Under the pieces are notes generated by a model. That model did no database searches. It had not been told where the DNA came from and was given only the letters and a program-made list of their open reading frames with translations. The position numbers were made by a program, and so were the translations under genes. Of a stretch of 64,000 nucleotides of DNA, positions 1 to 64,000 are shown piece after piece. This DNA comes from Tubulanus polymorphus (Eukaryota; Animalia; Nemertea), in assembly GCF_964204645.1 (NCBI RefSeq), contig NC_134025.1, forward strand, positions 14,942,001 through 15,006,000. Reading direction: 5' to 3'. The first letter of the stretch is position 1, and each line of letters begins with the position of its first letter.

Positions 1-38
1 AAGATCATACACCAGAATATAAGCAATGGCTTGAAAAA

Positions 39-491
39 ATGAAAATGATAGAAAACAAAAATGGTGAAATAACTAAAAAAGATATAATAAAAACAATTAT
101 TCCGTCAACATTTAACACACAAGAAAAGAAAATGTATTTATATCTATTATTTAACGATTATTATAAAAAACCTAAATTAACAGAAGAAGATACGGAATAT
201 ATAAAAGAAACATTCAAAAAAATATTAAGATATTATGTGGATAATAGAATAACTGATTCAATTAATTATGAATTCTTTTTAAATAAGATTGTAAATTTTT
301 TAGACATCGATATTATAATTCCATTTGATGAATTAACAAACAAAAAGAAACAAAGAGAGCGAGATGAAATGTGGTACAATATAGAACTTTATTTAAATGA
401 GAAAAATGAAATGGAAGAACGTAAACAATTAAATGAAAATGAAGAAACCAGTAGTGATTTCCAGTATGATGATCTTGATTTTATGTTTTAA
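39..491 (+). CDS. Hypothetical protein of element A with acidic C-terminus
   Basis: 150-aa ORF with the same AT-rich composition as the viral genes; its stop directly abuts the pPolB-A stop (convergent, no spacer). Confidence 0.55.
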   Translation: MKMIENKNGEITKKDIIKTIIPSTFNTQEKKMYLYLLFNDYYKKPKLTEEDTEYIKETFKKILRYYVDNRITDSINYEFFLNKIVNFLDIDIIIPFDELTNKKKQRERDEMWYNIELYLNEKNEMEERKQLNENEETSSDFQYDDLDFMF

Positions 492-3400
492 TTAACCATA
501 AGGTAATGTTTTTATTCCATCACCCAAAATATATCTTATATCATCGAAATGATTTAAACTAGTTTTTTCAACTTCATTAATGTACATTTCGTGATCTTCT
601 GATCTTAAACAATTCATTTAATGTTTCATTACAATTGAGATATATAAACACTTTATATAATCTTGAAATTCTATATGTTTATCAACCACATGTTTTGTTA
701 TTCCTTTTAACTTTTTAGCTGCATGATCTTTTGTTCTATAACTATACGTTTTACTTCTTATCCCAACAAATTCAATCATTTCATCAATTCATCTTTAAAC
801 TTACCAGGAATCTTTTTATTATCATTGCTAAATAGTTCATGATCTTTGGGATAATTGCTAAAATCAAAATGATGTTTTAATGTTTTTAAGTCTTTTGTTA
901 TGTCATTTGTCTTGATTTTTAGTATGTACGCGTCAGTATTTTTTTGGATTAATGGGAACCCAGAATTGAATGTTCCATCATCTGTTGATAAATCATAAAC
1001 ATAGTCAGTTGGGTTATATATTTCAAATAAATCTCTGACATCTTCTGTTAATTCTTTTTCTACATGCCTTAAGTTAAAACAATTTGGTTTAGATTTAATT
1101 AATTCTATATTCATATTAAATCCTAATGAATTACATAATATATACAATCCTGATATAGCAACATTTCCTTTTTGCGCAAATGTTATTACTCGAGATCTCG
1201 TATATTTTTTCTGTCCATCTGCTGCGTAGAATCCAATGAAGAACCATTTGCTAAAATTATATTTGGCATTTAATACATAATCTGGCACTATCTTTTCTTT
1301 TGTTGAAGTATTACTTTTCACTATTGCATGAATATAGAATTCGTCATTATATTTTATAGCAAAATCTTTAGGATTATTCACAAGTATTCTATAAACGGCT
1401 GATGATTTCATAACATCCATGATTCTAAATGTTTTATTTGAATTAACTTCTTCACAGTATTTCTTTATTCTTTTTAATAATTTCAAATCTTGATTGCATA
1501 AATACCAACAATATTTATTACCCCAAACATAATTATACACACCTGCTGAACCATCGCCCATGAAAAATCCTTTGATAAAATATTCTTTTTCTTCTAATGT
1601 TTCAGGTTCTATATTATAAATATTATCAATTATTTCATCAAATGACATATGATTCATTCTTTGGAAAAATCGTTTATGTAATAATTCATCCCCAATTTTC
1701 AGTTGGTTTTATTTCATCGCCATTTCGTTTAATTAAACTATGATCTTCTGTAACATCAACAAATCCTAATTTAGTTCTAACTCTATAAATCTTTTTATTT
1801 GTTTTATGCCTAATAATATTCTTTCCATCCATTTCTTGTCCAAACATCCATTAATCCATTTATTTGTATTAATTCTTTTTCAACATATGAAATATAACGT
1901 TCATTTTGTTTTGGAATTATTTCTGAAATTCTTCTTATCAATATTTTATCATTACATTTTAATAATATTGGGGTGTCAGCTGTTACAGAATCAAAATATA
2001 ATATTTCAATATGATTTTCCCCAAAAAGTGGTTGTAAAACATTGTATTAAAAATCATACATTAATAACTTTGATACTTCTAAAACAGTTGAACCAATGAA
2101 TATAGGTTTATTAAATTTCATTGACGTTCTTTTTAATTTTACCGCGGTTAAATAATCTTCAAATCTTTTATTTCCTAAATGTCTAGGACTTGATTGTAAA
2201 TGTCTTAATCTTTCGGAATTATTTACTAATTCAATATCATTTCTATTTCTAATATTTTCACATGTTTTACCATAAAAACTATTATTCATTAATTTGAAGA
2301 AATCTTTTTCAAAATCTGTTTTTGATATGGTTATCTGTTGTGTATCAAAATCTATATATTTTTCTAACCACTTCGATTGATTAAATTCAATATATCTATG
2401 TACTTTCTTTAATTTCATTCCTTGTTTTAGATACAATTTTAACATTCTATAATGACCAATATAATTGTATTTATTATTTTGAGTTAGTATTAATTTTTCT
2501 GTAAAAACATGATCTTTCGGTTTTATTTTCTTCTGGTATTCACTTAGATAACTATCATCTACAGCTAAATGTTAAGGGCAATAAGGTAAATTTCTTGTTT
2601 TAAACTTTATGTTATCAGGATATTCCAAATCAACTACAAAGAAATAACCAATTGGTACTTCATCTTTTAAACTCGTAATTGCGCTTTCCCAATCAGTTTT
2701 ATCATCTTTTTCAACTTCAGTTAATATAAAATTTTTGTATGGTTGAGGTTGCATCATTGCCCAACCATATAAATTATTGGCGTCAATATATAATAATTTA
2801 TATTCATCATTTGCTTTAAAATGTCTATCTCCCATAACACCACTAATTCCACCTCTAATTGATTTTTCAAATAATAAAACCATGTCTGGTTCTTTTAATA
2901 AATCTAACTCTACGTTAGTATATTTCAAACCACATTGTCAGGTTAAACCAGGACTAGAGTAGCAATAACAAGGATCAACATTAAAATGATTCAAATTAAC
3001 TTCTCCAAATTTTTCAAATATGTCAGCCAATATCATAACATCTGATTTCAAGTAAAGATCAACTAATTCACCATGATTTTCTACCTTAAAATGATTCCAA
3101 AAATGTAATGTTCTATTAAAAACTTCATCTTTCACATACTCCTCTTTTAATTGATCATAAAATTGTTCTTTTAATAATTCTGTTACATTAAAATCATCAT
3201 GTGTTTTATAAAATGAATCAGGAATTGCGCCTTTAAATCTCAATAATTTAAAATCTTGTTCATTTTGGTAATAATGTCGAGTTATTATAAAATCATTATC
3301 AACTAAACTTTTTGCTAAATTATCTAATGAACTTGCTAGAAATCTATAAGAATCTAAAAATCTAATGCAACCAAATTGAAATGAAATATAATTTTCAGAT

Positions 3401-5536
3401 GTTTTAGCTAATAGTTTAAAATCATATTTTCTTACATTTGCTTCATTCATAGCATTATATTCTTCTATTTCTTGATTAATTGCGCCCAATTTTCCTGATG
3501 ATTGTTTTATAAATAGATGGGCATCGTAGCCCGATAAATTATGAAATAATATTGGCACGAAATTAACTTTCTTAGCTTGTAAATTACATTCTTCATGAGC
3601 AGCTCCACGATATTTTGAATTTAAATGATCATGATCTCTAACTTTTTTATCAAATGAATAAAAACGTTTTTCACAATAACAACAATGAATTGCATAATTA
3701 AAATCAATTTCATCTTCTTTTGTCATAACCATTCTTTTATTTTTGTTTAATAATTTTGCAAAATCACTTTCTATTTCAATTATTTTGTTACAAAAATCAT
3801 TAACTACATCTTCACCTCTAAGAGAAATATATTGACTTTCATATAATTCAGGATAATTTGATTTTATGTAAATTCCATAAGCAGCAGCTCTTTGATGATT
3901 TTTTTTAATTGTGTTTATAATTGGTGGATCTTGAATTATGTCTTCATTTAATTCATTTCCTTTATCCATTGATTTCAAAAATTGCTTTTTATTGTATATT
4001 TCTTTTCTATCTTGATCAGTTAATTCTTTATTCAACGATTCAAAATCCCCATAAATTACAAATGGAACAATATTTTTAAATTTATGATTAGTAATTTTCA
4101 ACTTACAATCTTTTTTTGTTGGTATTATTAATTTACAAAAATCTTTATTATCACATAATTCTTTATGTTTTAATAATGTATTCTCAGTCATAAATTTAGA
4201 TAAACATTTTCTACATAGATAAATTTTATGATGATGATCACTTTCTGTTCTAAAGAATAAATCAATTTGTTTTAACCACATATAATGTTCATTATCATCT
4301 TTTTTGTAATATAACAAATCTATAGCATTTTCATCATCATAATATTCTGTTAAATATAAAGCTTCTAATGTATAATCTTTAATATTTTCACCTTTTGTCT
4401 TTGATAATTGCATTAATTCAAATACATTTATTTTTAAATTATTAACTTGTTCTATTTTAGGAATCATCTTTATAGTTACTGGATATTGATCAATTTTATA
4501 TAATGTTTCATATCTCCGTATTTTGTTATTCTAAATCTATGCGTAATATCTTCTGTTGGGTGTAAGCAACTAATAATTGACCATAGAAAACATTTATTAT
4601 CTTCATTTTGAACATTTATTACTGCTTTTGTTGTAAATGGTAATTTGATATAACTTGATGCTTTAATATCCTTTTCTGTTGTAAAGTTTGAATCATTTTT
4701 AAACATTGTTTTACTTTTTGATGTTTTATTCATTTTTGTATTATAAACATTTAAATCTAAAAATATAATTTCATTCAATGTTAAACCAGAACCCTCAAAA
4801 TATCTTTCTTCAATATGACGTTTAAATTCATTAAATATTTTTTCTAACTTCTCTTTTATTTGTGTTTTTGAAATTATTTCTTCAGAGAGTGTTTGAATAT
4901 TATAATCAATTTTCTCTTCTGACTTCATAAAACTTACTTTCCCAGAGATACTAATTTTTGGATATTCAACATCTGTTATCAAATCTAGTATTTTTCCCAT
5001 TATTTCATTAAATTTACTATAATCTTCTATTGTTGTACCTTTAAAAAATCTAAATATAATGGTTTCAGGACCAATTTTACAATGTAATGTTTCTAAAATT
5101 TCAATTGTATCTTTTATTTCTAGTGAATCGATATAATTTCTAACATTTTCCATGTAAGGTTTATTTGAAATGGATTTAGTTTTTGAAGTTGGTTTTTTAC
5201 TTTTTGAGGTTTATCATTGAAATAATCTATTCCTAAAACATTATTACTCAAATTTTGATGGTGTTTTTGTGATTTGGTATGTCTTTCATAATTCCTTTTT
5301 ACTATAAATTCATTACAAACTTCACATTTTATTTCATCAACATTCATATTTTCTAATTGTTCCTTTCTTTCATTGGAATTTTCTGGTGTTTCAAAATCTA
5401 TAACATTTTTTATATGATTTGCAGTTTTTTCATGTCGTGTTTTATTAGATTTATCGACGTATTTTTTACAATATGTGCAATATTATTGATTTTCATTAAC
5501 ATAAATTTGTTTTGTGTGTTGTTCACTCTCTCCCAT
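492..5536 (-). pseudogene. polB: Protein-primed family B DNA polymerase (pPolB-A), intein-containing, with frameshifts and stops
   Basis: Start MGESEQ at 5536; two C2H2 fingers; INVQNEDNKCFLW; ExoI YGDFES; FHNLSGYDAHL; RFLDSYRFL; motif A YIDANNLYGWAM; motif B KLMNNSFYGKT; motif C YFD|TD split by an intein; C-terminus ...KTLPYG* at 492. Confidence 0.93.
938..1989 (-). mobile_element. Intein with LAGLIDADG homing endonuclease inserted in pPolB motif C (YFD|TD)
   Basis: Block A SVTADTPILLK directly after YFD; block B GFVDVTEDHSL; LAGLIDADG motifs FIKGFFMGDGS and FFIGFYAADGQ; block F YVYDLSTDDGTF; C-terminal IQKN followed by +1 Thr (TDAY). Absent from the paralogous pPolB-B. The N-terminal part has about 4 frameshifts. 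Confidence 0.93.
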
Positions 5537-5698
5537 TTATAAGAAAAAAAATTACTTGATGATGGTGATGAGAGGTGTCTCCTCCTCTCGTCCTCTGGTC
5601 TGAAAGCCCACTTTTCCAATTACTTGTCATAAAATAGAAGAAATCAATAATGAAATAGAAAGATTAAATTCAAATAGATCAAAAGATAAAATACCAAA

Positions 5699-5824
5699 AT
5701 AGAAAAAGTATTGAAAACAAAAACTCTTAAAGGAAAAAAGTATTCTTTCGTGAAATATAAAGGATACGATGATAAATTTAATGAATGGATTTTATCTAGT
5801 AAAATTAAAAGAATAAATGAATAA
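5699..5824 (+). pseudogene. C-terminal chromodomain remnant of a Polinton retroviral-like integrase
   Basis: Translates IEKVLKTKTLKGKKYSFVKYKGYDDKFNEWILSSKIKRINE*, a chromodomain pattern (VKxKGY...xW), directly upstream of the ATPase. No DDE core is present. Confidence 0.75.
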
Positions 5825-6427
5825 AGATTTATTTATATTTGAACCGCATAATATGTTAGTTACTGGAGTAACAAACTGTGGTAAAACACATTTCATATTA
5901 AACTTGTTAGAAACTATTTATAAGAATCATTTTGATAATATAATATTATTCTGTCCTACTTATGAAATGAATAAAACATATAATAGAGATATAGTTGAGA
6001 TAAAAAAGTTTATTATATTAGATCCTAAACAGTAAAAGAAAATTTAGATAATTGTATAAAAATAGCATAAGATATTTATAAAAGTTCAAATACATTATTC
6101 ATTATAGATAATTGCGCTAATTTACATGATTCTAAAGTTAGAGAAAGTGAGTTATGTTATCTAGCTTTCTCTGGGAGACATTTCGGGATAACAACATGGG
6201 TTTTAAATCAAAAATATAATTCAATTGTTAAAGATTTTAGGGAGAATATAAGATTTCTAGTTTTATTCTACAATAAAGATAGAAAATCTATGCAACAATC
6301 ATTGGAAGAAAATCAAATTATACCTACCGAGTTACATGATGAATATATGAATAAATTAAAGAATAATAAAGGTTCAAAATTATTACTGAGGCTTCAATTT
6401 CCATATGAATATAAGTTTATAAAATAA
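5817..6427 (+). pseudogene. A32/FtsK-like DNA packaging ATPase (frameshift near 6030 and an internal stop)
   Basis: Walker A GVTNCGKT; continues in another frame with Walker B TLFIIDNC, SGRHFGI, LNQKY and FRENI to a stop at 6427. Confidence 0.88.
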
Positions 6428-6775
6428 CTATTTATATACCTATGTATTAGATACCCTATTAGATACCCTATTAGATACCCTAATACCTACCTATGTATTA
6501 GATACCCTATTAGATACCCTAATACCTAAAACCCTTTTTTATTAACTATTATTATATACAATTTTCAACCAATTTATTTTTATTTTTTCAACTAATATAT
6601 GAATAAATTAAAGAATAATAAAGGTTCAAAATTATTACTTAGGCTTCGATTTCCCTATGAATATAAATTTATAAAATAACTATTTATATACCTATGTATT
6701 AGATACCCTATTAGATACCCTAATACCTAAAACCCTTTTTTTATTAACTTTTATTTTATACAATTTTCAACCAAT
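6342..6775 (+). repeat. Local tandem duplication of the ATPase 3' end plus downstream region, with internal 12-bp TATTAGATACCC repeats
   Basis: AATATATGAATAAATTAAAGAATAATAAAGGTTC occurs at ~6342 and ~6594; the two copies differ in number of TATTAGATACCC units. Confidence 0.85.
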
Positions 6776-6779
6776 ATTA

Positions 6780-7605
6780 TTATTTGAGATAAAAATCACT
6801 ATCTGAATCACTTTCATCCCTAGGCCTTAACAATCTATTCAATTTCTCTACCGTATCTTCTTCAAATGCTTCATTGTAATCCTTTTTCATCCTATTTACC
6901 GAATCTTTATCAATAGTTTTTTTATTTTTATACTTATTCTTCCTCCTTTCTAGCATATCATCAATAGTTTCTACTTTATCTTTCGTCAAAAGTGTGTCCA
7001 CATAATCTTTATTATCAATATGCTTATCTGTAACTATATTTTCATTATCATCTTTCTTAGTGTTTGCTCCAAATATTTCATTTACAATGTTTGATCCTAA
7101 TATTTTATTAGCATCGGTTAAATCTAATTCATCTTTATTAGGTGTTGCTAATAATAAATCTTCATATAATTCTTTACCATTTACTTTTTTATTTGAAACA
7201 AACTTTGTAACATATCTAAATGGGTGTTCTATAAATTCTCTTATACCAACACGTTCTATAACATTAGTAATATGTACCTTTGTATTCATATGTTTATTCC
7301 AATTTGATGGAGCGTTTGAAAATTCACCTTTACAATAATCACAATAATTTCTATTTTCACTAATATTTAATATTAATTCATTATTAGATGTAGAAGGTAT
7401 TACATTATTAGATGTAGAAGGTATTACATTATTAGATGTAGAAGGTATTACATTATTAGATGTAGAAGGTATTACATTATTATCAATTACATTACATAGG
7501 ATAAAATATCAAAGCTATATTACAAGGTATTACATAATATAAGCCATCATTATTTTCATGTGTATCGATGTATGGAATATGTTTATATACTTTACCTCCT
7601 TCCAT
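6780..7605 (-). pseudogene. C2H2 zinc-finger protein with NNVIPSTS repeats (disrupted near 7490)
   Basis: ATAAATG start at 7605; the frame upstream of ORF 6780-7289 is open and reads (NNVIPSTS)x4...YCDYCKGEFSNAPSNWNKHMNTKVH. Confidence 0.6.
7381..7476. repeat. 24-bp perfect tandem repeat x4 (in-frame coding repeat)
   Basis: TTATTAGATGTAGAAGGTATTACA repeated four times. Confidence 0.95.
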
Positions 7606-7654
7606 TTATTATATAAATTTTTATTAAAGTTAGAATTTTAATATTTCATAACAC

Positions 7655-8892
7655 TTAAAACATAATACTCTCTAATTGTGAATTTACAATATTTAATTGC
7701 GCGTCAGATATAATATAAACGCGCATTTTGAAATTTAAACTTCCTTTTTTCTTTTTCATGAATAATTGTATTCCATCTTTAGTATTTTGTAGTTTTTTTC
7801 CAGAACCATGTAATGAATTATCCTCTGTTGTTCTAAAATCTAACCATAATGCATATTTATTACCGGTATAATAATCAATTTGATTAATATTAAAATTTTC
7901 AAATGATTTTACTTTTTCATTCATAAAATGTTTTCTAATTTCTGGCCATTGATCTATCATTCTCATTCCTTGACGACATATTTTATTTGCTATTCCTTCG
8001 ATAGTTATTTCTACTTTTGATATTTCAGGATTATAATAATTATCAACTTTTATTGCACCATTAGAATATGTTGGTAAAAAATATTAATATACCTTTAATA
8101 GATCTTCTTTGGTAGTTAATATTCTCATTAATTATTTCATCATTTGCATTAATAGTTACAGTTTTAAATTTTTCAATATAATCATATAATAATGAAAATC
8201 CTTGGTTGTATTGAGTTTGAATTATGCTAGCAATATTTTCATCAGTTACTGTATCATATTCCAAACATATATTCGATAATTCATAACCCATATCTTTATT
8301 AACGCTAGATAATACAATTTCATTAACAGGAGCAAATGTTATTTCGAATATAACATCTTCTTGAATTGCGTATATATATAAAATTATTATTTATCAATTC
8401 AAAATCTAATGGAATTTTATATTTGCTTCCATAAATCTTTTTTATCAAATTATCTACAGCATTAGTTACTACTGCGTTATTGGCTTCAGATCTTAATTTA
8501 TTTTGGTTTTCTGATTGGATGCCTTGAAATATCATATTATTTCTATTTTCTTTTGTTAACCATAAATCTTTATAATGCATAAATAAATTATAATTATCTA
8601 ATGAGAAAACTGTTTCTGGCCCAATCTTTACAGCTAATTTTTTAATCAAATATCTCCCAACATTATCAACAACATAATTATTATCATGACCAGTTACTTT
8701 CATATCAGCTGATAAATAGATACTATTTGGAACATAAAAAGTATTTTGTGTTAATCGAGGGATTCTAACATATAAAGTTTCATCGGGATTAATATTAGAA
8801 GGATTATGAGTAATTATATGATGTGATCTTTCTGCTTTAATAGCATTAGATATTCTAGAATTCTTAGAAGGACTTATGTAACTTCCGCTCAT
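7655..8892 (-). pseudogene. Double jelly-roll major capsid protein, split into three ORFs
   Basis: About 410 codons; HNPSNINPDETLYVRIP, NVGRYLIKK, YKDLWL, YELSNICLEYDTV and KYALWLDFRTTEDNSLHGSG resemble invertebrate Polinton/adintovirus MCPs (recognised from memory); position in the element fits. Confidence 0.72.
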
Positions 8893-10426
8893 TTATTTAA
8901 CAAAAAAATTATTTTTTTTTCTATCATATTCACTAACCCAAAAATAATTGCACTTACAACTGTAATTACAAATAAAATAATATGTTCAGCAGCAAAGTTA
9001 AGAATATTCCCAGCAGCGTTCAATATAAAACCAACAATTGATGCAATAACTCCAGGTAAAGCTGCGGCAGATTTTTTAGATAGTTCCCATAAATATTTTG
9101 CTAATTTTTTTAAACCATCCTTAACTTTTTCTTGTATAGAATTATTATCATTCGGGGGTTTATCTGGTTTATTTGGAGTAGGAGTAGATTTCAATGAATT
9201 TGATATAGCTAAACCTATTGTTGTGAATACCATAGTTACAGCTGTTAGAATTGAAAGAATTGTTATACCTTCTAACTTAAATAATAATTTTATTCTATCT
9301 TTCAATGATATTTTAGAATCTGGTTTTATTATTAAATCTTTAAAAATAACTTTTAATTTTTTAATATGATTAAGATCATATGATTTTAATAATATATCTC
9401 TTTCTTTTTCCTGAAATTCTTTGTTATATTTTAAATCATCAATTTCTTTTTCTAAAGATGACTTTCTGCTTTCATAATCAGCTTCCTCTATTACTTGAAG
9501 ATCTCTATTTAATTCTAATTGTTTTAATTCTTCATTTGCATTAGTTAATTCTTTTTCTAACATGGTTATTTTAGAAAATCTCATCTTAATATTAGCAATT
9601 TCACCAGCTGATTCTTGCATACCTTTAATTTCTCTACGTGCTTGTTCAGGAAATGCTTCTAATTCATCATCAGTTAAATCAAGTAATCCTTTTTCTAATA
9701 GATGTTGTATTTGATTTGTTCCAGTACGAGATGTATCTAAAGTACTATTCATCTCTTCTTCTGAATCTCTTAATCTATCAATTTGTTTTTCTAATACTAA
9801 TTGTAATTGACTTGAATCATTATCAATTTGTTGAATATCTCTTCTCGTTGTTTCTGGTGTTGAAGTTCTTAATTTATCTAATCGATCTCCATACTCTTCC
9901 AAATTCTTTCATATTATCATTTCTTTCTTCTTGTGTAACATCAGTTATTTCATTACTATTACTTACTATTTTAATTCTATCTGGTTCTAATTTTTCCAAA
10001 GTTGATTCTGCTAATATTTTGTTTAGTCTTGTCCTTTGATTAGTGATATCAATATAATAATCACCATCAAAATGATAATAATATTTACCTTTTAAAAGTT
10101 TTAAATCTCCTACTAAACATTCGGCATCTCTATAATTTATATTATACCCAGATCTTTCAAATACAGGTTTGAATTTATAAATATCTTCATTATAATCTAA
10201 TCTCTTTTTTTACTAAATGTGGATTTACATTTTCGGGATTTATTCTCTGTTCATCATTTCTATCAAATTCATCTGTTGATGGGGCTTTAGAACCACTATC
10301 TGCTGGATTAGAATTATACGCTGATTCGTCATCATTATCAATATTAGTTTCATTAAAATCAGGTTGTGGTTCATCACTTATACCGGGGGTGTCACCAAAA
10401 GTATCCATTGGAATATCTTCTTCCAT
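8889..10426 (-). pseudogene. Acidic/coiled-coil protein with C-terminal hydrophobic helices
   Basis: ORFs 10190-10426 and 8889-9902 join by collinearity with the paralog 22643-23920; hydrophobic segments ITILSILTAVTMVFTTIGLAI and AAALPGVIASIVGFIL...IILFVITVVSAIIFGL. Confidence 0.7.
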
Positions 10427-10447
10427 TTATATAATAAAAAATTAAAA

Positions 10448-11759
10448 TTAAAAATATAATATTCCTCCTATAACAATTCCTATACAAGTTAAAGCTAATT
10501 TAGCATTTTCATGGGATTTATTATCATCATTTAGTTTAATTATTTCATGTTGAATATTATCAGTTTTAATATTTTCTGATGTATTGTAATCTTTTATTTT
10601 AGAATCATTATTTAATTTAATATTATTAGTTTTAGTTTCTGTTGATTGAATATGTTTTTTATTTTTTTCACCTTCCATTAATTTTGGAGCAGTAATTATC
10701 TTTTTATATATATCATTTAATCCAAATGAATTATTTATTGTTGCAGTTTTAATTAGATTATTATAACCAATTATATTTCCCATCTTTAATACTAAATCAT
10801 TAGAAATAATTAATAGATTAGGACCTATACAATAATTTAATCTAATATGTGATTTATCTAAGTAATTTTGATATCTTACAATGTTTTCTGGAATCGATCT
10901 ATTTTTATCATTATGAATGGAATCTTCAAATAATACTTTGAATTGTTTCTGCGAATCAAATGAATGTATCATTTCCAACTATTGGTGATCTTGTTGAACT
11001 TGCGCACCTAAAATACATATCAAATAAGTTCTAATTGATTGATTTATTCTTTGTATGCCCGATTTTGTAAAACCTTCACTATTTTCTAAAATAAAATTAA
11101 TCCAACCATTATTATTATCAATTTTATAATTATGATAAGCTCCAATTCTATGCATATAATCAATTCTTTTTATTTCATACTGTTCACCAATACCTTGCAA
11201 TTTACCATGCGCTCTAAAATCGGAATTAATATTTAAAAATAATTAAATTCATAATAATTAAATTCATTACATATTTTATAAAACTTAGATAGATTAATAT
11301 TATTATCCAATTCTTTAAAATATTTAGATCCGGGTAAAGGACATTCTAATTCATTTAATATTATTCTGATTTGAAAATATGTGTGAAATCTAAATATTGT
11401 GTGAATTAATTTTAAATCAGAATATTTCAAATTTTTATCTAAGTTATTTAAATGATCATTCCAAATTATACCACAACCAGTTGTTGCACAATAAACAGCA
11501 AAATTTAATTGATTCTGCCAATATTTCATATTAGATTTTACTTTATATATATGATATTCATCTCGAGTAAAAGTAACTTCATATCTGCTAAATATATTTT
11601 CCATTTTAGAAATAAAAAACTGTGATTCAGTAACATAAATCTCTAAATAAGTTAATGAAATTAAACTGAATTTTTATATGTAATATTTTTAATCAAATCT
11701 ATTGCAGGAATATTATATTTAATTGATTTATTATATTGGAAAGCTTTTGGAAACCCCAT
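10448..11759 (-). pseudogene. Conserved Polinton protein (WQNQLNFAVYCATTGC motif) with C-terminal TM helix
   Basis: Three ORF pieces collinear with the paralog 21303-22626; ends LALTCIGIVIGGILYF. Confidence 0.7.
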
Positions 11760-11775
11760 TTATATAAGTAAAAAA

Positions 11776-12210
11776 TTAATAATTTATTAATTCTTTTAAT
11801 AATTTATCTTGTTCTTCAACTGTAATATTACCATTTAAACTCATTATATAATCTAGTGTATTCTTTAATTTATTAATTTCTTTTATATTAGTTTTAATTT
11901 TTTCTTTATTACTTTATATATTTAATTTTGAACTTATGCCGGTTAATACACTTGATTATAATCCGAACACACCAATTGATATAGCTAAAGGTGTTAATGG
12001 ACTGAATATTGCTAGAAATGTTATTACAGAACTAATTGTAACCGAACCACTGATAATAAGATAATATATAATTTTACTTTTTAAATATTTTTTCTTTTTT
12101 ATCTTTAAGTCACTTTCAAATTCTAATATTTGTTTTTCTAAATATATTTTTAATTTAGTTTTACTGATATCATGATGAATAATATTAACACCATCAACTT
12201 TATCATCCAT
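11776..12210 (-). pseudogene. Small two-TM protein
   Basis: Hydrophobic IIYYLIISGSVTISSVITFLAIFSPLTPLAISIGV; paralog at 20851-21286. Confidence 0.6.
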
Positions 12211-12228
12211 TTATTTAGCAAAAAATTA

Positions 12229-12663
12229 CTAATTAGTAAATTTATAAGCAACAAATATAACTTTAACTGTTCCCCCTAAAATCCAAATTATTCCATATTT
12301 CTTCTGTTCATTACTTGGGGTATAATAATCTGATATTGTAGGTTTATGTAGATGTAATTTTTCTTTATTGGTTACTGCGTTTTATAAACTCATTGCATCA
12401 TCAACTGATTGAAAATCTCTATGTGAAATCTTCTGATTACATAATTCCTTGTTAATATAATCCATATAGTTTTGTCTTTTTTCTCTGTATTCTTCTGCAG
12501 CTTTATTATATTTTTTTTAAATTATATTTATATTTAAGTTATGTCTTTTTTGTTCTGTTAATGAACCATTTTTATCAATATGTATAAATAAATAACCACC
12601 ACCAGTAAATGCTAAAGCGTTAACAATTGCTGATCCTAAAATAGTTATAATTGCAGAAGCCAT
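12229..12663 (-). pseudogene. Small protein with N- and C-terminal hydrophobic segments (not in ORF track)
   Basis: MASAIITILGSAIVNALAFTGGGYLF...; paralog MAPAIITIVGSAIVNALVFTGGG at 20404. Confidence 0.6.
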
Positions 12664-12686
12664 TTATTTAGCAAAAAAATATGCAT

Positions 12687-12908
12687 TTATATGGGAGGAA
12701 TATATTTTTGTTTTTCCAAATAATCAATAGTTAAATTAGATAAAGTAACTGCTAATGTTAATTTTAAAATATCATTAATATCAAATCTATCAACATTAAC
12801 ACTTCCCATTTTAAATACTTTTTTTAATACCATTGTATAACCAACAGTTCCAACTGATAATAATGCTCCATTATATAAACCAGTTATTATCCACTTATTA
12901 TCACTCAT
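12687..12908 (-). CDS. Small hydrophobic protein
   Basis: Intact 73-aa ORF, conserved with 20160-20387. Confidence 0.7.
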   Translation of the reverse strand: MSDNKWIITGLYNGALLSVGTVGYTMVLKKVFKMGSVNVDRFDINDILKLTLAVTLSNLTIDYLEKQKYIPPI

Positions 12909-13252
12909 TTATTTATAAAAAAATTACTATCTTCAAAATATTTAGTTATCTTATTTATGATTAATTCAACATTTATTTCAATACTAGTTTCATTTTCATA
13001 TATTACAGTTATTATTCTTTTAATATCATCAATGATAAAATCTTCATCTAATTCATAAAATCTTAAAGACTCGGTTATCTTTTCTACATAAAAAGTTTCT
13101 TTATCTATTGTTTTTTCATACTCAAATGTTGTTTCATTAGAAAATGCAATATTTTTAATATGTGTTATTACATCATTAATGTTAAATTTCATTTCTTTCT
13201 CATGTTTAAAATCAAATCCAAAACATATACTCGATCCAACAGTTATATTCAT
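12905..13252 (-). CDS. Hypothetical viral protein
   Basis: Intact 115-aa ORF; paralog 19817-20152 shares MNITVGxSICFGFDFKH. Confidence 0.7.
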   Translation of the reverse strand: MNITVGSSICFGFDFKHEKEMKFNINDVITHIKNIAFSNETTFEYEKTIDKETFYVEKITESLRFYELDEDFIIDDIKRIITVIYENETSIEINVELIINKITKYFEDSNFFINK

Positions 13253-13268
13253 TTATAAAGTGAAAAAA

Positions 13269-14026
13269 TTACTCTTTACATCTTATAATTAATTCATAAA
13301 TTATAGGAAAGTTATTCAAATCAATTACATAACCATTATGATTTCTTATTTCTAATTTGAAATTGTTAAATCGTGAAATACAAGGTTTAAAATCAGATTC
13401 AGCTAAATTATAATTAATTTGTGTTCCCAATTTTTTAAAATTTTTTTAATGGTATAATATTTGATATACTAGAATTACAAGTTATATCTTTAGTTGCTTC
13501 GAAATTTTTGTAGCATCAATTAAATTGCAATAAATATAAAAGTGAAAAAAGGCATTATATTTGAATTACCATCTACGTTTCCTGTAACAATATCTGGTGC
13601 AATTCCTAACAATTTAGCTAATGGTTTTCTCACCATAAATGAATGTTGACTTTCATCATGTAACTTTATTTTAATTTTATTTGTGCTATCACTTTTTATA
13701 AATCTAATTAAAAATTTATCTTCACTTCTAATTTTCAACCGTGCTCTTCTATTAATTTCTTGCGCTAGTGTTTCTAAATTATATAATCCTGGTTTTAAAA
13801 TTAGATGAAACCATTTATTTATATTTCTAAAATGAATTAAAAAAATATTATGATCAATAGTTTTACTCGATACATTATAAAAAGAATTACATAAACTTCC
13901 ATTTACTAATTCTAAATCAACACAATTCTTAAATTCTCTATCTAATTGTACTAGTAAATTATGAGATTTATAATTTGTAAGTTTTCTAGAATCAACATGT
14001 ATTCTATATTCTTTTAATTCTACCAT
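13269..14026 (-). pseudogene. Minor capsid (penton, single jelly-roll) protein
   Basis: YRIHVDSR, NSFYNVS, LKPGLYNLETL; after frameshifts ends FNNFKLEIRNHNGYVIDLNNFPIIYELIIRCKE*, a typical penton C-terminus. Confidence 0.7.
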
Positions 14027-14040
14027 TTATTTTACATGTT

Positions 14041-14394
14041 TTATTCGAAATCTATTTCATGGTGGCCTTCTTCATTCTTATCTTTGTATACAAAATAGAA
14101 ATCGCCTGAACATAATTCTTCTAAATCTTCACTTGATAATCTATGAAATCTATCTGGTAAATATGTTCTGAATTTATATGTATTTCCTTCTAATCCTTCA
14201 TATTCTAAGTGTATAACTAATTTATCTCCATATTTGTTAGTAACTGTAACAATATTTGTAATTAGATATTTCTTATGGATTATTAATTCTTTTAACTTCT
14301 TAAATTTATAATCTACTGATTTGACATTTGAAGTATTTTTTATTCTATCTAGAAATAATTTGTTGTTCTCACTGTGTGCTTGTTTACTCTCCAT
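14041..14394 (-). CDS. Small beta-rich protein, possibly OB-fold/ssDNA-binding
   Basis: Intact 117-aa ORF immediately downstream of pPolB-B (FKKLKEL, TNKYGDKLVIHL, YLPDRF); function is inference. Confidence 0.5.
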   Translation of the reverse strand: MESKQAHSENNKLFLDRIKNTSNVKSVDYKFKKLKELIIHKKYLITNIVTVTNKYGDKLVIHLEYEGLEGNTYKFRTYLPDRFHRLSSEDLEELCSGDFYFVYKDKNEEGHHEIDFE

Positions 14395-14423
14395 TTTAAT
14401 AACATATTTTTATTAAAATTTGA

Positions 14424-17400
14424 TTAACACGTTAGAATTCTTTTCATTATCTCCTTCTCTTTTGTTTCTTCTCTTTTGAACTTTAGATATACATCTAAAT
14501 TGCATCCATAAGAAACTGTATGAATTCCATCATCTAAAATATATCCTTTATCATCAAATGGATTCAAACTAACCTTTTCTATCTCTTCAATAAACATTTC
14601 GTGATCTTCTGATATTAAACATTTCATCTTATGTTTTCTAACTTCTTCATTGAATATACAATTGATATAATCTTTGAAATGAATATTCTTTTCTACTACA
14701 CTTTTAGTAATTCCTTTTGTATATATATATAATTCCTTTTAACTTTTTAGTATCATGTTCTTTAGTTTTATATGAATACATTTTAGATCTAATACCAATG
14801 AATTCAATCATTTCTTCACCACCTAATTCATCCTTAAACTTCCCGGGTCGCTTTTTATTATCATTGTTAAACAATTCATGATTTTTAGGATAGTTACTAA
14901 AATCGAAATGATGTTTTAATGTTTTTAAATCATCAGTTATGTTATTAGTTTTTATCTTTAATATGTAACTGTCAGTATCAAAGTATAGAATTTCTATATG
15001 CTTTTCTCCAAAATGAGGTTGTAATACATTATAATAGAATTCATACATCAATAGCTTTGATATTTCTAAAACTGAAGCACCAACATAGATTGGTTTATTA
15101 AATTTCATAGAAGTTCTTCTCATTTTAACTGCAGCTAAATTTTCATCAAATATTCTGTTACCTAAAAACTTAGGATATGATTGTAAATGCCTTATCCTTT
15201 TACCATTACTAACTAACTCAATATCATTTCTATTTCTAATATTTTCACAAGTCTTACCATAGAATGCATTGTTCATTAACTTGAAGAAATCTTTCTCAAA
15301 ATCAGTTTTAGCTTCAGTTCTCTGTTTGGTGTCAAAATCTATATATTTTTCTAACCATTTAGATTGACTGAATGAAATCTATGTACTTTTTTTAGAACCA
15401 TTCCTTGATTCAAATAAAACTTCAACATTCTATAATGTACTACATAATTATATTTATCTTCCTGAGTTACCATTAACTTTTCTGTATGAATATGATTTTC
15501 GGGTTTAATTCTTTTTTGGTAATTTGATAATTCTTCATGAGTTACAGTTTTATGTTCAGGGCAGTATGCTAGATTTCTAGATTTAAATTTAATATGTTCA
15601 GGATATTCTAAATCTACAACAAAGAAGTAACCAATATCTGAATCATCTGCAATATCTAGGATTCTTTTATTCCAATCAAATTTATCATTATTTTCATGTT
15701 GTAAAACTTCACTTATTTCAAATACTCCATAAGGTTGTGGTTCCATCATTGCCCAACCATACAAATTATTTGCATCTATATATAATAACTTATATACAGG
15801 GTTATCATTTACATTGAAATATCTATCCCCTAATACACCTGAAACTCCTCTTATAGATTTTTCAAATAATAATAATTGATCTATATTAGTTAACAAATCC
15901 ATTTTTATATCCGTAAATTTTAATCCACAATCCCAAGTTAAACCTGGGCTAGAATAACAATGGCAATTATCAATATTGAAATATTTTGGGTTTACATCTC
16001 TAAACCTTCCAAATATATCCGATAATAATAATACATCTGATTTTAAATATAAATCTACTAATTGTCCATGATTTTTCATTCCAAAATGATTCCAAATATT
16101 CAATGTTCTATTATATACTTCATCTTTAACATATTCAGTTTTTAATTCATCATAGAATTGTTCTTTCAATAATTCAGTTATATTAAAATAATTATGATTT
16201 TTATAGAAAGAATATGGAATTGCGCCTTTATATCTCATTAATTGGAAATCATCATTATTTGGATAGTTTTGTTTTAATATTTTTAATTCATCATCAACTA
16301 ATGATTTTGAAGTTATCTAATGAACTATTTAAAAATCTATATGAATCTATAAATCTTACGCAACCAAATTGGAATGATATATAATTCTCAGATATTCTAG
16401 CTAACATTTTAAATTTATAAGTTGGTATTTTATCTTTTGATCTATTTGAATTTAATCTTTCTATTTCATTATTAATTTCTTCTATTTTATGGCATAACTG
16501 TTTGATAAATAAATGTGCATCATATCCTGATAGATTATGAAATATAACTGGAAGAAAATTTACTTTTTTGGCTTGTAAATTGCAATTCTCATGCGCAGCG
16601 CCTCTAAACTTTCCATTCAAATGATCATAGTCTCTTACTTTTTTATCTTTATAATTAAATATCTTTTCACAATAATAACATTTACCCGTAAACACAAATG
16701 CTTCTTTATCTTCTTCTGTCATAATTATTTCTTTATTTGTATTCAATAATTTACTAAATCTTATTTCATATTCAATTAATAAGTCACAAAAATGATTGAT
16801 AACATTTTCATTTCTATAATGATAATATTCACTTTCAATTAGTTCTGGATAATCAGATTTAATATATAACCCGAAAGCAGCAGCTGATTGATGAATCTTT
16901 TTAATTGTATTTGTTTTTGGTGGTTCATCTGAAAAATCATTTTCATTAGAATTTAATTTCTTTCTTTTATAATATATTTCTTTTCTATCTTGATCAGTTA
17001 ATTCTTTATTTAATGATTCAAAATCTCCATATATTACAAATGGTACTTTATTTTTGTAATCATATTTTTTGAATTCTAATATTTTATCTTTTTCATTTGG
17101 TAAAACTAATTTACAATAATCATGATTATCACATAATTGTTTATGATTTAATAATGTACTTTTATTACTGAATCTATGTAAACATTTTCTACATATATTT
17201 TACGATGATGATCACTTTCTGTTCTAAAGAATAAATCGATTTGTTTAATCCACACATAATGATTTTCATAATATAACATATCTATAACATCATTTGAATC
17301 ATAATCTTTTGATAGGTATAAAGGTTCTAATGTTAATTGTTTTATATTGTTGCCTTTTGTTTTTGGTAATTTGATTAAATCAAATACATTTATTCTCAAA

Positions 17401-18466
17401 TTATTATCTCTTTCAATTTTGGGATATTTTTAATTCTAACTGGATACTTATCTATCTTATAATTATTTTCAAATGGTTTATAATTTGTTAATCTAAAACT
17501 ATGTGTAATATCTTCTGTTGGATGTAAGCAACTTATAATTGTCCATAGAAAACATTTATCATCAAAATTTTGTACATTTATAACAGCATTAGTTTTAAAT
17601 GGTAGTTTAATATAACTTGATGCTTCAATATCTGGTTCTTTATAATATGATACATTATTTTCATCTATTGGTTTTGATTTAGTTAACTTATTATATTTTG
17701 TGTTATACACATGTAAAGTCATAAATATTATTTCATCAAATATTAAACCTGATCCTTCAAAATATTTCTCTTCTATTTTAGTTTTTACTTCATTATAACA
17801 TTTATCTAATTTATCATCTATATGTTGTTTTGAAATAATATGTTGTGAATGGGAATTCATATTATATATTGGTTTATCTTCAGATTTTATAAATTTAACT
17901 TTTGATGAAATACTTATTTTAGGATATTCAACATCAGTGATTATTTTTATAATATTTTTCATATTTTCTAAATGTTTTTTATTTTCTTCTAATGTTTTTC
18001 CTTTATGAAATTTAAACTCGATAGCTGCTGGGCCAATATCACTTTTAAATGCTTCGGTTATGTCTATATCTTTTTTATTATCTAATGAATTAATATAATT
18101 TCTTACATCTTCCATGTATGGTCTTTTATTGTTTAATTTATTTCTTATTCTTTCAATTGTCTTATGTTTCTTATCATTATCAAAATAATCCTAACCTAAA
18201 ATATCATTATTCTTATTTCTAATATGACTTTTAGATTTTAAATGTTCATTATAATATCTTTTATCACTGAATGATTGATTACATGTATCACATTTGTATA
18301 TTTCTTTTTCATTCTTTAATTCATCTAATTTAGTTTCTAATATATGATCTTCATATTCTAATTTCAATTTATTCTCTAAATGTGTTTTAGTTTTATTGTG
18401 TCTTGATTTTTGGGATTTATCTATATTGATTTTACATGTTGAACAGTAGTACTTATTTGTTTCCAT
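14424..18466 (-). pseudogene. polB: Protein-primed family B DNA polymerase (pPolB-B), intein-free, with several frameshifts
   Basis: Two N-terminal C2H2 fingers, INVQNFDDKCFLW, FHNLSGYDAHL, YIDANNLYGWAM, MNNAFYGKT, uninterrupted YFDTDS, GKFKDE, SLNPFDDK. Confidence 0.93.
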
Positions 18467-18749
18467 TTTAATACTAATTTTTTCTAAAATTGATTTTACA
18501 CATTTTATTCATTTAGAAGTTATTCATTTATATGTTATTCATGTATTATATATATGAATTATTACAATCACACTTTACTCACACTTTTAATGTTTAAAAA
18601 TCTAAATCATACAAATATTTATATTGAAATATGTTTAAAATATATCTATATATCTATTTATAAGAGCTCGACCTCCGACCTCTGATCTAAAAACGCCATT
18701 TACTAATTTTTAACTTAGTTTAACTTTTAACTTAGTAACTAACTTTTAA

Positions 18750-18920
18750 GAGTAATAGGGGAATGTGGCTTTCATATCAAAGGTTGAAAGAGTTAGTGAG
18801 TAAAAAATAACAATAATTAGTCGCGCACACTCCTAATTCAACTGGAAATTATTGTTATTTTCATTTTTACGAGCTCGACCTTTCGACCTTTGGTATGAAA
18901 GCCACATTCCCCTATTACTC
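18750..18920. repeat. Inverted repeat/hairpin at the element B terminus
   Basis: 18750-18790 is the reverse complement of 18880-18920 (41 bp, 2 mismatches); inner arms AAAATAACAATAATT / AATTATTGTTATTTT. Confidence 0.9.
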
Positions 18921-19643
18921 GAAACAATTCTGGAAATTGATAAATTCGCACAGCAATTCTAACATTCCAACTGACAACGTCACCCTTACATCCAATGACT
19001 TTTTTGATCACTTCGCTGACCTAAACGCTCACAATGAGACCGAAGTTTTGGATACGGAAACAGATCTACTTTTAGACGATATAGATGACTCTATGCTTAA
19101 TGCTGAAATAACTATGCTAGAATTAAATAAAGCTATTCCTTCCTTAAAAAACAACAAAGCTACCGGTATGGATCTAATTTGTAATGAAATGATGAAAAAT
19201 TTCGATGATAATTTACGCTCATTCTTTCTTCAACTCTTTAAGATGGTATTGATGAGTGGCATTATCCCAGAAAGCTGGACTATAGGCACTTTTAAACCGA
19301 TATTTAAGAATAAAGCCAATATTGATTGTACGGATAATTATAGAGGTATAACGCTAGTTAGTTGTTTAGGCAAACTTTTTACAAATATCCTTAATAATAG
19401 ATTAACATGTTTTATGAATGTAAATAAACTTTTAAGTGAAAATCAAGCAGGATTTAGAGCGGGGTATTCTACTACCGATCACTATTCCCACTTAAGTCTA
19501 TTGTTGAGCTATACCTTAATCAAGGTAGACATCCTTTCTGTAGTTTCGTAGTCTTCCGCAAGGCCTTTGACTCCGTATGGAGAATTGCTTTATGGAAAAA
19601 GATGATGGCTTTAGGTATAAAAGGTCTCTTTTTTAACACCGTG
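18921..19643 (+). pseudogene. Non-LTR retrotransposon (LINE) ORF2 reverse transcriptase fragment
   Basis: LKNNKATGMDLICNEM, PIFKNK, NYRGITLVSCLGKLF, QAGFRAGYSTTDH and (frameshifted) FRKAFDSVWR. Confidence 0.9.
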
Positions 19644-22600
19644 CATTATGATTTAACAGAATGTGATTTTAAACCTTGCATTTCACAATTTAATAATTTT
19701 AAGTTAGAAATTAAAAATCATAATGGTTACTTAATTGATTTAAATAACTTTCCTGTGGTATATGAATTAGTTGTAAGATGTAACGAATAATTAAAGATTT
19801 TTTAATAATAATAGATATGAATATAACAGTAGGACCGAGTATATGTTTTGGGTTTGATTTTAAACATGGTAAAGAAATGAGAATTAAACTAAATGATGTA
19901 ATTACTGATATTAAACGTAAACCATTTAATAATGCATCAATGATTAATAAAGAAAATTATAATATAGAAAAAGTAACTGATTTAATCAAAACATCTTTAG
20001 AATATTATGAATTAAATGAGGATGGAATTATCGATGATATTAAAAACATATTATCTAAAATATATGATAATCATAAAAGTAGTAATGAAATAAATGTTGA
20101 AATAATTATAACTAAGATAACTAAATATTTTGAAGAAGGTGATTTTTTTTGATAAATCAATGAATGATAATAAGTGGATCATAACTGGTTTATATAATGG
20201 AGCATTACTGTCAGTGGGAATGGTTGGTCATACAATGTTATTGAAGAAAGTATTTAAAATGGGTAATATTAATGTTGATAGATTTGAAATCAATGATATT
20301 TCAAAATTAACATTAGCAGTTACTTTATCTAATTTAACCATTGATTATTTAGAAAAACAAAAATATATTCCTCCTATTAACGCGTAATTTCTTTGTTAAA
20401 TAAATGGCACCTGCAATTATAACTATTGTAGGGTCGGCAATTGTTAACGCTTTAGTATTTACAGGCGGTGGTTATTTATTCAAGCATATTGATAAAAATG
20501 GTTCATTTTCAGAATAAAAAAGACATAACTTAGCGTTAGAAAAATATAATAAAGCAGCAGAAGAATATAGAGAAAAAAGACAAAACTATATGGATTATAT
20601 TAATAAAGAATTATATAACCAAAATATTTCACATAGAGATTTTAAGTCAGTTGATGATGCTATGAGTTTATATAATGCAGTAACAAATCGTGAAAAATTA
20701 CATCTATATAAACCTAAATTATCAGATTATTATACACCAAGCAGTGAACAGAAGAAATATGAAATAATTTGGATTTTAGGTGGAACTGTTATTGTTATAT
20801 TTGTAGCATATAAATTTACACTTAATTATTTATTATTTTTTGTTAAATAAATGGATGATAAAGTTGATAATATTGATATCATTCCTCATGATATAAATAA
20901 AACTAAATTAAAAAAATATTTAGAAAAACAATTATTATAATTAGAAAATGATTTTAAAGTTAATAAGAAAAATATTTAAAAAGTAAAATTATATATTATT
21001 TTATTATTAGTGGTTCAGTTACAATTAGTTCTGTTATAACATTTTTACCAATATTCAGTCCATTAACACCTTTAGCTATATCAATTGGCGTTTTAGCTTT
21101 AAGTTCAAGTGTTTTAACCGGAATAAGTTCAAAATTAAATATAAAAAGTAATAAAGAAAAAATTAAATCAAATAAAAAAGAAATAAATAAATTTAAAAAA
21201 AATACATTAGATTATATATTAAGTTTAAATGGTAATATAACAATTGAAAAGCAGGATAAATTATTAAAAGAATTAATAAATTATTAATTTTTTATTAAAT
21301 AAATGGTAGATAGTTTTCCAAAAGCTTTCCAATATAATAAATCAATTAAATATAATATTCCAGCAATAGATCTTTATAAAAATATCACATATAGAAATGA
21401 AGTTTTAAATTCATTTATTAATTTAGATATTTATGTTACTGAAACTAATAATTTTAATGTTAAATGGAAAATATATTTAATGTATATACAATTAATTTTA
21501 CAAATTTAAATGAGGCATAACAATGGTTATCAAAATCTAATATGAAGTATTGGCAGAACCAATTAAATTTTGCCGTTTATTGCGCAACAACAGGGTGTGC
21601 TATAAGATGGAATGATCATTTAAATAAACAAAGTTTATCATTAATATTATCACTTTTTATATTTCAAACATATTCTCAAATAAAATTAAAATTAAATGAA
21701 TTAGAGTGTCCTTCACCAGGATCTAGATATTCTAAAGAATTAGATAATAATATTAATTTTTCTGAGTTCTATAAAATCTGTAATGAATTTAATATTAATT
21801 CAAATAATTTCAAAGCAAAAATTGGTACAATGGGTGGATTAGGAATATTATATACTAAAGAATTTGGTAAAATGATAACAAATTCGGATTTAAGAACACT
21901 AAATTGGAATGAATTACCAAAATATTATAATAATATACAACAACAAAATAATGATGGATGGATTAATTTCATATTAGAAAATAGTGAAGGTTTTACAAAA
22001 TCAGGCATACAAAGAATAAATCAATCTATTCGAATATATTTAATTTGTATTTTAGGTGCACAAGTTGAAACAATATCACCAATATTTGGGATTAATAATA
22101 CTTCATTTGATGCGCAGAAACAATTCAAAGTATTATTTGAAGATTCTATTCATAATGATAAAAATAGATCGATTCCAGAAAACATTGAAAGATATCAAAA
22201 TTATTTATCAGATAAATCTCATGTAAGATTTAATTATTGCGTAGGTCCTAATTTATCAATCATTTCTGATGATTTAATATTAAAAATGAGAAATATAATT
22301 GGTTATAATAATTTGATTAAAACTGCAATAATAAATAATAAGTTTGGGTTAAATGATATAAATAAAAAAATTATCACTGCTCCAAAATTAATGGAAGGTG
22401 AAAAAATCAAAAAGAATATACAAACAACTGAAATTAAAACTAAGAATATTAAATTAAATAATGGTCCTAAATTAAAAGATTACAATACATCAGAAATATA
22501 AAAACTGATAATATTCAACATGAAATAATTGAAACTAATAATGATAATAAATCACATGAAAATACTTAATTAGCTATAACTTGTATAGGAATTGTAATAG

Positions 22601-23920
22601 GAGGAATATTATATTTCAAATTGTAAATTTTTTATTTTATAAATGGAAGGTGTAGAAGGAATTCCAATGGGAAGACACGGGAAATAATAATGATGGATAT
22701 ATTGATGATGATTATAATGATGTAGGTGTTAATGAAACTAATATTGATAATGATAGAATGAAATATAATTCTAATTTACCAGATAGTGGTTCTAAAGCCC
22801 TGTCAACAGAGGAGTTTGATAGAAGAACTAAATCGAGTATAAATACTGAAAATGAAATTCTAGATTTAGTAAAACAAAATTTAGAATATAGTGAATTTAT
22901 TCATATATTCAAACCTTTATTTGAAAAATCTGGATATAATATAAATGATAGTGGTGCTAGACTTTTAGTAAAAGATTTGAAATTTTTAGATGGTGAATAT
23001 TATTATCGTTTGAAAGATAATTCGGATTATTATATTAATATCACTTATAAAAATCAAAATAGAATATTAGCAGAATCAACTTTGCTTAAGTTAGAACCAT
23101 CTAGAATTAAAAGAATAATTAATAGTAATGAAATCAAAAATGTTACACAAGAATAAAGAAATCAAAATATGCGAGTATTTAAACAAAGATTTGATAAATT
23201 ATTTAAAGCAATCAAAAATAATTTAGAAACAGAAACAACTTCTGAACAGAATACAACTTCCAAAACTAGTAAACTTAAATCGAATAAAGTTCCAAATGAA
23301 AAACTTTTACTTAATGGATTACTTGCAACAGATCAAGAATTAGAAGAATTAGATACATTTTTTGATAATGCAATTAGAGAAATTACTAGTATAAGACTTG
23401 CATCTGTTAAAATTGCACATGATAAAAGTATAAGAGATTTTAAAATTAAAACTTTAGAAAATGAATTAACTGATGCAAATAAAGAATTAAATCAATAAAA
23501 AGTTAGATTTAGAACAACAAGTAATTGATGAAATAGAATATAGACAAAAAGTATTAAGTTTAGAAAAAGCAATTGATAATTTAAAAGATAATTTAGAAGT
23601 ACAGACAGAAGAAATTAAATTTTTATCAAAATCATATGATTATTGTATAAATAGATTAAAAGTTATTATTAAAGAGTTAATAATAAAACCAGTTTCTGAT
23701 ATATCATTGAAAGATAGAATAAAATTACTATTTAAACTAGAAGGTTTAACGATTCTATCAATTCTAACAGCTGTAACTATGGTATTTACAACAATTGGTT
23801 TAGCTATTTCAAATTCTTTAAAATCTAGACCAAATCCTAAACCACCTGATGAACCCCCAAGTCATAATTCTATACAAAATAAAGTTAAAGATGGTTTGAA
23901 AAAATTAGCAAAATATTTAT
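19644..23920 (+). mobile_element. Partial Polinton-like element C: inverted, diverged paralog of the element B structural block
   Basis: Same gene order as 13410->9095: penton 3' end (19644-19790), 19817-20152, 20160-20387, 20404-20850, 20851-21286, 21303-22626, 22643-23920. Truncated before the MCP. Confidence 0.88.
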
Positions 23921-23984
23921 GTTATATATTTATTCATTTATGTTAAATATTTATATTTTTTTTAACTTTAGCAGATATACTAAT

Positions 23985-24400
23985 TTCAGGATATTCTACG
24001 TCTGTAATTACTTTTATAATATTTTTCATATTTTCTAAATGTTTTTTATTTTCTTCTTATGTTTTACCTTTATGAAATTTAAACTCGATAGCAGTTGGTC
24101 CTGTATCACATTTATATATTTCTTTTTCATTCTTTAATTCATCTAATTTAGTTTCTAATATATCATCTTTATATTCTAATTTCAATTTATTTTCTAAGCG
24201 AGATTTAGTATCATTATGGCTTGCTTTTTGAGATTTATCTATATTGATTTTACATGGACAGTAGTACTTCTCATTAGCTTCCATTTTAATAACAAATTTT
24301 TTTATTAAAATTGATTTTATACTATTCGAAATCTATATCGTGGTGCCCTTTTTCATTCTCACCTTTATATATGAAAAAGAAATCACCTGATTATAATTCT
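23985..24400 (-). pseudogene. Scrambled Polinton fragments: internally deleted pPolB 5' end and 3' end of the OB-like gene
   Basis: 24057-24284 fuses the Zn-finger region (..KCDT) to GPTAIEFKFHKGKT; 24322-24400 encodes ..SGDFFFIYKGENEKGHHDIDFE*, like the 14041 gene. Confidence 0.75.
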
Positions 24401-25234
24401 TGAGAGAAGATACTTGCTAAATGCTAAAAATGAGTGTTGATAGAAAATCTTTGAAACGCAAGGTGGCCGAGGCAGAACGTCAGCGTAAACGTAGTAAAGA
24501 TCAGAAAGAGATCTTTAAAAATCAAATCGAATCAAAAGTTCTAAAGAAAATGATCTTCTCGATGTTATGAAACAAGTAGTAAGCTGCGGTGCCAGTGCTG
24601 ACCATAGACGACATACTGGAGTCTTGAACTCTTGTAGGACATAAGATGAATAACAAAATGAAATATAGCTGCAAAGCAGCGATAACGGGTTTTCTGGATG
24701 TATGTGATCGAAAGGAAAAATTAATTACCGGGAATTCGATGGAAAAAATAAAATGAGATGATTTGGATATTATCGGAGCAATCCTCTTTTTGGTTGAATG
24801 GTCTAACCCCAGTATAGTTCCCCGTGATTTGGAAATTCTCGGAGCCATCCTTTATTTACTTACTAAATGACGTCACAGACTGTTATTTCGCCGGTGCTTG
24901 TTGTCTAACAATTCAATTCAATTCTTTATTTACAGTAACCTAATAAGTAATTTTAAGTTTCAAATAGGATGGAAAGTACATTCAGACAATCTGTTGGTTC
25001 AGAGAGACCGTTATTACAGTATCATTTTATACATTTCGTTTCGAAGCTGTCAGTTGCCGAATCTGAATGAAGATGAATTTTATTTGACGAAATCGGCGGA
25101 AAATATATAATAATAATAATAATCAACAGAATTTCAAGAGGGTTTTCGACGAAAGTCTGAAAACCCTAAATATAGCTGCAAAGCAGCGATAACGGGTTTT
25201 CTGCACAGTCATTGAATCCTGTTCAATGGTTAAT

Positions 25235-25590
25235 ACAGTTTTATAAGAGGAAGCTCGACAAACAGTCAATTAGACCTTCTTGAAACCATGGACAACTGAA
25301 CCAGATGTCCTATTTGACTCTAGAAAATCGACTGTTAGGCGATAATTACTCTTTATGATTTTGACAAAGCATTTAATAAGGTACAACATCAGCCATTACT
25401 AAACAAGGCTATTAGGAAACAGTATCAATGATAGGTTGCCGAAATGGCTCAGCATTATCTCTGAACGAAAACTTGTAGCTGAAATCAACGGAACGCTTCA
25501 TCTTGGGTTAAGTCGTTCTAACTAGTCGAGTCACGCAAGGTAGTATCCTAAGTCGTCTTCTGTTTAATGTCCTGACAAATGACATGCACA
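25235..25590 (+). pseudogene. CR1-like RT fragment carried inside the Helentron-like unit
   Basis: Degenerate DFDKAFNKVQHQPLL and RVTQGSILSRLLFNVLTNDM; second copy at 27465-27710 (MDFKKAFDKVQHQRLLNKL). Confidence 0.7.
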
Positions 25591-26140
25591 GTTATCCAAA
25601 ATATACCAGACCGAGTAAATTTCCAAAACGACCTTAACACGCTGTTCGACCAAAAAACTTAATGATCCGACAAGAAAATCTTGTACGCTTTTTGTTTGAA
25701 CCAAAACTTTTCTTCATTCTGAAAGCTATGTTATTGTTGAAATGAAAAACTTTTTGTCCCGGCAAAAAAATTTGGTTGAGCGAAAACAATTTTTTCGAAC
25801 GAATGTTTGAATGAAAACAATTCTGTTCGATTGAACGAAATACTTAATACTTTTGGTTCGGAGAAAAAACTTTTTACAATATACTTGTTCGAACGAAAAA
25901 CTTAATGTTCTGAAAAGAAAATTCTGATCAAATTCAAACGATTCTGTTCAATCGAACAATTGTTCGAACAAAAATCCTTTCGTTTGGACAAAAAAAAGTT
26001 TGTTCAACTTTGTTCTAACGTTTTTTTCGAATTGGTTCAATCGAACAGAATATTATTGGTTGGAACGAAAGGTCTTTTTTCAAGCGAAAGGTCTTTTGAA
26101 CGAAAAAAAAAGATATTTCTGGTGCTCCGCAGTAACTTAA

Positions 26141-26390
26141 AGCCGGACGTAGGTCAGCCTTGTGACGCGATGCGATCCTCGCGTTGCATCGCAAGTTTCG
26201 GTGCAAGTCGTGTCGCATCGCAGAAAGGTAGAACACGTGCGACTCCTTGTGACTGGCGTTGCTGAAAGTCGCAACCCGTTGCAAGGGAGCGTAGGTCGAT
26301 GAGTCGTTGCGACATAATCGTCGCTGGCGGTCGCAGTGATAGGCGTCGCAGTGAATCACAAGCCGTCGCAAGGCCGACCTACGCCCTGCT
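26141..26390. mobile_element. MITE, PIF/Harbinger-like
   Basis: Imperfect 27-bp TIR AGCCGGACGTAGGTCAGCCTTGTGACG / CGTCGCAAGGCCGACCTACGCCCTGCT; TAA on both flanks. Confidence 0.75.
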
Positions 26391-28714
26391 TAAATCATAA
26401 GAAATTAATGAAATACCAGTTTCATTTATGATGAAAAAACTCAAATGAAAAGTCTGGCTTATAAAGCTGTCTGCTCAGACGAAATTTTCCAAAAAATCTT
26501 CATTTTTGGCAATAAAATTGATAATTGTGATTGATCGTTGCAAGTCACAACCAGTTAATCACTCATTAACATGCATTTTAATAAATCTTGAATCCTCCTT
26601 TACAGTGAACTTAGCTTTAACCTAGTAGAGGCTACTAGCCTATGTAGGCCTATGTATATGCGTAGGCCTAAAAATCTGGACAGATTGGTCGTAGGCCCAT
26701 TGAATAACAACCCACCTAAATATCGTAAATTTTGTTTTGAAGTTCAATCCAATGAGTCCGTTAATAAACGCAACAATTATACTGTGTTTGTTTAGTAAAG
26801 CTCAGTACCGGTAGGCCTAAAGCCGCGTAAAACTCGATAAACACTTCAAGCGACACAGCGAACGATCTCCTTTCCCCCACAGCGAACGCTTACTCCGAAT
26901 GTCAAGTGTGAGTCCAGCATACGGAAAGAAGTGTGTTATATACTTGTATTTAGTAAATACCTTGTGCATTTGACAATGATCGGTATGTACTGTAGGAAAT
27001 ATAGAGTATTGATGGTATTGATATAGAGGTTGAAGCCCGCGGCCGAATAAAGTAATATATTTTTTTTATTTTGATACCTCGTCGACATAACAGCTTTTCT
27101 CCGCTATATCTCTTCGGCGTGTTTAGTTTAGGCCTACGATTCCCCGGTACACTTAAGATTTATCTTAGTAAATACACGGTTAATTCGGTAAAGAAAAATA
27201 GGTATTGTTATTATGGTTATTATATGGATTGTATATGAAACAGCGGTAAGGTAACAAAGCCTATGTTCTTTTGGTAAAAATAGCGTGGAAGAAAATAATA
27301 ATAATAATCTCGCGGATATCAATAGGGTTTTCTGTGAAATAACAGAAAACCCTAAATATAGCTGCAAAGCAGCGATAACGGGTTTTCTGCACATCCTCGT
27401 TCGTATTCTTGATCTTGTCTGAATACTGTGTCGACAATCGGAAGTTAGAATCCTGTTCAACTGTCAAAACGGTTTTATAAAAGGACGGTTACAAACAGCC
27501 AATGAGGCCTACTTTGAAACCATGGATGACTGGACCAGATGGTTATTTGACTCTGGAAAATCTACTGTTAGGCCTCAATTAGTCTTTATGGATTTCAAAA
27601 AAGCATTTGATAAGGTCCAACATCAGCGATTACTAAATAAGCTATTCGGAAACGGTATCAATGATGGGTCGTTTAAATGGCTCAGCAGATTTCTCTGAAC
27701 GAAAACAGGTTCAGATTAGGAGAAGATTATTTTATTTGAATGAAGATTACTCATTGTAACGAAAAGACTATTTAGTTCGACCAGAATTTTGCTCTTTGGA
27801 AGGAAAAACGCTTCAATCGAACAACATATTTGCGGATCCGCGGAACGACAATGTAAAGAAACACGTTGATTATCGATCTTTACAGCTCAATAGTGCTTAT
27901 GATATTCATAATATTCAGAGTAGTAAATATCATGTGGATCGGTACATCGGTGCACCGATGAAGAAATGGGTAATTGTTAAAATTACTGTTTGAAGACCGC
28001 GACTGAATGTGAAGGCTTGCAGCAGTAAATTTTTTTATTTACACTTGAATTGATAATTGAAGTGAGGACAAGCCTGCGGATGATTTCGGCATTACGACTC
28101 TAAAAAACATGTCGCCTCATTGAATGGGGCTCAATTTTCGAAGTTTACGGCCCGACAGTGCTTTTGTAACGTTGATTCATCAAAATTCCCATGCAGTAAC
28201 TGTAGATCGAAGTGAGTTAAAAGAAAAAAAACGGATTGTATCAAAAACAGCAGTAGTTTGTAGTTTTGACGTCAATTGTCAAATAATAATAATAATAAAC
28301 ACGCGAATATCAATAGGGTTTTCTGTAATGTAACAGAAAACCCTAATTAGATAAGCTAGGTTATCAATTGAGTAGGTCGGCTCTATATACACGTCTTATC
28401 CCCCGTAGAATTGACAGTAACCAGGGTAAGAGGGATGTTCGTACAGTGCCTGTCAAGTTAAGACGTGCTCAGAATTCTCTTAGAAAAAAAAACACCAAAA
28501 CGCTAAGTTTTGCGTCAAAGACGCACATTAAAGATATAGCTTGTATGTTTGATCCAGATTCTGTTTTCGTACTGTCTATTGATGGCAAGGCCACATAAGC
28601 AAACATCCATGCTCATGTGCATGGAATATGAGGTCAGACTCACAGACCACGATTTCGTGGTGGCCGGTTCGCACAAACTCACTCCGTCGGTGAATGCAGC
28701 ATGTGAAATCAGAA

Positions 28715-29101
28715 GGCGCTTTTACGAAACTGAATCTTTGTAAATCGATTTAAGTTTCACGTTTACGGCACGCGGTTTAGTGAATCGGATTTGATAAATC
28801 AACTCGTTTATGGACGCGGTTTAGTAAACTGATTTATTAAATCGACTAACTTGCTCGGCGAGCAAGTTAGTGGCGATTTAGTCAGTGAAATCCAACATGG
28901 CGTCCTCTTCGGCCGCGGGCTTGAGACATCTATCGCAGACAATCATCTATCAATAATTCGGTCACCATTGACGCCCATTTTCTTTCGAATCGCAACCTAA
29001 GACTCATTTACGAAAAACGATTCGATTTACTAAATCTTTCGGTTTCCGACATCGAATCGGATTTAGCTAAACCGAATCAGATTCAATTTCGTAAAAGCGC
29101 C
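28715..29101. mobile_element. MITE, PIF/Harbinger-like
   Basis: TIR GGCGCTTTTACGAAACTGAATCT / AGATTCAATTTCGTAAAAGCGCC; interrupts the transposase reading frame. Confidence 0.8.
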
Positions 29102-29429
29102 TAAAGCACCAACTGCTAAGTCTGATTTCGAAATTGTTTACTCAGGCCCAATGTATATATGTATCTGAAGTACAAATCATGATTCCAGCAACACTTTCAC
29201 ACATGGTCAGGATGATAGAATAATATAATATTATTATGATTATTAATTGGTATAATTATTTCATTTGTAATTTTAATATTTTGAAGTTTGCATAGTTCAC
29301 GCTAATATTAAGCTTTGGATTGGTAATATCTGTTGTGTAGGAGAGTTCCATTCTTTCCGTGTCTGCGTGGTTGGATGTATTTCCATGTAAAAAAATCGGA
29401 TTTTGATGCGTATGGTACGTAATAAATGA

Positions 29430-30370
29430 ATGGTCCCAAAGGGTATCGAATTGAATGGGAGGACCTTCCTCCGGTGCAATAACTTTGCCTAAAATTATTC
29501 AGTTTTCTTGTAGTGAATCCGAGGCAATTGATAATTGGCTATCACAATTTTTACAGCGTCAGATTATTGAATTGGCTCACGAAAAAAAGGAGAGTTTATC
29601 TCGAACAGTTTTGTAGTTCCCAAAATGGATGGAGGTTATAGACTTATTTTGAATTTAATTCATTTAAATAAGTTTTTGAAATATTGTCATTTTAATATGA
29701 ACTCTCTTTCTACGGTTCTTAAACTCATGACGCCTGGATGTTTCATGTCATCTTTAGATTAAAAAGATCCGTATTATTCAATACCTATTCGTAAAGAAGA
29801 TAGGAATTACCTTCGGTTTTATTGGTAAGGCGTGCTCTATCAGTATACTTGTTTACCATATGGCATTTCCTCGGCGCCTTGATTGTTTACTAAGTTAGTA
29901 AAGCCGGTTTTGGAATCTCTTCGTAGAAAGGGTCATATTTCAGTAGATTATAACGATCATATCTATTTGCAAGATAATTCGATCAATGAAAATAATGCTA
30001 ATACTTCAGAAACAGAGCTTCAATTAACAAAAGCTGGATATTTGATACATAGAACAAAATCAGAAAAAGAGGCTAGTACCCGAAGGAAATGGTTTGGTTT
30101 TTGGCTTAATTCGCTATCTTGGACAGTTTTCATTACAATTGATAAAGTTATCAAAATCCAAAGTGAATGTCAATCACTTCTTGATTCATTGAAACCCACT
30201 TCGTACCAAATTGCTAGAATAATTGGTATCCTGGATTCAGTTTTCTCAGCTGTTCCACTAAGATCGTTAACATTATTGGTATCTTGATAGAGATAAAGTG
30301 GTTGGACTAAAAATGTCTGCTGGTGATTTTTCAGCCAAAACGGATTTATCTTTGCAAGCTAAAGATAAAG
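29430..30370 (+). pseudogene. DIRS-type retrotransposon RT remnant
   Basis: GEFISNSFVVPKMDGGYRLILNL, MSSLD*KDPYYSIPI, YQYTCLPYGISSAP*LFTKLVKPV, degenerate YxDD (YNDH). Confidence 0.8.
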
Positions 30371-31551
30371 ACGAGAGTTCAGGTGCCCTCTAAATAGAAT
30401 ATTCTGTTTTCTAAATGTGACATGTTTTCAAATGATAAGTGTGTTACTTATTTCGATTTTAGTAAAGCCATTACTGAGAAATAAGACTTTAAAGTGGGAT
30501 ATTTTCACCAGGGTGAGTTTGCTGTAACACAGCAGGTGCGTGTTTGCTGTGAAAAACCCACGATCGCTGACGTCATTGTAGTCAAACACACATTTCCACG
30601 CACGTTGTACTACTGAAGAATAACAAACTTTTTGGTGCACTTTATGAATAGTAAAGCTATGGCAAACTAATAGATTTGATCAAATCGGTATAATTAGGAG
30701 AATTCCAGTCAAACATAAACTTACAGGTAAGTCTCGTTTAACTTCATAATCAATACAAGTTTCTAAGAACGAGGTCAAGGTTGTTAGAACGAGGTTTCAC
30801 TGTATCAAGACCTCGATTGTTGAGAGATCATTTGCAATGCCATAAACACTACCAAGATGCAACATGAAAGTGATATATATTTTATTTACTCAAAAACCGA
30901 TGATTGACAAATCAAGGCAAAATAACTGGGGTATCATCTAAAACCCAATGCAGCTAAATTAACACATTATCAACACTCAATTTCACTTGAAGTTATAGAC
31001 CTAGGAATTCTCTATACTGCCAAATCGCAAATCTCTCTTGGCAGTACATTAAAACTTGCTTAGTTAGGATTTTGAATCCAGATCAGATAAGTGCGTTCTA
31101 CTGTTTATCGAGGCATCCATGAACGGGTGTATGAATTAAATTACTTTACAACATCAAATGTTTACACATGTACTGCAAACCATATAGTATTAAAATAGGC
31201 ACATGATTACTATACAAGTGATCAACCTAATTCAATTCTTTTAAGCCAATGCTTCTTATACCAGTCCACCAACAAATATGCACTGCATAATAGTGGACAT
31301 ACAAATGAGGAACATCTTCACATACCATACACCTCCTGAGGTGTATGGTATGAATACAGTGTGTCCAAGAAAATGGTTCCTCCGAAATGATAAAATATCT
31401 AAAATTTTTATATATAAATAAATTTGTGTGATGTATTGGTAATCAGTAATCATATTAAGGAAAATGGGTCATGTAGACCATACCTGGCTGGTTTTAAAAT
31501 ACTAATTATGAAGGGACTTTACTTCGAAACTAAACTTGATAAATTAAATTA

Positions 31552-32306
31552 GGCTGGCTTATGTCGACAAGCAACGCGATGCCTACCAACGCAACTGAGA
31601 GCAACCGCGATCGCAGCCCAGCTTATGTCGACTGCCCTTCGTTCGCAGCAACTGAGGCCGACTATTGGGATACGAGATCCTCCCCATTGCTTCCCTGCTT
31701 ATGTCGGTTACGATTACTGGCAACTGCAACGGCTCAGATGGTCACGTGATAAGCATTGGGAGAATAAATTTGATTCATTTTGAATTATTGGGAAATCTAC
31801 TTCTATTAGAAAAGCCATTTCTTTAAGATCTTTATCTTTCTGATTCTGTTTTGAATACAATGTGCTAGCGACATCACACCATGATTCTACCAATTTCGCT
31901 TCTAGATCTTCGGTCCAGTCATCTGCTGTGCTGAAAGTTTGGTCTACGTTTCGGAATTTGAAAGTTTATGACCAATTACGAATGACGCTAACTAGCGGTC
32001 ATAATTTGTTCTATGTATATGCGGTCTCTTATTGGCTGGAACCCTTGCGCTCAGTTCCGTCGCGTCGCATATGAGCTTATGTCGGTTGCGATCGATAGCA
32101 ACTGTCCGCCTACCGTAGGCCGGAGTAGAGCATGGGCAACTAGCTGGATACGGCTTGCGACGAGTCGGCAGGCATCGGGTTGCCGTCGCAAGCAAGTTTA
32201 TGTCGAACTGATAGAGCAGCAACTGGCAGCCTCTCATAGGCGGCTAATTGGCGATAAACCCAGTTGCGTCGGTAGGCGTCGCGTTGCTTGTCAACATAAG
32301 CCAGCC
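31552..32306. mobile_element. MITE, PIF/Harbinger-like
   Basis: TIR of ~46 bp GGCTGGCTTATGTCGACAAGCAACGCGA..; TTA target duplication on both sides; internal GCTTATGTCG repeats. Confidence 0.88.
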
Positions 32307-34698
32307 TTAAGGGATCATTCATTTATTACATACGCATTAAATTTGACTTTTTCTACCTCCCCCTGTAGGCAAAATCGGTCAATTATTCATATACATTAAG
32401 CATTACAGTACGCAATTGCACTTACCCCTCCCATAATGCGTACATGAATGATCGTATCAATTAAGGGGATATTGAATCGAGTGACACATATTTACATTAA
32501 TTATTCCTTGCTTAATTCGTAATCTAAGTTCGTATAACCACCCAATTCGTATAAAAGGTCCCAACTTTTTCCTTCATTATTCCCTTTAATTCCCATCTGA
32601 TACTTTGAATTGTAGCCGTATCCACGGTCCATTATCTTCGAAACCATTGAAAAGGCGCTAGTAGTTTGAGCATGCAGTGACCACGCGACATATTTTCCCA
32701 CCAGCAAAGTCTAACACAATGAATAGCCGTGACACACGGCATTTGTTCCAACGCCATGGGAAACAATTATTAGAAAGTTTTCATTTTTAGTTTATACGAA
32801 TTAATAGATGAATCATTAATTCCACGAATTATACATAATGCATAGAAAATACCAATTACGTCTAATTCGTAGAAAGAACCACGGTCCTAAGAGATACGAA
32901 TTAAGAGTTAATAGTTTACAAATTAATCATATGACAAAGGTTATATACGATCAGACAACAATAACACCTTAAAATCTTAAGCGTCTCATATTGACTGTAA
33001 CGCACTGTGTCTAAAATGAACTGTATGTAAACATATGGACAGTTACTTATTGTCGTTAGAATTTTACAAGATTCTCAACATTTTCGACTATGTTCTTTTG
33101 ATAAAATAATTTTCTTTATTACCAGATCTCTTTGTAATTGATTTGCTTTTTCGAGTGATCATTTCAATGGGGAACCGGTACACCAGCTATCCCGTCAGAT
33201 GGCCCCACTGAGATATCAGACGTACTCCATCAGAATTAGTTCTTTTTGAAGTAACTTTGATCTCAATTTTCGGTCTTCCAATCCAAAAAATTAGGCAAAT
33301 CACACATCGAAATAAACTCTAATTAGACTTTCGAGTTCATTTCTGCCACCATTTTCGTATATCATGCATAGAATTTGTGAGATTGTTGTTAGGTTTTAAT
33401 TGCATTTGAGAAGAAATCTTGACGTCTTACTGTACACTAGCGTACTTATTGAACGTACTTAATGAACGGTCCCTTATACAATTTAGACTGCCGACATGGG
33501 CAAATATCCAAGTATTCTACTAATGTACGTATTACAATCGATTCAGAAAAAGATTGTCATAGATTAATAGGCCTATATGATACTAAGGCCTATGTGTTTC
33601 GTAATAGCCTATATCAGGAATAATTTTACACTTTCAAAAACTTGCCCTCTTCAATTATACATACTGTACTTACACATTAGCATTTAATAACCAAAAAGAC
33701 ATTCCTTAATTAAATGAGCAAAAAACAATGAAATAGGTCAACACAGGGGATATTATAACTCCCGAATCAGTTTTAAGGCAATGACAAACTAGGCAAATTT
33801 CATTGGGAAATCGATTTTTGAGGATTTTGCTTCTGAGAAAATCGAGTAATCTGAATTTGCACGAAGCAAATATGCCAGTATTTTCACACAATTCCTAATC
33901 AATAATTGCTAATTTAGCAAGTGCCACCTATACCTAATGATTACACAAACAAATATTTACGGAACCATGTGTATATAACCAGGACATCTTCCTTCGCAAT
34001 GAATTCCCATTCATATGTCAACCTTTATCTCCAGAATTCAATCACAGGCAAATTACATGGCCCAAAGAAATTTGTATAGCTTTAATAACATATTATATTT
34101 CTGAAGGAATATTTTCATATACGATTCAATTCAAACTGATAATTTGTGTATAATGAATTTAATCATGATCCATATAAACCATGATTTATGCGCATAACTC
34201 CGCATAATATCCAAGTTATAAAGATTTAATACTTTCAATACACCATTATTTTCTATACTAAAAATTCATGTACAACAGCACAAAGACAAGTAATAAGTGA
34301 AAAGAAAAAGTGAAAATATCGATTATGGAGTTCGAATTTAACAAAGAAATCTAATAATAATAATAATATTACTTAAATACGGGACCAATCTATCTACTTT
34401 TACTCATTAACACCTCGACTGACAATGCTTCCTCCAGTTTATCCGTTGATTTCTTTTACACAATGCACATTCTTTAACGTATCATATTTCAGGCTGTCCA
34501 ACTTCTCTCCAACATCGAGATTGGGTCATCATCAACACCTATCATCCGAATGGGTTGAGTCAACAGTCATTTGCAACATCTTACCGGCATCTTCATTATT
34601 TGGAAATAAAAAATCTTAAACCTTGACCATCAAACCAAATGAAGGTCCGGTTCATTTCCATTTCTTAATTCTTGGAATATCATCATATGCATCTTGAT

Positions 34699-34720
34699 CT
34701 ATATTCTACGCAGATTTCTC
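34699..34720 (-). CDS. Predicted last coding exon of the Cip/Kip gene
   Basis: Acceptor TTCTTCATTTTAG|G AGA AAT CTG CGT AGA ATA TAG; phase matches the exon-2 donor, giving ..SKRRNLRRI*. Confidence 0.4.
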
Positions 34721-34774
34721 CTAAAATGAAGAAGTATTAGATTGGTTGATTGTCTGTGCTTTCTATTTGTTATC

Positions 34775-35730
34775 AAGACATTACTGTTGTCATTAAAACA
34801 CCATGCCCACTTTCAAATGCTCAACCATCTAACAATTTCAATATTCATCGCCCCTGGTGACCATATACAAAGTCCAATGACCTTGAACTCACCACAATCA
34901 TCGAACACGTCAGCAGCTACGATTTTTTAATTGACTGGGATAACAAAATATGCCTAGGTACCAATATAATAAGGAAATACTAAGTTATTCTACTATTACG
35001 CCCCCTGGTGACCATAGAATAACTAATGAGCTTGAAACTCACCACACTCATAGACCTTGTCATGAGCTACAACTTAACAACTTTGCGATTGTGGTAATAA
35101 AATATGCATAGGTACGAATACAATAAAGAAATACTAAGTTATTGTATTATTCATCGCCCCTGGAGGCCATACACAAAAACCAATGACCGTGAAACTCACA
35201 AGCATCATGTTATGAGCTACAACTTTCCGATTGATTGTGGAAACAAAATATGCTTAGGTATCAATATGGAAAAACTTTTTTCAACCTACAAATGAGTTCT
35301 GATGGCACCAAGATGGCCGCCAATTGTGTGATAATTGTCCTGTCTCAGGTACTTAAGATCTCTTTCCAAAGACCAAGTGCGCTAAAAATCCAGTGTCATC
35401 AAAATCATTGACCATGTCATGTTCTACACCTTGCAATTGATTATGGCATCAAATTATGCATAGGTACGAATATAATATAGAAATATTAAGTTATTGTATT
35501 ATTCATCACCCCTGGTGGCCATAAACAAAAACCAATGACCTTGAAATTCAGCACAATCATAGAACACATTATGAGCTACAACATTCCAATCGATTGTGGT
35601 AACAAAATATGCATAAATATTAACATAATGTAGAAAAACTTTTTTCTACCTACAAATGAGTACTGATGATACCAAGATGGCTGCCAAATGCGTGATAATT
35701 GGCTGATCAAAAATACCTGTATCAGGTATA
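34775..35730 (+). repeat. Tandem ~150-bp units of a Helentron-like element family
   Basis: Repeating CAATGACCTTGAAACTCACCACAATCATAGAAC..AACAAAATATGC..CCCCTGGTGACCATA; same unit at ~39420, ~40140, 43950-44500, ~54900-55080 and ~60180-60350. Confidence 0.85.
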
Positions 35731-37116
35731 AAAAAACAGTCTTGAAATGTGATGGAATTAATCAGATTATCTCCATGTCAACAACATCAGGACTGAGACA
35801 CCATGGGCTGCTTAAAGCACATCATATTCTAGCCTTTATTGCCTCTAAAGGCAAGGATTATGAAGGAACTTCATTTTGAGCAACTGGAGTTTGAAGTCGC
35901 ACATGCACTACCCCTAGTTGTAGATAACAATTCTACAATCAATTGTTTGATGACATGATGGGTGTTACTAAACCTTAGACCCCCTAAACCTAACACCTAA
36001 GACCCATTAGGTCTTATGTTTAGTGGGTCTTAGGTTTAGTTATACTTATATATGATACACTAAACCAGGCACGGATCTAGGGGTCTTATAGGTGTTCTCG
36101 GAGACCCTCAGAATTTTCAAGTGCCCTTAAAAAATTTTGCTCGCGAAACAATTCCATGACTCAAAATTTATACAATTCAACATTATTTTGGGCAAAGATT
36201 TCAAAGATGTTTCGCTCGGATGTTCTTCACTTTTCAGTTGTCATAGTATTATTGCGCATCGAGCGAGAAGCTTAATTGTTGTGAGTGGGTGACGTCACAC
36301 ACATTCATCGATCCATTCATTCACAGCAATGAATATAGGCTAAAACTACGTAGGGTCTGTCGCTATCTACCCGAGATCGATAAATGGAACAAACTGACGT
36401 CAAATACAAAGACTTTTCGCTCAAGATTCGCATAGTCAGAGAGAAGCTAGTGAAAACAAATTAACATCTTTATTGTTAAAATCTATCAAAATGACATCAA
36501 AGCGATCTACTTGAACGGGAAATGACACACACAGGTTTTAAATACCGGTAGCCTGACGGATAGTGACATCTAAAATTTACCAGCCTGATCAAATTTCTAC
36601 TAGCCTCGGGCTAGCGCTTAGATCGAACCCTGCAGGGTCTTACTTTTATATCAGCCTTCTAAATCGTGTATACATCCGCCATTGTGACCGAATAGTCCGA
36701 TTTACTTATCATTTCGATATATGCCTGCCGCTTCTGATATAATCATACATCCATGACTATTACAATACGTGTTCTACTGATAATGAATGCAATATAACAT
36801 TTCGACGTTCAGAGCTCATAATATAATCTCAGGAAGACATTCTACATCTTTGTCAATAATATTTTGCCAAATAGCTTGTATGTGTACACATAGACCTGTG
36901 ACGTTTTGCACATCGATTTACGGTTCTCGTTTGTAAAATGACGCTGAATGGTTAACATTGTTTAGGTTTCATAATGCTTACGTTTTATAAGGCGCAAAAA
37001 ATCTGACTCGGGCACGGTTAATGTGCATGTCAGCATAGCCATCTTTTGACAATTTAAACAGTTGTGATAAATCAATGTGAAGTCTTGATAAACGCAAGTG
37101 AAACAGCCACCTTTAC

Positions 37117-37186
37117 CTTTTGGATTTTTGCTCTGATGTATGACTAGAAACAGCATTGATTTTTCGCTTTTTAACCTTCATGAAAT
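37117..37186 (-). CDS. Predicted exon 2 of the Cip/Kip gene (second half of PIP box plus NLS)
   Basis: Strong acceptor TTTCACTCTCTCTTTTAG|AT TTC ATG AAG GTT AAA AAG CGA AAA completes QLKIS-DFMKVKKRK in the right phase; donor AG|GTAAAG (or read-through stop at 37113). Confidence 0.65.
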
Positions 37187-40100
37187 CTAAAAGAGAGAGT
37201 GAAATAAATATCTTAAGCAAATCCTGCACACAACTGAAATCAAAACCATGTGAAATCAAAATGTTAGCAAATTTTTTATCACTTCATCCTATTCTTAGAC
37301 GTATTGTCTAGACCAAAATTAATAGGATTTAGATAACTCAGTCAAAACTGGTTGATTTGACCAAAATATGAATACAACAATTCAGAAGATGGTGGTAAAA
37401 CAAGCTGCTCCCTGTGTTTCAATACTCAGTCATCTTGGTTGTTTATTCAATCCAAGCAAACCCCTCATTGAATAGCTTACTTGGTTTGCTCAAACCTGGA
37501 CATAAAACTTAGTTCATGAACCAGTCTACACACGTAAATGCAATCTTTCAGTAAACATCATCATTTTGTTCAAAATAAATGCACCCTTGATAATCACATG
37601 AATACCCATCCTACAGGCCTGTCCAGCCAGCGTCGCTCGCCGGATGATGTACCCATAAAGCATCTTGGGAATGGAAATTACAATTGCAATATTTTCATAT
37701 CACAAGAAATTACAATTTATTACAAATTCTATCGAACAGAAAACACAGCGCTCATCTGCTACGACGATAATTCAGCCTGTTATCATACCAAACGTGCACG
37801 CGCCAAGCAGGGTTACAGCATCACCATATAAAAGTCTCTATGAGCATGTGTTTGTGTGCACAACAGTCTTATTTTAGCACTCCCGCGCACGTGGAGGCCT
37901 TGACGTATAGTGAACGTTTGCTTCACTTCAATCTCAATCAACACATTCACCGGGTATTAAAATGAAACAATACCTATGGCGATATGTGAAATGATTATAT
38001 TCTCACCAGCAATGAGCATTTAAAATTCGCACATAGGATACGGCACCTAGTCCAATGAAACGTTTGCCATTAATGGCTTCCCATAATTATTTTAGTAGCG
38101 CCGGAATTCCACATATATCCCAAAAACAAATCACATTCGCTCATAGAGACAACGCCTCCCAATTGAGGTCATTGCAATACGCGAGAGCTAAGAATTTTCC
38201 AGTTTTTCGTTGAATTTAAACAAAGTTGACCATGACATCGACGGATGTTCGTCATGTCTTCAATCGCATCGATTATATGCCGTTTAACCCGAGAACCAAT
38301 GAAAAAAGTGCTCATACTGCTGACAAAGGTAAACCAAAAATGAATATTGGAATTTTAAATACGTTGGAATAGATTTATATTTTAATAGATTATCCATTAA
38401 ACTATGAAAAATATCCAATATAATCGTTACCAATATAAATAGGCAAATTGTAAACTATTCAATATCAACGGCGAGCATCAGGGATCCCAGAGAGCCTTCA
38501 GCAAATCCGCGGAAATTTCTGATGTAACAAAAAGAAGTATAGAAAATTGAATAAGGCAGTATCACGGCAAAGCACCCACATAGTAGGTGCCCTCGTGCCT
38601 TTCCCCCCCTCAAAGCTAGAGAATTTTAGAGTTTTCCAATCCAAGAGAGTGGTTTCCATGAAGATAGTGTATTTTTTGCAGCTGCATTACCGGCTTTTTT
38701 TAATCTAATATGTCGCACCATGGGGCCGCCATCTTGATTCTCACGTTAGTCTTGCGAGTCAGAAAATGAGATGGTTCCAATCCCAAAAACATTGAATGAG
38801 AACACTAGGGGCTGACTTTTATCGCGTCCAGATATCAATCCTGATAATGCGGTGAATTATGTGAAATAGTGTAAATGGAAGAATAGTGGAAACGACTGCG
38901 GTAACAGTTTATGGACTGGTTGCCTGTCAAATTCTGAGTCTAGACTGGTTGCCTGTCTAAACGCACATGTATCTTCTTAACCGTACGGCGCCACTATCCG
39001 CGTTTACACCACCTCGCCTTTTATAGTGCACTATTGATTTTTTAAATGTTAATGTTAGAACAACGATCGCGCTTATGATAGCGGCACCAAGTGAGCATCG
39101 TCATTCTTTAGCATTCATCACTAAGAATAACGATGCTGTTAATAGCAAATTGGAAGAGCTCACCCTACCACCCTTTATTTTTACATCATGATCTCGGAGA
39201 CTACAAAAATGAGACTACACTCTGAGATTCCTGGAGCATACACGATATGAGATTTTAAGATAAATGATAATTCACTAGCATCAATCTTTAGGCAATAGGC
39301 CTATAGGAATTATATTTAACTAACTAGGGGTCCAGGGACGTTATGCCCATATGGCCCAATTCTCAATGAACTAACAATTTCAATATTTAACTGGTGACTA
39401 TAAGTGATAGTTAGTATACCTTTCAACTCCCCCGGCCGGTGACCATACACAAAACTTAATGACCTTGAATCTCGTCACAACTAGAATTACGCCTTGCAGC
39501 CCTAAATATTACCCGCAATACACTTTCCCCCACTTTGTAAAAATTTAAGTCAAACACAGGTAAACCTGTCTCAACTCTTAACAAATTTCATGGATATCCA
39601 TCAGATATTCCAGGCTGTCTCAACCTAAACAAGAAATTCAAGATGCTACCCTGGTGGCCATATCTGATGGCTGATGACCTCCATTTTCGAAAGTGATGAA
39701 TATCTTACCCGCCCCAATCATCACACCAAGTTTCATGTTTGCGGGTAGTTTGGGAGATCTCTGGACAAGATTGCGTCCAGATGACGGATGACCTGACTCC
39801 AATAAACCCCCTTACACTTCGTTGCGGGGGCAACCCCCTTACACTTCGAGCTAAAATTTCGCAATGGATTTACAGTCACTAAATATGCCTAGGTACCAAT
39901 ATAGTCAACCCAAGATATAGCGCCCACATCAGTGCACACGCACGATTTTGGCGGTATGGAGAGTATTGTGGTATATCAGGGGTGTTTTACTCCTACTATG
40001 TATTCGTATCGAGATGCACATTGAAGTCTCCTGGCGGGTAAGCGGTGTAGGGGTATATGGGAGGGCGGTATATCGAAGGTTGTACATAGAAATATAGTAA

Positions 40101-41865
40101 TATAGAAATACTAAATAGGCCTAATTGTGCTATTCATGACCCCTGGTTATAACCAATGAACTTGAAACTCACCACAATCATAGAACAGAGGGTTTCCGTG
40201 ATGGTAAATGAAAGTCTGTAGTTAGTTATTATTGGGGGAAAAATTGTACAAGCCAAGTTTTGAGGATTTTTGGAGGCATTGTGCATTCTAATGGTATCAT
40301 GTGGTCTATGCAGTAATAAAAATTACAACAGAGTAGTGCCTGTCAGGTGAACTTCATTCAATCATTGAAGTTTCATTGGCAGCGTATGGACAATAGGCCT
40401 ACGAGTAATGGAACATAAAGGGTAGGAATGTCATTTGCCTACTGTCTGGGTGATAACACTATGCATTAGGGCCTATAGGGAACATAGGTATGGGCTATGC
40501 CCTATTACTACTACACTACGTTGTCAGCATGGCAATTTGTAATCAAAACAGATTGCGAGCTTTTGGATAGTTATTATTTGAATATTGTAGTGTCTTAACG
40601 GAATCTATCATCATGTTGATAATTGCTAGATTACTTATCGGATTATGTTGAAATGATTATGCATAGAAAAATGTACAGCTGAAAGAAAAAACGTGACTAA
40701 CTTGAGTGACTTCAGGTGAAGAGAAGCGAACATGAAATAGATAGGAGCCAGGATTTTTCTTTTTAAAATAATAAAGACATTAAGCACGAATAAGTTGCAT
40801 TTCCTTCAAATGACAATCCCCTACGATCGTCTGATAAAGTTTATTGCCACCATAGACTACCGCCCCCTGGCTCATTGAAGAGACCGGGAACCAGTCTCCA
40901 ATTCAACTCAGAATTTATTTTACAGAAAAGCGGTTTTATTAGATATTAAAACTGAAAAATATAAATGTTCATACAGAGATTTTTCAAATGGCCACTAACG
41001 CAAGCACCCAATGAAAGTAAAAGAAAATTAATAGAATTTTGTAAAAACGTGAAAGTAAATGTTTTATTGTGAAATTTTGATTGTGTCAATAAAGAATGAA
41101 TTGAATTGTCGGCAGCACTATGCCGCGCATGAATACCAATTTCAAGACTGATCATGCACGCTCAACCAAGGTTGGTATGCGCTGCTGAAATAGCAAAGAC
41201 GATTAAACAAAATCATAAAACAATGAAAACGACAACCGATATAGCCAATATACGAAAGGAACCTAGATTTTATTACTGCATTAAATGTGTGTAAATATCA
41301 GAGCCCAAGAAAGTTTCTAACGAAAGTTATCGACTCCCCAAGCAAGTTATCAATCCGTGTGATAGCAATATGGGCTTGCAAGCATGCAAGCCCATGAAAA
41401 TTGCGGAAAACAAATGAATATCTGACTTTAGCCGCGTTCACACTAGATTCGGCACTTATGAAGTACCGTACTTAGCTGGTGCCGAATTCACCAAAATACG
41501 GCGTTTACACAGCTAGTTACGATCATACGTAGAGTCCGCAATTCGGCACTTAGTAAGCCCAGTATAGTAATCACCCAGTCTGCCAATAGAGGGGAGTGTG
41601 ATTAGTGTTTTGTCCTACGAGGATATTAATACGCAGCTAGCTAAGCGCCGAATCTGCGTTCACACTACAGAAAATACACGGCCAGCTCAGTGTCGTAGTG
41701 AGATTGGGTTTTCGGCGCGAAATCTCATTCCGTGCTTAAATAAGACTCTTTGCAAACCGTTCTTATCACTACAGAACCGGAATAATAGCTGTGTTCACAC
41801 TAGGATTTCAGTACGGTAAGCGTTCACACTAGAAAATTATTCGAGGCCTATTCACGGCTTATTAA

Positions 41866-42458
41866 CCCTTTAACTGGCAATCGGTCGCTAGCGACCGATT
41901 TGAATAGACCAGCTATAGTGAATAGAATAGTCAAGTATTGATTTCATTGAAGCATTCTAACTCATTTTCCTATCAGCAGATGGCGACACCAGACGGCCTA
42001 CAATGTCTAACAAGGCAGGAAAGTGATATTTCATACATTTGGCATGTAGAAGGGGGTATGTAAACCACGTGTCACGTGGGTCAGATTTCGAAAATTGAGA
42101 ATATCGTTAGTAGTAATGGCCAATGCACTAAAGACGTTCTCTAGTGAGTTTGGCTGATATTTTGGACATAGTAATGAAAGATTCTGATGATAATTCATAT
42201 TGGGATGAATCTCATGACAGTTTTTTATTATGGGTGGCCCAAAAATCTGGATGACCTTGGGATCTGTGACCTTGGAGTCAGACCCTGAAGGTAACACCCA
42301 AAGTTCGCAAACATGGTATCATTTGAAAGCTTGTGAAAAGAGCTTTCATAAAATACATACAATATGGGGTTATCCCTCATATCTACTGAGTTATTAAATT
42401 TTCCCCTTGCAAGGTCCAAAATCTCTCATAGGCCGAAAAATACTTGCCAGTTAAAGGG
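41866..42458. mobile_element. piggyBac-type MITE
   Basis: Perfect 15-bp TIR CCCTTTAACTGGCAA; TTAA on both flanks. Confidence 0.9.
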
Positions 42459-43654
42459 TTAATCCAGTTGAATAGGAGAGAAAACCCTCCATTTTGTCAA
42501 ATTTGAACATTGTCACCATGCTGACACAATGAAGTTATTTTTCTTGCGGGGTTTCAACAACTAAATCAGGGTTGGGTAGGCATGGTAACAATGTTCAAAT
42601 TCAAGAAATCTTACAAAATGGAGAATTTTCTTTCTTATTTAACTTGATTAAAGGAGACTTTTTGCCAATGCTTCTTAATGGTACGGAACTGGAATAATAT
42701 TGGATATTCCACTGGGTTCTGACACAAAAGCTTTTTGACCCCAGTATCCTAGGTACTATAGGCCTTAGTCTGAATACCAGTCGTTGATACAGGTTCCCTT
42801 CAACAGCTGACGTTAAACTGTCATAAGAGGTTAACACCTGTTTCTTGCAATGCAACTACTGATTTTAGTGTCAAATCAAATCTTTGTACTCAAATAAATT
42901 AAATAGTTACCTTGTTGACATTGAAAACGTGTTTTACGTTAATGATTTTGATGATTTAAATCGGGAACCCGAGAATTTATTGATATGATTTGAATTTATT
43001 GCCACGATCGGGATTTTCAATACGGACTATATTGATAAAGTCTAAAAATTTAATGTTTTTCCCTCAAATTACTCAATATGTTATTTTTTGTTGACAAAAC
43101 CCATTAATTTTGGTGACTTATACCCTCGGAATTTGAAACAAGAAAAACATCTGCTTTGGCATCAATGTCAGTCCAAGTTCAAGTCCGACTCCGTAATTTA
43201 TACTCCCATCATGCAACTCGCATATCCGCCATATTTGTTAAATATGTCACCAGATGGCATGCCAGTCAATCAGAAATATGTTCAGTTGTGCGCAGGCGTC
43301 ATGACAAGTGAACTGTAATAAGTTTCTACGTATTAGGTTCCAATCCCGCAAATTATGTCGCTGGTTTATTTTGTTTGCCATAGGCCTATTAAAGGTTTCT
43401 CATAGGCCTATAGGAAATGATAAACTTTGAAAGCCCTAGTATCTATTTGTATGTACTAGGCTATAAGGTTTGACTCCGATATTGTGTAGGCCCTCAGTGT
43501 TCTCGCTGAGGGGTTTTAGCACAGCGGCCCGCCATGCTAAGGCACTTTACCGCCACGCAAATAAAAGATACGCCATGCTTAAAAAAATTCCACCATGCTT
43601 AAAAAATTATCGGGAGTTTATTTACTCATCTGGGTTTCTAAGACTGTCAGGTTC

Positions 43655-45065
43655 CAGGGGCGGATCCAGGGGCATGTTGTGACCATGTCAACCAATAAAA
43701 AGGGCACATGCCTATGTTCTTAATTTAGGGCAGGAAGGCATATTAGCAAATTTTCTTAAATTCTACTATCATTTTAGAGCTTTCTGAGCATATCTGAGAG
43801 GCATTTAGTCAAGAAACATAGGTTATATATTTTGGAAAAATATCCATTGTGTATCTCAGGTGGTTACGACGGCAAATTTTGATACAGAGAAAAAATAACT
43901 AGGGGTCCAGGGACACCATGCCCACTTGGGAAGTGGTTCGAAATGCTCAACAATCTAACAATTTCAATATTCAATGCCCCCTGGTGACCATATACAGAAT
44001 CCAATGACCTTGAAACTCACCACAATCATAGAACATGTCAGCAGCTACGATTTTGTAATTGATTGTGATAACAAAATATGCCTCATTACCACTTTAATAT
44101 GGAAATACTAAGTTATTCTACTATTCAACGCCCCCTGGTGACCATATTCAAAACCCAATGACCTTGAAACTCACCACAATCATAGAACATGTCACAGACT
44201 ATAACTTTGTAATTGATCATGGTAACAAAATATGCCTAGGTACCAATATAATAAGGAAATACTAAGTTATTCTACTATTCAACGCCCCCTGGTGACCATA
44301 TAGAATAACTAATGACCTTGAAACTCACCACAATCATAGAACACGTTATGAGCTACATCTTTCTAAATTATTGTGGTAACAAAATACGCTTAGGTATCAA
44401 TATAATGTGGAAAAACTTTTTTCCACTTACGAATGAGTACTGCTGACACCAAGATGGCCGCCAATTGCGTCATAATTGGCTGATGAAAAATACCTGTCTC
44501 AGGTAGGCCTATAAAACACCCCTTTCCAAAGAATACCCATCACAAATTGCAATGAGAAATGATAAACCAGTAGGAAGCTACAGGACTCAGAATTTGGGCC
44601 AAAATTAACATTTTTGGGCACTAAAAAGGTCATAGGATGGCCATCTTGAGTCCGATCGACCCAATTTTTGTTATGCTGATGGGCCCTGGGGGAATTCACA
44701 TATATCCGAAAGATCAAGGTAATTGATCAAAGCGTCTTCAAAATTTCCCTCAAAAAGTTCAAAAATGTGTAAAAAGTGCTGATTTTGGCGAACAACAATG
44801 GCTGCCAGTCGGCCATCTTGAATCTGACAGGGCCAGTTTTTGGGCGGAAGATGTGTCTGGGGTAGATACATGTGTAACCCAACTATCAAGACATTACCTT
44901 GAAGATCTTCAAAACTTCCCAAAATAACTGGATTCCGTCTACGGACGGACGGACGACGACGGACGAAAAGTGAACGCAATAGTCCCAAGTCCTAAAGTCC
45001 CAAGTGGGCTAAAAAGGCACTTTAAAATTCCGACCGTGTCGGTGACAGGTCTAAATCCGCCCCTG
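43655..45065. mobile_element. TIR element (CAGGGGCGGAT ends, 5-bp GGTTC flanks) with a nested Helentron-like element
   Basis: CAGGGGCGGATCC at 43655 and AAATCCGCCCCTG at 45053-45065; GGTTC on both sides. Confidence 0.6.
43897..45014 (+). mobile_element. Helentron-like non-autonomous element with internal ~150-bp tandem repeats and GGAC microsatellite
   Basis: Starts AACTAGGGGTCCAGGGAC (also at ~39322); 3-4 repeat units; (GGAC)n; ends ATAGTCCC..GTGGGCTAAAA (related ends at ~45170-45222 and, reversed, ~61205). Confidence 0.7.
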
Positions 45066-45727
45066 GGTTCACACGCTCAATTTTATAAGCCTACTGGTGC
45101 ATTAATAATTGTAACACATTCTCATAGTTACTTATAGCCAAAAAAATAGCCTAACTGGATTCTGTCCACGGACGAAAAGTGAACGCAACAGCCCGCTGGT
45201 ACAAGTCCCAAGTGGGCTAAAAATGCTATAGGTTCATGTCATCTCGCCCTCGGTAAATTGTGTCATCTTGGTAATTAGGTGGACACCAATGGCTCATTTG
45301 CATAAAGAAATAAACAAACACGAACAAAATGGCGATCTTTCTCGCCGATTTAAAGCTTAATTTCCGAGTGTAAAATGGATATAAAGACGATGATTTATCT
45401 GGACTGTATAACTCTGCTGATTCGATTAAGACCTATTTGAGGTATGCACACCCAAAAATAAGCGAAATATCCCAATAAGATCATGGACAATAGAAAATAG
45501 CCTAGACTATTTTAGTCAAAAGTTTTGAGTTACTACGATCGTCAAAAGCTACTTAGGATAATCAATCTAGGCCTATGCCAAAACAATAGTCCAACTTCCT
45601 AACTTCCATCGAATTACAGAACGGCCAGAAGGCCTATGACTGAGGTAGGTAAGTTGATGGGGGTTTATTTAAATGGATGAAATAGACACTCAAAGCCTAG
45701 TTCCTTTTTAGTCGGCCTACTACGTAC

Positions 45728-46100
45728 CTGATATTTTTAATTGGACTAATTTTGAAGTTCGTATCTTCGGTGACGTTCCTAATGATTCTTTTGAAAGATA
45801 AGGCCTTGGCACCAATGATGACGACACTGCAACCCAATCAAATGATCCTGGCATGGACTTTTCATTCACACAGTCGAAGTTGTAAATGGCCAGGCACCTT
45901 TCTCTCTCCTCTTCGACCATTTCTTGTAATAATGTATCCGTATCCTTAATATCAATCTTACATCCGCTATCGTCTGAATCTTCGAAACATAATTTCCTAC
46001 GAGCTCTGCTCTTAGAAGCCGACTGACGGCGTTTTAAAGACGAAATATCGCAAAATTCATTTCCATCCGCTGCGGAGCGCGCAACACACGCCATTTTCAT
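45728..46100 (-). CDS. Cip/Kip cyclin-dependent kinase inhibitor (CDKN1/dacapo-like), exon 1
   Basis: CDI domain: ARRKLCF (cyclin-binding RxL), YNFDCVNEKSMPGSFDW; ends QLKIS G|GTACGT (phase-1 donor inside the PIP box); likely start at 46100 or at AAAATGG 46094. Confidence 0.82.
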
Positions 46101-46184
46101 GTCCGAAACAATGTATGCCTCAACACACGACACACACTACATACACTCACACTGTGAGTAGGCCCAGACACGCAGCGTGCCAGT

Positions 46185-46260
46185 GCTAAAGCGCGCGGCG
46201 CATTCTTCTGCGTTGTGATTGGTTGGATAGACAGTCCGAGTTCTATTGTTGGTTGAATAC
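46185..46260 (-). promoter_or_regulatory. Probable proximal promoter of the Cip/Kip gene
   Basis: CpG-rich stretch with a CCAATC box (minus strand, ~46217-46222) about 120 bp upstream of the ATG. Confidence 0.4.
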
Positions 46261-47022
46261 GCGTATGAACCGGCAGAGATTCTACCTTGGCAACGATCAT
46301 CAGCTTAACTTTTGAGCCTTGAGAATGAAAATGGTGATAATTACTTACATACGTGCTTATGTCAAGGAACGGTGTATTGTAATTTAAGTATATACAGCTC
46401 TATAGTTCGTGCTCATCAATAATACTTAATTTGTGCCACCCAAACATACCAGGTGTTAGTTTGGCAGTCGTCTTGTATTTGTCAGTCTAGCCACGGTGCG
46501 ACAAATTTACGACATGTCCGCACGGGGCAATTATTAAAAACCCAATTATAAGATCGAAAATTTCCATCACGATTTATTCCATGATTTTTCTTAAATCTAT
46601 ACTTCATCTTTTCTGTGTACCGATCTACCACAAAATAACTTAAAACAAACATTTGGAGAATTTATAACAGGGATCACGTGACCTGTTTTTTAAATGAATT
46701 ATTTGAAGTTTTCAACACCAGTCTGGGACACTATAAAGGGAAATGCTAAGTAGGCTAAACAAAAGTTATATAACTTTTGTTTAGCCTACCTGTGTTATAT
46801 AACACCAGGCCTATCATTTTTTCATTTAGTAAGAGTCGACTATCCTTTTAAATGAGTAATTTGTTCTATTCTTATAGCAAAACATAAACATATTCAGAAG
46901 TTTTCATTTCATTTTCGTTTATTTTTTACTCCGAACCGACCGACGGTAGTGTTTTACCGTAGAATGATCCGGCATTGGAAACGAATTCTATCACCAGACT
47001 TGCAGAGTTTACTACTCCACAG

Positions 47023-47111
47023 GACCCAGTTCCACAGTTGAGTTAAGATTTGAGTTAACTCATTGAAAATGAACTAATTTTAACTCAGAGTTAACTTGTG
47101 GAAAGTGGGTC
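47023..47111. mobile_element. ~90-110-bp MITE family (copies also at 47814-47914 and ~48689-48797)
   Basis: TIR G(A/G)(C/T)CCAGTTCCACA with CAG/CTG flanks; the second copy interrupts the LINE frame LYKSLVRPIL|E with a CAG duplication. Confidence 0.75.
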
Positions 47112-47231
47112 CAGGTTAATACTTGCCAGAGCAAAAAGGATGTCAGGAAACTGGTCAGTGCTGCTCCGGCATTGGTCAGTTAAACAATTTTTTTCTAATC
47201 ACACTTCCCTGGTTTAACTAATAGTCCTTAT

Positions 47232-48500
47232 AACAGTAACAGTAACAGTAACAGTAACATTAAGTGATGGACCGCTTTTGCGATCTTAACACTGTTGGTT
47301 TAACATACACAGTTGTTAGATTTTTAAGTTAATGCACATTTGCCGAGATATCATTAGCGTGTATAGTTTGTAGTTAGTTTTTTGTTCATAGTCTTTCCAA
47401 TAATCGTCCAGCCGAGCCTTGAACGAATTCACAGATGGTGCTTCCACAACTTCTGTCGGCAGACTGTTCCAGTAATTGATAATTCTATTTGTAAAATATT
47501 TCAGTCTAATGTTCTTGCGGCATCGTCTTTTTTTCCAACTTGAAGGACGACCTCTGGTGAAACGGCGTCTAGCATCTAACATGATAATATCATTATCGGT
47601 GGAATATACGTTAGTTATACTAGTTTGAATGTCTCGATCATGTCATAGCGTAATAGTCTATAAGTGAGACTAGGAATTTTAAGATATTTTAATCTTTCTT
47701 CATACGGCAAGTTTTTTACATTCACAATCATTCTCGTCGCTCTTCTTTGAATACTCTCTAATTTATCTGTTTCCGACAGAGAAATATGAGACCACACTGG
47801 ATTGTTGTTCCAGGGTCCAGTTCCACAGTTCTGAGTTAAGATTTGACCCTAGGTTAAAACATTGAAAATGAACTGACTTTAACTCAGAGTTAACTCTAAC
47901 TCTGGAACTGGATCCAGAATTGGTCGAACCAGTGATTTGTACAGCAACACAAACGCTTTGCTATCACGAACATTGATGGTTCTTTTTATGGTGTATATAG
48001 CACCCTAGCTTTCAGAACGACGTGGTTCACATGACGTTTGAAATTCAATTTATCATCAAATATTCCTAAATCGCGTTTGTATTCCAATGTTTTGATGACA
48101 TTACCCTGAAGTTCATAGTTGAAAGTCGGTTTAACGCATCCAATTCGTAACCTATTTGCCTTATCAGGGTGGAATTTTAATTTTCACTCATCCGACCAAC
48201 TCATTGCGCTATTTGACTATGCTGATCAGATCATTAGTCGTCCTAAAGACTTGATAACTTTGTATAATTTCGTATCATCCGCAAAAAAGCTGCACTGGAG
48301 TGGTGATTTTTGTAGGTAAGTCATCTATGTAAATCACGAAAAGCATCGGACCGAGCACGCTTCCTTGAGGAACTCCGCTTATCACAGGTCTCCAATTTGA
48401 AAAAGCTATCGTCGACACGAGAACTGTTTCCGATTACTTAAAAACGATTTAATTCACTCAGCGATTTTCCCGCAGATTCCGGTAAGCATTAAGTATATAG
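47232..48500 (-). pseudogene. CR1-like LINE 3' portion with (TTACTG)n tail
   Basis: [62 protein letters not shown]; ACAGTA repeats at 47232-47258. Confidence 0.88.
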
Positions 48501-49234
48501 TCTGAAATAAAATGTCTCTGGTATGGGTGCTTGGAATCATGTCCTTAACTGTACGCCGAACTGTATCTTTGTACTGTATCTTTGTACTGTAGCAATACGG
48601 GTGTTAAATAGATATGGCTAGGGCGGCCCCCTGTTGAAAAATCCTAGAATAGATCCACCCTAGCATTTGGCCTAAGTTTAGAGTTCAGGATCCAGTTCCA
48701 CAGTCATGTGATGAATTAGAGTTAACTCCGAGTTAAAATCAGTTTATTCTCAATGAGTTAAATCTTATTAATTCACAACAACTGTGGAACTGACTCCTGA
48801 TTGTTGAATAAAGTTAATTTGTCTTTGATAACTTTATTATCACGTCCAGATGACGCTTTTGAGCTAGACCTCGGCCAATCAACGCCGACGGCGCCTAGCC
48901 TTATCAATTCCCGAGGCCGATATGAAACTACGCGGAGAGGGTAGCTTGCCCTCGGAAGATTGCATCGATAATACCGTAAGAAATAAATCAATAGAAAATA
49001 TGGTCACTTACGGCTGAAACGAAAAACGCTTCTGGGGAGGGATACCGCACTCCCCATAGAAATCCTGCTTAGGCTAGCGCGACAGGGAAGGACAGACATG
49101 TTGTAATAAGATGAGAATAAACGCAGAAGCCTACCTTACTATAAACAAACTATACTATAGGAAGTCCTTTTACTTCCGTCTGGGATCGAGTTTTTGGGAT
49201 AATTCACTTGATCGTTTGAACACATAGGCCTATG

Positions 49235-51744
49235 GGTAAAAGTGCAGATCTGCACGGTAAAGTGCAGATCCGCACCTCTCATGATTGACGCAATCTGCTG
49301 AATGACAGAATCCAGGCTAAAATCTTTCTACTCTCTCTAGTGAAGATATCTTAGAATTAGCCAATGGCAATGTACTGTTGAATTGCTGATGACATTTTGT
49401 ATCTGAAACAATGATATTTCATGTTATTGATTGAACCGTTTATGCGAGGAGGTGCGGATCTGCACTTTAACCGATCTGCACCTGGGCATTCCTTTACTTT
49501 CGCACCGCACTATGTTCCACTCTGTCTACGTCCTTCAAACTTATGTCACTGGTGTATTTTTGTATGGGGAATCTTATGGTGAAGTCCGTTTTTTAATATC
49601 TCTCAACAGAAAATAAAATTCGCTTTTTTATAAAATTTTCTTCCTCCAGTTTTTACGTGCTGCAAATGGTCGCCATGTTGGGAATCAGTAAAAGTCGGAC
49701 TATGGCCTCCGGTCTTACTAACTACCGACAGAAACAGTTAAAAAGACACATTTTTGGAATAGAATAGAAAAAATGATTATTATTATTGGATTAATAAAAC
49801 GGTCAATGATGCCTAAGAAACATACATGATACAGAAAATAAAAATATACAAATATACAATATATACGTGCCTCTCGTCGAGTCACAGCGGATAAAATTGT
49901 CGGATCAAATCGAGCGCGCCGTCGAAAGAATTGTTACGCGTGCGGGTTCGACGCCATGCAAATTCCGCGAAGTACGTCGTCAGCAGACCCTCTGTAGTCC
50001 CGTGCATCCTCTTTTGCTTCGCTTTCGCACAGCTCCACAGATTTTCGACGTTGTTTGTATGCACTCCCGTGTTCGGATCCACGAAGTGCAAATTGTGATT
50101 AACAGTTGCGTGCTGATATCCAGCGCCGGGAATATTTCCAATTTGATTGTAAGCCGCCCACATATCGCTTAGAATCGTACTGCCCGGAGCAATGTGCTGC
50201 TGGATTAGTGGCAGTAGGGTTGCCGCATCCCTACGTCCATGTGGGCACTCGACAAGAAAAGCCTCCTTCGTTTCCACGCAAATTCCTCCGAAAACCCACC
50301 GCTGTGCGAAGGGGCGCGCGTGGTGGTTTGCCGCTCTACGGGCTCTAGAAACGAGTGTTTCGTCTATTTGGACCGTGAGGCCAGGACCACCTATCACCGG
50401 CGGGTTGATAAACAAGCGTTTTCGCAAAGATCCCGATGAAAATTGTTCCAATCAACCAGCGTTTTTTCCGAGAGCTGCAACATCTGTCCCATCGATGCTT
50501 GGCTTATATCTGAAAGCGACCAAAGATACGTAAGAAGTACCAATTTCTGTACTGTTACCCGCGAATTCCTGAACCAGCTACCATCCTGTAAACATAAATT
50601 GGAAACAGTTAACAATAATGGATCGAATGCTGCTGTGATTTGATATCAATAAAATTGCTGGAATGTCTCTTACTTTGACACTAATTGTTGAATGAGCCCG
50701 ATTTGCGCATCTCCACACATATCCGATTGAATCACGCTGTTGTTGGCCTAAAACCATCGGTTCATTGCATTGTCTGCAATTAACCCTAGCTTTCAAAAGT
50801 CCGCGATCTTGGCACCACTGAATGATCGCTTCGTTGTCGTTGAGTTGTTGAATTAAATCAATGATAGTGATATTTTCGTGTGTTGGCCACTGTCCTCCGG
50901 CTCGAGCCATCTTGAGACGTATGATGCGAGGGCATTTTTACTTTCAGTATTTATTCATTTTGGAAATTGATGGCATCGGCGGCATTTTCCACAGGTTGTT
51001 AAACTATTGCTGTGGGTTTGTCTCATTCATCTCATTCCCACAGCAGTGAACTGCCGTGGGTTTATACATCGTTATATATATATACTAAAAGTCCTTTGAT
51101 CATGATCTGTCACTCAGTCATTTGTTACATTGTATAAAAACAGAAGAGATGCCCAGGATCCCAGTAGCCGCCCGTGTGACTTTCCCATATCAAAAAGAAA
51201 AACAACCTATTTAAGGAAAATTGTAAATTTATTTTTAGGATTTTATGAACAACGTTACACATTTACAAACATTATTTGTTAGATGTTGAATACTTGAAAT
51301 ATTTTTCATACTTTTCTGTATCAATAAAATCAATTGAAATGAATTGATCCTATTACGACTTTTTAACACAACCAAAAAATAATTGCTGACGAGATGACCA
51401 TCACCTGTGAAAAAAAAGCGAATTTTATTTTCTGTTGGAGATATTAAAAAACGGACTTCACCATAAGATTCCTCATACAAAAATACACCAGTGACATAAG
51501 TTTGAAGGACGTAGACAGAGTGGAACATAGTGCGGTGCGAAAGTAAAGGAATGCCCTGCACCTCTCCGCGTAAATGGTTCAATCAATTACATTGAATAGC
51601 ATTTTTTTCAGATTCAATGTCATCAGTAATTCATACATTGTCATTGGTTAATTTTAAGATATCTTCAATAGAAAGATTTTAGCTTGGATTCTGTAATTCA
51701 GTAGATTGCGCCACTCACGAGAGGTGCGGATGTGCACTTTTACC
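49235..51744 (-). mobile_element. Merlin (IS1016/ISXO2-like) DNA transposon, near full length
   Basis: Long imperfect TIRs (~350 bp) starting GGTAAAAGTGCA; flanking direct repeat GCCTATG; internal transposase. Confidence 0.88.
49882..50910 (-). pseudogene. Merlin/ISXO2-like DDE transposase with one 88-bp intron (50586-50673) and one frameshift near 50415
   Basis: Zn ribbon CRQC..WRC; ISVK|GTAAGA..TTTACAG|DGSWF; IGGPGLTVQIDET, WVFGG, SDMWAAY, VNH, HTNNVENLW. Confidence 0.88.
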
Positions 51745-51989
51745 GCCTATGTACCTCCATTTGGTCTTGATACGTATGACCGATGGGTGTTCGAAGTTCG
51801 CTGAATTGCTGAAAATGAAATGCTGAACATAATTACTAATGTCTATTTATTTTTGATTGCCCACGATCTTTTTGGGATATTTCGCTTAGTTTTGGGTGTG
51901 CGAACTTCAAATTGATCGGGCGTAGCCACCGGTGCGACAACTGCGACATTTGTCGCACCAATAATTAGGCCTATATAAGGCTTAAAATG

Positions 51990-52711
51990 GGACAGAGAAA
52001 TGCTTAACTTCTCATCAAGTTACAAGTAACATGTAACATTAGGTTGTACTTCATTTTTGGAAAGCCATAAGGATATTTCCACGTTGTAATTTCATGTAAT
52101 CTACTTTGCGAAACTCTCAAAGAATGCAAATATCCTAATGCAGTAACAGTCTGAAACCATTGTAAGTCAAAGTGAAATATGTGTAACGCTATGTAACACC
52201 CTGTAACATGGGTGTAACGGGCTGTAACGCTATGTGAAACCCCTGTTACTCAAAGTGAAAAATGTGTAACACCCTGTAACAAGGGTGTAACAGGCTGTAA
52301 TGCCCTGTAACGCTATGTGAAACCCCTGTAACTCAAAGTGAAATATGTGTAACGCTATGTAACACCCTGTAACAAGGGTGTAACAGGCTGTGACGCCCTG
52401 TAACGCTATGTTAAACCCCTGTAATTCAAAGTAAAATATGTGTAACGCTATGTAACACCCTGTAACAAGGGTGTTACATAGCGTTACACATATTTCACTT
52501 AAACACGGATTTCACATGGTGTAACAAGAGTGTTACAGCCTGTTACTCCCTTGTTACAGGGTGTTAGATATTTCACTTTTAGTTACTCAAGGGTTTCATA
52601 TATTTCACTATGAGTTACATTACACACATATTTCACTTTTAGTAACAAGGGTCTTATATCATGTTACAAGTTACATGTAACGCAATTAAAAGCTAAGCAT
52701 TTTGTGGTCCC
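51990..52711. repeat. Foldback-like element built from TGTAAC-rich ~70-80-bp satellite units
   Basis: Ends GGGACAGAGAAATGCTTA / TAAGCATTTTGTGGTCCC; units switch orientation near 52470; related arrays at 57420-57680 and 60680-60905, and a related end at 56582. Confidence 0.7.
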
Positions 52712-52986
52712 ACTCTAAGCCACTCATGTCAATAATTGAAAAACCCATTATGCTAAAACGTTATAATGAACGTTATTCTGTATATTTAAATGGAGGGGGG
52801 TATCAAGTTCTTTTGAAGATGTCAGTGGTGCTAATATGGAGGCGTTGGTAATGCACTTGAGATTTTCGGTGTAGGCCACATCCAACCCAGTGACTCCAGC
52901 GAGTTTTGTTTATAGTGTTTATTGTATCACATATGGACCATGCACCCGATCTCACAGTATCAAAGTTGCCAAATTCAGAATACTTT

Positions 52987-55220
52987 TTAGGCCAGCCGTA
53001 GGCTGAGCCTATTACTATACAAATGGAGCGAATTTAAATGACATGGTTTCCACACAAAAGGCTCTTTTGCTTGCCAAGTGAGGGCATATTCGAACAAATC
53101 ACGTATTTAAGCGTAATCCATTCTCGGAATCGTAGCGAGCAGAATTTTGAAATAGGGTCTCCTAAAAATGTTTTCTGCATTTTTCACGAAAGTTAAATCG
53201 GGAAAATTTCAATTTTTATCAGCCAATCAGGAAGTTGTGTCTTCCCTGTGATTGGTTTATCTGAAAATATCAGCAGCTGTTCACGTGAATTATCGCGATT
53301 TCATTACTGGCGCTTTTGCGCATGACGTCATGTATCAACACGCGACAATACTTCCGCGTTCGCTACGTGTTCGCTGATTGGCCCATTTACTGGGAAATTC
53401 CACAGAAGCCTAATGTGGTTTGTTACAAGCGCTGTGATTTGCCCGACCCGATTCTGGCATGGCTTTAGCTTAGTGGGTTCGAATCCCTTGACGGGTGAAG
53501 ATGATGGATCCTATCAATATCTATTGAAACAAATAAGTTTCCCGGTTGGGCAGCCGCGGATATATACCGGAAGTGTTCCGGTTCGATATTTCGAGGTTTC
53601 TTTGAATTTTGGAGTGATATTGAAATCCGTTAAATACCAGCGGTAGATTGTGAAAACCCATTGCATGATATTTGTATTACTTAATCAACGAAAAGCGTCG
53701 GGGCCGCGCCAGGAGTTTTCGTGATTCAAGTAGCGCAATAGCCTACTTCTTCGTGTTCGTCCACCTCAATTTTCACTCCGCCGATCTCTGACACGGCTCT
53801 GTCCCCGTCGGCGCTGTGATTGCACTTTCGTACCACCAACATTTTTTATTTCTATATCAGGGAGGTCTGGAGAATAAAAAAGTCAAAATTTGGATATCAC
53901 ATAGGCCTGATTTCATCGAATAAGTCGACCATGGTCGTTACGTTTCCGTACTTATTACCACCTAAAATCGTCTGAACAATTTCGTCACAACCAACATTTC
54001 GTTTACAGAAATCAGGTGTTCACGTGAATCCGCGGTATCGTCTACTGTTTTACTTCCGGGTTTTTAAGATTTAAAATTGTATTTCAAGATCGATTTCTAT
54101 GAAATCTTTAGTTGATTTGGTGTTTGGGAGGAATTTTTATTTGCTCTACAGAAAATTCATCCTTGACAATTGCGCAAGGTTCGCGAAAAAAAGGCTTTAC
54201 CAAATCGGGTGTATGACCTTGATATGCTAATTAGCCATGTGCCTGAATTGCAAATTCAATCAAATTTTATTCTGCCAAAAAATGTTAAATACAATTCGCT
54301 TTCCGAGAGTTAATGGTATGCTGCATGGAACAAAGTTGTTTTGAGATGGGTCTTGAAGCTATTGAGGTCGAGAGATAACCATCTAGATAGTTCGTGAGAG
54401 TTCCAAAGTTTTGAAGACGCTTCAAGGTAATGTCTTGATATTTGTTTTATACGTGTATCTACCCTAGACACATCTTCAGGCCAAAAACTGGCCCTGTCAG
54501 ATTCAAGATGGCCGACTGGCAGCCATTGTTGTTCGCCAAAATCAGCACTTTTTACACATTTTTGAAGTTTTCGAGGGAAATTTTGAAGACACTTTTATCA
54601 ATAACCTTGATCATTCGTATATATTTGTATCCCCCGAGGGCCCATCGGCATGAGAAAAATTGAGTCGATCGGACTCAAGATAGCCGTACTGTGACCTTTT
54701 TTGTTCCCAAAAATGTCAATTTTGGCCTGAATTCTGAGTACTGTAGCTTTCTAATGGTGCGCCATGTTTCATTGCAATTTGTAATGGGTATTCTTTGGAA
54801 AGGGATCTTTTATATCCGAGAGGGTATTTTTGACCAGGCAATTATGACGCACTTGGCAGCCATCTTGGGGTCATCAGTACTCATTCGTAGGTGGAAAAAA
54901 AGTTTTTCCACATCATAATTGATACTTAAGCATATTTTGCTACTATAATCAATTGGAAAGTTGTAGCTCATGACATGTTCTATGATCGAGGTGAGTTTCA
55001 AGCTCATTGGTTTTTTTTATGGCCACCAGGGGGCGTTGAACAATACAATAACTTAGTATTTCTATATTACATTCGTTCCTGCTGTCTGTGTTAACACACG
55101 ATTTTACTATGTAAATGATATTGAGCAGGGAGTGTATATTGATAAATATAACCCACAGATTACATCATTTATAAAAAGCAAATCTGACAGGCTGGCCATT
55201 GTGCCCCTTGGGGCTCTTGT
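52987..55220 (-). mobile_element. 2.2-kb Helentron-like non-autonomous element, copy 1
   Basis: Near-identical to 58276-60495; minus-strand head ACAAGAGCCCCAAGGGGC..GGCCAGCC and tail hairpin ATAGGCTCAGCCTACGGCTGGCCTAA. Confidence 0.8.
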
Positions 55221-58200
55221 TTCATAGTACTCTAGAGCGACTCAAACCGGTATTCTTCTGGTTATATTTCACTGATTCTGTAGGTTTTTTTTGTTCATGA
55301 AAAATGGACCATAATAAGGGATTTGACCAAAAAAATTCTGCTCAAGTGCCAAGACATGGAAACAGAAAATCGAGAGAGTACCGGTATTGATGTACGATAA
55401 GCTTACATTAGTTTATTACGTATTCATCAATAAATGGTCAAAGGCAGATCCAGCCTACCACTTGTATCGAGTGGCTTCTCAGGTTTGCCCTTCTATTTTT
55501 CTAGTTCGTGATTTTGACAGGCTCTTGTACTAACATGAATGTTCTATTCTGGGCAAGTATTCTGGAAGTAGTATAGAAAATGGTCGAAATGAATCTAAAC
55601 GAAAATAATTAACTTCAAATGGGATAGATTTTATGCCCCAAATATGCTTAAATATTGCACCTCAGAACCTTGAAAAATCAATATTTTCTGGGGGAGTGCC
55701 CCCAGGTCCCCCGTTTTGTGCTATGATATAGTTGCCCTTCCAGTTCAGCAGTACTCAGAAACCGCTCTGGGATGGTGAAACATCTGGATCCGTCCCTAGA
55801 CCAAAGATAACCTTAGAGGCATTATATTATCTAGGCCTACAGAAAAATTATTTAAATATGAGCTCTCATAGCCATCAGAACGCATCTCAGATGTTTTAAT
55901 GTTCAAAATTTTCTTCGGGGAGGGCCCCCAAACCCCCCTCTAGACATTGCGCCTTCGGCGCTAGTTTGGATGTGCGCTCCGGACTGTTGCACCATTGAAA
56001 TTTAGGTGGCTGCGCCCCTGCATTTTACATTGTTTTGAAGGATTGATGAATATTCTCGAAAATTGAGCTTTAAATCGGCGAGAAGGACCGCCATTTTGTT
56101 TGTATTTGTATTTTTTCTTTATGCAAATGAGCCATTGCACACATGCGCAATGAGGCGAAGATGTGTCAATTATATCATGGATGAAGCAGCTTCTTGTCGC
56201 CAAGAATCAATCAACGACTCACAATATTACCCTAGAAAGCTGTTTAGTAAATAAACAGGGCTTTGTCAAAGATATCAAAACAATGCGGTTTGGAAATGAT
56301 TTAGGCCTATGATTGCGCAACCATTGCGGCCGTGCCCGCGTAGTGAAACACGTGCGAGCAATGTACTCTCCCCATAAAAAATAAACTTACCCTGATCACA
56401 TGGTACACACTGCTCATTAACAAAAGAAGTAAACAAACTGGAACAAAATGGCAGTCTTTCTTGCCAATTTAAAGCTCCGAAAAAAATCTGAATCACACCA
56501 CCTCGACAGAAAGGAGGTTTCGGAGACTCCAAAAAGTCACAAGACCAATAATAGAGTACAATTGCATGAGTGGCTTATAATGGGACCACAAAATGCTTAG
56601 CTTTTTGTTGCGTTACATGTAACTTGTAACATGATATAAGATGGGCTAACCGCCAGTGTAGCTCCTGTAATAGAAGATAACCCAGGAAGAAAGCCACTAA
56701 ATATTTGGATGGATATATGAAAGCTGTGGGTACTGGAGTGTGTAATGGGTAGTGTAGTGTGATCTGTGTGCATTTGTGGCCAGCACACAGATCACATTGT
56801 TCATTTGGGTTTAGTCCTGGACTCGCGAGATTTTCATCAACACGGAAGTAACGTGTAATAAATGATGATTTGAATTGCATGACTACCTACCACCCCTCAT
56901 TATTGTTGGAAAAGTAAACGTTCCGCACTGACTAAAAATTAGTAATAATAATTAATAACATTTTAGAAATGGCCAGAATTTTAACTTAGGTTCTATCTCA
57001 TTTTTTTTTTTACAATTGCGATTGGTATAAATTTTTTTTAAATGGCCGATAAGGCTTCATGTTTCGTCTGCAATTCACTGCAAATAGTTACGCAACTATG
57101 CACATTTCAGTGTTTTTGGCAGCTGTACACTCAATCGGCACCGTTCGTGACTAGCTTCACTGCGGAATTATCATTAATTAACATCGCCATATCACAACAT
57201 CAACTTATATTGTGCCTTAAAACCCTAACAGCCGAAATAATTGAAATGCACACACGATTTCTATCATTGAAAATTGAGAGAGTGGCCGTGTTTGTGTTCT
57301 GCTGCTTCGCGTAAATCCCGCGCGGTGGCGCCACTTAGCGGAGTGGGGCCGATACGTCTAGTCTGTGTGGGAGAGGAATGCCAGTCAGTGTGCGAAACGC
57401 CTGCTGATCTGCAAAGGTTGAGTGTAACAGGCTGTAACACCTGTAACACTATGTAAAACCCCTGTTACTAAAAGTGAAATATGATTGTGTGTAACTAAAA
57501 GTGAAATATCTGTAACGCTATGTAACACCCTGTAACACGGGTGTAACAGGCTGTAACACCATGTAAAATCCCTGTAAGTGAAACAGGCTGTAACGCCCTG
57601 CAACGTTACAGGGGTTTCACATAGCGTTTCAGGGCGTTACAGCCTGTTACACCCTTGTTGCAGGGTGTTACATAGTGAAACAATTTTAATGTCTTCGATC
57701 TTAGTGGCCGTTGTTTTCTTTTTGCTACGTCGCTTTCGCTACGATATCTCTTAAGTGAACGACTTATGTTATATATCTTACCTATCGGTATCTCTTGCTA
57801 CCGATAACCTATTTATAAACGATTTGCCTAGCTCCTAGAATCCGGGATATAAAAAGTATACTTAACTTAACTCAGTAGTTTGCCTTTATCTGGTATAATA
57901 TGATATATGTTTATTCCATTACCCGATATATAATTTCTTCTATGGTGTGGCTACAATCCTATAGTCGACCCGTCTGATCCAGATCCAATCCCTCGGCTAA
58001 TATCCCGTACGATCCTGATCTGATCTCTCGGTTCTTCTCTCTCTACTACTCTACTAGTTCCCGTTCTCCTCTCTTACTTGGTCCCGTTCTCCCCGAATCT
58101 ACTGAACTAACCTTTTTATCCCCAGAATATCACCCCAAGTCTCAATCCCTTTCCATTAGTTAATTACTAAATAAACTCCCAAACATTCTATATACAATAA

Positions 58201-58275
58201 TATAACTAAAATACTCTATAAATCTCTACAAGTAGAGAGATCGCCACTCAAGACCATGGTTTCAACCAATGGTTA

Positions 58276-60495
58276 TTAGGCCAGCCGTAGGCTGAGCCTA
58301 TTACTATACAAATGGAGCGAATTTAAATGACATGGTTTCCACACAAAAGGCTCTTTTGCTTGCCAAGTGAAGGCATATTCGAACAAATCACGTATTTAAG
58401 CGTAATCCATTCTCTGAATCGTAGCGAGCAGAATTTTGAAATAGGGTCTCATAACAATGTTTTCTGCATTTTTCACGAAAGTTAAATCGGGAAAATTTCA
58501 ATTTTTATCAGCCAATCAGGAAGTTGTGTCTTCCCTGTGATTGGTTTATCTGAAAATATCAGCAGCTGTTCACGTGAATTATCGCGATTTCATTACTGGC
58601 GCTTTTGCGCATGACGTCATGTATCAACACGCGACAATACTTCCGCGTTCGCTACGTGTTCGCTGATTGGCCCATTTACTGGGAAATTCCACAGAAGCCT
58701 AATGTGGTTTGTTACAAGCGCTGTGATTGGCCCGACCCGATTCTGGCACGGCTTTAGCTTAGTGGGTTCGAATCCCTTGACGGGTGAAGATGATGGAACC
58801 TATCAATATCTATTGAAACAAATAAGTTTCCCGGTTAGGCAGGCGCGGATACCTACCGGAAGTGCTCCGGTTCGATATATCGAGGTTTCTTTGAATTTTG
58901 GAGTGATATTGAAATCCGGTAAATACCGGCGGTAGATTGTGAGAACGCATTGCATGATATTTGTATTACTTAATCAACGAAAAGCGTCGGGGCCGCGCCA
59001 GGAGTTTTCGCGATTCAAGTAGCGCAATAGCCTACTTCTTCGTGTTCGTCCACCTCAATTTTCACTCCGCCGATCTCTGACACGGCTCTGTCGCCGTCGG
59101 CGCTGTGATTGCACTTTCGTACCACCAAAATTTTTTATTTCTATCAGGGAGGTCTGGAGAACGATTCAAAATTTGGATATCACATAGGCCTGATTTCATC
59201 GAATAAGTCGACCATGGTCATAACGTTTCCGTACTTATTACCACCTAAAACCGTCTGAACAATTTTGTCACAACCAACATTTCGTTTACAGAAATCAGGT
59301 GTTCACGTGAATCCGCGGTATCGGCTACTGTTTTACTTCCGGGTTTTATTTTAAGATTTAAAATCGTATTTCAAGATCGATTTCTATGAAATCTTTAGTT
59401 GATTTGGTGTTTTGGAGGAATTTTTATTTGCTCTACAGAAAATTCATCCTTGACAATTGCGCAAGGTTCGCGAAAAAAAGGTTTTACCAAATCGGGTGTA
59501 TGACCTTGATATGCTAATTAGCCATGTGCCCGAATTGCAAATTCTATCAAATTTTATTCTGCCAAAAAATGTTAAATACAATTCGCTTTCCGAGAGTTAA
59601 TGGTATGCTGCATGGAACAAAGTTGTTTTGAGATGGGTCTTGAAGCTATTGAGGTCGAGAGATAACCATCTAGATAGTTCGTGAGAGTTCCAAAGTTTTG
59701 AAGACGCTTCAAGGTAATGTCTTGATATTTGTTTTATACGTGTATCTACCCTAGACACATCTTCAGGCCAAAAACTGGCCCTGTCAGATTCAAGATGGCC
59801 GACTGGCAGCCATTGTTGTTCGCCAAAATCAGCACTTTTTACACATTTTTGAAGTTTTCGAGGGAAATTTTGAAGACACTTTTATCAATAACCTTGATCA
59901 TTCGTATATATTTGTATCCCCCGAGGGCCCATCGGCATGAGAAAAATTGAGTCGATCGGACTCAAGATAGCCGTACTGTGACCTTTTTTGTTCCCAAAAA
60001 TGTCAATTTTGGCCTGAATTCTGAGTACTGTAGCTTTCTAATGGTGCGCCATGTTTCATTGCAATTTGTAATGGGTATTCTTTGGAAAGGGATCTTTTAT
60101 ATCCGAGAGGGTATTTTTGACCAGGCAATTATGACGCACTTGGCAGCCATCTTGGGGTCATCAGTACTCAAAAAAAAGTCTTTCCACATCATAATTGATA
60201 CTTTAGCATATTTTGCTACTATAATCAATTGGAAAGTTGTAGCTCATGACATGTTCTATGATCGAGGTGAGTTTCAAGCTCATTGGTTTTTTTTATGGCC
60301 ACCAGGGGCGTTGAACAATACAATAACTTAGTATTTCTATATTACATTCGTTCCTGCTGTCTGTGTTAACACACGATTTTACTATATAAATGATATTGAG
60401 CAGGGAGTGTATATTGATAAATATAACCCACAGATTACATCATTTATAAAAAGCAAATCTGACAGGCTGGCCATTGTGCCCCTTGGGGCTCTTGT
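58276..60495 (-). mobile_element. 2.2-kb Helentron-like non-autonomous element, copy 2
   Basis: Direct repeat of 52987-55220 with the same boundaries and unrelated flanks. Confidence 0.8.
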
Positions 60496-61395
60496 ATAAT
60501 AATAAGCCTAATGGATACTATGAATTGGAACAATGAAGCCTAAAGATGCCAGTTTGAAGGGTCTTGAATGTCGATCTACACTAAATGTTATAAACACAGC
60601 AGATGTTCTGCCCTAAAGTTATATGAAAAATATTTTACAAACAGCATTACTATTTAGCCAAAATAGCTAATTCGTAACAATAGCGTTACACATATTTCAC
60701 TTTGAGTTACAAGGGTTTCACATAGTGTTACAGCCTGTTACACCCTTGTTGCAGGGTGTTACATAGTGTTACACATATATCATTCTTAGTTACTAGGGAT
60801 TTCACATGATGTTACAGGGCGTTACAGCCAGTTACACGCTTGTTACAGGGTGTAACATAACGTTACACATATTTCGCTTTGACTTACAGAGGTTTCACAT
60901 GGCGTTGTTGCACGTGAATTGAGTGGGAGCATTTTATTAAATTAAAGTAGCATTTTAATGTGATGTGATCACTTGTGCTCATAGAGACCATAAGGGATCT
61001 CAGGACCGACTTGACCTCTGCTCAAGGATACTGGGGCCCTTTATCACTTACTGAAAGTTTCTTCTCCCATGGAGGCCCAAGGTAAAGTCTTTATTTTCTA
61101 TTGTCCACGATATTTTTTGTATATTTTGCTTAATTTTGGGTGTGCATACCTCAAATAGGTCTTAATCGAATCAGCAGAGTTGTGCAGTCCAGATAAATCA
61201 TCGTTTTTAGCTCACTTGGGACTATTACAAGCGGGCTATTGTGTTCACTTTTCATCCGTCGTCTGTCCGTAGACGGAATCCAGCTATTTTTTGAAGTTTT
61301 GAAGACGCTTCAATGTAGTGTCTTGATATTTGGGTTACACATGTTTCTACCCTTGACACATCTTAAGCCCAAAAACTGGCCCTGTCTGAATCAAG

Positions 61396-61855
61396 CTGGC
61401 GCGAATCCAGACTATCGCACATGCAGCACGTGCGGTAGTCGCAGTTTTCGAATGCCCTTGAAAAATTGTTGTTACGGGAAAAAAGTAAATAAAAGGGCAC
61501 ACAATTTTTGGGCCATAAAAAATTATTTGCCATCAGTATTAGGACTAAAGCAAAATGTGAATGAAAATAAATTGCCCAAAATCAAAAAAGGCAATCTAAG
61601 GCATTTTCCTTTATTCAAATAGGCACTATTCTAAAAGAGACATTATTGTTGCTCTATAAATCTAATCGAAAAAGGGTAAATTTCACCAAAAATCTAAAAA
61701 GGCACAAGCAAATTGAATTTGAAGGCAAATTAAGTGGCATGATACCAATAAATTGCACTCAAACTCGCTCGCTGGGCATTAATACTGGCCCTTTTCAAAG
61801 TTGGTGCCCTTTTTCACTGTGCTGTAGTCACCGAATGGCCCTGGATCCGTGCCTG
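61396..61855. mobile_element. TIR MITE with 5-bp target duplication
   Basis: Ends CTGGCGCGAATCCAG / CTGGATCCGTGCCTG; TCAAG duplicated; splits a repeat that reads CAGATTCAAGATGGC in uninterrupted copies. Confidence 0.78.
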
Positions 61856-64000
61856 TCAAGATGGCTGACTAACAGCCATTGTTGTTCGCCAAAATCAGCA
61901 CTTTTCACACATTTTTATGGTCGAAGACCACAGGGATCGTCACTGGTAAAAATTCTGCCGTTCACCGAACAACACCGGATATAGTCCCATAATGCTCTAC
62001 TCCCATGGATATAGTCCCATAATGCTGTATCGATATAGAACTGATAATCCGATAACAAGTTGTCTGTAACATGCATTTGCCTATATCCATGATTCTAGCT
62101 ATGAATATCATAGCCTGTTGTACCTAAGGTCCCAAAATCGTGATGAATTATGGAAAGTTTTGAGGCGCACGAAGGGCTCACCATATCAGTGAATTGACTA
62201 TATCGGTTTTACTCGGCAATGAAGTGTTATACCCATCACTATCCTCACAGGTGCGCTTGTCTACTAATACATTCGTAAGTAGTTCATAGATGATGCGCAG
62301 TTTACACTGACAGGGAGAGTATCAGTAGCGTGGTCTCTGCTGTGTTTGTCAGTCGCTAGCCCGTATTTTATTTCTTGAAAGCACTGCGAGTGAAGGATTA
62401 CTACCACTACCACTAGTAGTAGTGCCTGTCACATGAGCACTTCATTCATTGAAGCATCACATACATATAGAACAAAGTTTCATTGGTTAATGTGTGGGCT
62501 ATACCATTATGGAAAATTACATGGACGATAACACTATGCTTTTTAGGGAAGGTAGACCCACGCATTTTATTATTGATAAAGATCGTTTTATTGAAATAAA
62601 CTAAGACAAGAACACTACAATGTCTTTGGAGAACAAATAATCAGTTTATTTTCACAATTCATTTTTATCTCGGGCGAAGCCCGAGATGTTGTAATGGGTC
62701 CAAAAATCGAATTTTTGCTGACAAATGAGGTTATATCTTTTACACAAAGTCATACAATCTACTATGTTCATGTGCAAAATGTAGCTTGATCATGCGGCTA
62801 AAATCTGTTGGAAATGGAATTTTGAATATCGCGTACGTTTAAGAGAAATCGACGAATTTGTGGCGATTTTTCAAGAAATTTCAAGGAGCATTTTGTTTCA
62901 TAAAACGTACAACGTTACATTGAAGTAAAATAACTGCTCCCTGCGTTTGGCTGAGCTCCCGCTGTCAATCAATGTAAGGGCATATTCGATTGACGCAGAC
63001 AAACCGGTCTTTTAATCTTCTCATCTATTAATCTGCTCGGTTCTAGTTTCTCATTTCCCAGTCATGGGAGAGTCTTATATGTTTATTTTTAATTTGATAG
63101 CCGTAGTATCGATTCCGTCTCTCCATATCTATTTCATTATGCAAATAACCGAAGATTCAATCGATACGCTACTTCACGGAAGATTATGCGCGCACAATCG
63201 AATAAGCCCAAACCTCGTCTCGCTTCAAGTTTTTAGTTAGCGATATTTTACTTACTATACAACGGCACGCATAATCCTTTCAGTATGATATCCTGACAAT
63301 GTGTTGAACTTGATAAAACCTCACTTTGAACGCTAAAGATCACTATAAATGTAAAAAAAACTACCAAAAATCACAAATTTAGCGATGACGCTCGAAGCAG
63401 CTAACGGATGTAATGACTGGTGCCGGGTGTCATCACTTTGTTGTTGAGTTCAAGACTCTTAAGGTGAATTTATTGCAGGCTACACTGATAAATATGAAAT
63501 AATATTATGAAATAGAATTGATTTTTGAAGGACTACACTTGTAGATTCATAATAAAAATATGAAAAATACCAGGACTCGAACCAGCAATCGAAATTGGAC
63601 CGTCAAGTGCTGCCACCATGTGATACCTGGCAACCAGTCTTTACATCTTCAGCCGTTGCAAAATGTTTTTTGATAATTTTAGGACACTTATAGTGATTTC
63701 TAGCCTTTGCAGTGAGGTTTTATCATATCCAACATAACGGTAGGTTATCATATTTAAAGGATTACGCGTGACGATATATATAGTAAGTAGAATATCGCTG
63801 ATTGAAAACTTGAAGCGAGAGATTTTCATTGCAAATGAACTGGAGCATGGCGGATTTAGGTTCCAACTTCCGGTTCTGACTAGCGCCATCAAATGATTCA
63901 AGAACTTGCCGTATTGCCGCGATGATTGCTGATTAGATTTCAATGATGTTGTTGACCGAAATCAGCAGATTTTACACATCCATGAAGTGTTGAAGGAAAA

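Follow-up and report, generated by a model that had tools for sequence, protein, structure and literature searches.

The window, the whole 64,000-nucleotide stretch that we analyzed, divides into two parts of different composition. From position 1 to ~24.4 kb it is AT-rich (GC 0.21–0.27), the remainder has a GC content of 0.39, and the transition is a sharp step from 0.23 to 0.38 near 24.5 kb. The AT-rich part is made up of rearranged pieces of up to three Polinton-like copies, with two near-complete genes for protein-primed family B DNA polymerases (pPolBs) and one remnant, and this array runs past the left end of the window. It also encodes a fragment of an A32-like packaging ATPase (6071–6427, plus strand; Pox_A32, E 3.6e-4, below cut-off) and a probable double jelly-roll major capsid protein in three frames (7655–8892, minus strand; Capsid_N, E 0.006 on 8326–8892, below cut-off). 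A fragment of a LINE-type reverse transcriptase is nested in the array (18817–19790, plus strand; RVT_1, E 1.4e-5), and a short inverted repeat beside it (18750–18929) is possibly a MITE. The inverted repeats in the array represent a duplicated gene block: Polinton genes form an inverted duplicate around the second pPolB (9088–13414 versus 19645–23921, ~80% identity). No rve integrase was detected in the window, either by Pfam in the 29 scanned frames or by tblastn with P0229, and no protease or terminal repeats were found there.

Beyond ~24.4 kb the flank is gene-poor and repeat-rich. It contains an ISXO2-like transposase in two frames (49882–50937) and a 2.2-kb direct duplication with 97% identity (52984–55229 and 58273–60504). 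The main sign that this flank is animal DNA is an exon encoding the N-terminal domain of a p21/p27-type CDK inhibitor (45720–46136, minus strand; CDI, E 3.4e-6; best PDB match p21, E 0.004), and the assignment of the host group rests on these Pfam and PDB matches.

The first pPolB is a Polinton-type gene at 495–5479 on the minus strand, with stops near 2047, 2572 and 2938 and frame changes near 785, 4518 and 5170. The second, at 14427–18466 on the same strand (DNA_pol_B_2, E 7.7e-7), lies 13 kb off, is frame-broken too, and shares ~73% DNA identity with the first. The identity of these enzymes as protein-primed polymerases is indicated by PF03175 matches on the second pPolB and on intact relatives, and by grouping with coral pPolBs in the tree. 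The first gene carries an insertion that splits motif C between D and T. On the minus strand, YFD is encoded down to 1990, the insert runs from SVTADTP (first base 1989) to IQKN (last base 938), and TDAY comes next; the extein reads ...EILYFD before the insert and TDAYILKIK after it. The second pPolB has an empty motif C (YFDTDS). It aligns to 496–939 and to 1986–5160 and lacks the insert; the vacant position falls between 14977 and 14976, and 25/30 and 22/30 bases are identical in the two flanks. Because it aligns to each side and reads YFDTDS without the insert, both ends of the insertion are fixed, and the placement of a 1052-bp insertion exactly between D and T by the first-pass annotation of this DNA holds.

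The insertion (938–1989, minus strand) is an intein coding sequence of ~350 codons with Hint splicing halves and a dodecapeptide LAGLIDADG endonuclease. All the blocks proposed in the first-pass annotation were located on the same strand: block A (SVTADTP, 1969–1989), whose Ser1 is the predicted first nucleophile; block B (DVTEDH, of the form TxxH, 1740–1757); two LAGLIDADG helices, KGFFMGDGS (1547–1573) and IGFYAADG (1214–1237), each with its acidic residue retained; and blocks F and G (YVYDL...FNSGFPLIQKN, 938–1003), with an F–G loop that is one residue short and Thr+1 at 935–937. In a class 1 intein, Ser1, the block-B His, the terminal Asn and Thr+1 carry out splicing. The frame at 779–1708 matched LAGLIDADG_3 (Pfam) above the cut-off (E 2.3e-6). 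The two N-terminal fragments matched TIGR01445 (intein_Nterm) in the correct order, weakly and below the cut-off (E 0.025 and 0.0035), and relatives scored above the cut-off of Intein_splicing or TIGR01445. The D|T-D site is common to the window copy, two intact relatives (P0002 and P0233) and Mimivirus, which bears out its earlier equation with pol-c. We confirm that 938–1989 is a LAGLIDADG intein, and that a Polinton-type protein-primed PolB carries it at the counterpart of the pol-c site. The copy itself is dead, because two frame breaks lie inside the intein (near 1821 and near 1698) in addition to the stops and frame changes in the polymerase; it is a fossil whose reading frame cannot be translated through.

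The nested LINE fragment, the stops, the frame breaks and the three rearranged part-copies indicate long residence in a chromosome, and the array is likely a Polinton-like element integrated in an animal chromosome. The sharp GC step and the lack of terminal repeats or an integrase in the window would also suit an assembly error that attached a free virus or a contaminant to animal DNA, in which case the intein would not be in the animal genome. The decay and nesting argue against such a join, as does the deep coverage of the family in a whole-genome run of one organism label (X6), and we regard it as improbable.

Of run X6 (raw whole-genome reads), 12% was read. The intein has a depth of ~170–230 along most of its length, with one bin at 87, compared with 250–290 in the sequence beside it. 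Six reads join 928 to 1990, i.e., across the intein position, and length variants relative to the window occur at both intein frame-break sites. From the depth, the junction reads and the length variants, it is likely that the intein-bearing family is multi-copy and mostly filled, with some copies empty, and that the lesions of the window copy are not in all copies. In about 150 reads of the same run, 3411 is connected to 5697 with a change of strand, which marks an inversion in other family members. Coverage in run X5 (a marine metagenome, small share read) was thin.

We searched for relatives with the intein and with the polymerase. The search with the window intein (22 longer and 6 similar-length proteins; 512 representatives at E 0.001, the best 150 examined) was led by pPolBs: the best matches among these 150 of 512 were P0002, P0003 and the 55-member P0025 cluster, along with the partial P0024, P0029 and P0199. 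P0002 is an unbroken 1693-residue pPolB with the intein at the same site and 62% identity to the window intein. The polymerase-only search retrieved 3,921 pPolBs, and the intein was found in three of the best 120 (P0002, P0233 and the partial P0237); no intein match was detected in the other 117, nor in the named pPolB relatives from Stylophora and Dendronephthya. P0233 (1537 residues) stands for a cluster of 136 members, with contigs up to 1 Mb. Unbroken intein-bearing polymerases, the intact copies that were sought, exist in P0002 and in P0233 with its cluster. The intein is in frame in these intact relatives, whereas the frame is broken in the window copy. Ser1, TEDH, YVYD, the terminal N, T+1 and both acidic LAGLIDADG residues are kept in all five full-length pPolB inteins. 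Against the Intein_splicing cut-off of 35.8 bits, P0003 (42.4) and P0233 (37.7) pass and P0002 (30.2) falls below. A model of the P0002 intein, of modest confidence (pLDDT 62), had the intein-endonuclease structures TliVMA and PI-PkoII as its best matches (E 2e-4 to 8e-4, TM ~0.3).

Many entries of the P0025 cluster (P0040, P0043–P0046, P0049–P0051) are short frames with scarcely more than the intein, followed by TNS instead of TDS. Many copies in this cluster are fragments or have lost the motif-C aspartate, and represent a decayed subfamily amplified as such. P0207, a Polinton-type pPolB near that of the window, is labelled Sulfurimonas in UniRef, likely through bin contamination. Scans of viral contigs with the window intein and with P0002 gave no match, as did a scan of genome contigs with P0025. 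The empty second pPolB matched three pPolB loci in viral contigs, two with empty motifs and one whose motif was not found by pattern. None of the 101 viral and metagenome loci carrying related inteins contained a pPolB.

The first-pass annotation had stressed a resemblance to the Mimivirus PolB intein and had proposed that the intein moved from a giant-virus polymerase into this polymerase. The resemblance is real: identity is 41% (131/322), within the 35–42% seen against giant-virus PolB inteins, and there are common motifs; haloarchaeal pol-c inteins gave weak matches at best. These values could suggest that the intein jumped recently and directly out of a Mimivirus-like polymerase into the element. 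However, identity is higher with other pPolB inteins, at 62% (P0002) and 46–52%, and all fall in one pPolB clade; GC is 0.26 in the window intein and 0.24–0.25 in the extein; and the Mimivirus intein as sister to the pPolB inteins was rejected (AU p 0.004). A jump of this kind is very improbable. The penultimate K in place of H, which had been listed as a Mimivirus-like trait, is present in 53 of 137 viral pol-c inteins, and is ruled out as a Mimivirus mark; pPolB relatives of the window intein have S or H at this position.

The divergence of the intein follows that of its host. For six pairs, the intein/extein identities (%) are 62/58, 49/45, 52/48, 47/48, 50/47 and 66/68, i.e., within four points of each other, and the branching of the window copy and P0002 against P0237, P0233 and P0003 is identical in the intein and extein trees. 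Because the identities track each other, the intein appears to be an old resident of one pPolB lineage. Direct transfer into this particular element, as first proposed, is not supported, given this pattern and the grouping with other pPolB inteins.

To place the pPolB inteins among their relatives, we reduced 182 inteins by identity to 144, and then to 52 and 32 rows for trees; this set excludes pol-b-site inteins and inteins missed by the search patterns. In the 144-intein tree the five full-length pPolB inteins form one clade with support 100. Rooted with a haloarchaeal pol-c outgroup (74 inteins recovered), the pPolB inteins join the viral radiation (93/97), in a tree whose backbone is unresolved and whose bootstrap had not fully settled. 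With four partial rows added, a mixture-model tree recovered eight pPolB inteins as one clade (100/97) that lies within the viral set (80/84), with the pPolB and viral inteins together against the haloarchaeal outgroup (88/83). The separate trees expected from the first-pass annotation were thus obtained in part. The extein falls among Polinton pPolBs, and the intein belongs to the giant-virus pol-c family; nesting among viral inteins has the support just given, and a position as sister to all of them passes the AU test at p 0.75 (52 rows, where the likelihood of the constrained tree was 22 above the free search) and at p 0.22 (32 rows). Mimivirus as the near source is not supported.

The F–G loop is one residue short in 15 of the 144 inteins: the five pPolB inteins, a nine-row subclade with the motif FNxG-xL, and P0145. 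It has the usual length in 128 of 144, and is one residue longer in 73 of the 74 haloarchaeal inteins. In P0145 a different loop residue was lost (judged by eye), and it is independent of the shared deletion. The FNxG-xL motif after which the subclade is named was picked out of the same data, and the indel counts as one character. In free trees the pPolB inteins stand apart from this subclade; a tree that joins them is as likely as the best tree (difference 0.02). The nine FNxG-xL inteins sit at four places of the host polymerase tree, seven in Mimivirus-related and two in gp43-like phage polymerases, which indicates that this lineage moves between unrelated polymerases. Neighbors of the Mimivirus-related polymerases are of eukaryote-virus type, e.g., PCNA, UCH, SET and RING. 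The shared loop points to the FNxG-xL subclade, from Mimivirus-related viruses and T4-like polymerases, as the best candidate source of the pPolB inteins. The direction from giant virus to Polinton would then follow from one shared deletion and a motif.

The same intein family could have had another source or direction: the pPolB inteins may be sister to all giant-virus pol-c inteins, or may derive from a T4-like phage polymerase or an unsampled virus. Both AU values allow the sister position, and the two gp43-like phage polymerases in the subclade (P0066, P0071) have the same short loop. Set against this, the mixture-model tree has the pPolB clade inside the viral set, seven of the nine loop-sharing inteins are in Mimivirus-related polymerases with eukaryote-virus neighbors, the intein family is far more diverse in giant viruses, and a phage source finds a single match among 50,697 GenBank phage records. 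We consider another source or direction unlikely, and favor entry from a large DNA virus.

Several related inteins occupy other hosts or sites. T4 gp43-like phage polymerases carry a giant-virus-type pol-c intein in P0066, P0071 (contig up to 236 kb) and L105:4001–4966, and the short F–G loop that P0066 and P0071 have in common with the Polinton inteins suggests another cross-group jump. Non-allelic spread of this intein family is seen in two type II topoisomerases (P0021, P0163), in which EGD|S sites are occupied by one or two inteins. Many giant-virus PolBs contain two related inteins, at the SAN|S and YGD|T sites (e.g., P0005, P0054, P0059, P0060), and in P0057, P0175, P0182, P0187 and P0191 the motif-C intein is shifted by two residues (YGDTD|S or C). 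Contig L148, binned as Acetobacteraceae, encodes an intein 32% identical to the Mimivirus one and is likely a mis-binned giant-virus contig.

We then compared filled and empty polymerases. In an extein tree of 124 rows (FastTree; the fused P0229 left out), the five carriers stand at five places and require five changes, all inside one 70-row clade. For four of them the nearest rows have no intein; the fifth, P0237, has as its sister group a clade of 57 rows in which two carriers occur. The most economical history has a single old gain, numerous losses and local spread. The P0233 cluster allows a closer comparison, at the protein level and for 15 of its 136 members, three of which were left out as fragments or because the pattern missed the site. 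Of the 12 full-length copies, seven are filled and five empty, and the exteins are 94–99% identical across states. All 10 of the 1193 alignment columns that separate the two states lie at −7 to +43 of the site; variants farther away occur in both states. Ten differences within 51 residues of the site are a prediction of homing with co-conversion. We spotted this clustering in retrospect, and the filled copies do not count as independent; a single ordinary recombination event involving two Polinton families could likewise produce it.

The intein could instead be a passenger, gained once and inherited vertically with many precise losses and ordinary recombination, with no homing among Polintons. 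The parallel intein and extein distances fit this account, as do the low frequency of the intein among the best 120 of the 3,921 pPolBs and the many degraded copies in the P0025 cluster. It sits less well with the conservation of both endonuclease motifs across inteins that are ~50% diverged. If the intein had been lost precisely, filled and empty copies in the P0233 cluster should have matching flanks; instead, the site is exactly where they differ, and the empty copies vary among themselves there (YTD|CDS, YFD|TDA and YGD|TDA). We judge a pure passenger unlikely, slightly more so than another source, and prefer persistence by homing. A D-C-D in place of D-T-D in motif C occurs, by pattern, in 27 of 118 intein-less pPolB rows (e.g., P0221, P0223, P0232, P0327), mostly in the clade that also holds the intein carriers. 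Our guess is that it is an escape from the endonuclease.

In intact relatives, the precursor is predicted to splice itself through Ser1, the block-B His, the terminal Asn and Thr+1, restoring D-T-D. The polymerase would depend on this reaction, because the intein splits a catalytic motif. Polymerase genes that lack the intein would be cleaved at this site by the LAGLIDADG endonuclease, and when the break is repaired on a carrier template, the intein and a little of the adjoining polymerase sequence would be copied in. The first jump was likely a short-homology repair in a cell holding both DNAs, because motif C is among the few stretches common to the two polymerase types. The first-pass annotation held that co-infection of one cell was required; we infer that co-infection is one route only, and an integrated element meeting an infecting virus would serve too. 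Our main reading, to which we assign a probability of roughly two in three, is that a motif-C intein of pPolBs lies here in a decayed Polinton-like element, likely in an animal genome, and belongs to one clade that probably goes back to a single old entry from a large DNA virus and has probably persisted by homing. The fuller picture of a living intein family of animal nuclear genomes, which passed from a large DNA virus to pPolBs, homes between Polinton copies and is evaded by empty copies through changes at motif C, is one we offer tentatively, as somewhat less probable than not.

The openly accessible main texts that we searched do not describe inteins in pPolBs of Polintons. Inteins are called absent from metazoan genomes in the text of PMC8529194, and neither animals nor small eukaryotic DNA viruses have an entry in section 5 of a survey from 2017 (PMC5784728). 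The main texts of PMC12220804, PMC3671162 and PMC13768754 mention inteins just in general terms, and the term is absent from that of bioRxiv 10.64898/2026.10.13.758929. New here, as a confirmed observation, is a pol-c intein in a new class of host enzyme; its placement in likely animal DNA, in a clade that is old, includes intact members and shows signs of homing, is an interpretation that the data partly support. A Hint-plus-LAGLIDADG intein in Polinton polymerases qualifies the statement of reviews that metazoans lack inteins, within the limit that it resides in an endogenous viral element and not in a host gene, a route for which algae are the precedent. It also adds protein-primed PolBs to the RNA-primed ones as hosts of the pol-c allele, and may be a molecular record of an exchange of DNA between Polintons and large DNA viruses. 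As one family includes both filled and empty copies, homing, co-conversion and target escape become measurable inside single genomes, and the intact natural copies would be inteins and meganucleases presumably expressed in eukaryotic cells.

We compared the Polinton inteins to known systems. The closest are the pol-c (site III) inteins of Mimivirus and other Nucleocytoviricota, for which the splicing residues are named in the Mimivirus case in the text of PMC549080. Both have the motif-C D|T-D site, Ser1 to Asn/Thr+1, ~350 residues and LAGLIDADG motifs, with 35–42% identity, and both form one radiation against the haloarchaeal outgroup. The hosts differ, being a protein-primed PolB (PF03175) in Polintons and a Pol-delta-like PolB in Mimivirus, and the pPolB inteins form their own clade on a long stem, with an F–G loop one residue short and a B-to-C spacer of 60–63 residues against 47 in Mimivirus. 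Haloarchaeal PolB-c inteins have the same site and blocks, but are ~437 residues long, give short matches of 24–31% identity and occupy a long separate branch. In its pPolB and its ATPase and capsid fragments, the element resembles animal Polintons/Mavericks (adintoviruses, PMC8502044, whose main text does not mention inteins), and its polymerase is related to coral proteins from Stylophora and Dendronephthya; it differs in that integrase, protease and terminal repeats were not found in the window. Endonuclease domains within Polinton polymerases have a parallel in the HNH and VSR inserts of pPolB2 (PMC10748475), and such inserts are speculated to stem from intein invasions in the text of PMC11071308. 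The main text of PMC10748475 does not use the term "intein" or describe a Hint domain or splice junction, whereas the window contains a complete intein that splits the catalytic motif. Inteins have also been carried into eukaryotic nuclear scaffolds inside viral DNA polymerase genes in algae and a labyrinthulid (PMC10710043, in whose main text Polintons and animals are not mentioned). Those are endogenous giant-virus genes in non-animals, whereas the intein described here belongs to a multi-copy Polinton-like element, likely in an animal, in which filled and empty copies stand side by side.

Follow-up and report, generated by a model that had tools for sequence, protein, structure and literature searches.

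Mavirus and the endogenous mavirus-like elements combine a protein-primed DNA polymerase (pPolB), an rve integrase, and a capsid module, and they are integrated in host genomes. According to PMC6723459, every mavirus gene is preceded by the late promoter of CroV, a precedent for a single helper-type late motif preceding essentially every gene. Polinton-like viruses (PLVs) have been physically found in entomopoxvirus occlusion bodies and proposed as poxvirus hyperparasites (Barth et al. 2024, PMC11296320), in a study whose main text contains no promoter or motif analysis. Maverick-Polintons and adintoviruses (Polintoviricetes) carry pPolB, an rve integrase with a chromodomain, an A32 ATPase, and a DJR capsid, and they occur as endogenous copies. 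The yeast linear virus-like elements (pGKL) also have pPolB and in addition encode an RNA polymerase and a capping enzyme, and part of PMC6211774 reports a TAAAN initiator that gives 5' poly(A) leaders. In the vaccinia virus late consensus, drawn here from reviews, TAAAT(G) spans the start codon and the 10th nucleotide upstream is a conserved T (a passage of PMC11980589), with the T-core lying 5 to 7 bp from TAAAT (a passage of PMC5294985).

We analyzed a window of 64,000 nucleotides from Tubulanus polymorphus in which positions 1 to 24.3 kb consist of stacked, decayed Polinton copies, all of them broken relics. Copy A of pPolB (618..5536, minus strand) is broken into several frames, has a zinc-finger-like N terminus, and contains a broken LAGLIDADG intein (938..1989, minus strand; Pfam LAGLIDADG_3, E 2e-6; limits from ORF translations). 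Its presumed start, 5536, has a T-core plus TAAATG (5534..5551, minus strand). The plus strand then carries the C-terminal (chromodomain) remnant of an rve integrase (5696..5816), 80 to 83% identical to the integrase C termini of relatives L003 and L004, and a broken A32-like packaging ATPase (5817..6427) that matches Pox_A32 and starts at a TAAATG with an A-rich core. From there to position 18466 all element genes lie on the minus strand. A broken gene resembling L002 1748 (6780..7605) also has a TAAATG start and an A-rich core. The genes that follow start at a T-core plus TAAATG: the major capsid protein gene, split over three frames (7655..8892; 76% identity to P0001, weak Capsid_N match, Atlas neighbors including Capsid_N/DJR clusters at 0.97); a broken conserved gene with coiled-coil and membrane segments that appear likely by eye (8889..10426); a broken conserved gene with a C-terminal hydrophobic helix (10448..11759); a broken, weakly SLATT-like gene with two membrane helices (11776..12210), named from the weak SLATT match (E 0.0013) of its homolog L001 2541; a broken, conserved gene of a 139-aa family (12229..12663); a conserved 73-aa hydrophobic gene (12687..12908); and a 115-aa gene (12905..13252) whose product had no match in the Atlas. 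A broken gene with a TAAATG start and an A-rich core (13269..14026) presumably encodes the minor capsid (penton) protein, to judge from its N-terminal pattern. Both the 117-aa gene (14041..14394) and the inferred start of the broken, intein-free pPolB copy B (14424..18466) have an A-run plus TAAAATG. Copies A and B of pPolB are 74% identical across 1986-5160.

A LINE-type reverse transcriptase fragment (18817..19640, plus strand; RVT_1, E 1e-5) is inserted here and is foreign to the element. Copy C (19608..23946, plus strand) is an inverted paralog of the structural cassette, 81% identical to 9901-13414 and 78% to 9088-9668, with TAAATG starts at 20404, 20851, 21303, and 22643 and altered starts at 19817 and 20160. 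Fragment D, a small piece of a pPolB N terminus (23927..24322, minus strand), has a TAAAATG at 24284. The Rfam scan of the window gave no match, and the viral fold search gave none at E 0.001 or less; the folds of the 442-aa family (pLDDT 48) and the 117-aa protein (pLDDT 47) were too poor for assignment. Searches of viral_contigs, whether with the capsid from the window, with an alignment of capsids, or with the conserved family of 442 aa, yielded no relatives.

The gene content is that of a Polinton. DNA_pol_B_2 was matched by window copy B and by relative L030, and the integrase, reduced in the window to its C-terminal remnant, is present as full rve plus Chromo in relatives L001 and L003. 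The Pox_A32 match accompanies a predicted DJR capsid, assigned through the weak Pfam match and the Atlas neighbors. As regards terminal inverted repeats and target-site duplications, the window copies are truncated and nested, and the long inverted repeats seen in them are paralogous gene copies. Unlike the Maverick-Polintons and adintoviruses, the clade showed no adenain motif or Pfam match in its ORFs, scanned on partial contigs, which would set it apart from the adenain-bearing adintoviruses. Control Polintons matched PF21738 strongly and start with AAA-ATG, whereas the present capsid has no PF21738 match and the present clade starts differently. The P0001-type capsid also had no Sputnik MCP Pfam match, unlike control L236, and by this test the element is not a virophage in the strict sense (Lavidaviridae/Maveriviricetes). 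It resembles mavirus in combining pPolB, an rve integrase, and a capsid module, in being integrated in a host genome, and in having one helper-type late motif at essentially every gene. It differs from mavirus in its motif, which is TAAAT rather than TCTA, in its non-virophage-type capsid, in the absence of a detected protease, and in its host, probably an animal. What it has in common with the entomopoxvirus PLVs is the proposed parasitism of poxviruses; those PLVs, in contrast, were found physically.

The intein had been described as NCLDV-like. It does share the YxD|TDS insertion site with NCLDV PolB inteins as well as with other Polinton inteins, and copy B is an empty allele at this site; the shared site counts in favor of a helper of the poxvirus type. 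The closest kin of the intein, however, lie in other Polinton pPolBs (44 to 60% identity, compared with 38% or less for NCLDV), an observation that counts against such a helper. The dNK of L001, considered as a clue to a donor, had only 3 other matches and indicated none.

The original observation was that nearly every gene starts with ATAAATG, and we found it at all 15 of the starts listed. Nine of these (5817, 8892, 11759, 12210, 12908, 13252, 14026, 20851, and 21303) are genuine starts, as relatives' proteins align from residue 1-7, and the N termini at 7605, 10426, 12663, 20404, and 22643 resemble those of relatives by eye. The sites are not all independent: 20404/12663, 20851/12210, 21303/11759, and 22643/10426 are paralogous pairs in the inverted, 81% identical copy, leaving 11 independent sites. 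Within 1-24400, with the L1 fragment set aside, TAA preceded ATG at 15 of 20 annotated starts, compared with 64 of the remaining 973 ATGs (Fisher p 1e-13), and at 11 of 13 window starts once paralogs were removed. The five starts lacking the motif are three with TAAAATG (14394, 18466, and 24284) and the two altered paralogs (19817 and 20160). Over the whole window, the motif count was barely raised (47, compared with 36.3 +/- 5.4 in shuffled sequence; 5 of 100 shuffles reached 47). The signal is thus one of position at starts, not of bulk enrichment.

The window start list was compiled after the motif list had been seen; the blind test was an uncurated ORF rule applied to relatives, which recovered the motif at 71 of 83 starts. 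Across 20 nonredundant related loci, TAAATG was present at 72 of 78 starts but at only 133 of 3341 other ATGs, and four further starts had TAAAT 0-2 nt ahead of ATG. The motif was kept in relatives whose capsid identity ranges from 83% down to about 34%, and across GC contents between 20% and 44%. The leading A, present at 15/15 window sites, was found at 62% in relatives, so that the conserved unit is TAAAT(G) rather than ATAAATG. Other pPolB elements had the motif at only 9 of 192 starts (17 elements), a control that sets aside one further motif-bearing lineage. Among the matches listed, it occurred at 81 of 844 starts in viral contigs chosen for one motif copy and at 96 of 886 starts around NCLDV-type inteins. 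The observation made in the window therefore holds and extends across a whole Polinton lineage.

Base composition and an AAA-ATG Kozak preference were both ruled out as explanations. In related loci whose GC content was at least 33%, 37 of 39 starts had the motif; classical Polintons, where starts read AAA-ATG, had TAA at 0/19, 0/17, and 0/13. We also considered that the motif works in translation, either as a Kozak-like context or by coupling stop to start on a polycistronic RNA, or that it is the preceding gene's poly(A) signal. A favored G at +4 (67%), stop-start adjacency in 3 of 49 tandem genes, and an AATAAA formed in 25 of 72 cases would fit such a role, to which we nevertheless give hardly any credence. 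Position -3 is T in every TAAATG start, and T is an unfavorable Kozak base there. The triplet before ATG was TAA in 72 cases and never TAG or TGA (0/78), although these two account for 27 of the 71 real stops (44/15/12 for TAA, TAG, and TGA). As had been proposed, then, the TAA is in general not the stop codon of an upstream gene; at 5817 it most likely is, ending the integrase remnant. The motif was also retained when shifted out of frame and at 21 of 22 starts of divergent gene pairs; 8 of these 11 pairs are separated by 30 nt or less, two of the 8 overlapping, and the motif flanks both sides of 19-30 nt gaps. As for polyadenylation, 47 of 72 motifs form no AATAAA, and no independent AATAAA follows the stops (4/37, compared with a 7.7% background). 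An upstream TATA box was not enriched (13/75 versus 639/4250), and a splice acceptor was dropped by eye, as no AG follows the T-run.

Upstream of the motif, relatives have T at the 9th nucleotide in 89% and at the 10th in 74%, and T at -12 was found at 63 of 71 motif starts as opposed to 36 of 116 nonstart TAAATG sequences. The proposed likeness to the poxvirus late promoter was borne out: TAAAT(G/A) lies at the start codon and a T-rich core about 10 nt upstream, so that both initiator and spacing fit the vaccinia late consensus. The +4 G/A is shared with vaccinia late and intermediate promoters, and the subset with an A-rich core resembles the intermediate ones. We tentatively regard the A-rich-core promoters (ATPase, pPolB, and probable penton) as intermediate-like and the T-core promoters (capsid, membrane proteins, and integrase) as late-like. 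The setting differs from that in vaccinia: the carrier is a Polinton in which no RNA polymerase was detected, almost all of its genes have the promoter, and T peaks at the 9th nucleotide instead of the 10th; this last observation speaks against a poxvirus-type helper. A TTTTTNT terminator, earlier suggested in connection with the T-runs, does not account for them. At divergent starts, where no gene lies upstream in the same orientation, T at -12 was kept in 22 of 22 cases, and the T-run is therefore a promoter core. Intergenic T5NT occurred in 12 of 49 tandem and 4 of 22 divergent cases; sense-strand T5VT was at 0.50 of expectation, yet T5VV was also at 0.69, making T5NT avoidance weak and nonspecific.

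The reading that we favor, and consider moderately probable, is that this is a virophage-like Polinton whose genes are transcribed by a helper of the poxvirus type. The T-core and TAAAT(G) on almost every start codon would constitute a poxvirus-type postreplicative promoter, which the transcription apparatus of a coinfecting helper virus would recognize. On the vaccinia model, initiation would take place within the AAA, and slippage would supply a 5' poly(A) leader, so that an A would stand at -3 of the AUG. By analogy with mavirus, integrated copies may stay silent until infection of the cell by a pox-like virus, whereupon they would be expressed, replicated by pPolB, and packaged, and the rve integrase would put new copies back into the genome. 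The tight, intronless packing once offered as a further clue does not discriminate, being a general Polinton feature. Among the matches listed from 58 NCLDV-type intein loci and 80 flanked motif-scan loci, in scans not aimed at poxviruses, no large virus was clearly TAAATG rich, a result that counts against this reading.

A host basal initiator or a helper of another kind (iridovirus-, asfarvirus-, or nuclear-virus-like) might read the motif instead, which we consider very unlikely. Host factors, reportedly TBP and YY1, can bind such promoters, which weighs against the favored reading. TAAATG is rare among host-flank ATGs (43/1514, mostly nongenic), which speaks against a host initiator. Passages of PMC5294985 report ranavirus DNA polymerase promoters with TAAAT, and in the yeast linear plasmids TAAAN is used with a polymerase that the plasmids themselves encode (PMC6211774). 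Against this, the late initiator of ASFV is TATA (a passage of PMC7163114), and neither the motif of mimivirus nor that of CroV is TAAAT.

The element looks high-copy in its host, at up to ~870x over the capsid gene (1,934 Mb of reads; 4600-11700 covered). Strict helper dependence fits this poorly, because an autonomous element would more easily insert into the germline again and again. Such an element would redirect host RNA polymerase II to TAAAT with a protein of its own, and the pox likeness would reflect shared ancestry or convergence. About eight conserved genes without an assigned function and a sub-threshold VLTF3-like match in the sister lineage L015 (E 6e-4) leave room for that protein. 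Autonomy is nonetheless unlikely in our estimation. Apart from L015, no Pfam match to RNA polymerase, TBP, TFIIB, or VLTF was found in 32 window ORFs, 18 + 49 ORFs of relatives (partial contigs), or 23 PHROG queries; likewise, neither an RNA polymerase nor a capping enzyme of the pGKL kind was detected. Moreover, the pPolB genes also carry the motif, no early or host-type promoter would start the cascade, and host-type poly(A) signals are absent after stops. High copy number would also suit promoters inherited from a helper-dependent past, in a family that spreads, or last spread, by host read-through transcription. The decay of the window copies and the two paralogous starts without the motif agree with this, but intact relatives in three deep capsid clades hold the motif at >90% of starts. 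The motif is kept while flanking bases turn over, and selection is therefore continuing in the lineage; we judge a relic to be decidedly improbable.

On the favored reading of a helper-dependent Polinton, a wider proposal is possible, though we put it at somewhat under an even chance: many endogenous animal Polintons, forming one large clade, may be provirophages of still-undiscovered poxvirus-like viruses, with a miniature intermediate/late promoter cascade. Sister lineages would have switched helpers; L015 has a TATA initiator, as in asfarviruses, and mavirus-like clades likewise differ among themselves in motif. If so, the start-codon motifs of Polintons would be a record of the giant-virus families infecting each host, and the motif would offer a quick way of sorting Polintons by likely helper. 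With a fixed poxvirus-type promoter, the transcription and autonomy of animal Polintons become directly testable. Helper dependence predicts pox-like viruses, so far undiscovered, in Polinton hosts, and the high-copy germline elements might serve there as an inducible antiviral defense, comparable to the role of endogenous mavirus in a protist.

The AT-rich part of the window (1 to 24.3 kb; GC content, 20 to 29%) is not a single virus: it is made up of no fewer than four Polinton copies, all of them broken and truncated, together with a LINE fragment. The two broken polymerase genes, pPolB copy A (618-5536) and copy B (14424-18466), share 74% identity, and an inverted copy at 19645-23180 is 81% identical to 9901-13414. 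The hallmarks comprise pPolB, an A32 ATPase, a LAGLIDADG intein, a capsid, and an integrase. The capsid is 76% identical to intact 415-amino-acid proteins, a type with double-jelly-roll capsid clusters among its Atlas neighbors, and the integrase is a chromodomain remnant. A duplicate of the ATPase gene's 3' end, carrying tandem repeats of 12 nt, lies at 6418-6741, where the genes on either side converge. Depth over the capsid gene reached about 870x in a DNA run labeled as the same species (1,934 Mb read). For a genome of about 1 Gb, and taken without a single-copy control, this depth would imply a copy number in the hundreds. Host DNA with repeats makes up the window beyond 24.3 kb (GC content, 31 to 46%). 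It includes a repeat family with a 154-nt unit (34.8 to 44.4 kb), a frame that resembles a host exon and contains a CDK-inhibitor (CDI) domain (45720-46136), an ISXO2/IS1595-like transposase (49882-50937) between the arms of a 146-nt inverted repeat (49484-49629 and 51411-51556), and an approximately 5.3-kb direct duplication with 83-nt subrepeats (52138-60906). The CDI-domain frame and the LINE reverse transcriptase point to an animal as the probable host.

All 15 ATAAATG sites listed in the original prediction are present. TAA precedes 15 of 20 annotated starts, in a list drawn up with the motif already known and anchored for most entries by the N termini of relatives. It precedes 64 of 973 other ATGs in 1-24400, and with paralogues removed it precedes 11 of 13 starts. 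Three further starts have TAAAATG instead. Against a composition background, the total motif count was near chance (47 versus 36 ± 5), while the placement at starts was nonrandom. A T-run spans positions -15 to -10 of the motif starts, with T at -12 and at -11 in 14 of 15 each.

A capsid alignment yielded 40 related metagenome loci (30 to 100% identity). For a curated count, homologous sense gene families were kept from 20 loci; six near-duplicate loci, capsid fragments of decayed loci, and eight ORFs whose listed ATG was judged internal or extended were excluded, and L015, L020, and L026 were set aside because other motifs were seen there (TAAATG at 0 of 14 starts). TAAATG was found at 72 of 78 curated starts, versus 133 of 3,341 other ATGs, and at 72 of 92 starts with the three loci restored; four more relative starts have TAAAT 0 to 2 nt before the ATG. 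The count was 37 of 39 in loci with a GC content of at least 33% and 71 of 83 under an uncurated rule (all ORFs of at least 100 amino acids, 19 loci). L020 has TAAAATG at all three starts. In L001, a close relative, a deoxynucleoside kinase gene (10343-10981; Pfam dNK E value, 2e-31) follows a T-core TAAATG start. On a midpoint-rooted, 20-row capsid tree, three well-supported clades contain the motif, and the motif label showed no significant clustering (55 of 500 shuffles). The capsid family is large, since its profile matches 2,466 cluster representatives.

Under the same ORF rule, TAAATG occurred at 81 of 844 starts in listed viral contigs chosen for one extended-motif occurrence (15 of 281 in those with a GC content below 30%), at 96 of 886 starts in loci around related NCLDV-type inteins, and at 16 of 200 starts in 18 other pPolB elements. 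Seven of these 16 belong to L228, another Polinton lineage, in which 7 of 8 starts have the motif; TAAATG starts therefore also occur outside the window-type capsid clade. Without L228, the other pPolB elements give 9 of 192. L228 has a different ATPase type and, by eye, an integrase with an N-terminal protease-like extension. Three control pPolB elements with classical Polinton capsids have AAA-ATG starts and no TAA.

Several other causes of the motif were rejected. TAAATG places T, an unfavorable Kozak base, at -3. Stop-start coupling would make the TAA an upstream stop codon, yet it is one in only 3 of 49 tandem cases, and TAG or TGA precedes the ATG at 0 of 78 starts, yet accounts for 27 of 71 real stops. 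A poly(A) signal, AATAAA, is formed in only 25 of 72 motif starts, and independent AATAAA occurs past stops at about the background rate (4 of 37 versus 182 of 2,368 windows). A TATA box is not enriched upstream of starts, and no other 5-mer is significant upstream of the relatives' starts. Nor does the TTTTTNT terminator account for the T-run: T occupies -12 in 22 of 22 divergent starts, and T5NT is not favored in tandem gaps. On the coding strand, T5NT is depleted to 0.46 to 0.50 of expectation, but other T5 runs are depleted as well. Gaps are at most 30 nt in 8 of 11 divergent gene pairs, which would leave no intergenic space for host-type promoters with leaders.

The motif is genuine, extends across the lineage, and is organized like a post-replicative promoter of poxviruses. 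Poxvirus late promoters are described as carrying TAAAT plus G across the initiation codon and a T conserved at the 10th upstream nucleotide, and intermediate promoters as having TAAA without that T and an A-rich upstream region (PMC11980589); a T core is placed 5 to 7 bp from TAAAT(G/A) (PMC5294985), and polymerase slippage at TAAAT-type initiators is reported to yield 5' poly(A) leaders (PMC6211774). In the relatives, T is most frequent at the 9th and 10th upstream nucleotides (89% and 74%, respectively), and T is at -12 in 63 of 71 motif starts versus 36 of 116 nonstart TAAATG sites. The 10th-nucleotide T is common in capsid (15/16), 139-amino-acid family (10/11), and integrase (5/6) genes and scarcer in ATPase (3/10), pPolB (2/5), and probable penton (1/3) genes. 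Because the permutation P value for this difference (1.5e-4) is post hoc and uncorrected for relatedness, we only tentatively propose two promoter classes forming a cascade. L015 (near-copy, L016), from a sister lineage with 49% GC, has no TAAATG at its starts. Its start context resembles that of African swine fever virus (ASFV), whose late initiator is given as TATA (PMC7163114): 9 of 12 starts have TATA no more than 14 nt away, versus 23 of 403 of all ATGs, those starts included. The L015 ORF at 6543 has a subthreshold VLTF3-like match.

The description of the intein as NCLDV-like was partly supported. Its YxD|TDS site is that of mimivirus and other NCLDV PolBs, but its closest matches are Polinton pPolBs (44 to 60%), followed by NCLDV PolBs (at most 38%). 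The intein would be a sign of past contact with large-virus polymerases and not of present dependence. One genome holds adjoining intein-bearing (938-1989) and intein-free (14704-15378) pPolB alleles, and pPolBs on long contigs (P0039 to P0043) carry related inteins.

In mavirus, the late promoter of CroV is reported before all genes, and CroV reactivates mavirus (PMC6723459); the promoter motif varies among endogenous mavirus-like clades (10.1101/2025.10.09.676808). PLVs have been proposed as poxvirus hyperparasites, in the available text without promoter analysis (PMC11296320). The word "promoter" is not mentioned in PMC8502044, PMC11131425, 10.1101/2023.08.22.554363, 10.1101/2024.03.23.586382, 10.64898/2026.06.19.733378, or 10.64898/2026.10.13.758929, and we found no report of the TAAAT motif in animal Polintons among the openly accessible literature listings that were searched. 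An element protein might instead steer host RNA polymerase II to TAAAT with no helper virus, as the high copy number somewhat favors; the scanned ORFs of the main clade, several of them from genes with no assigned function, gave no TBP, VLTF, or RNAP match. We consider it the likeliest reading, and a moderately probable one, that this Polinton lineage depends on a putative poxvirus-type helper.

Follow-up and report, generated by a model that had tools for sequence, protein, structure and literature searches.

The window, a stretch of 64,000 nucleotides of genomic DNA, opens with 24.4 kb of AT-rich sequence (21–27% GC vs 33–41% beyond) that carries the remnants of Polinton-like elements. Two decayed genes for protein-primed family B DNA polymerases (pPolB), here termed A and B, lie in this region on the same strand. 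The former is interrupted by an intein and the latter is not. The features that concern the two copies and their element context are the following:

495–5482, minus strand: pPolB-A, an intein-bearing pseudogene with 4 stop codons and about 5 frameshifts
938–1989, minus strand: pol-c intein of 1,052 nt in A, with Ser1 (SVTADTP), block B (GFVDVTEDHSL), the C-terminal segment YVYDL...IQKN and Thr+1
1214–1570, minus strand: LAGLIDADG endonuclease region within the intein, with motifs GFFMGDG (1570–1550) and GFYAADG (1234–1214) in an unbroken frame, 1690–938
5817–6427, plus strand: A32-like packaging ATPase gene, frameshifted (Pox_A32 25.5 bits, cut-off 22.8, first piece)
7655–8892, minus strand: probable major capsid protein gene, split into three pieces (weak Capsid_N match, E=0.006, below cut-off)
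13520–14026, minus strand: DUF5901-like open reading frame, possibly a virion protein (match below cut-off)
14427–18466, minus strand: pPolB-B, an intein-free pseudogene with 1 stop codon and about 5 frameshifts (PF03175 above cut-off in 15351–16238)
14962–14991, minus strand: empty insertion site of pPolB-B in polymerase motif C, ILYFD/TDSYI (the slash marks the junction, 14977/14976)

The profile for protein-primed PolB, PF03175, matches both B and the relative P0004, and the named relatives are proteins of animal genomes. No retroviral-type integrase or cysteine protease was matched among the stop-to-stop open reading frames of at least 45 aa between and beyond the polymerases, in elements that are fragmented and of which A reaches the window edge. 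Terminal inverted repeats or a target-site duplication that would mark clear termini are absent from the 25 pairs listed of 435, and the long inverted repeats within 1–27000 belong to an internal inverted copy of 81% identity. This copy is a second, inverted block of accessory genes, about 78–81% identical (19645–23180 vs 9901–13414 and 23343–23921 vs 9088–9668), and it is the remnant of a third related element. A LINE-type reverse transcriptase fragment (18817–19790, plus strand) is located between the upstream end of B and the inverted block. At the join of A and the ATPase gene, an inverted piece of 81 bases (5625–5705) is 94% identical to the interior of B (16414–16494) and is a recent local rearrangement. 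Shuffled scraps of a pPolB N-terminus, 83–87% alike to B, occupy the edge of the AT-rich cluster (23921–24400). Further along the window are an exon of a Cip/Kip cyclin-dependent kinase inhibitor (45723–46136, minus strand; PF02234 above cut-off, best PDB match p21 with E=0.004), an ISXO2/Merlin-like transposase domain (49882–50451, minus strand), a 154-base tandem repeat with dispersed copies (43968–44417), and a direct duplication of 2.25 kb at 97% identity (52984–55229 and 58273–60504) that includes a weak TCF25-like piece. The Cip/Kip-like exon, which is the main ground for it, and also the LINE pieces and the transposase suggest a probable animal host.

Both polymerase copies are decayed. 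Stop codons interrupt A at 2940, 2574, 2049, and 620, with frameshifts near 5170, 4518, 1820, 1700, and 785, those near 1820 and 1700 being inside the intein. In B, one stop codon (18193) is accompanied by frameshifts near 17415, 17200, 16310, 15375, and 14720. Neither copy in the window can yield a polymerase. The two copies align with 73.7% identity in blastn over A 1986–5160 and B 14973–18122, and with 72.5% over A 496–939 and B 14506–14978. In a global alignment they are 76–77% identical from end to end, with the 1,052-nt insert in A as the sole exception. Each copy has a closer relative elsewhere: for A it is P0132, an empty polymerase of the P0013/P0132 lineage (85% over 434 columns of the polymerase core), and for B it is P0011 (87% over 445 columns).

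All residues expected for splicing are present in the insert of A, namely Ser1, the TEDH (TxxH) of block B, the terminal Asn and Thr+1. The penultimate residue is Lys in place of His. We considered this Lys as a possible defect and rejected the idea; KN is the ending of 17 of the 41 parsed viral inteins and HN of 15. Both LAGLIDADG motifs retain their acidic catalytic residues, and the region matches the endonuclease profile PF14528 with 29.2 bits (cut-off 22.5). A relative with an intact reading frame, P0004 (1,693 aa), carries a 354-aa in-frame intein at the same position and matches PF03175, Intein_splicing and LAGLIDADG_3. The intein profile TIGR01445 scores 29.3 for the relative P0002, above its cut-off of 24.5, and 23.6 for P0004, just below it, with weak matches for the pieces in the window; PF14890 scores 30.2 against P0004, below its cut-off of 35.8. 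By its position and these residues, the insert in A is a true class 1 intein of the pol-c allele, of a kind predicted to splice and to home. The copy in the window itself cannot be made as an intein, because two frameshifts precede the ATG at 1657. That ATG falls within the intein coding sequence, and the open reading frame that starts there is an internal piece of it. Searches with the intein piece gave no match among PDB sequences; the ESM Atlas gave none at 0.9 or more, Rfam returned no matches, and no plasmid sequence matched P0004.

The junction in B reads, on the minus strand, CTA TAC TTT GAT/ACT GAC AGT TAC ATA at 14977/14976. In A, TTA TAT TTT GAT ends at 1990, the intein runs from 1989 to 938, and ACT GAC GCG TAC ATA starts at 937. 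Both junctions are exactly as the initial annotation had quoted them, and its proposal that the empty site fixes the intein boundaries is borne out by intein-skipping reads (see below) and by the intein of the intact P0004 at the same place. The best match in the window to the joined flanks of A is the site in B, with 24 of 30 bases, while the runner-up places have 9 mismatches. On each side 12 of 15 bases match, and the six differences comprise three synonymous changes upstream and the codon at +3, which encodes Ser in B and Ala in A; 9 of the 10 residues around the site agree. Ala at +3 is found in A and in the intein-bearing P0001 and also in the empty P0133, P0026, and P0038, and Ser is found in B and also in the intein-bearing P0004 and P0283, so that this residue is no clean marker of the intein. 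The accessible portions of PMC3159444 and PMC3024317 describe intein endonucleases as tolerant of silent changes in the target and hampered by non-synonymous ones, and homing as hampered by short homology, with flank length mattering for the Haloferax polB intein. The site in B is thus a plausible and reasonable candidate target, as had been suggested, but not the best one, given its non-synonymous +3 change and its divergence. Emptiness at this position is common: among the best 120 of 2,128 matched proteins, 119 relatives of B are empty, P0004 being the exception, although a search with the C-terminal piece of B favours unsplit genes and somewhat overstates emptiness. An empty motif C is the default state of the pPolB family, and the site in B is unremarkable by itself. 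An upstream motif common to A and B was also sought, and the candidate scored 35, below the best shuffle at 42.

To place the two copies in the context of the species, we consulted sequencing reads. Between 29 and 40% of the sampled words of A are present in four runs under one species label; a marine metagenome run contains only a small share of them, and no RNA run is among the listed runs that contain these words. Raw reads from about 12% of run X6, another sample with the same species label, were mapped with a likeness limit of 85% onto A and of 90% onto B. Over A, the median depth is 216 in nine intein bins and 340 in 18 extein bins, of which the six lowest are at 250–290; the similarity of 216 to these lowest bins indicates that most A-like copies bear the intein. 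Among the joints listed, beside which there are eight more, 52 reads skip the intein at its exact boundaries and represent several different Thr-Asp-Ser sites: 17 join 937 to 1990, and 35 join 928 to 1990 across nine bases that encode Thr-Asp-Ser. At two of the stop codons of A, the letters of the window occur in 4 of 260 and 5 of 260 reads (under 2%), and about half to three quarters of the reads differ from A at its two intein frameshifts. The mismatch at the stop codons implies that the polymerase family is multicopy and that the lesions of A look private; unbroken inteins may exist elsewhere in the genome. The read depth may reflect tens to hundreds of copies in the species. Over B, the depth is about 330–350 and continuous through the junction, as expected of empty B-like copies. 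The intein is thus present in the majority of A-like copies, and B-like copies seldom or never carry it, though a filled minority may exist among them. The coexistence of intein-plus and intein-minus alleles noted for A and B therefore extends to the reads, with a depth of about 216 for filled and about 330 for empty sites.

Six intein-bearing pPolBs were found: A, P0001–P0004, and P0283, a distant sequence with an extein that reaches no more than 43% identity to the panel. In a 35-row intein tree built with a quick method, in which viral inteins were limited to those of at least 300 aa after removal of duplicates and of two mis-parsed rows, the five pPolB inteins of A and P0001–P0004 form one side of a branch with support of 100. 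A 62-row FastTree, which left out nine unparsed sequences of the 60 top matches, groups all six with five extein-less fragments (support 98). These unrooted trees place the pPolB inteins beside those of giant viruses. The exteins of the best 150 of 508 intein matches are 134 RNA-primed PolBs, 2 pPolBs, and 14 unassigned proteins, and a motif scan of viral contigs yielded 94 loci, mostly of the form YGD/S...N/TDS and some in another gene. Since the intein trees are unrooted, a giant-virus donor is suggested solely by abundance and diversity. Scans with back-translated patterns retrieved no intein-bearing pPolB locus in three passes over viral contigs, two loci in a metagenome, both empty relatives, and no intein-bearing pPolB DNA in prokaryote genomes, where two weak loci were found. 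One pPolB of the clade studied here, P0017, is labelled as a Bartonella protein and is probably host DNA in that assembly. Closely related inteins also occupy a second allele site, after TDAD, TDQD, or TEGD in a long non-PolB gene of viral contigs (L005, L029, L032, L036, L051, L052, L059, L069, L074, L076, L077, L079, and others).

In a 33-row extein tree, also built with a quick method, the four intein-bearing rows, two of them short (72 and 101 aa), are scattered and need 4 changes, and a single clade is rejected (p-AU 5.9e-6). A sits with the empty P0132 and P0003 with the empty P0024. The intein and extein trees agree in outline, with A next to P0001 and P0003 next to P0004, and A and P0004 are 60% identical in the intein and 56–62% in the extein core. 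These data would fit a single entry into pPolBs with later gains and losses.

Taken together, our observations favour a reading in which the site in B is an ordinary motif C, and the pol-c intein of A was likely captured from a giant virus and likely homed among close viral relatives, with no sign of this in the lineage of B. We assign this joint reading a probability of roughly 0.7. An ancestral pPolB would have met a nucleocytovirus in one cell and taken up the intein through the shared YxD/TD motif. Within an active element, the intein would be removed by its own splicing and would cleave the empty motif C of a relative replicating alongside, into which recombination would then copy it; some lineages would later have lost the intein or escaped from it. 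Conversion should be feasible in close relatives of the kind represented by P0132 and poor in B, which is 24% diverged and has Ser instead of Ala at +3, because long similar flanks are needed. The intein would have homed as other pol-c inteins do and entered the host genome inside the lineage of A, and the copies in the window would be dead passengers of two separately integrated lineages.

The alternative that best withstands the data dispenses with homing in this virus group and assumes a single entry, vertical inheritance, and many precise losses. The agreement of the two trees means that homing explains the data no better than ancient vertical inheritance with recurrent loss, and the similar identities of A and P0004 in intein and extein point the same way. 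However, many independent precise losses would be required, with empty sisters at 85% identity, and both LAGLIDADG motifs are retained across inteins that are only 60% identical. In theory, an unused endonuclease decays. We regard descent without homing as improbable.

Slightly less probable still is ongoing or recent homing among the endogenous copies, in which an intact endonuclease of the A type would cut and convert sites of the B type, as the initial annotation had envisaged. Filled and empty types are both present in many copies, the endonuclease motifs of A are intact, the stop codons of A are mismatched in 256 and 255 of the 260 reads, so that unbroken inteins may be present elsewhere, and the residues around the site in B are nearly those of A. 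Homing from paralog to paralog is described in Anaeramoeba in the part of PMC10710043 available. However, the search for co-conversion tracts at the site that had been suggested, when run, gave none between the flanks of A and B. Their likeness is at background: 25 of 30 and 22 of 30 bases are identical adjoining the site, compared with 120 of 150 and 123 of 150 further out, and among codons for the same residue 7 of 13 and 6 of 12 are identical beside the site, compared with 48 of 75 upstream and 29 of 44 downstream. Furthermore, A is nearest to the empty P0132 and not to B, the two lineages are 24% apart with a non-synonymous change at +3, and sites of the B type are still empty in many copies although they lie beside the intein. 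No end joined to the intein is found among the loose ends of B-like reads listed (6 of 37, with 19–63 reads each). Homing between these endogenous copies is thus not borne out.

A candidate for co-conversion was considered in residues +1 to +50, on the 3′ side of the intein, where A is unlike P0132. The difference is significant against one of three references: with P0012, none of the 5 informative sites favours P0132 (p=0.004 for a flank), whereas P0011 (p=0.12) and P0014 (p=0.55) do not support the patch. At 4 of the 5 informative sites A shares the state of most outgroups, and the patch mostly reflects change on the branch of P0132; we therefore rejected it. Several changes of their own are also seen in P0132 and P0013 at residues +8 to +14 past the site, for which drift or target escape are possible.

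That the endonuclease acts mainly as a weapon, destroying competing empty elements and fragmenting loci such as this one, is very improbable: in 27 B-like reads a junction does fall at 14966, at a distance of ten bases from the site, but its loose part is not an intein end and one such position near the site is expected by chance among 37 in 361 bases, while the site in B is unscarred and the breaks of B are at least 250 bases away, which also speaks against the earlier suggestion that cutting had fragmented the locus.

According to the text available of PMC549080, YxD/TD is the pol-c allele site, used by the Mimivirus PolB intein and at archaeal position III. The intein of A resembles the pol-c inteins of family B polymerases in this site, in Ser1, the terminal Asn and Thr+1, in its length of about 350 aa, and in its LAGLIDADG endonuclease; its KN ending is also shared with viral inteins. 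The identity of its group to the ten best viral pol-c inteins is 30–37%. In contrast to those systems, which reside in RNA-primed PolBs, the host here is a protein-primed Polinton-like polymerase, the pPolB inteins form a group of their own, and the flanking DNA agrees with that of giant-virus sites at only some 15 of 30 bases.

PMC10748475 describes Polinton/Maverick (adintovirus) pPolBs into which HNH or VSR nuclease domains are inserted, and in the portion of PMC11071308 available such insertions are suggested to derive from intein invasions. The word "intein" occurs 0 times in the accessible text of PMC10748475 and of PMC8502044. The present case is similar in having a nuclease domain within a pPolB, and B itself has a weak Endonuclease_7-like match. 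Unlike the HNH and VSR insertions, which are described without splicing motifs, a full Hint domain with a LAGLIDADG endonuclease here splits the catalytic motif and is matched by an empty allele. The main text of PMC10710043 reports that endogenous viral polymerases of Klebsormidium, Tetrabaena, and Hondaea contain inteins and that an intein has spread within the genome in Anaeramoeba. Common to those cases and ours are intein-bearing viral polymerase genes on nuclear scaffolds and the presence of empty and filled paralogs in one genome; the earlier cases concern algae and protists, in a main text from which the word "polinton" is absent, whereas here a multicopy Polinton-like family is found in what is likely an animal. 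Surveys place eukaryotic inteins in fungi, algae, some protists, and nucleocytoviruses, and the accessible text of PMC5784728 names neither Polintons nor animal nuclear genomes. We found no report of a true pPolB intein in the literature, mainly open-access text taken without supplements; an entry may stand in the intein tables that accompany PMC5784728 and PMC10710043. The intein is a real pol-c allele in a host class, pPolB, for which, provisionally, there is no earlier report.

A broader proposal is that a giant-virus pol-c intein with a live endonuclease colonised animal-associated Polinton-like viruses and now numbers tens to hundreds of copies within an animal nuclear genome, where empty targets are more numerous still. 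It would then be a true intein of a metazoan genome and a natural multicopy gene drive among endogenous viruses. We regard this as speculative and rather unlikely as a whole, if less so than the alternatives above. The empty site in B alone is of value only for marking the boundary and as a natural substrate. The presence of a pol-c intein in protein-primed polymerases would directly record an exchange of genes by giant viruses and Polinton-like viruses that shared a cell, and this exchange would span polymerases whose target DNA agrees at only half the bases. The many filled and empty alleles in one species would allow the homing cycle, and any escape from it by target lineages, to be tested by copy counts.
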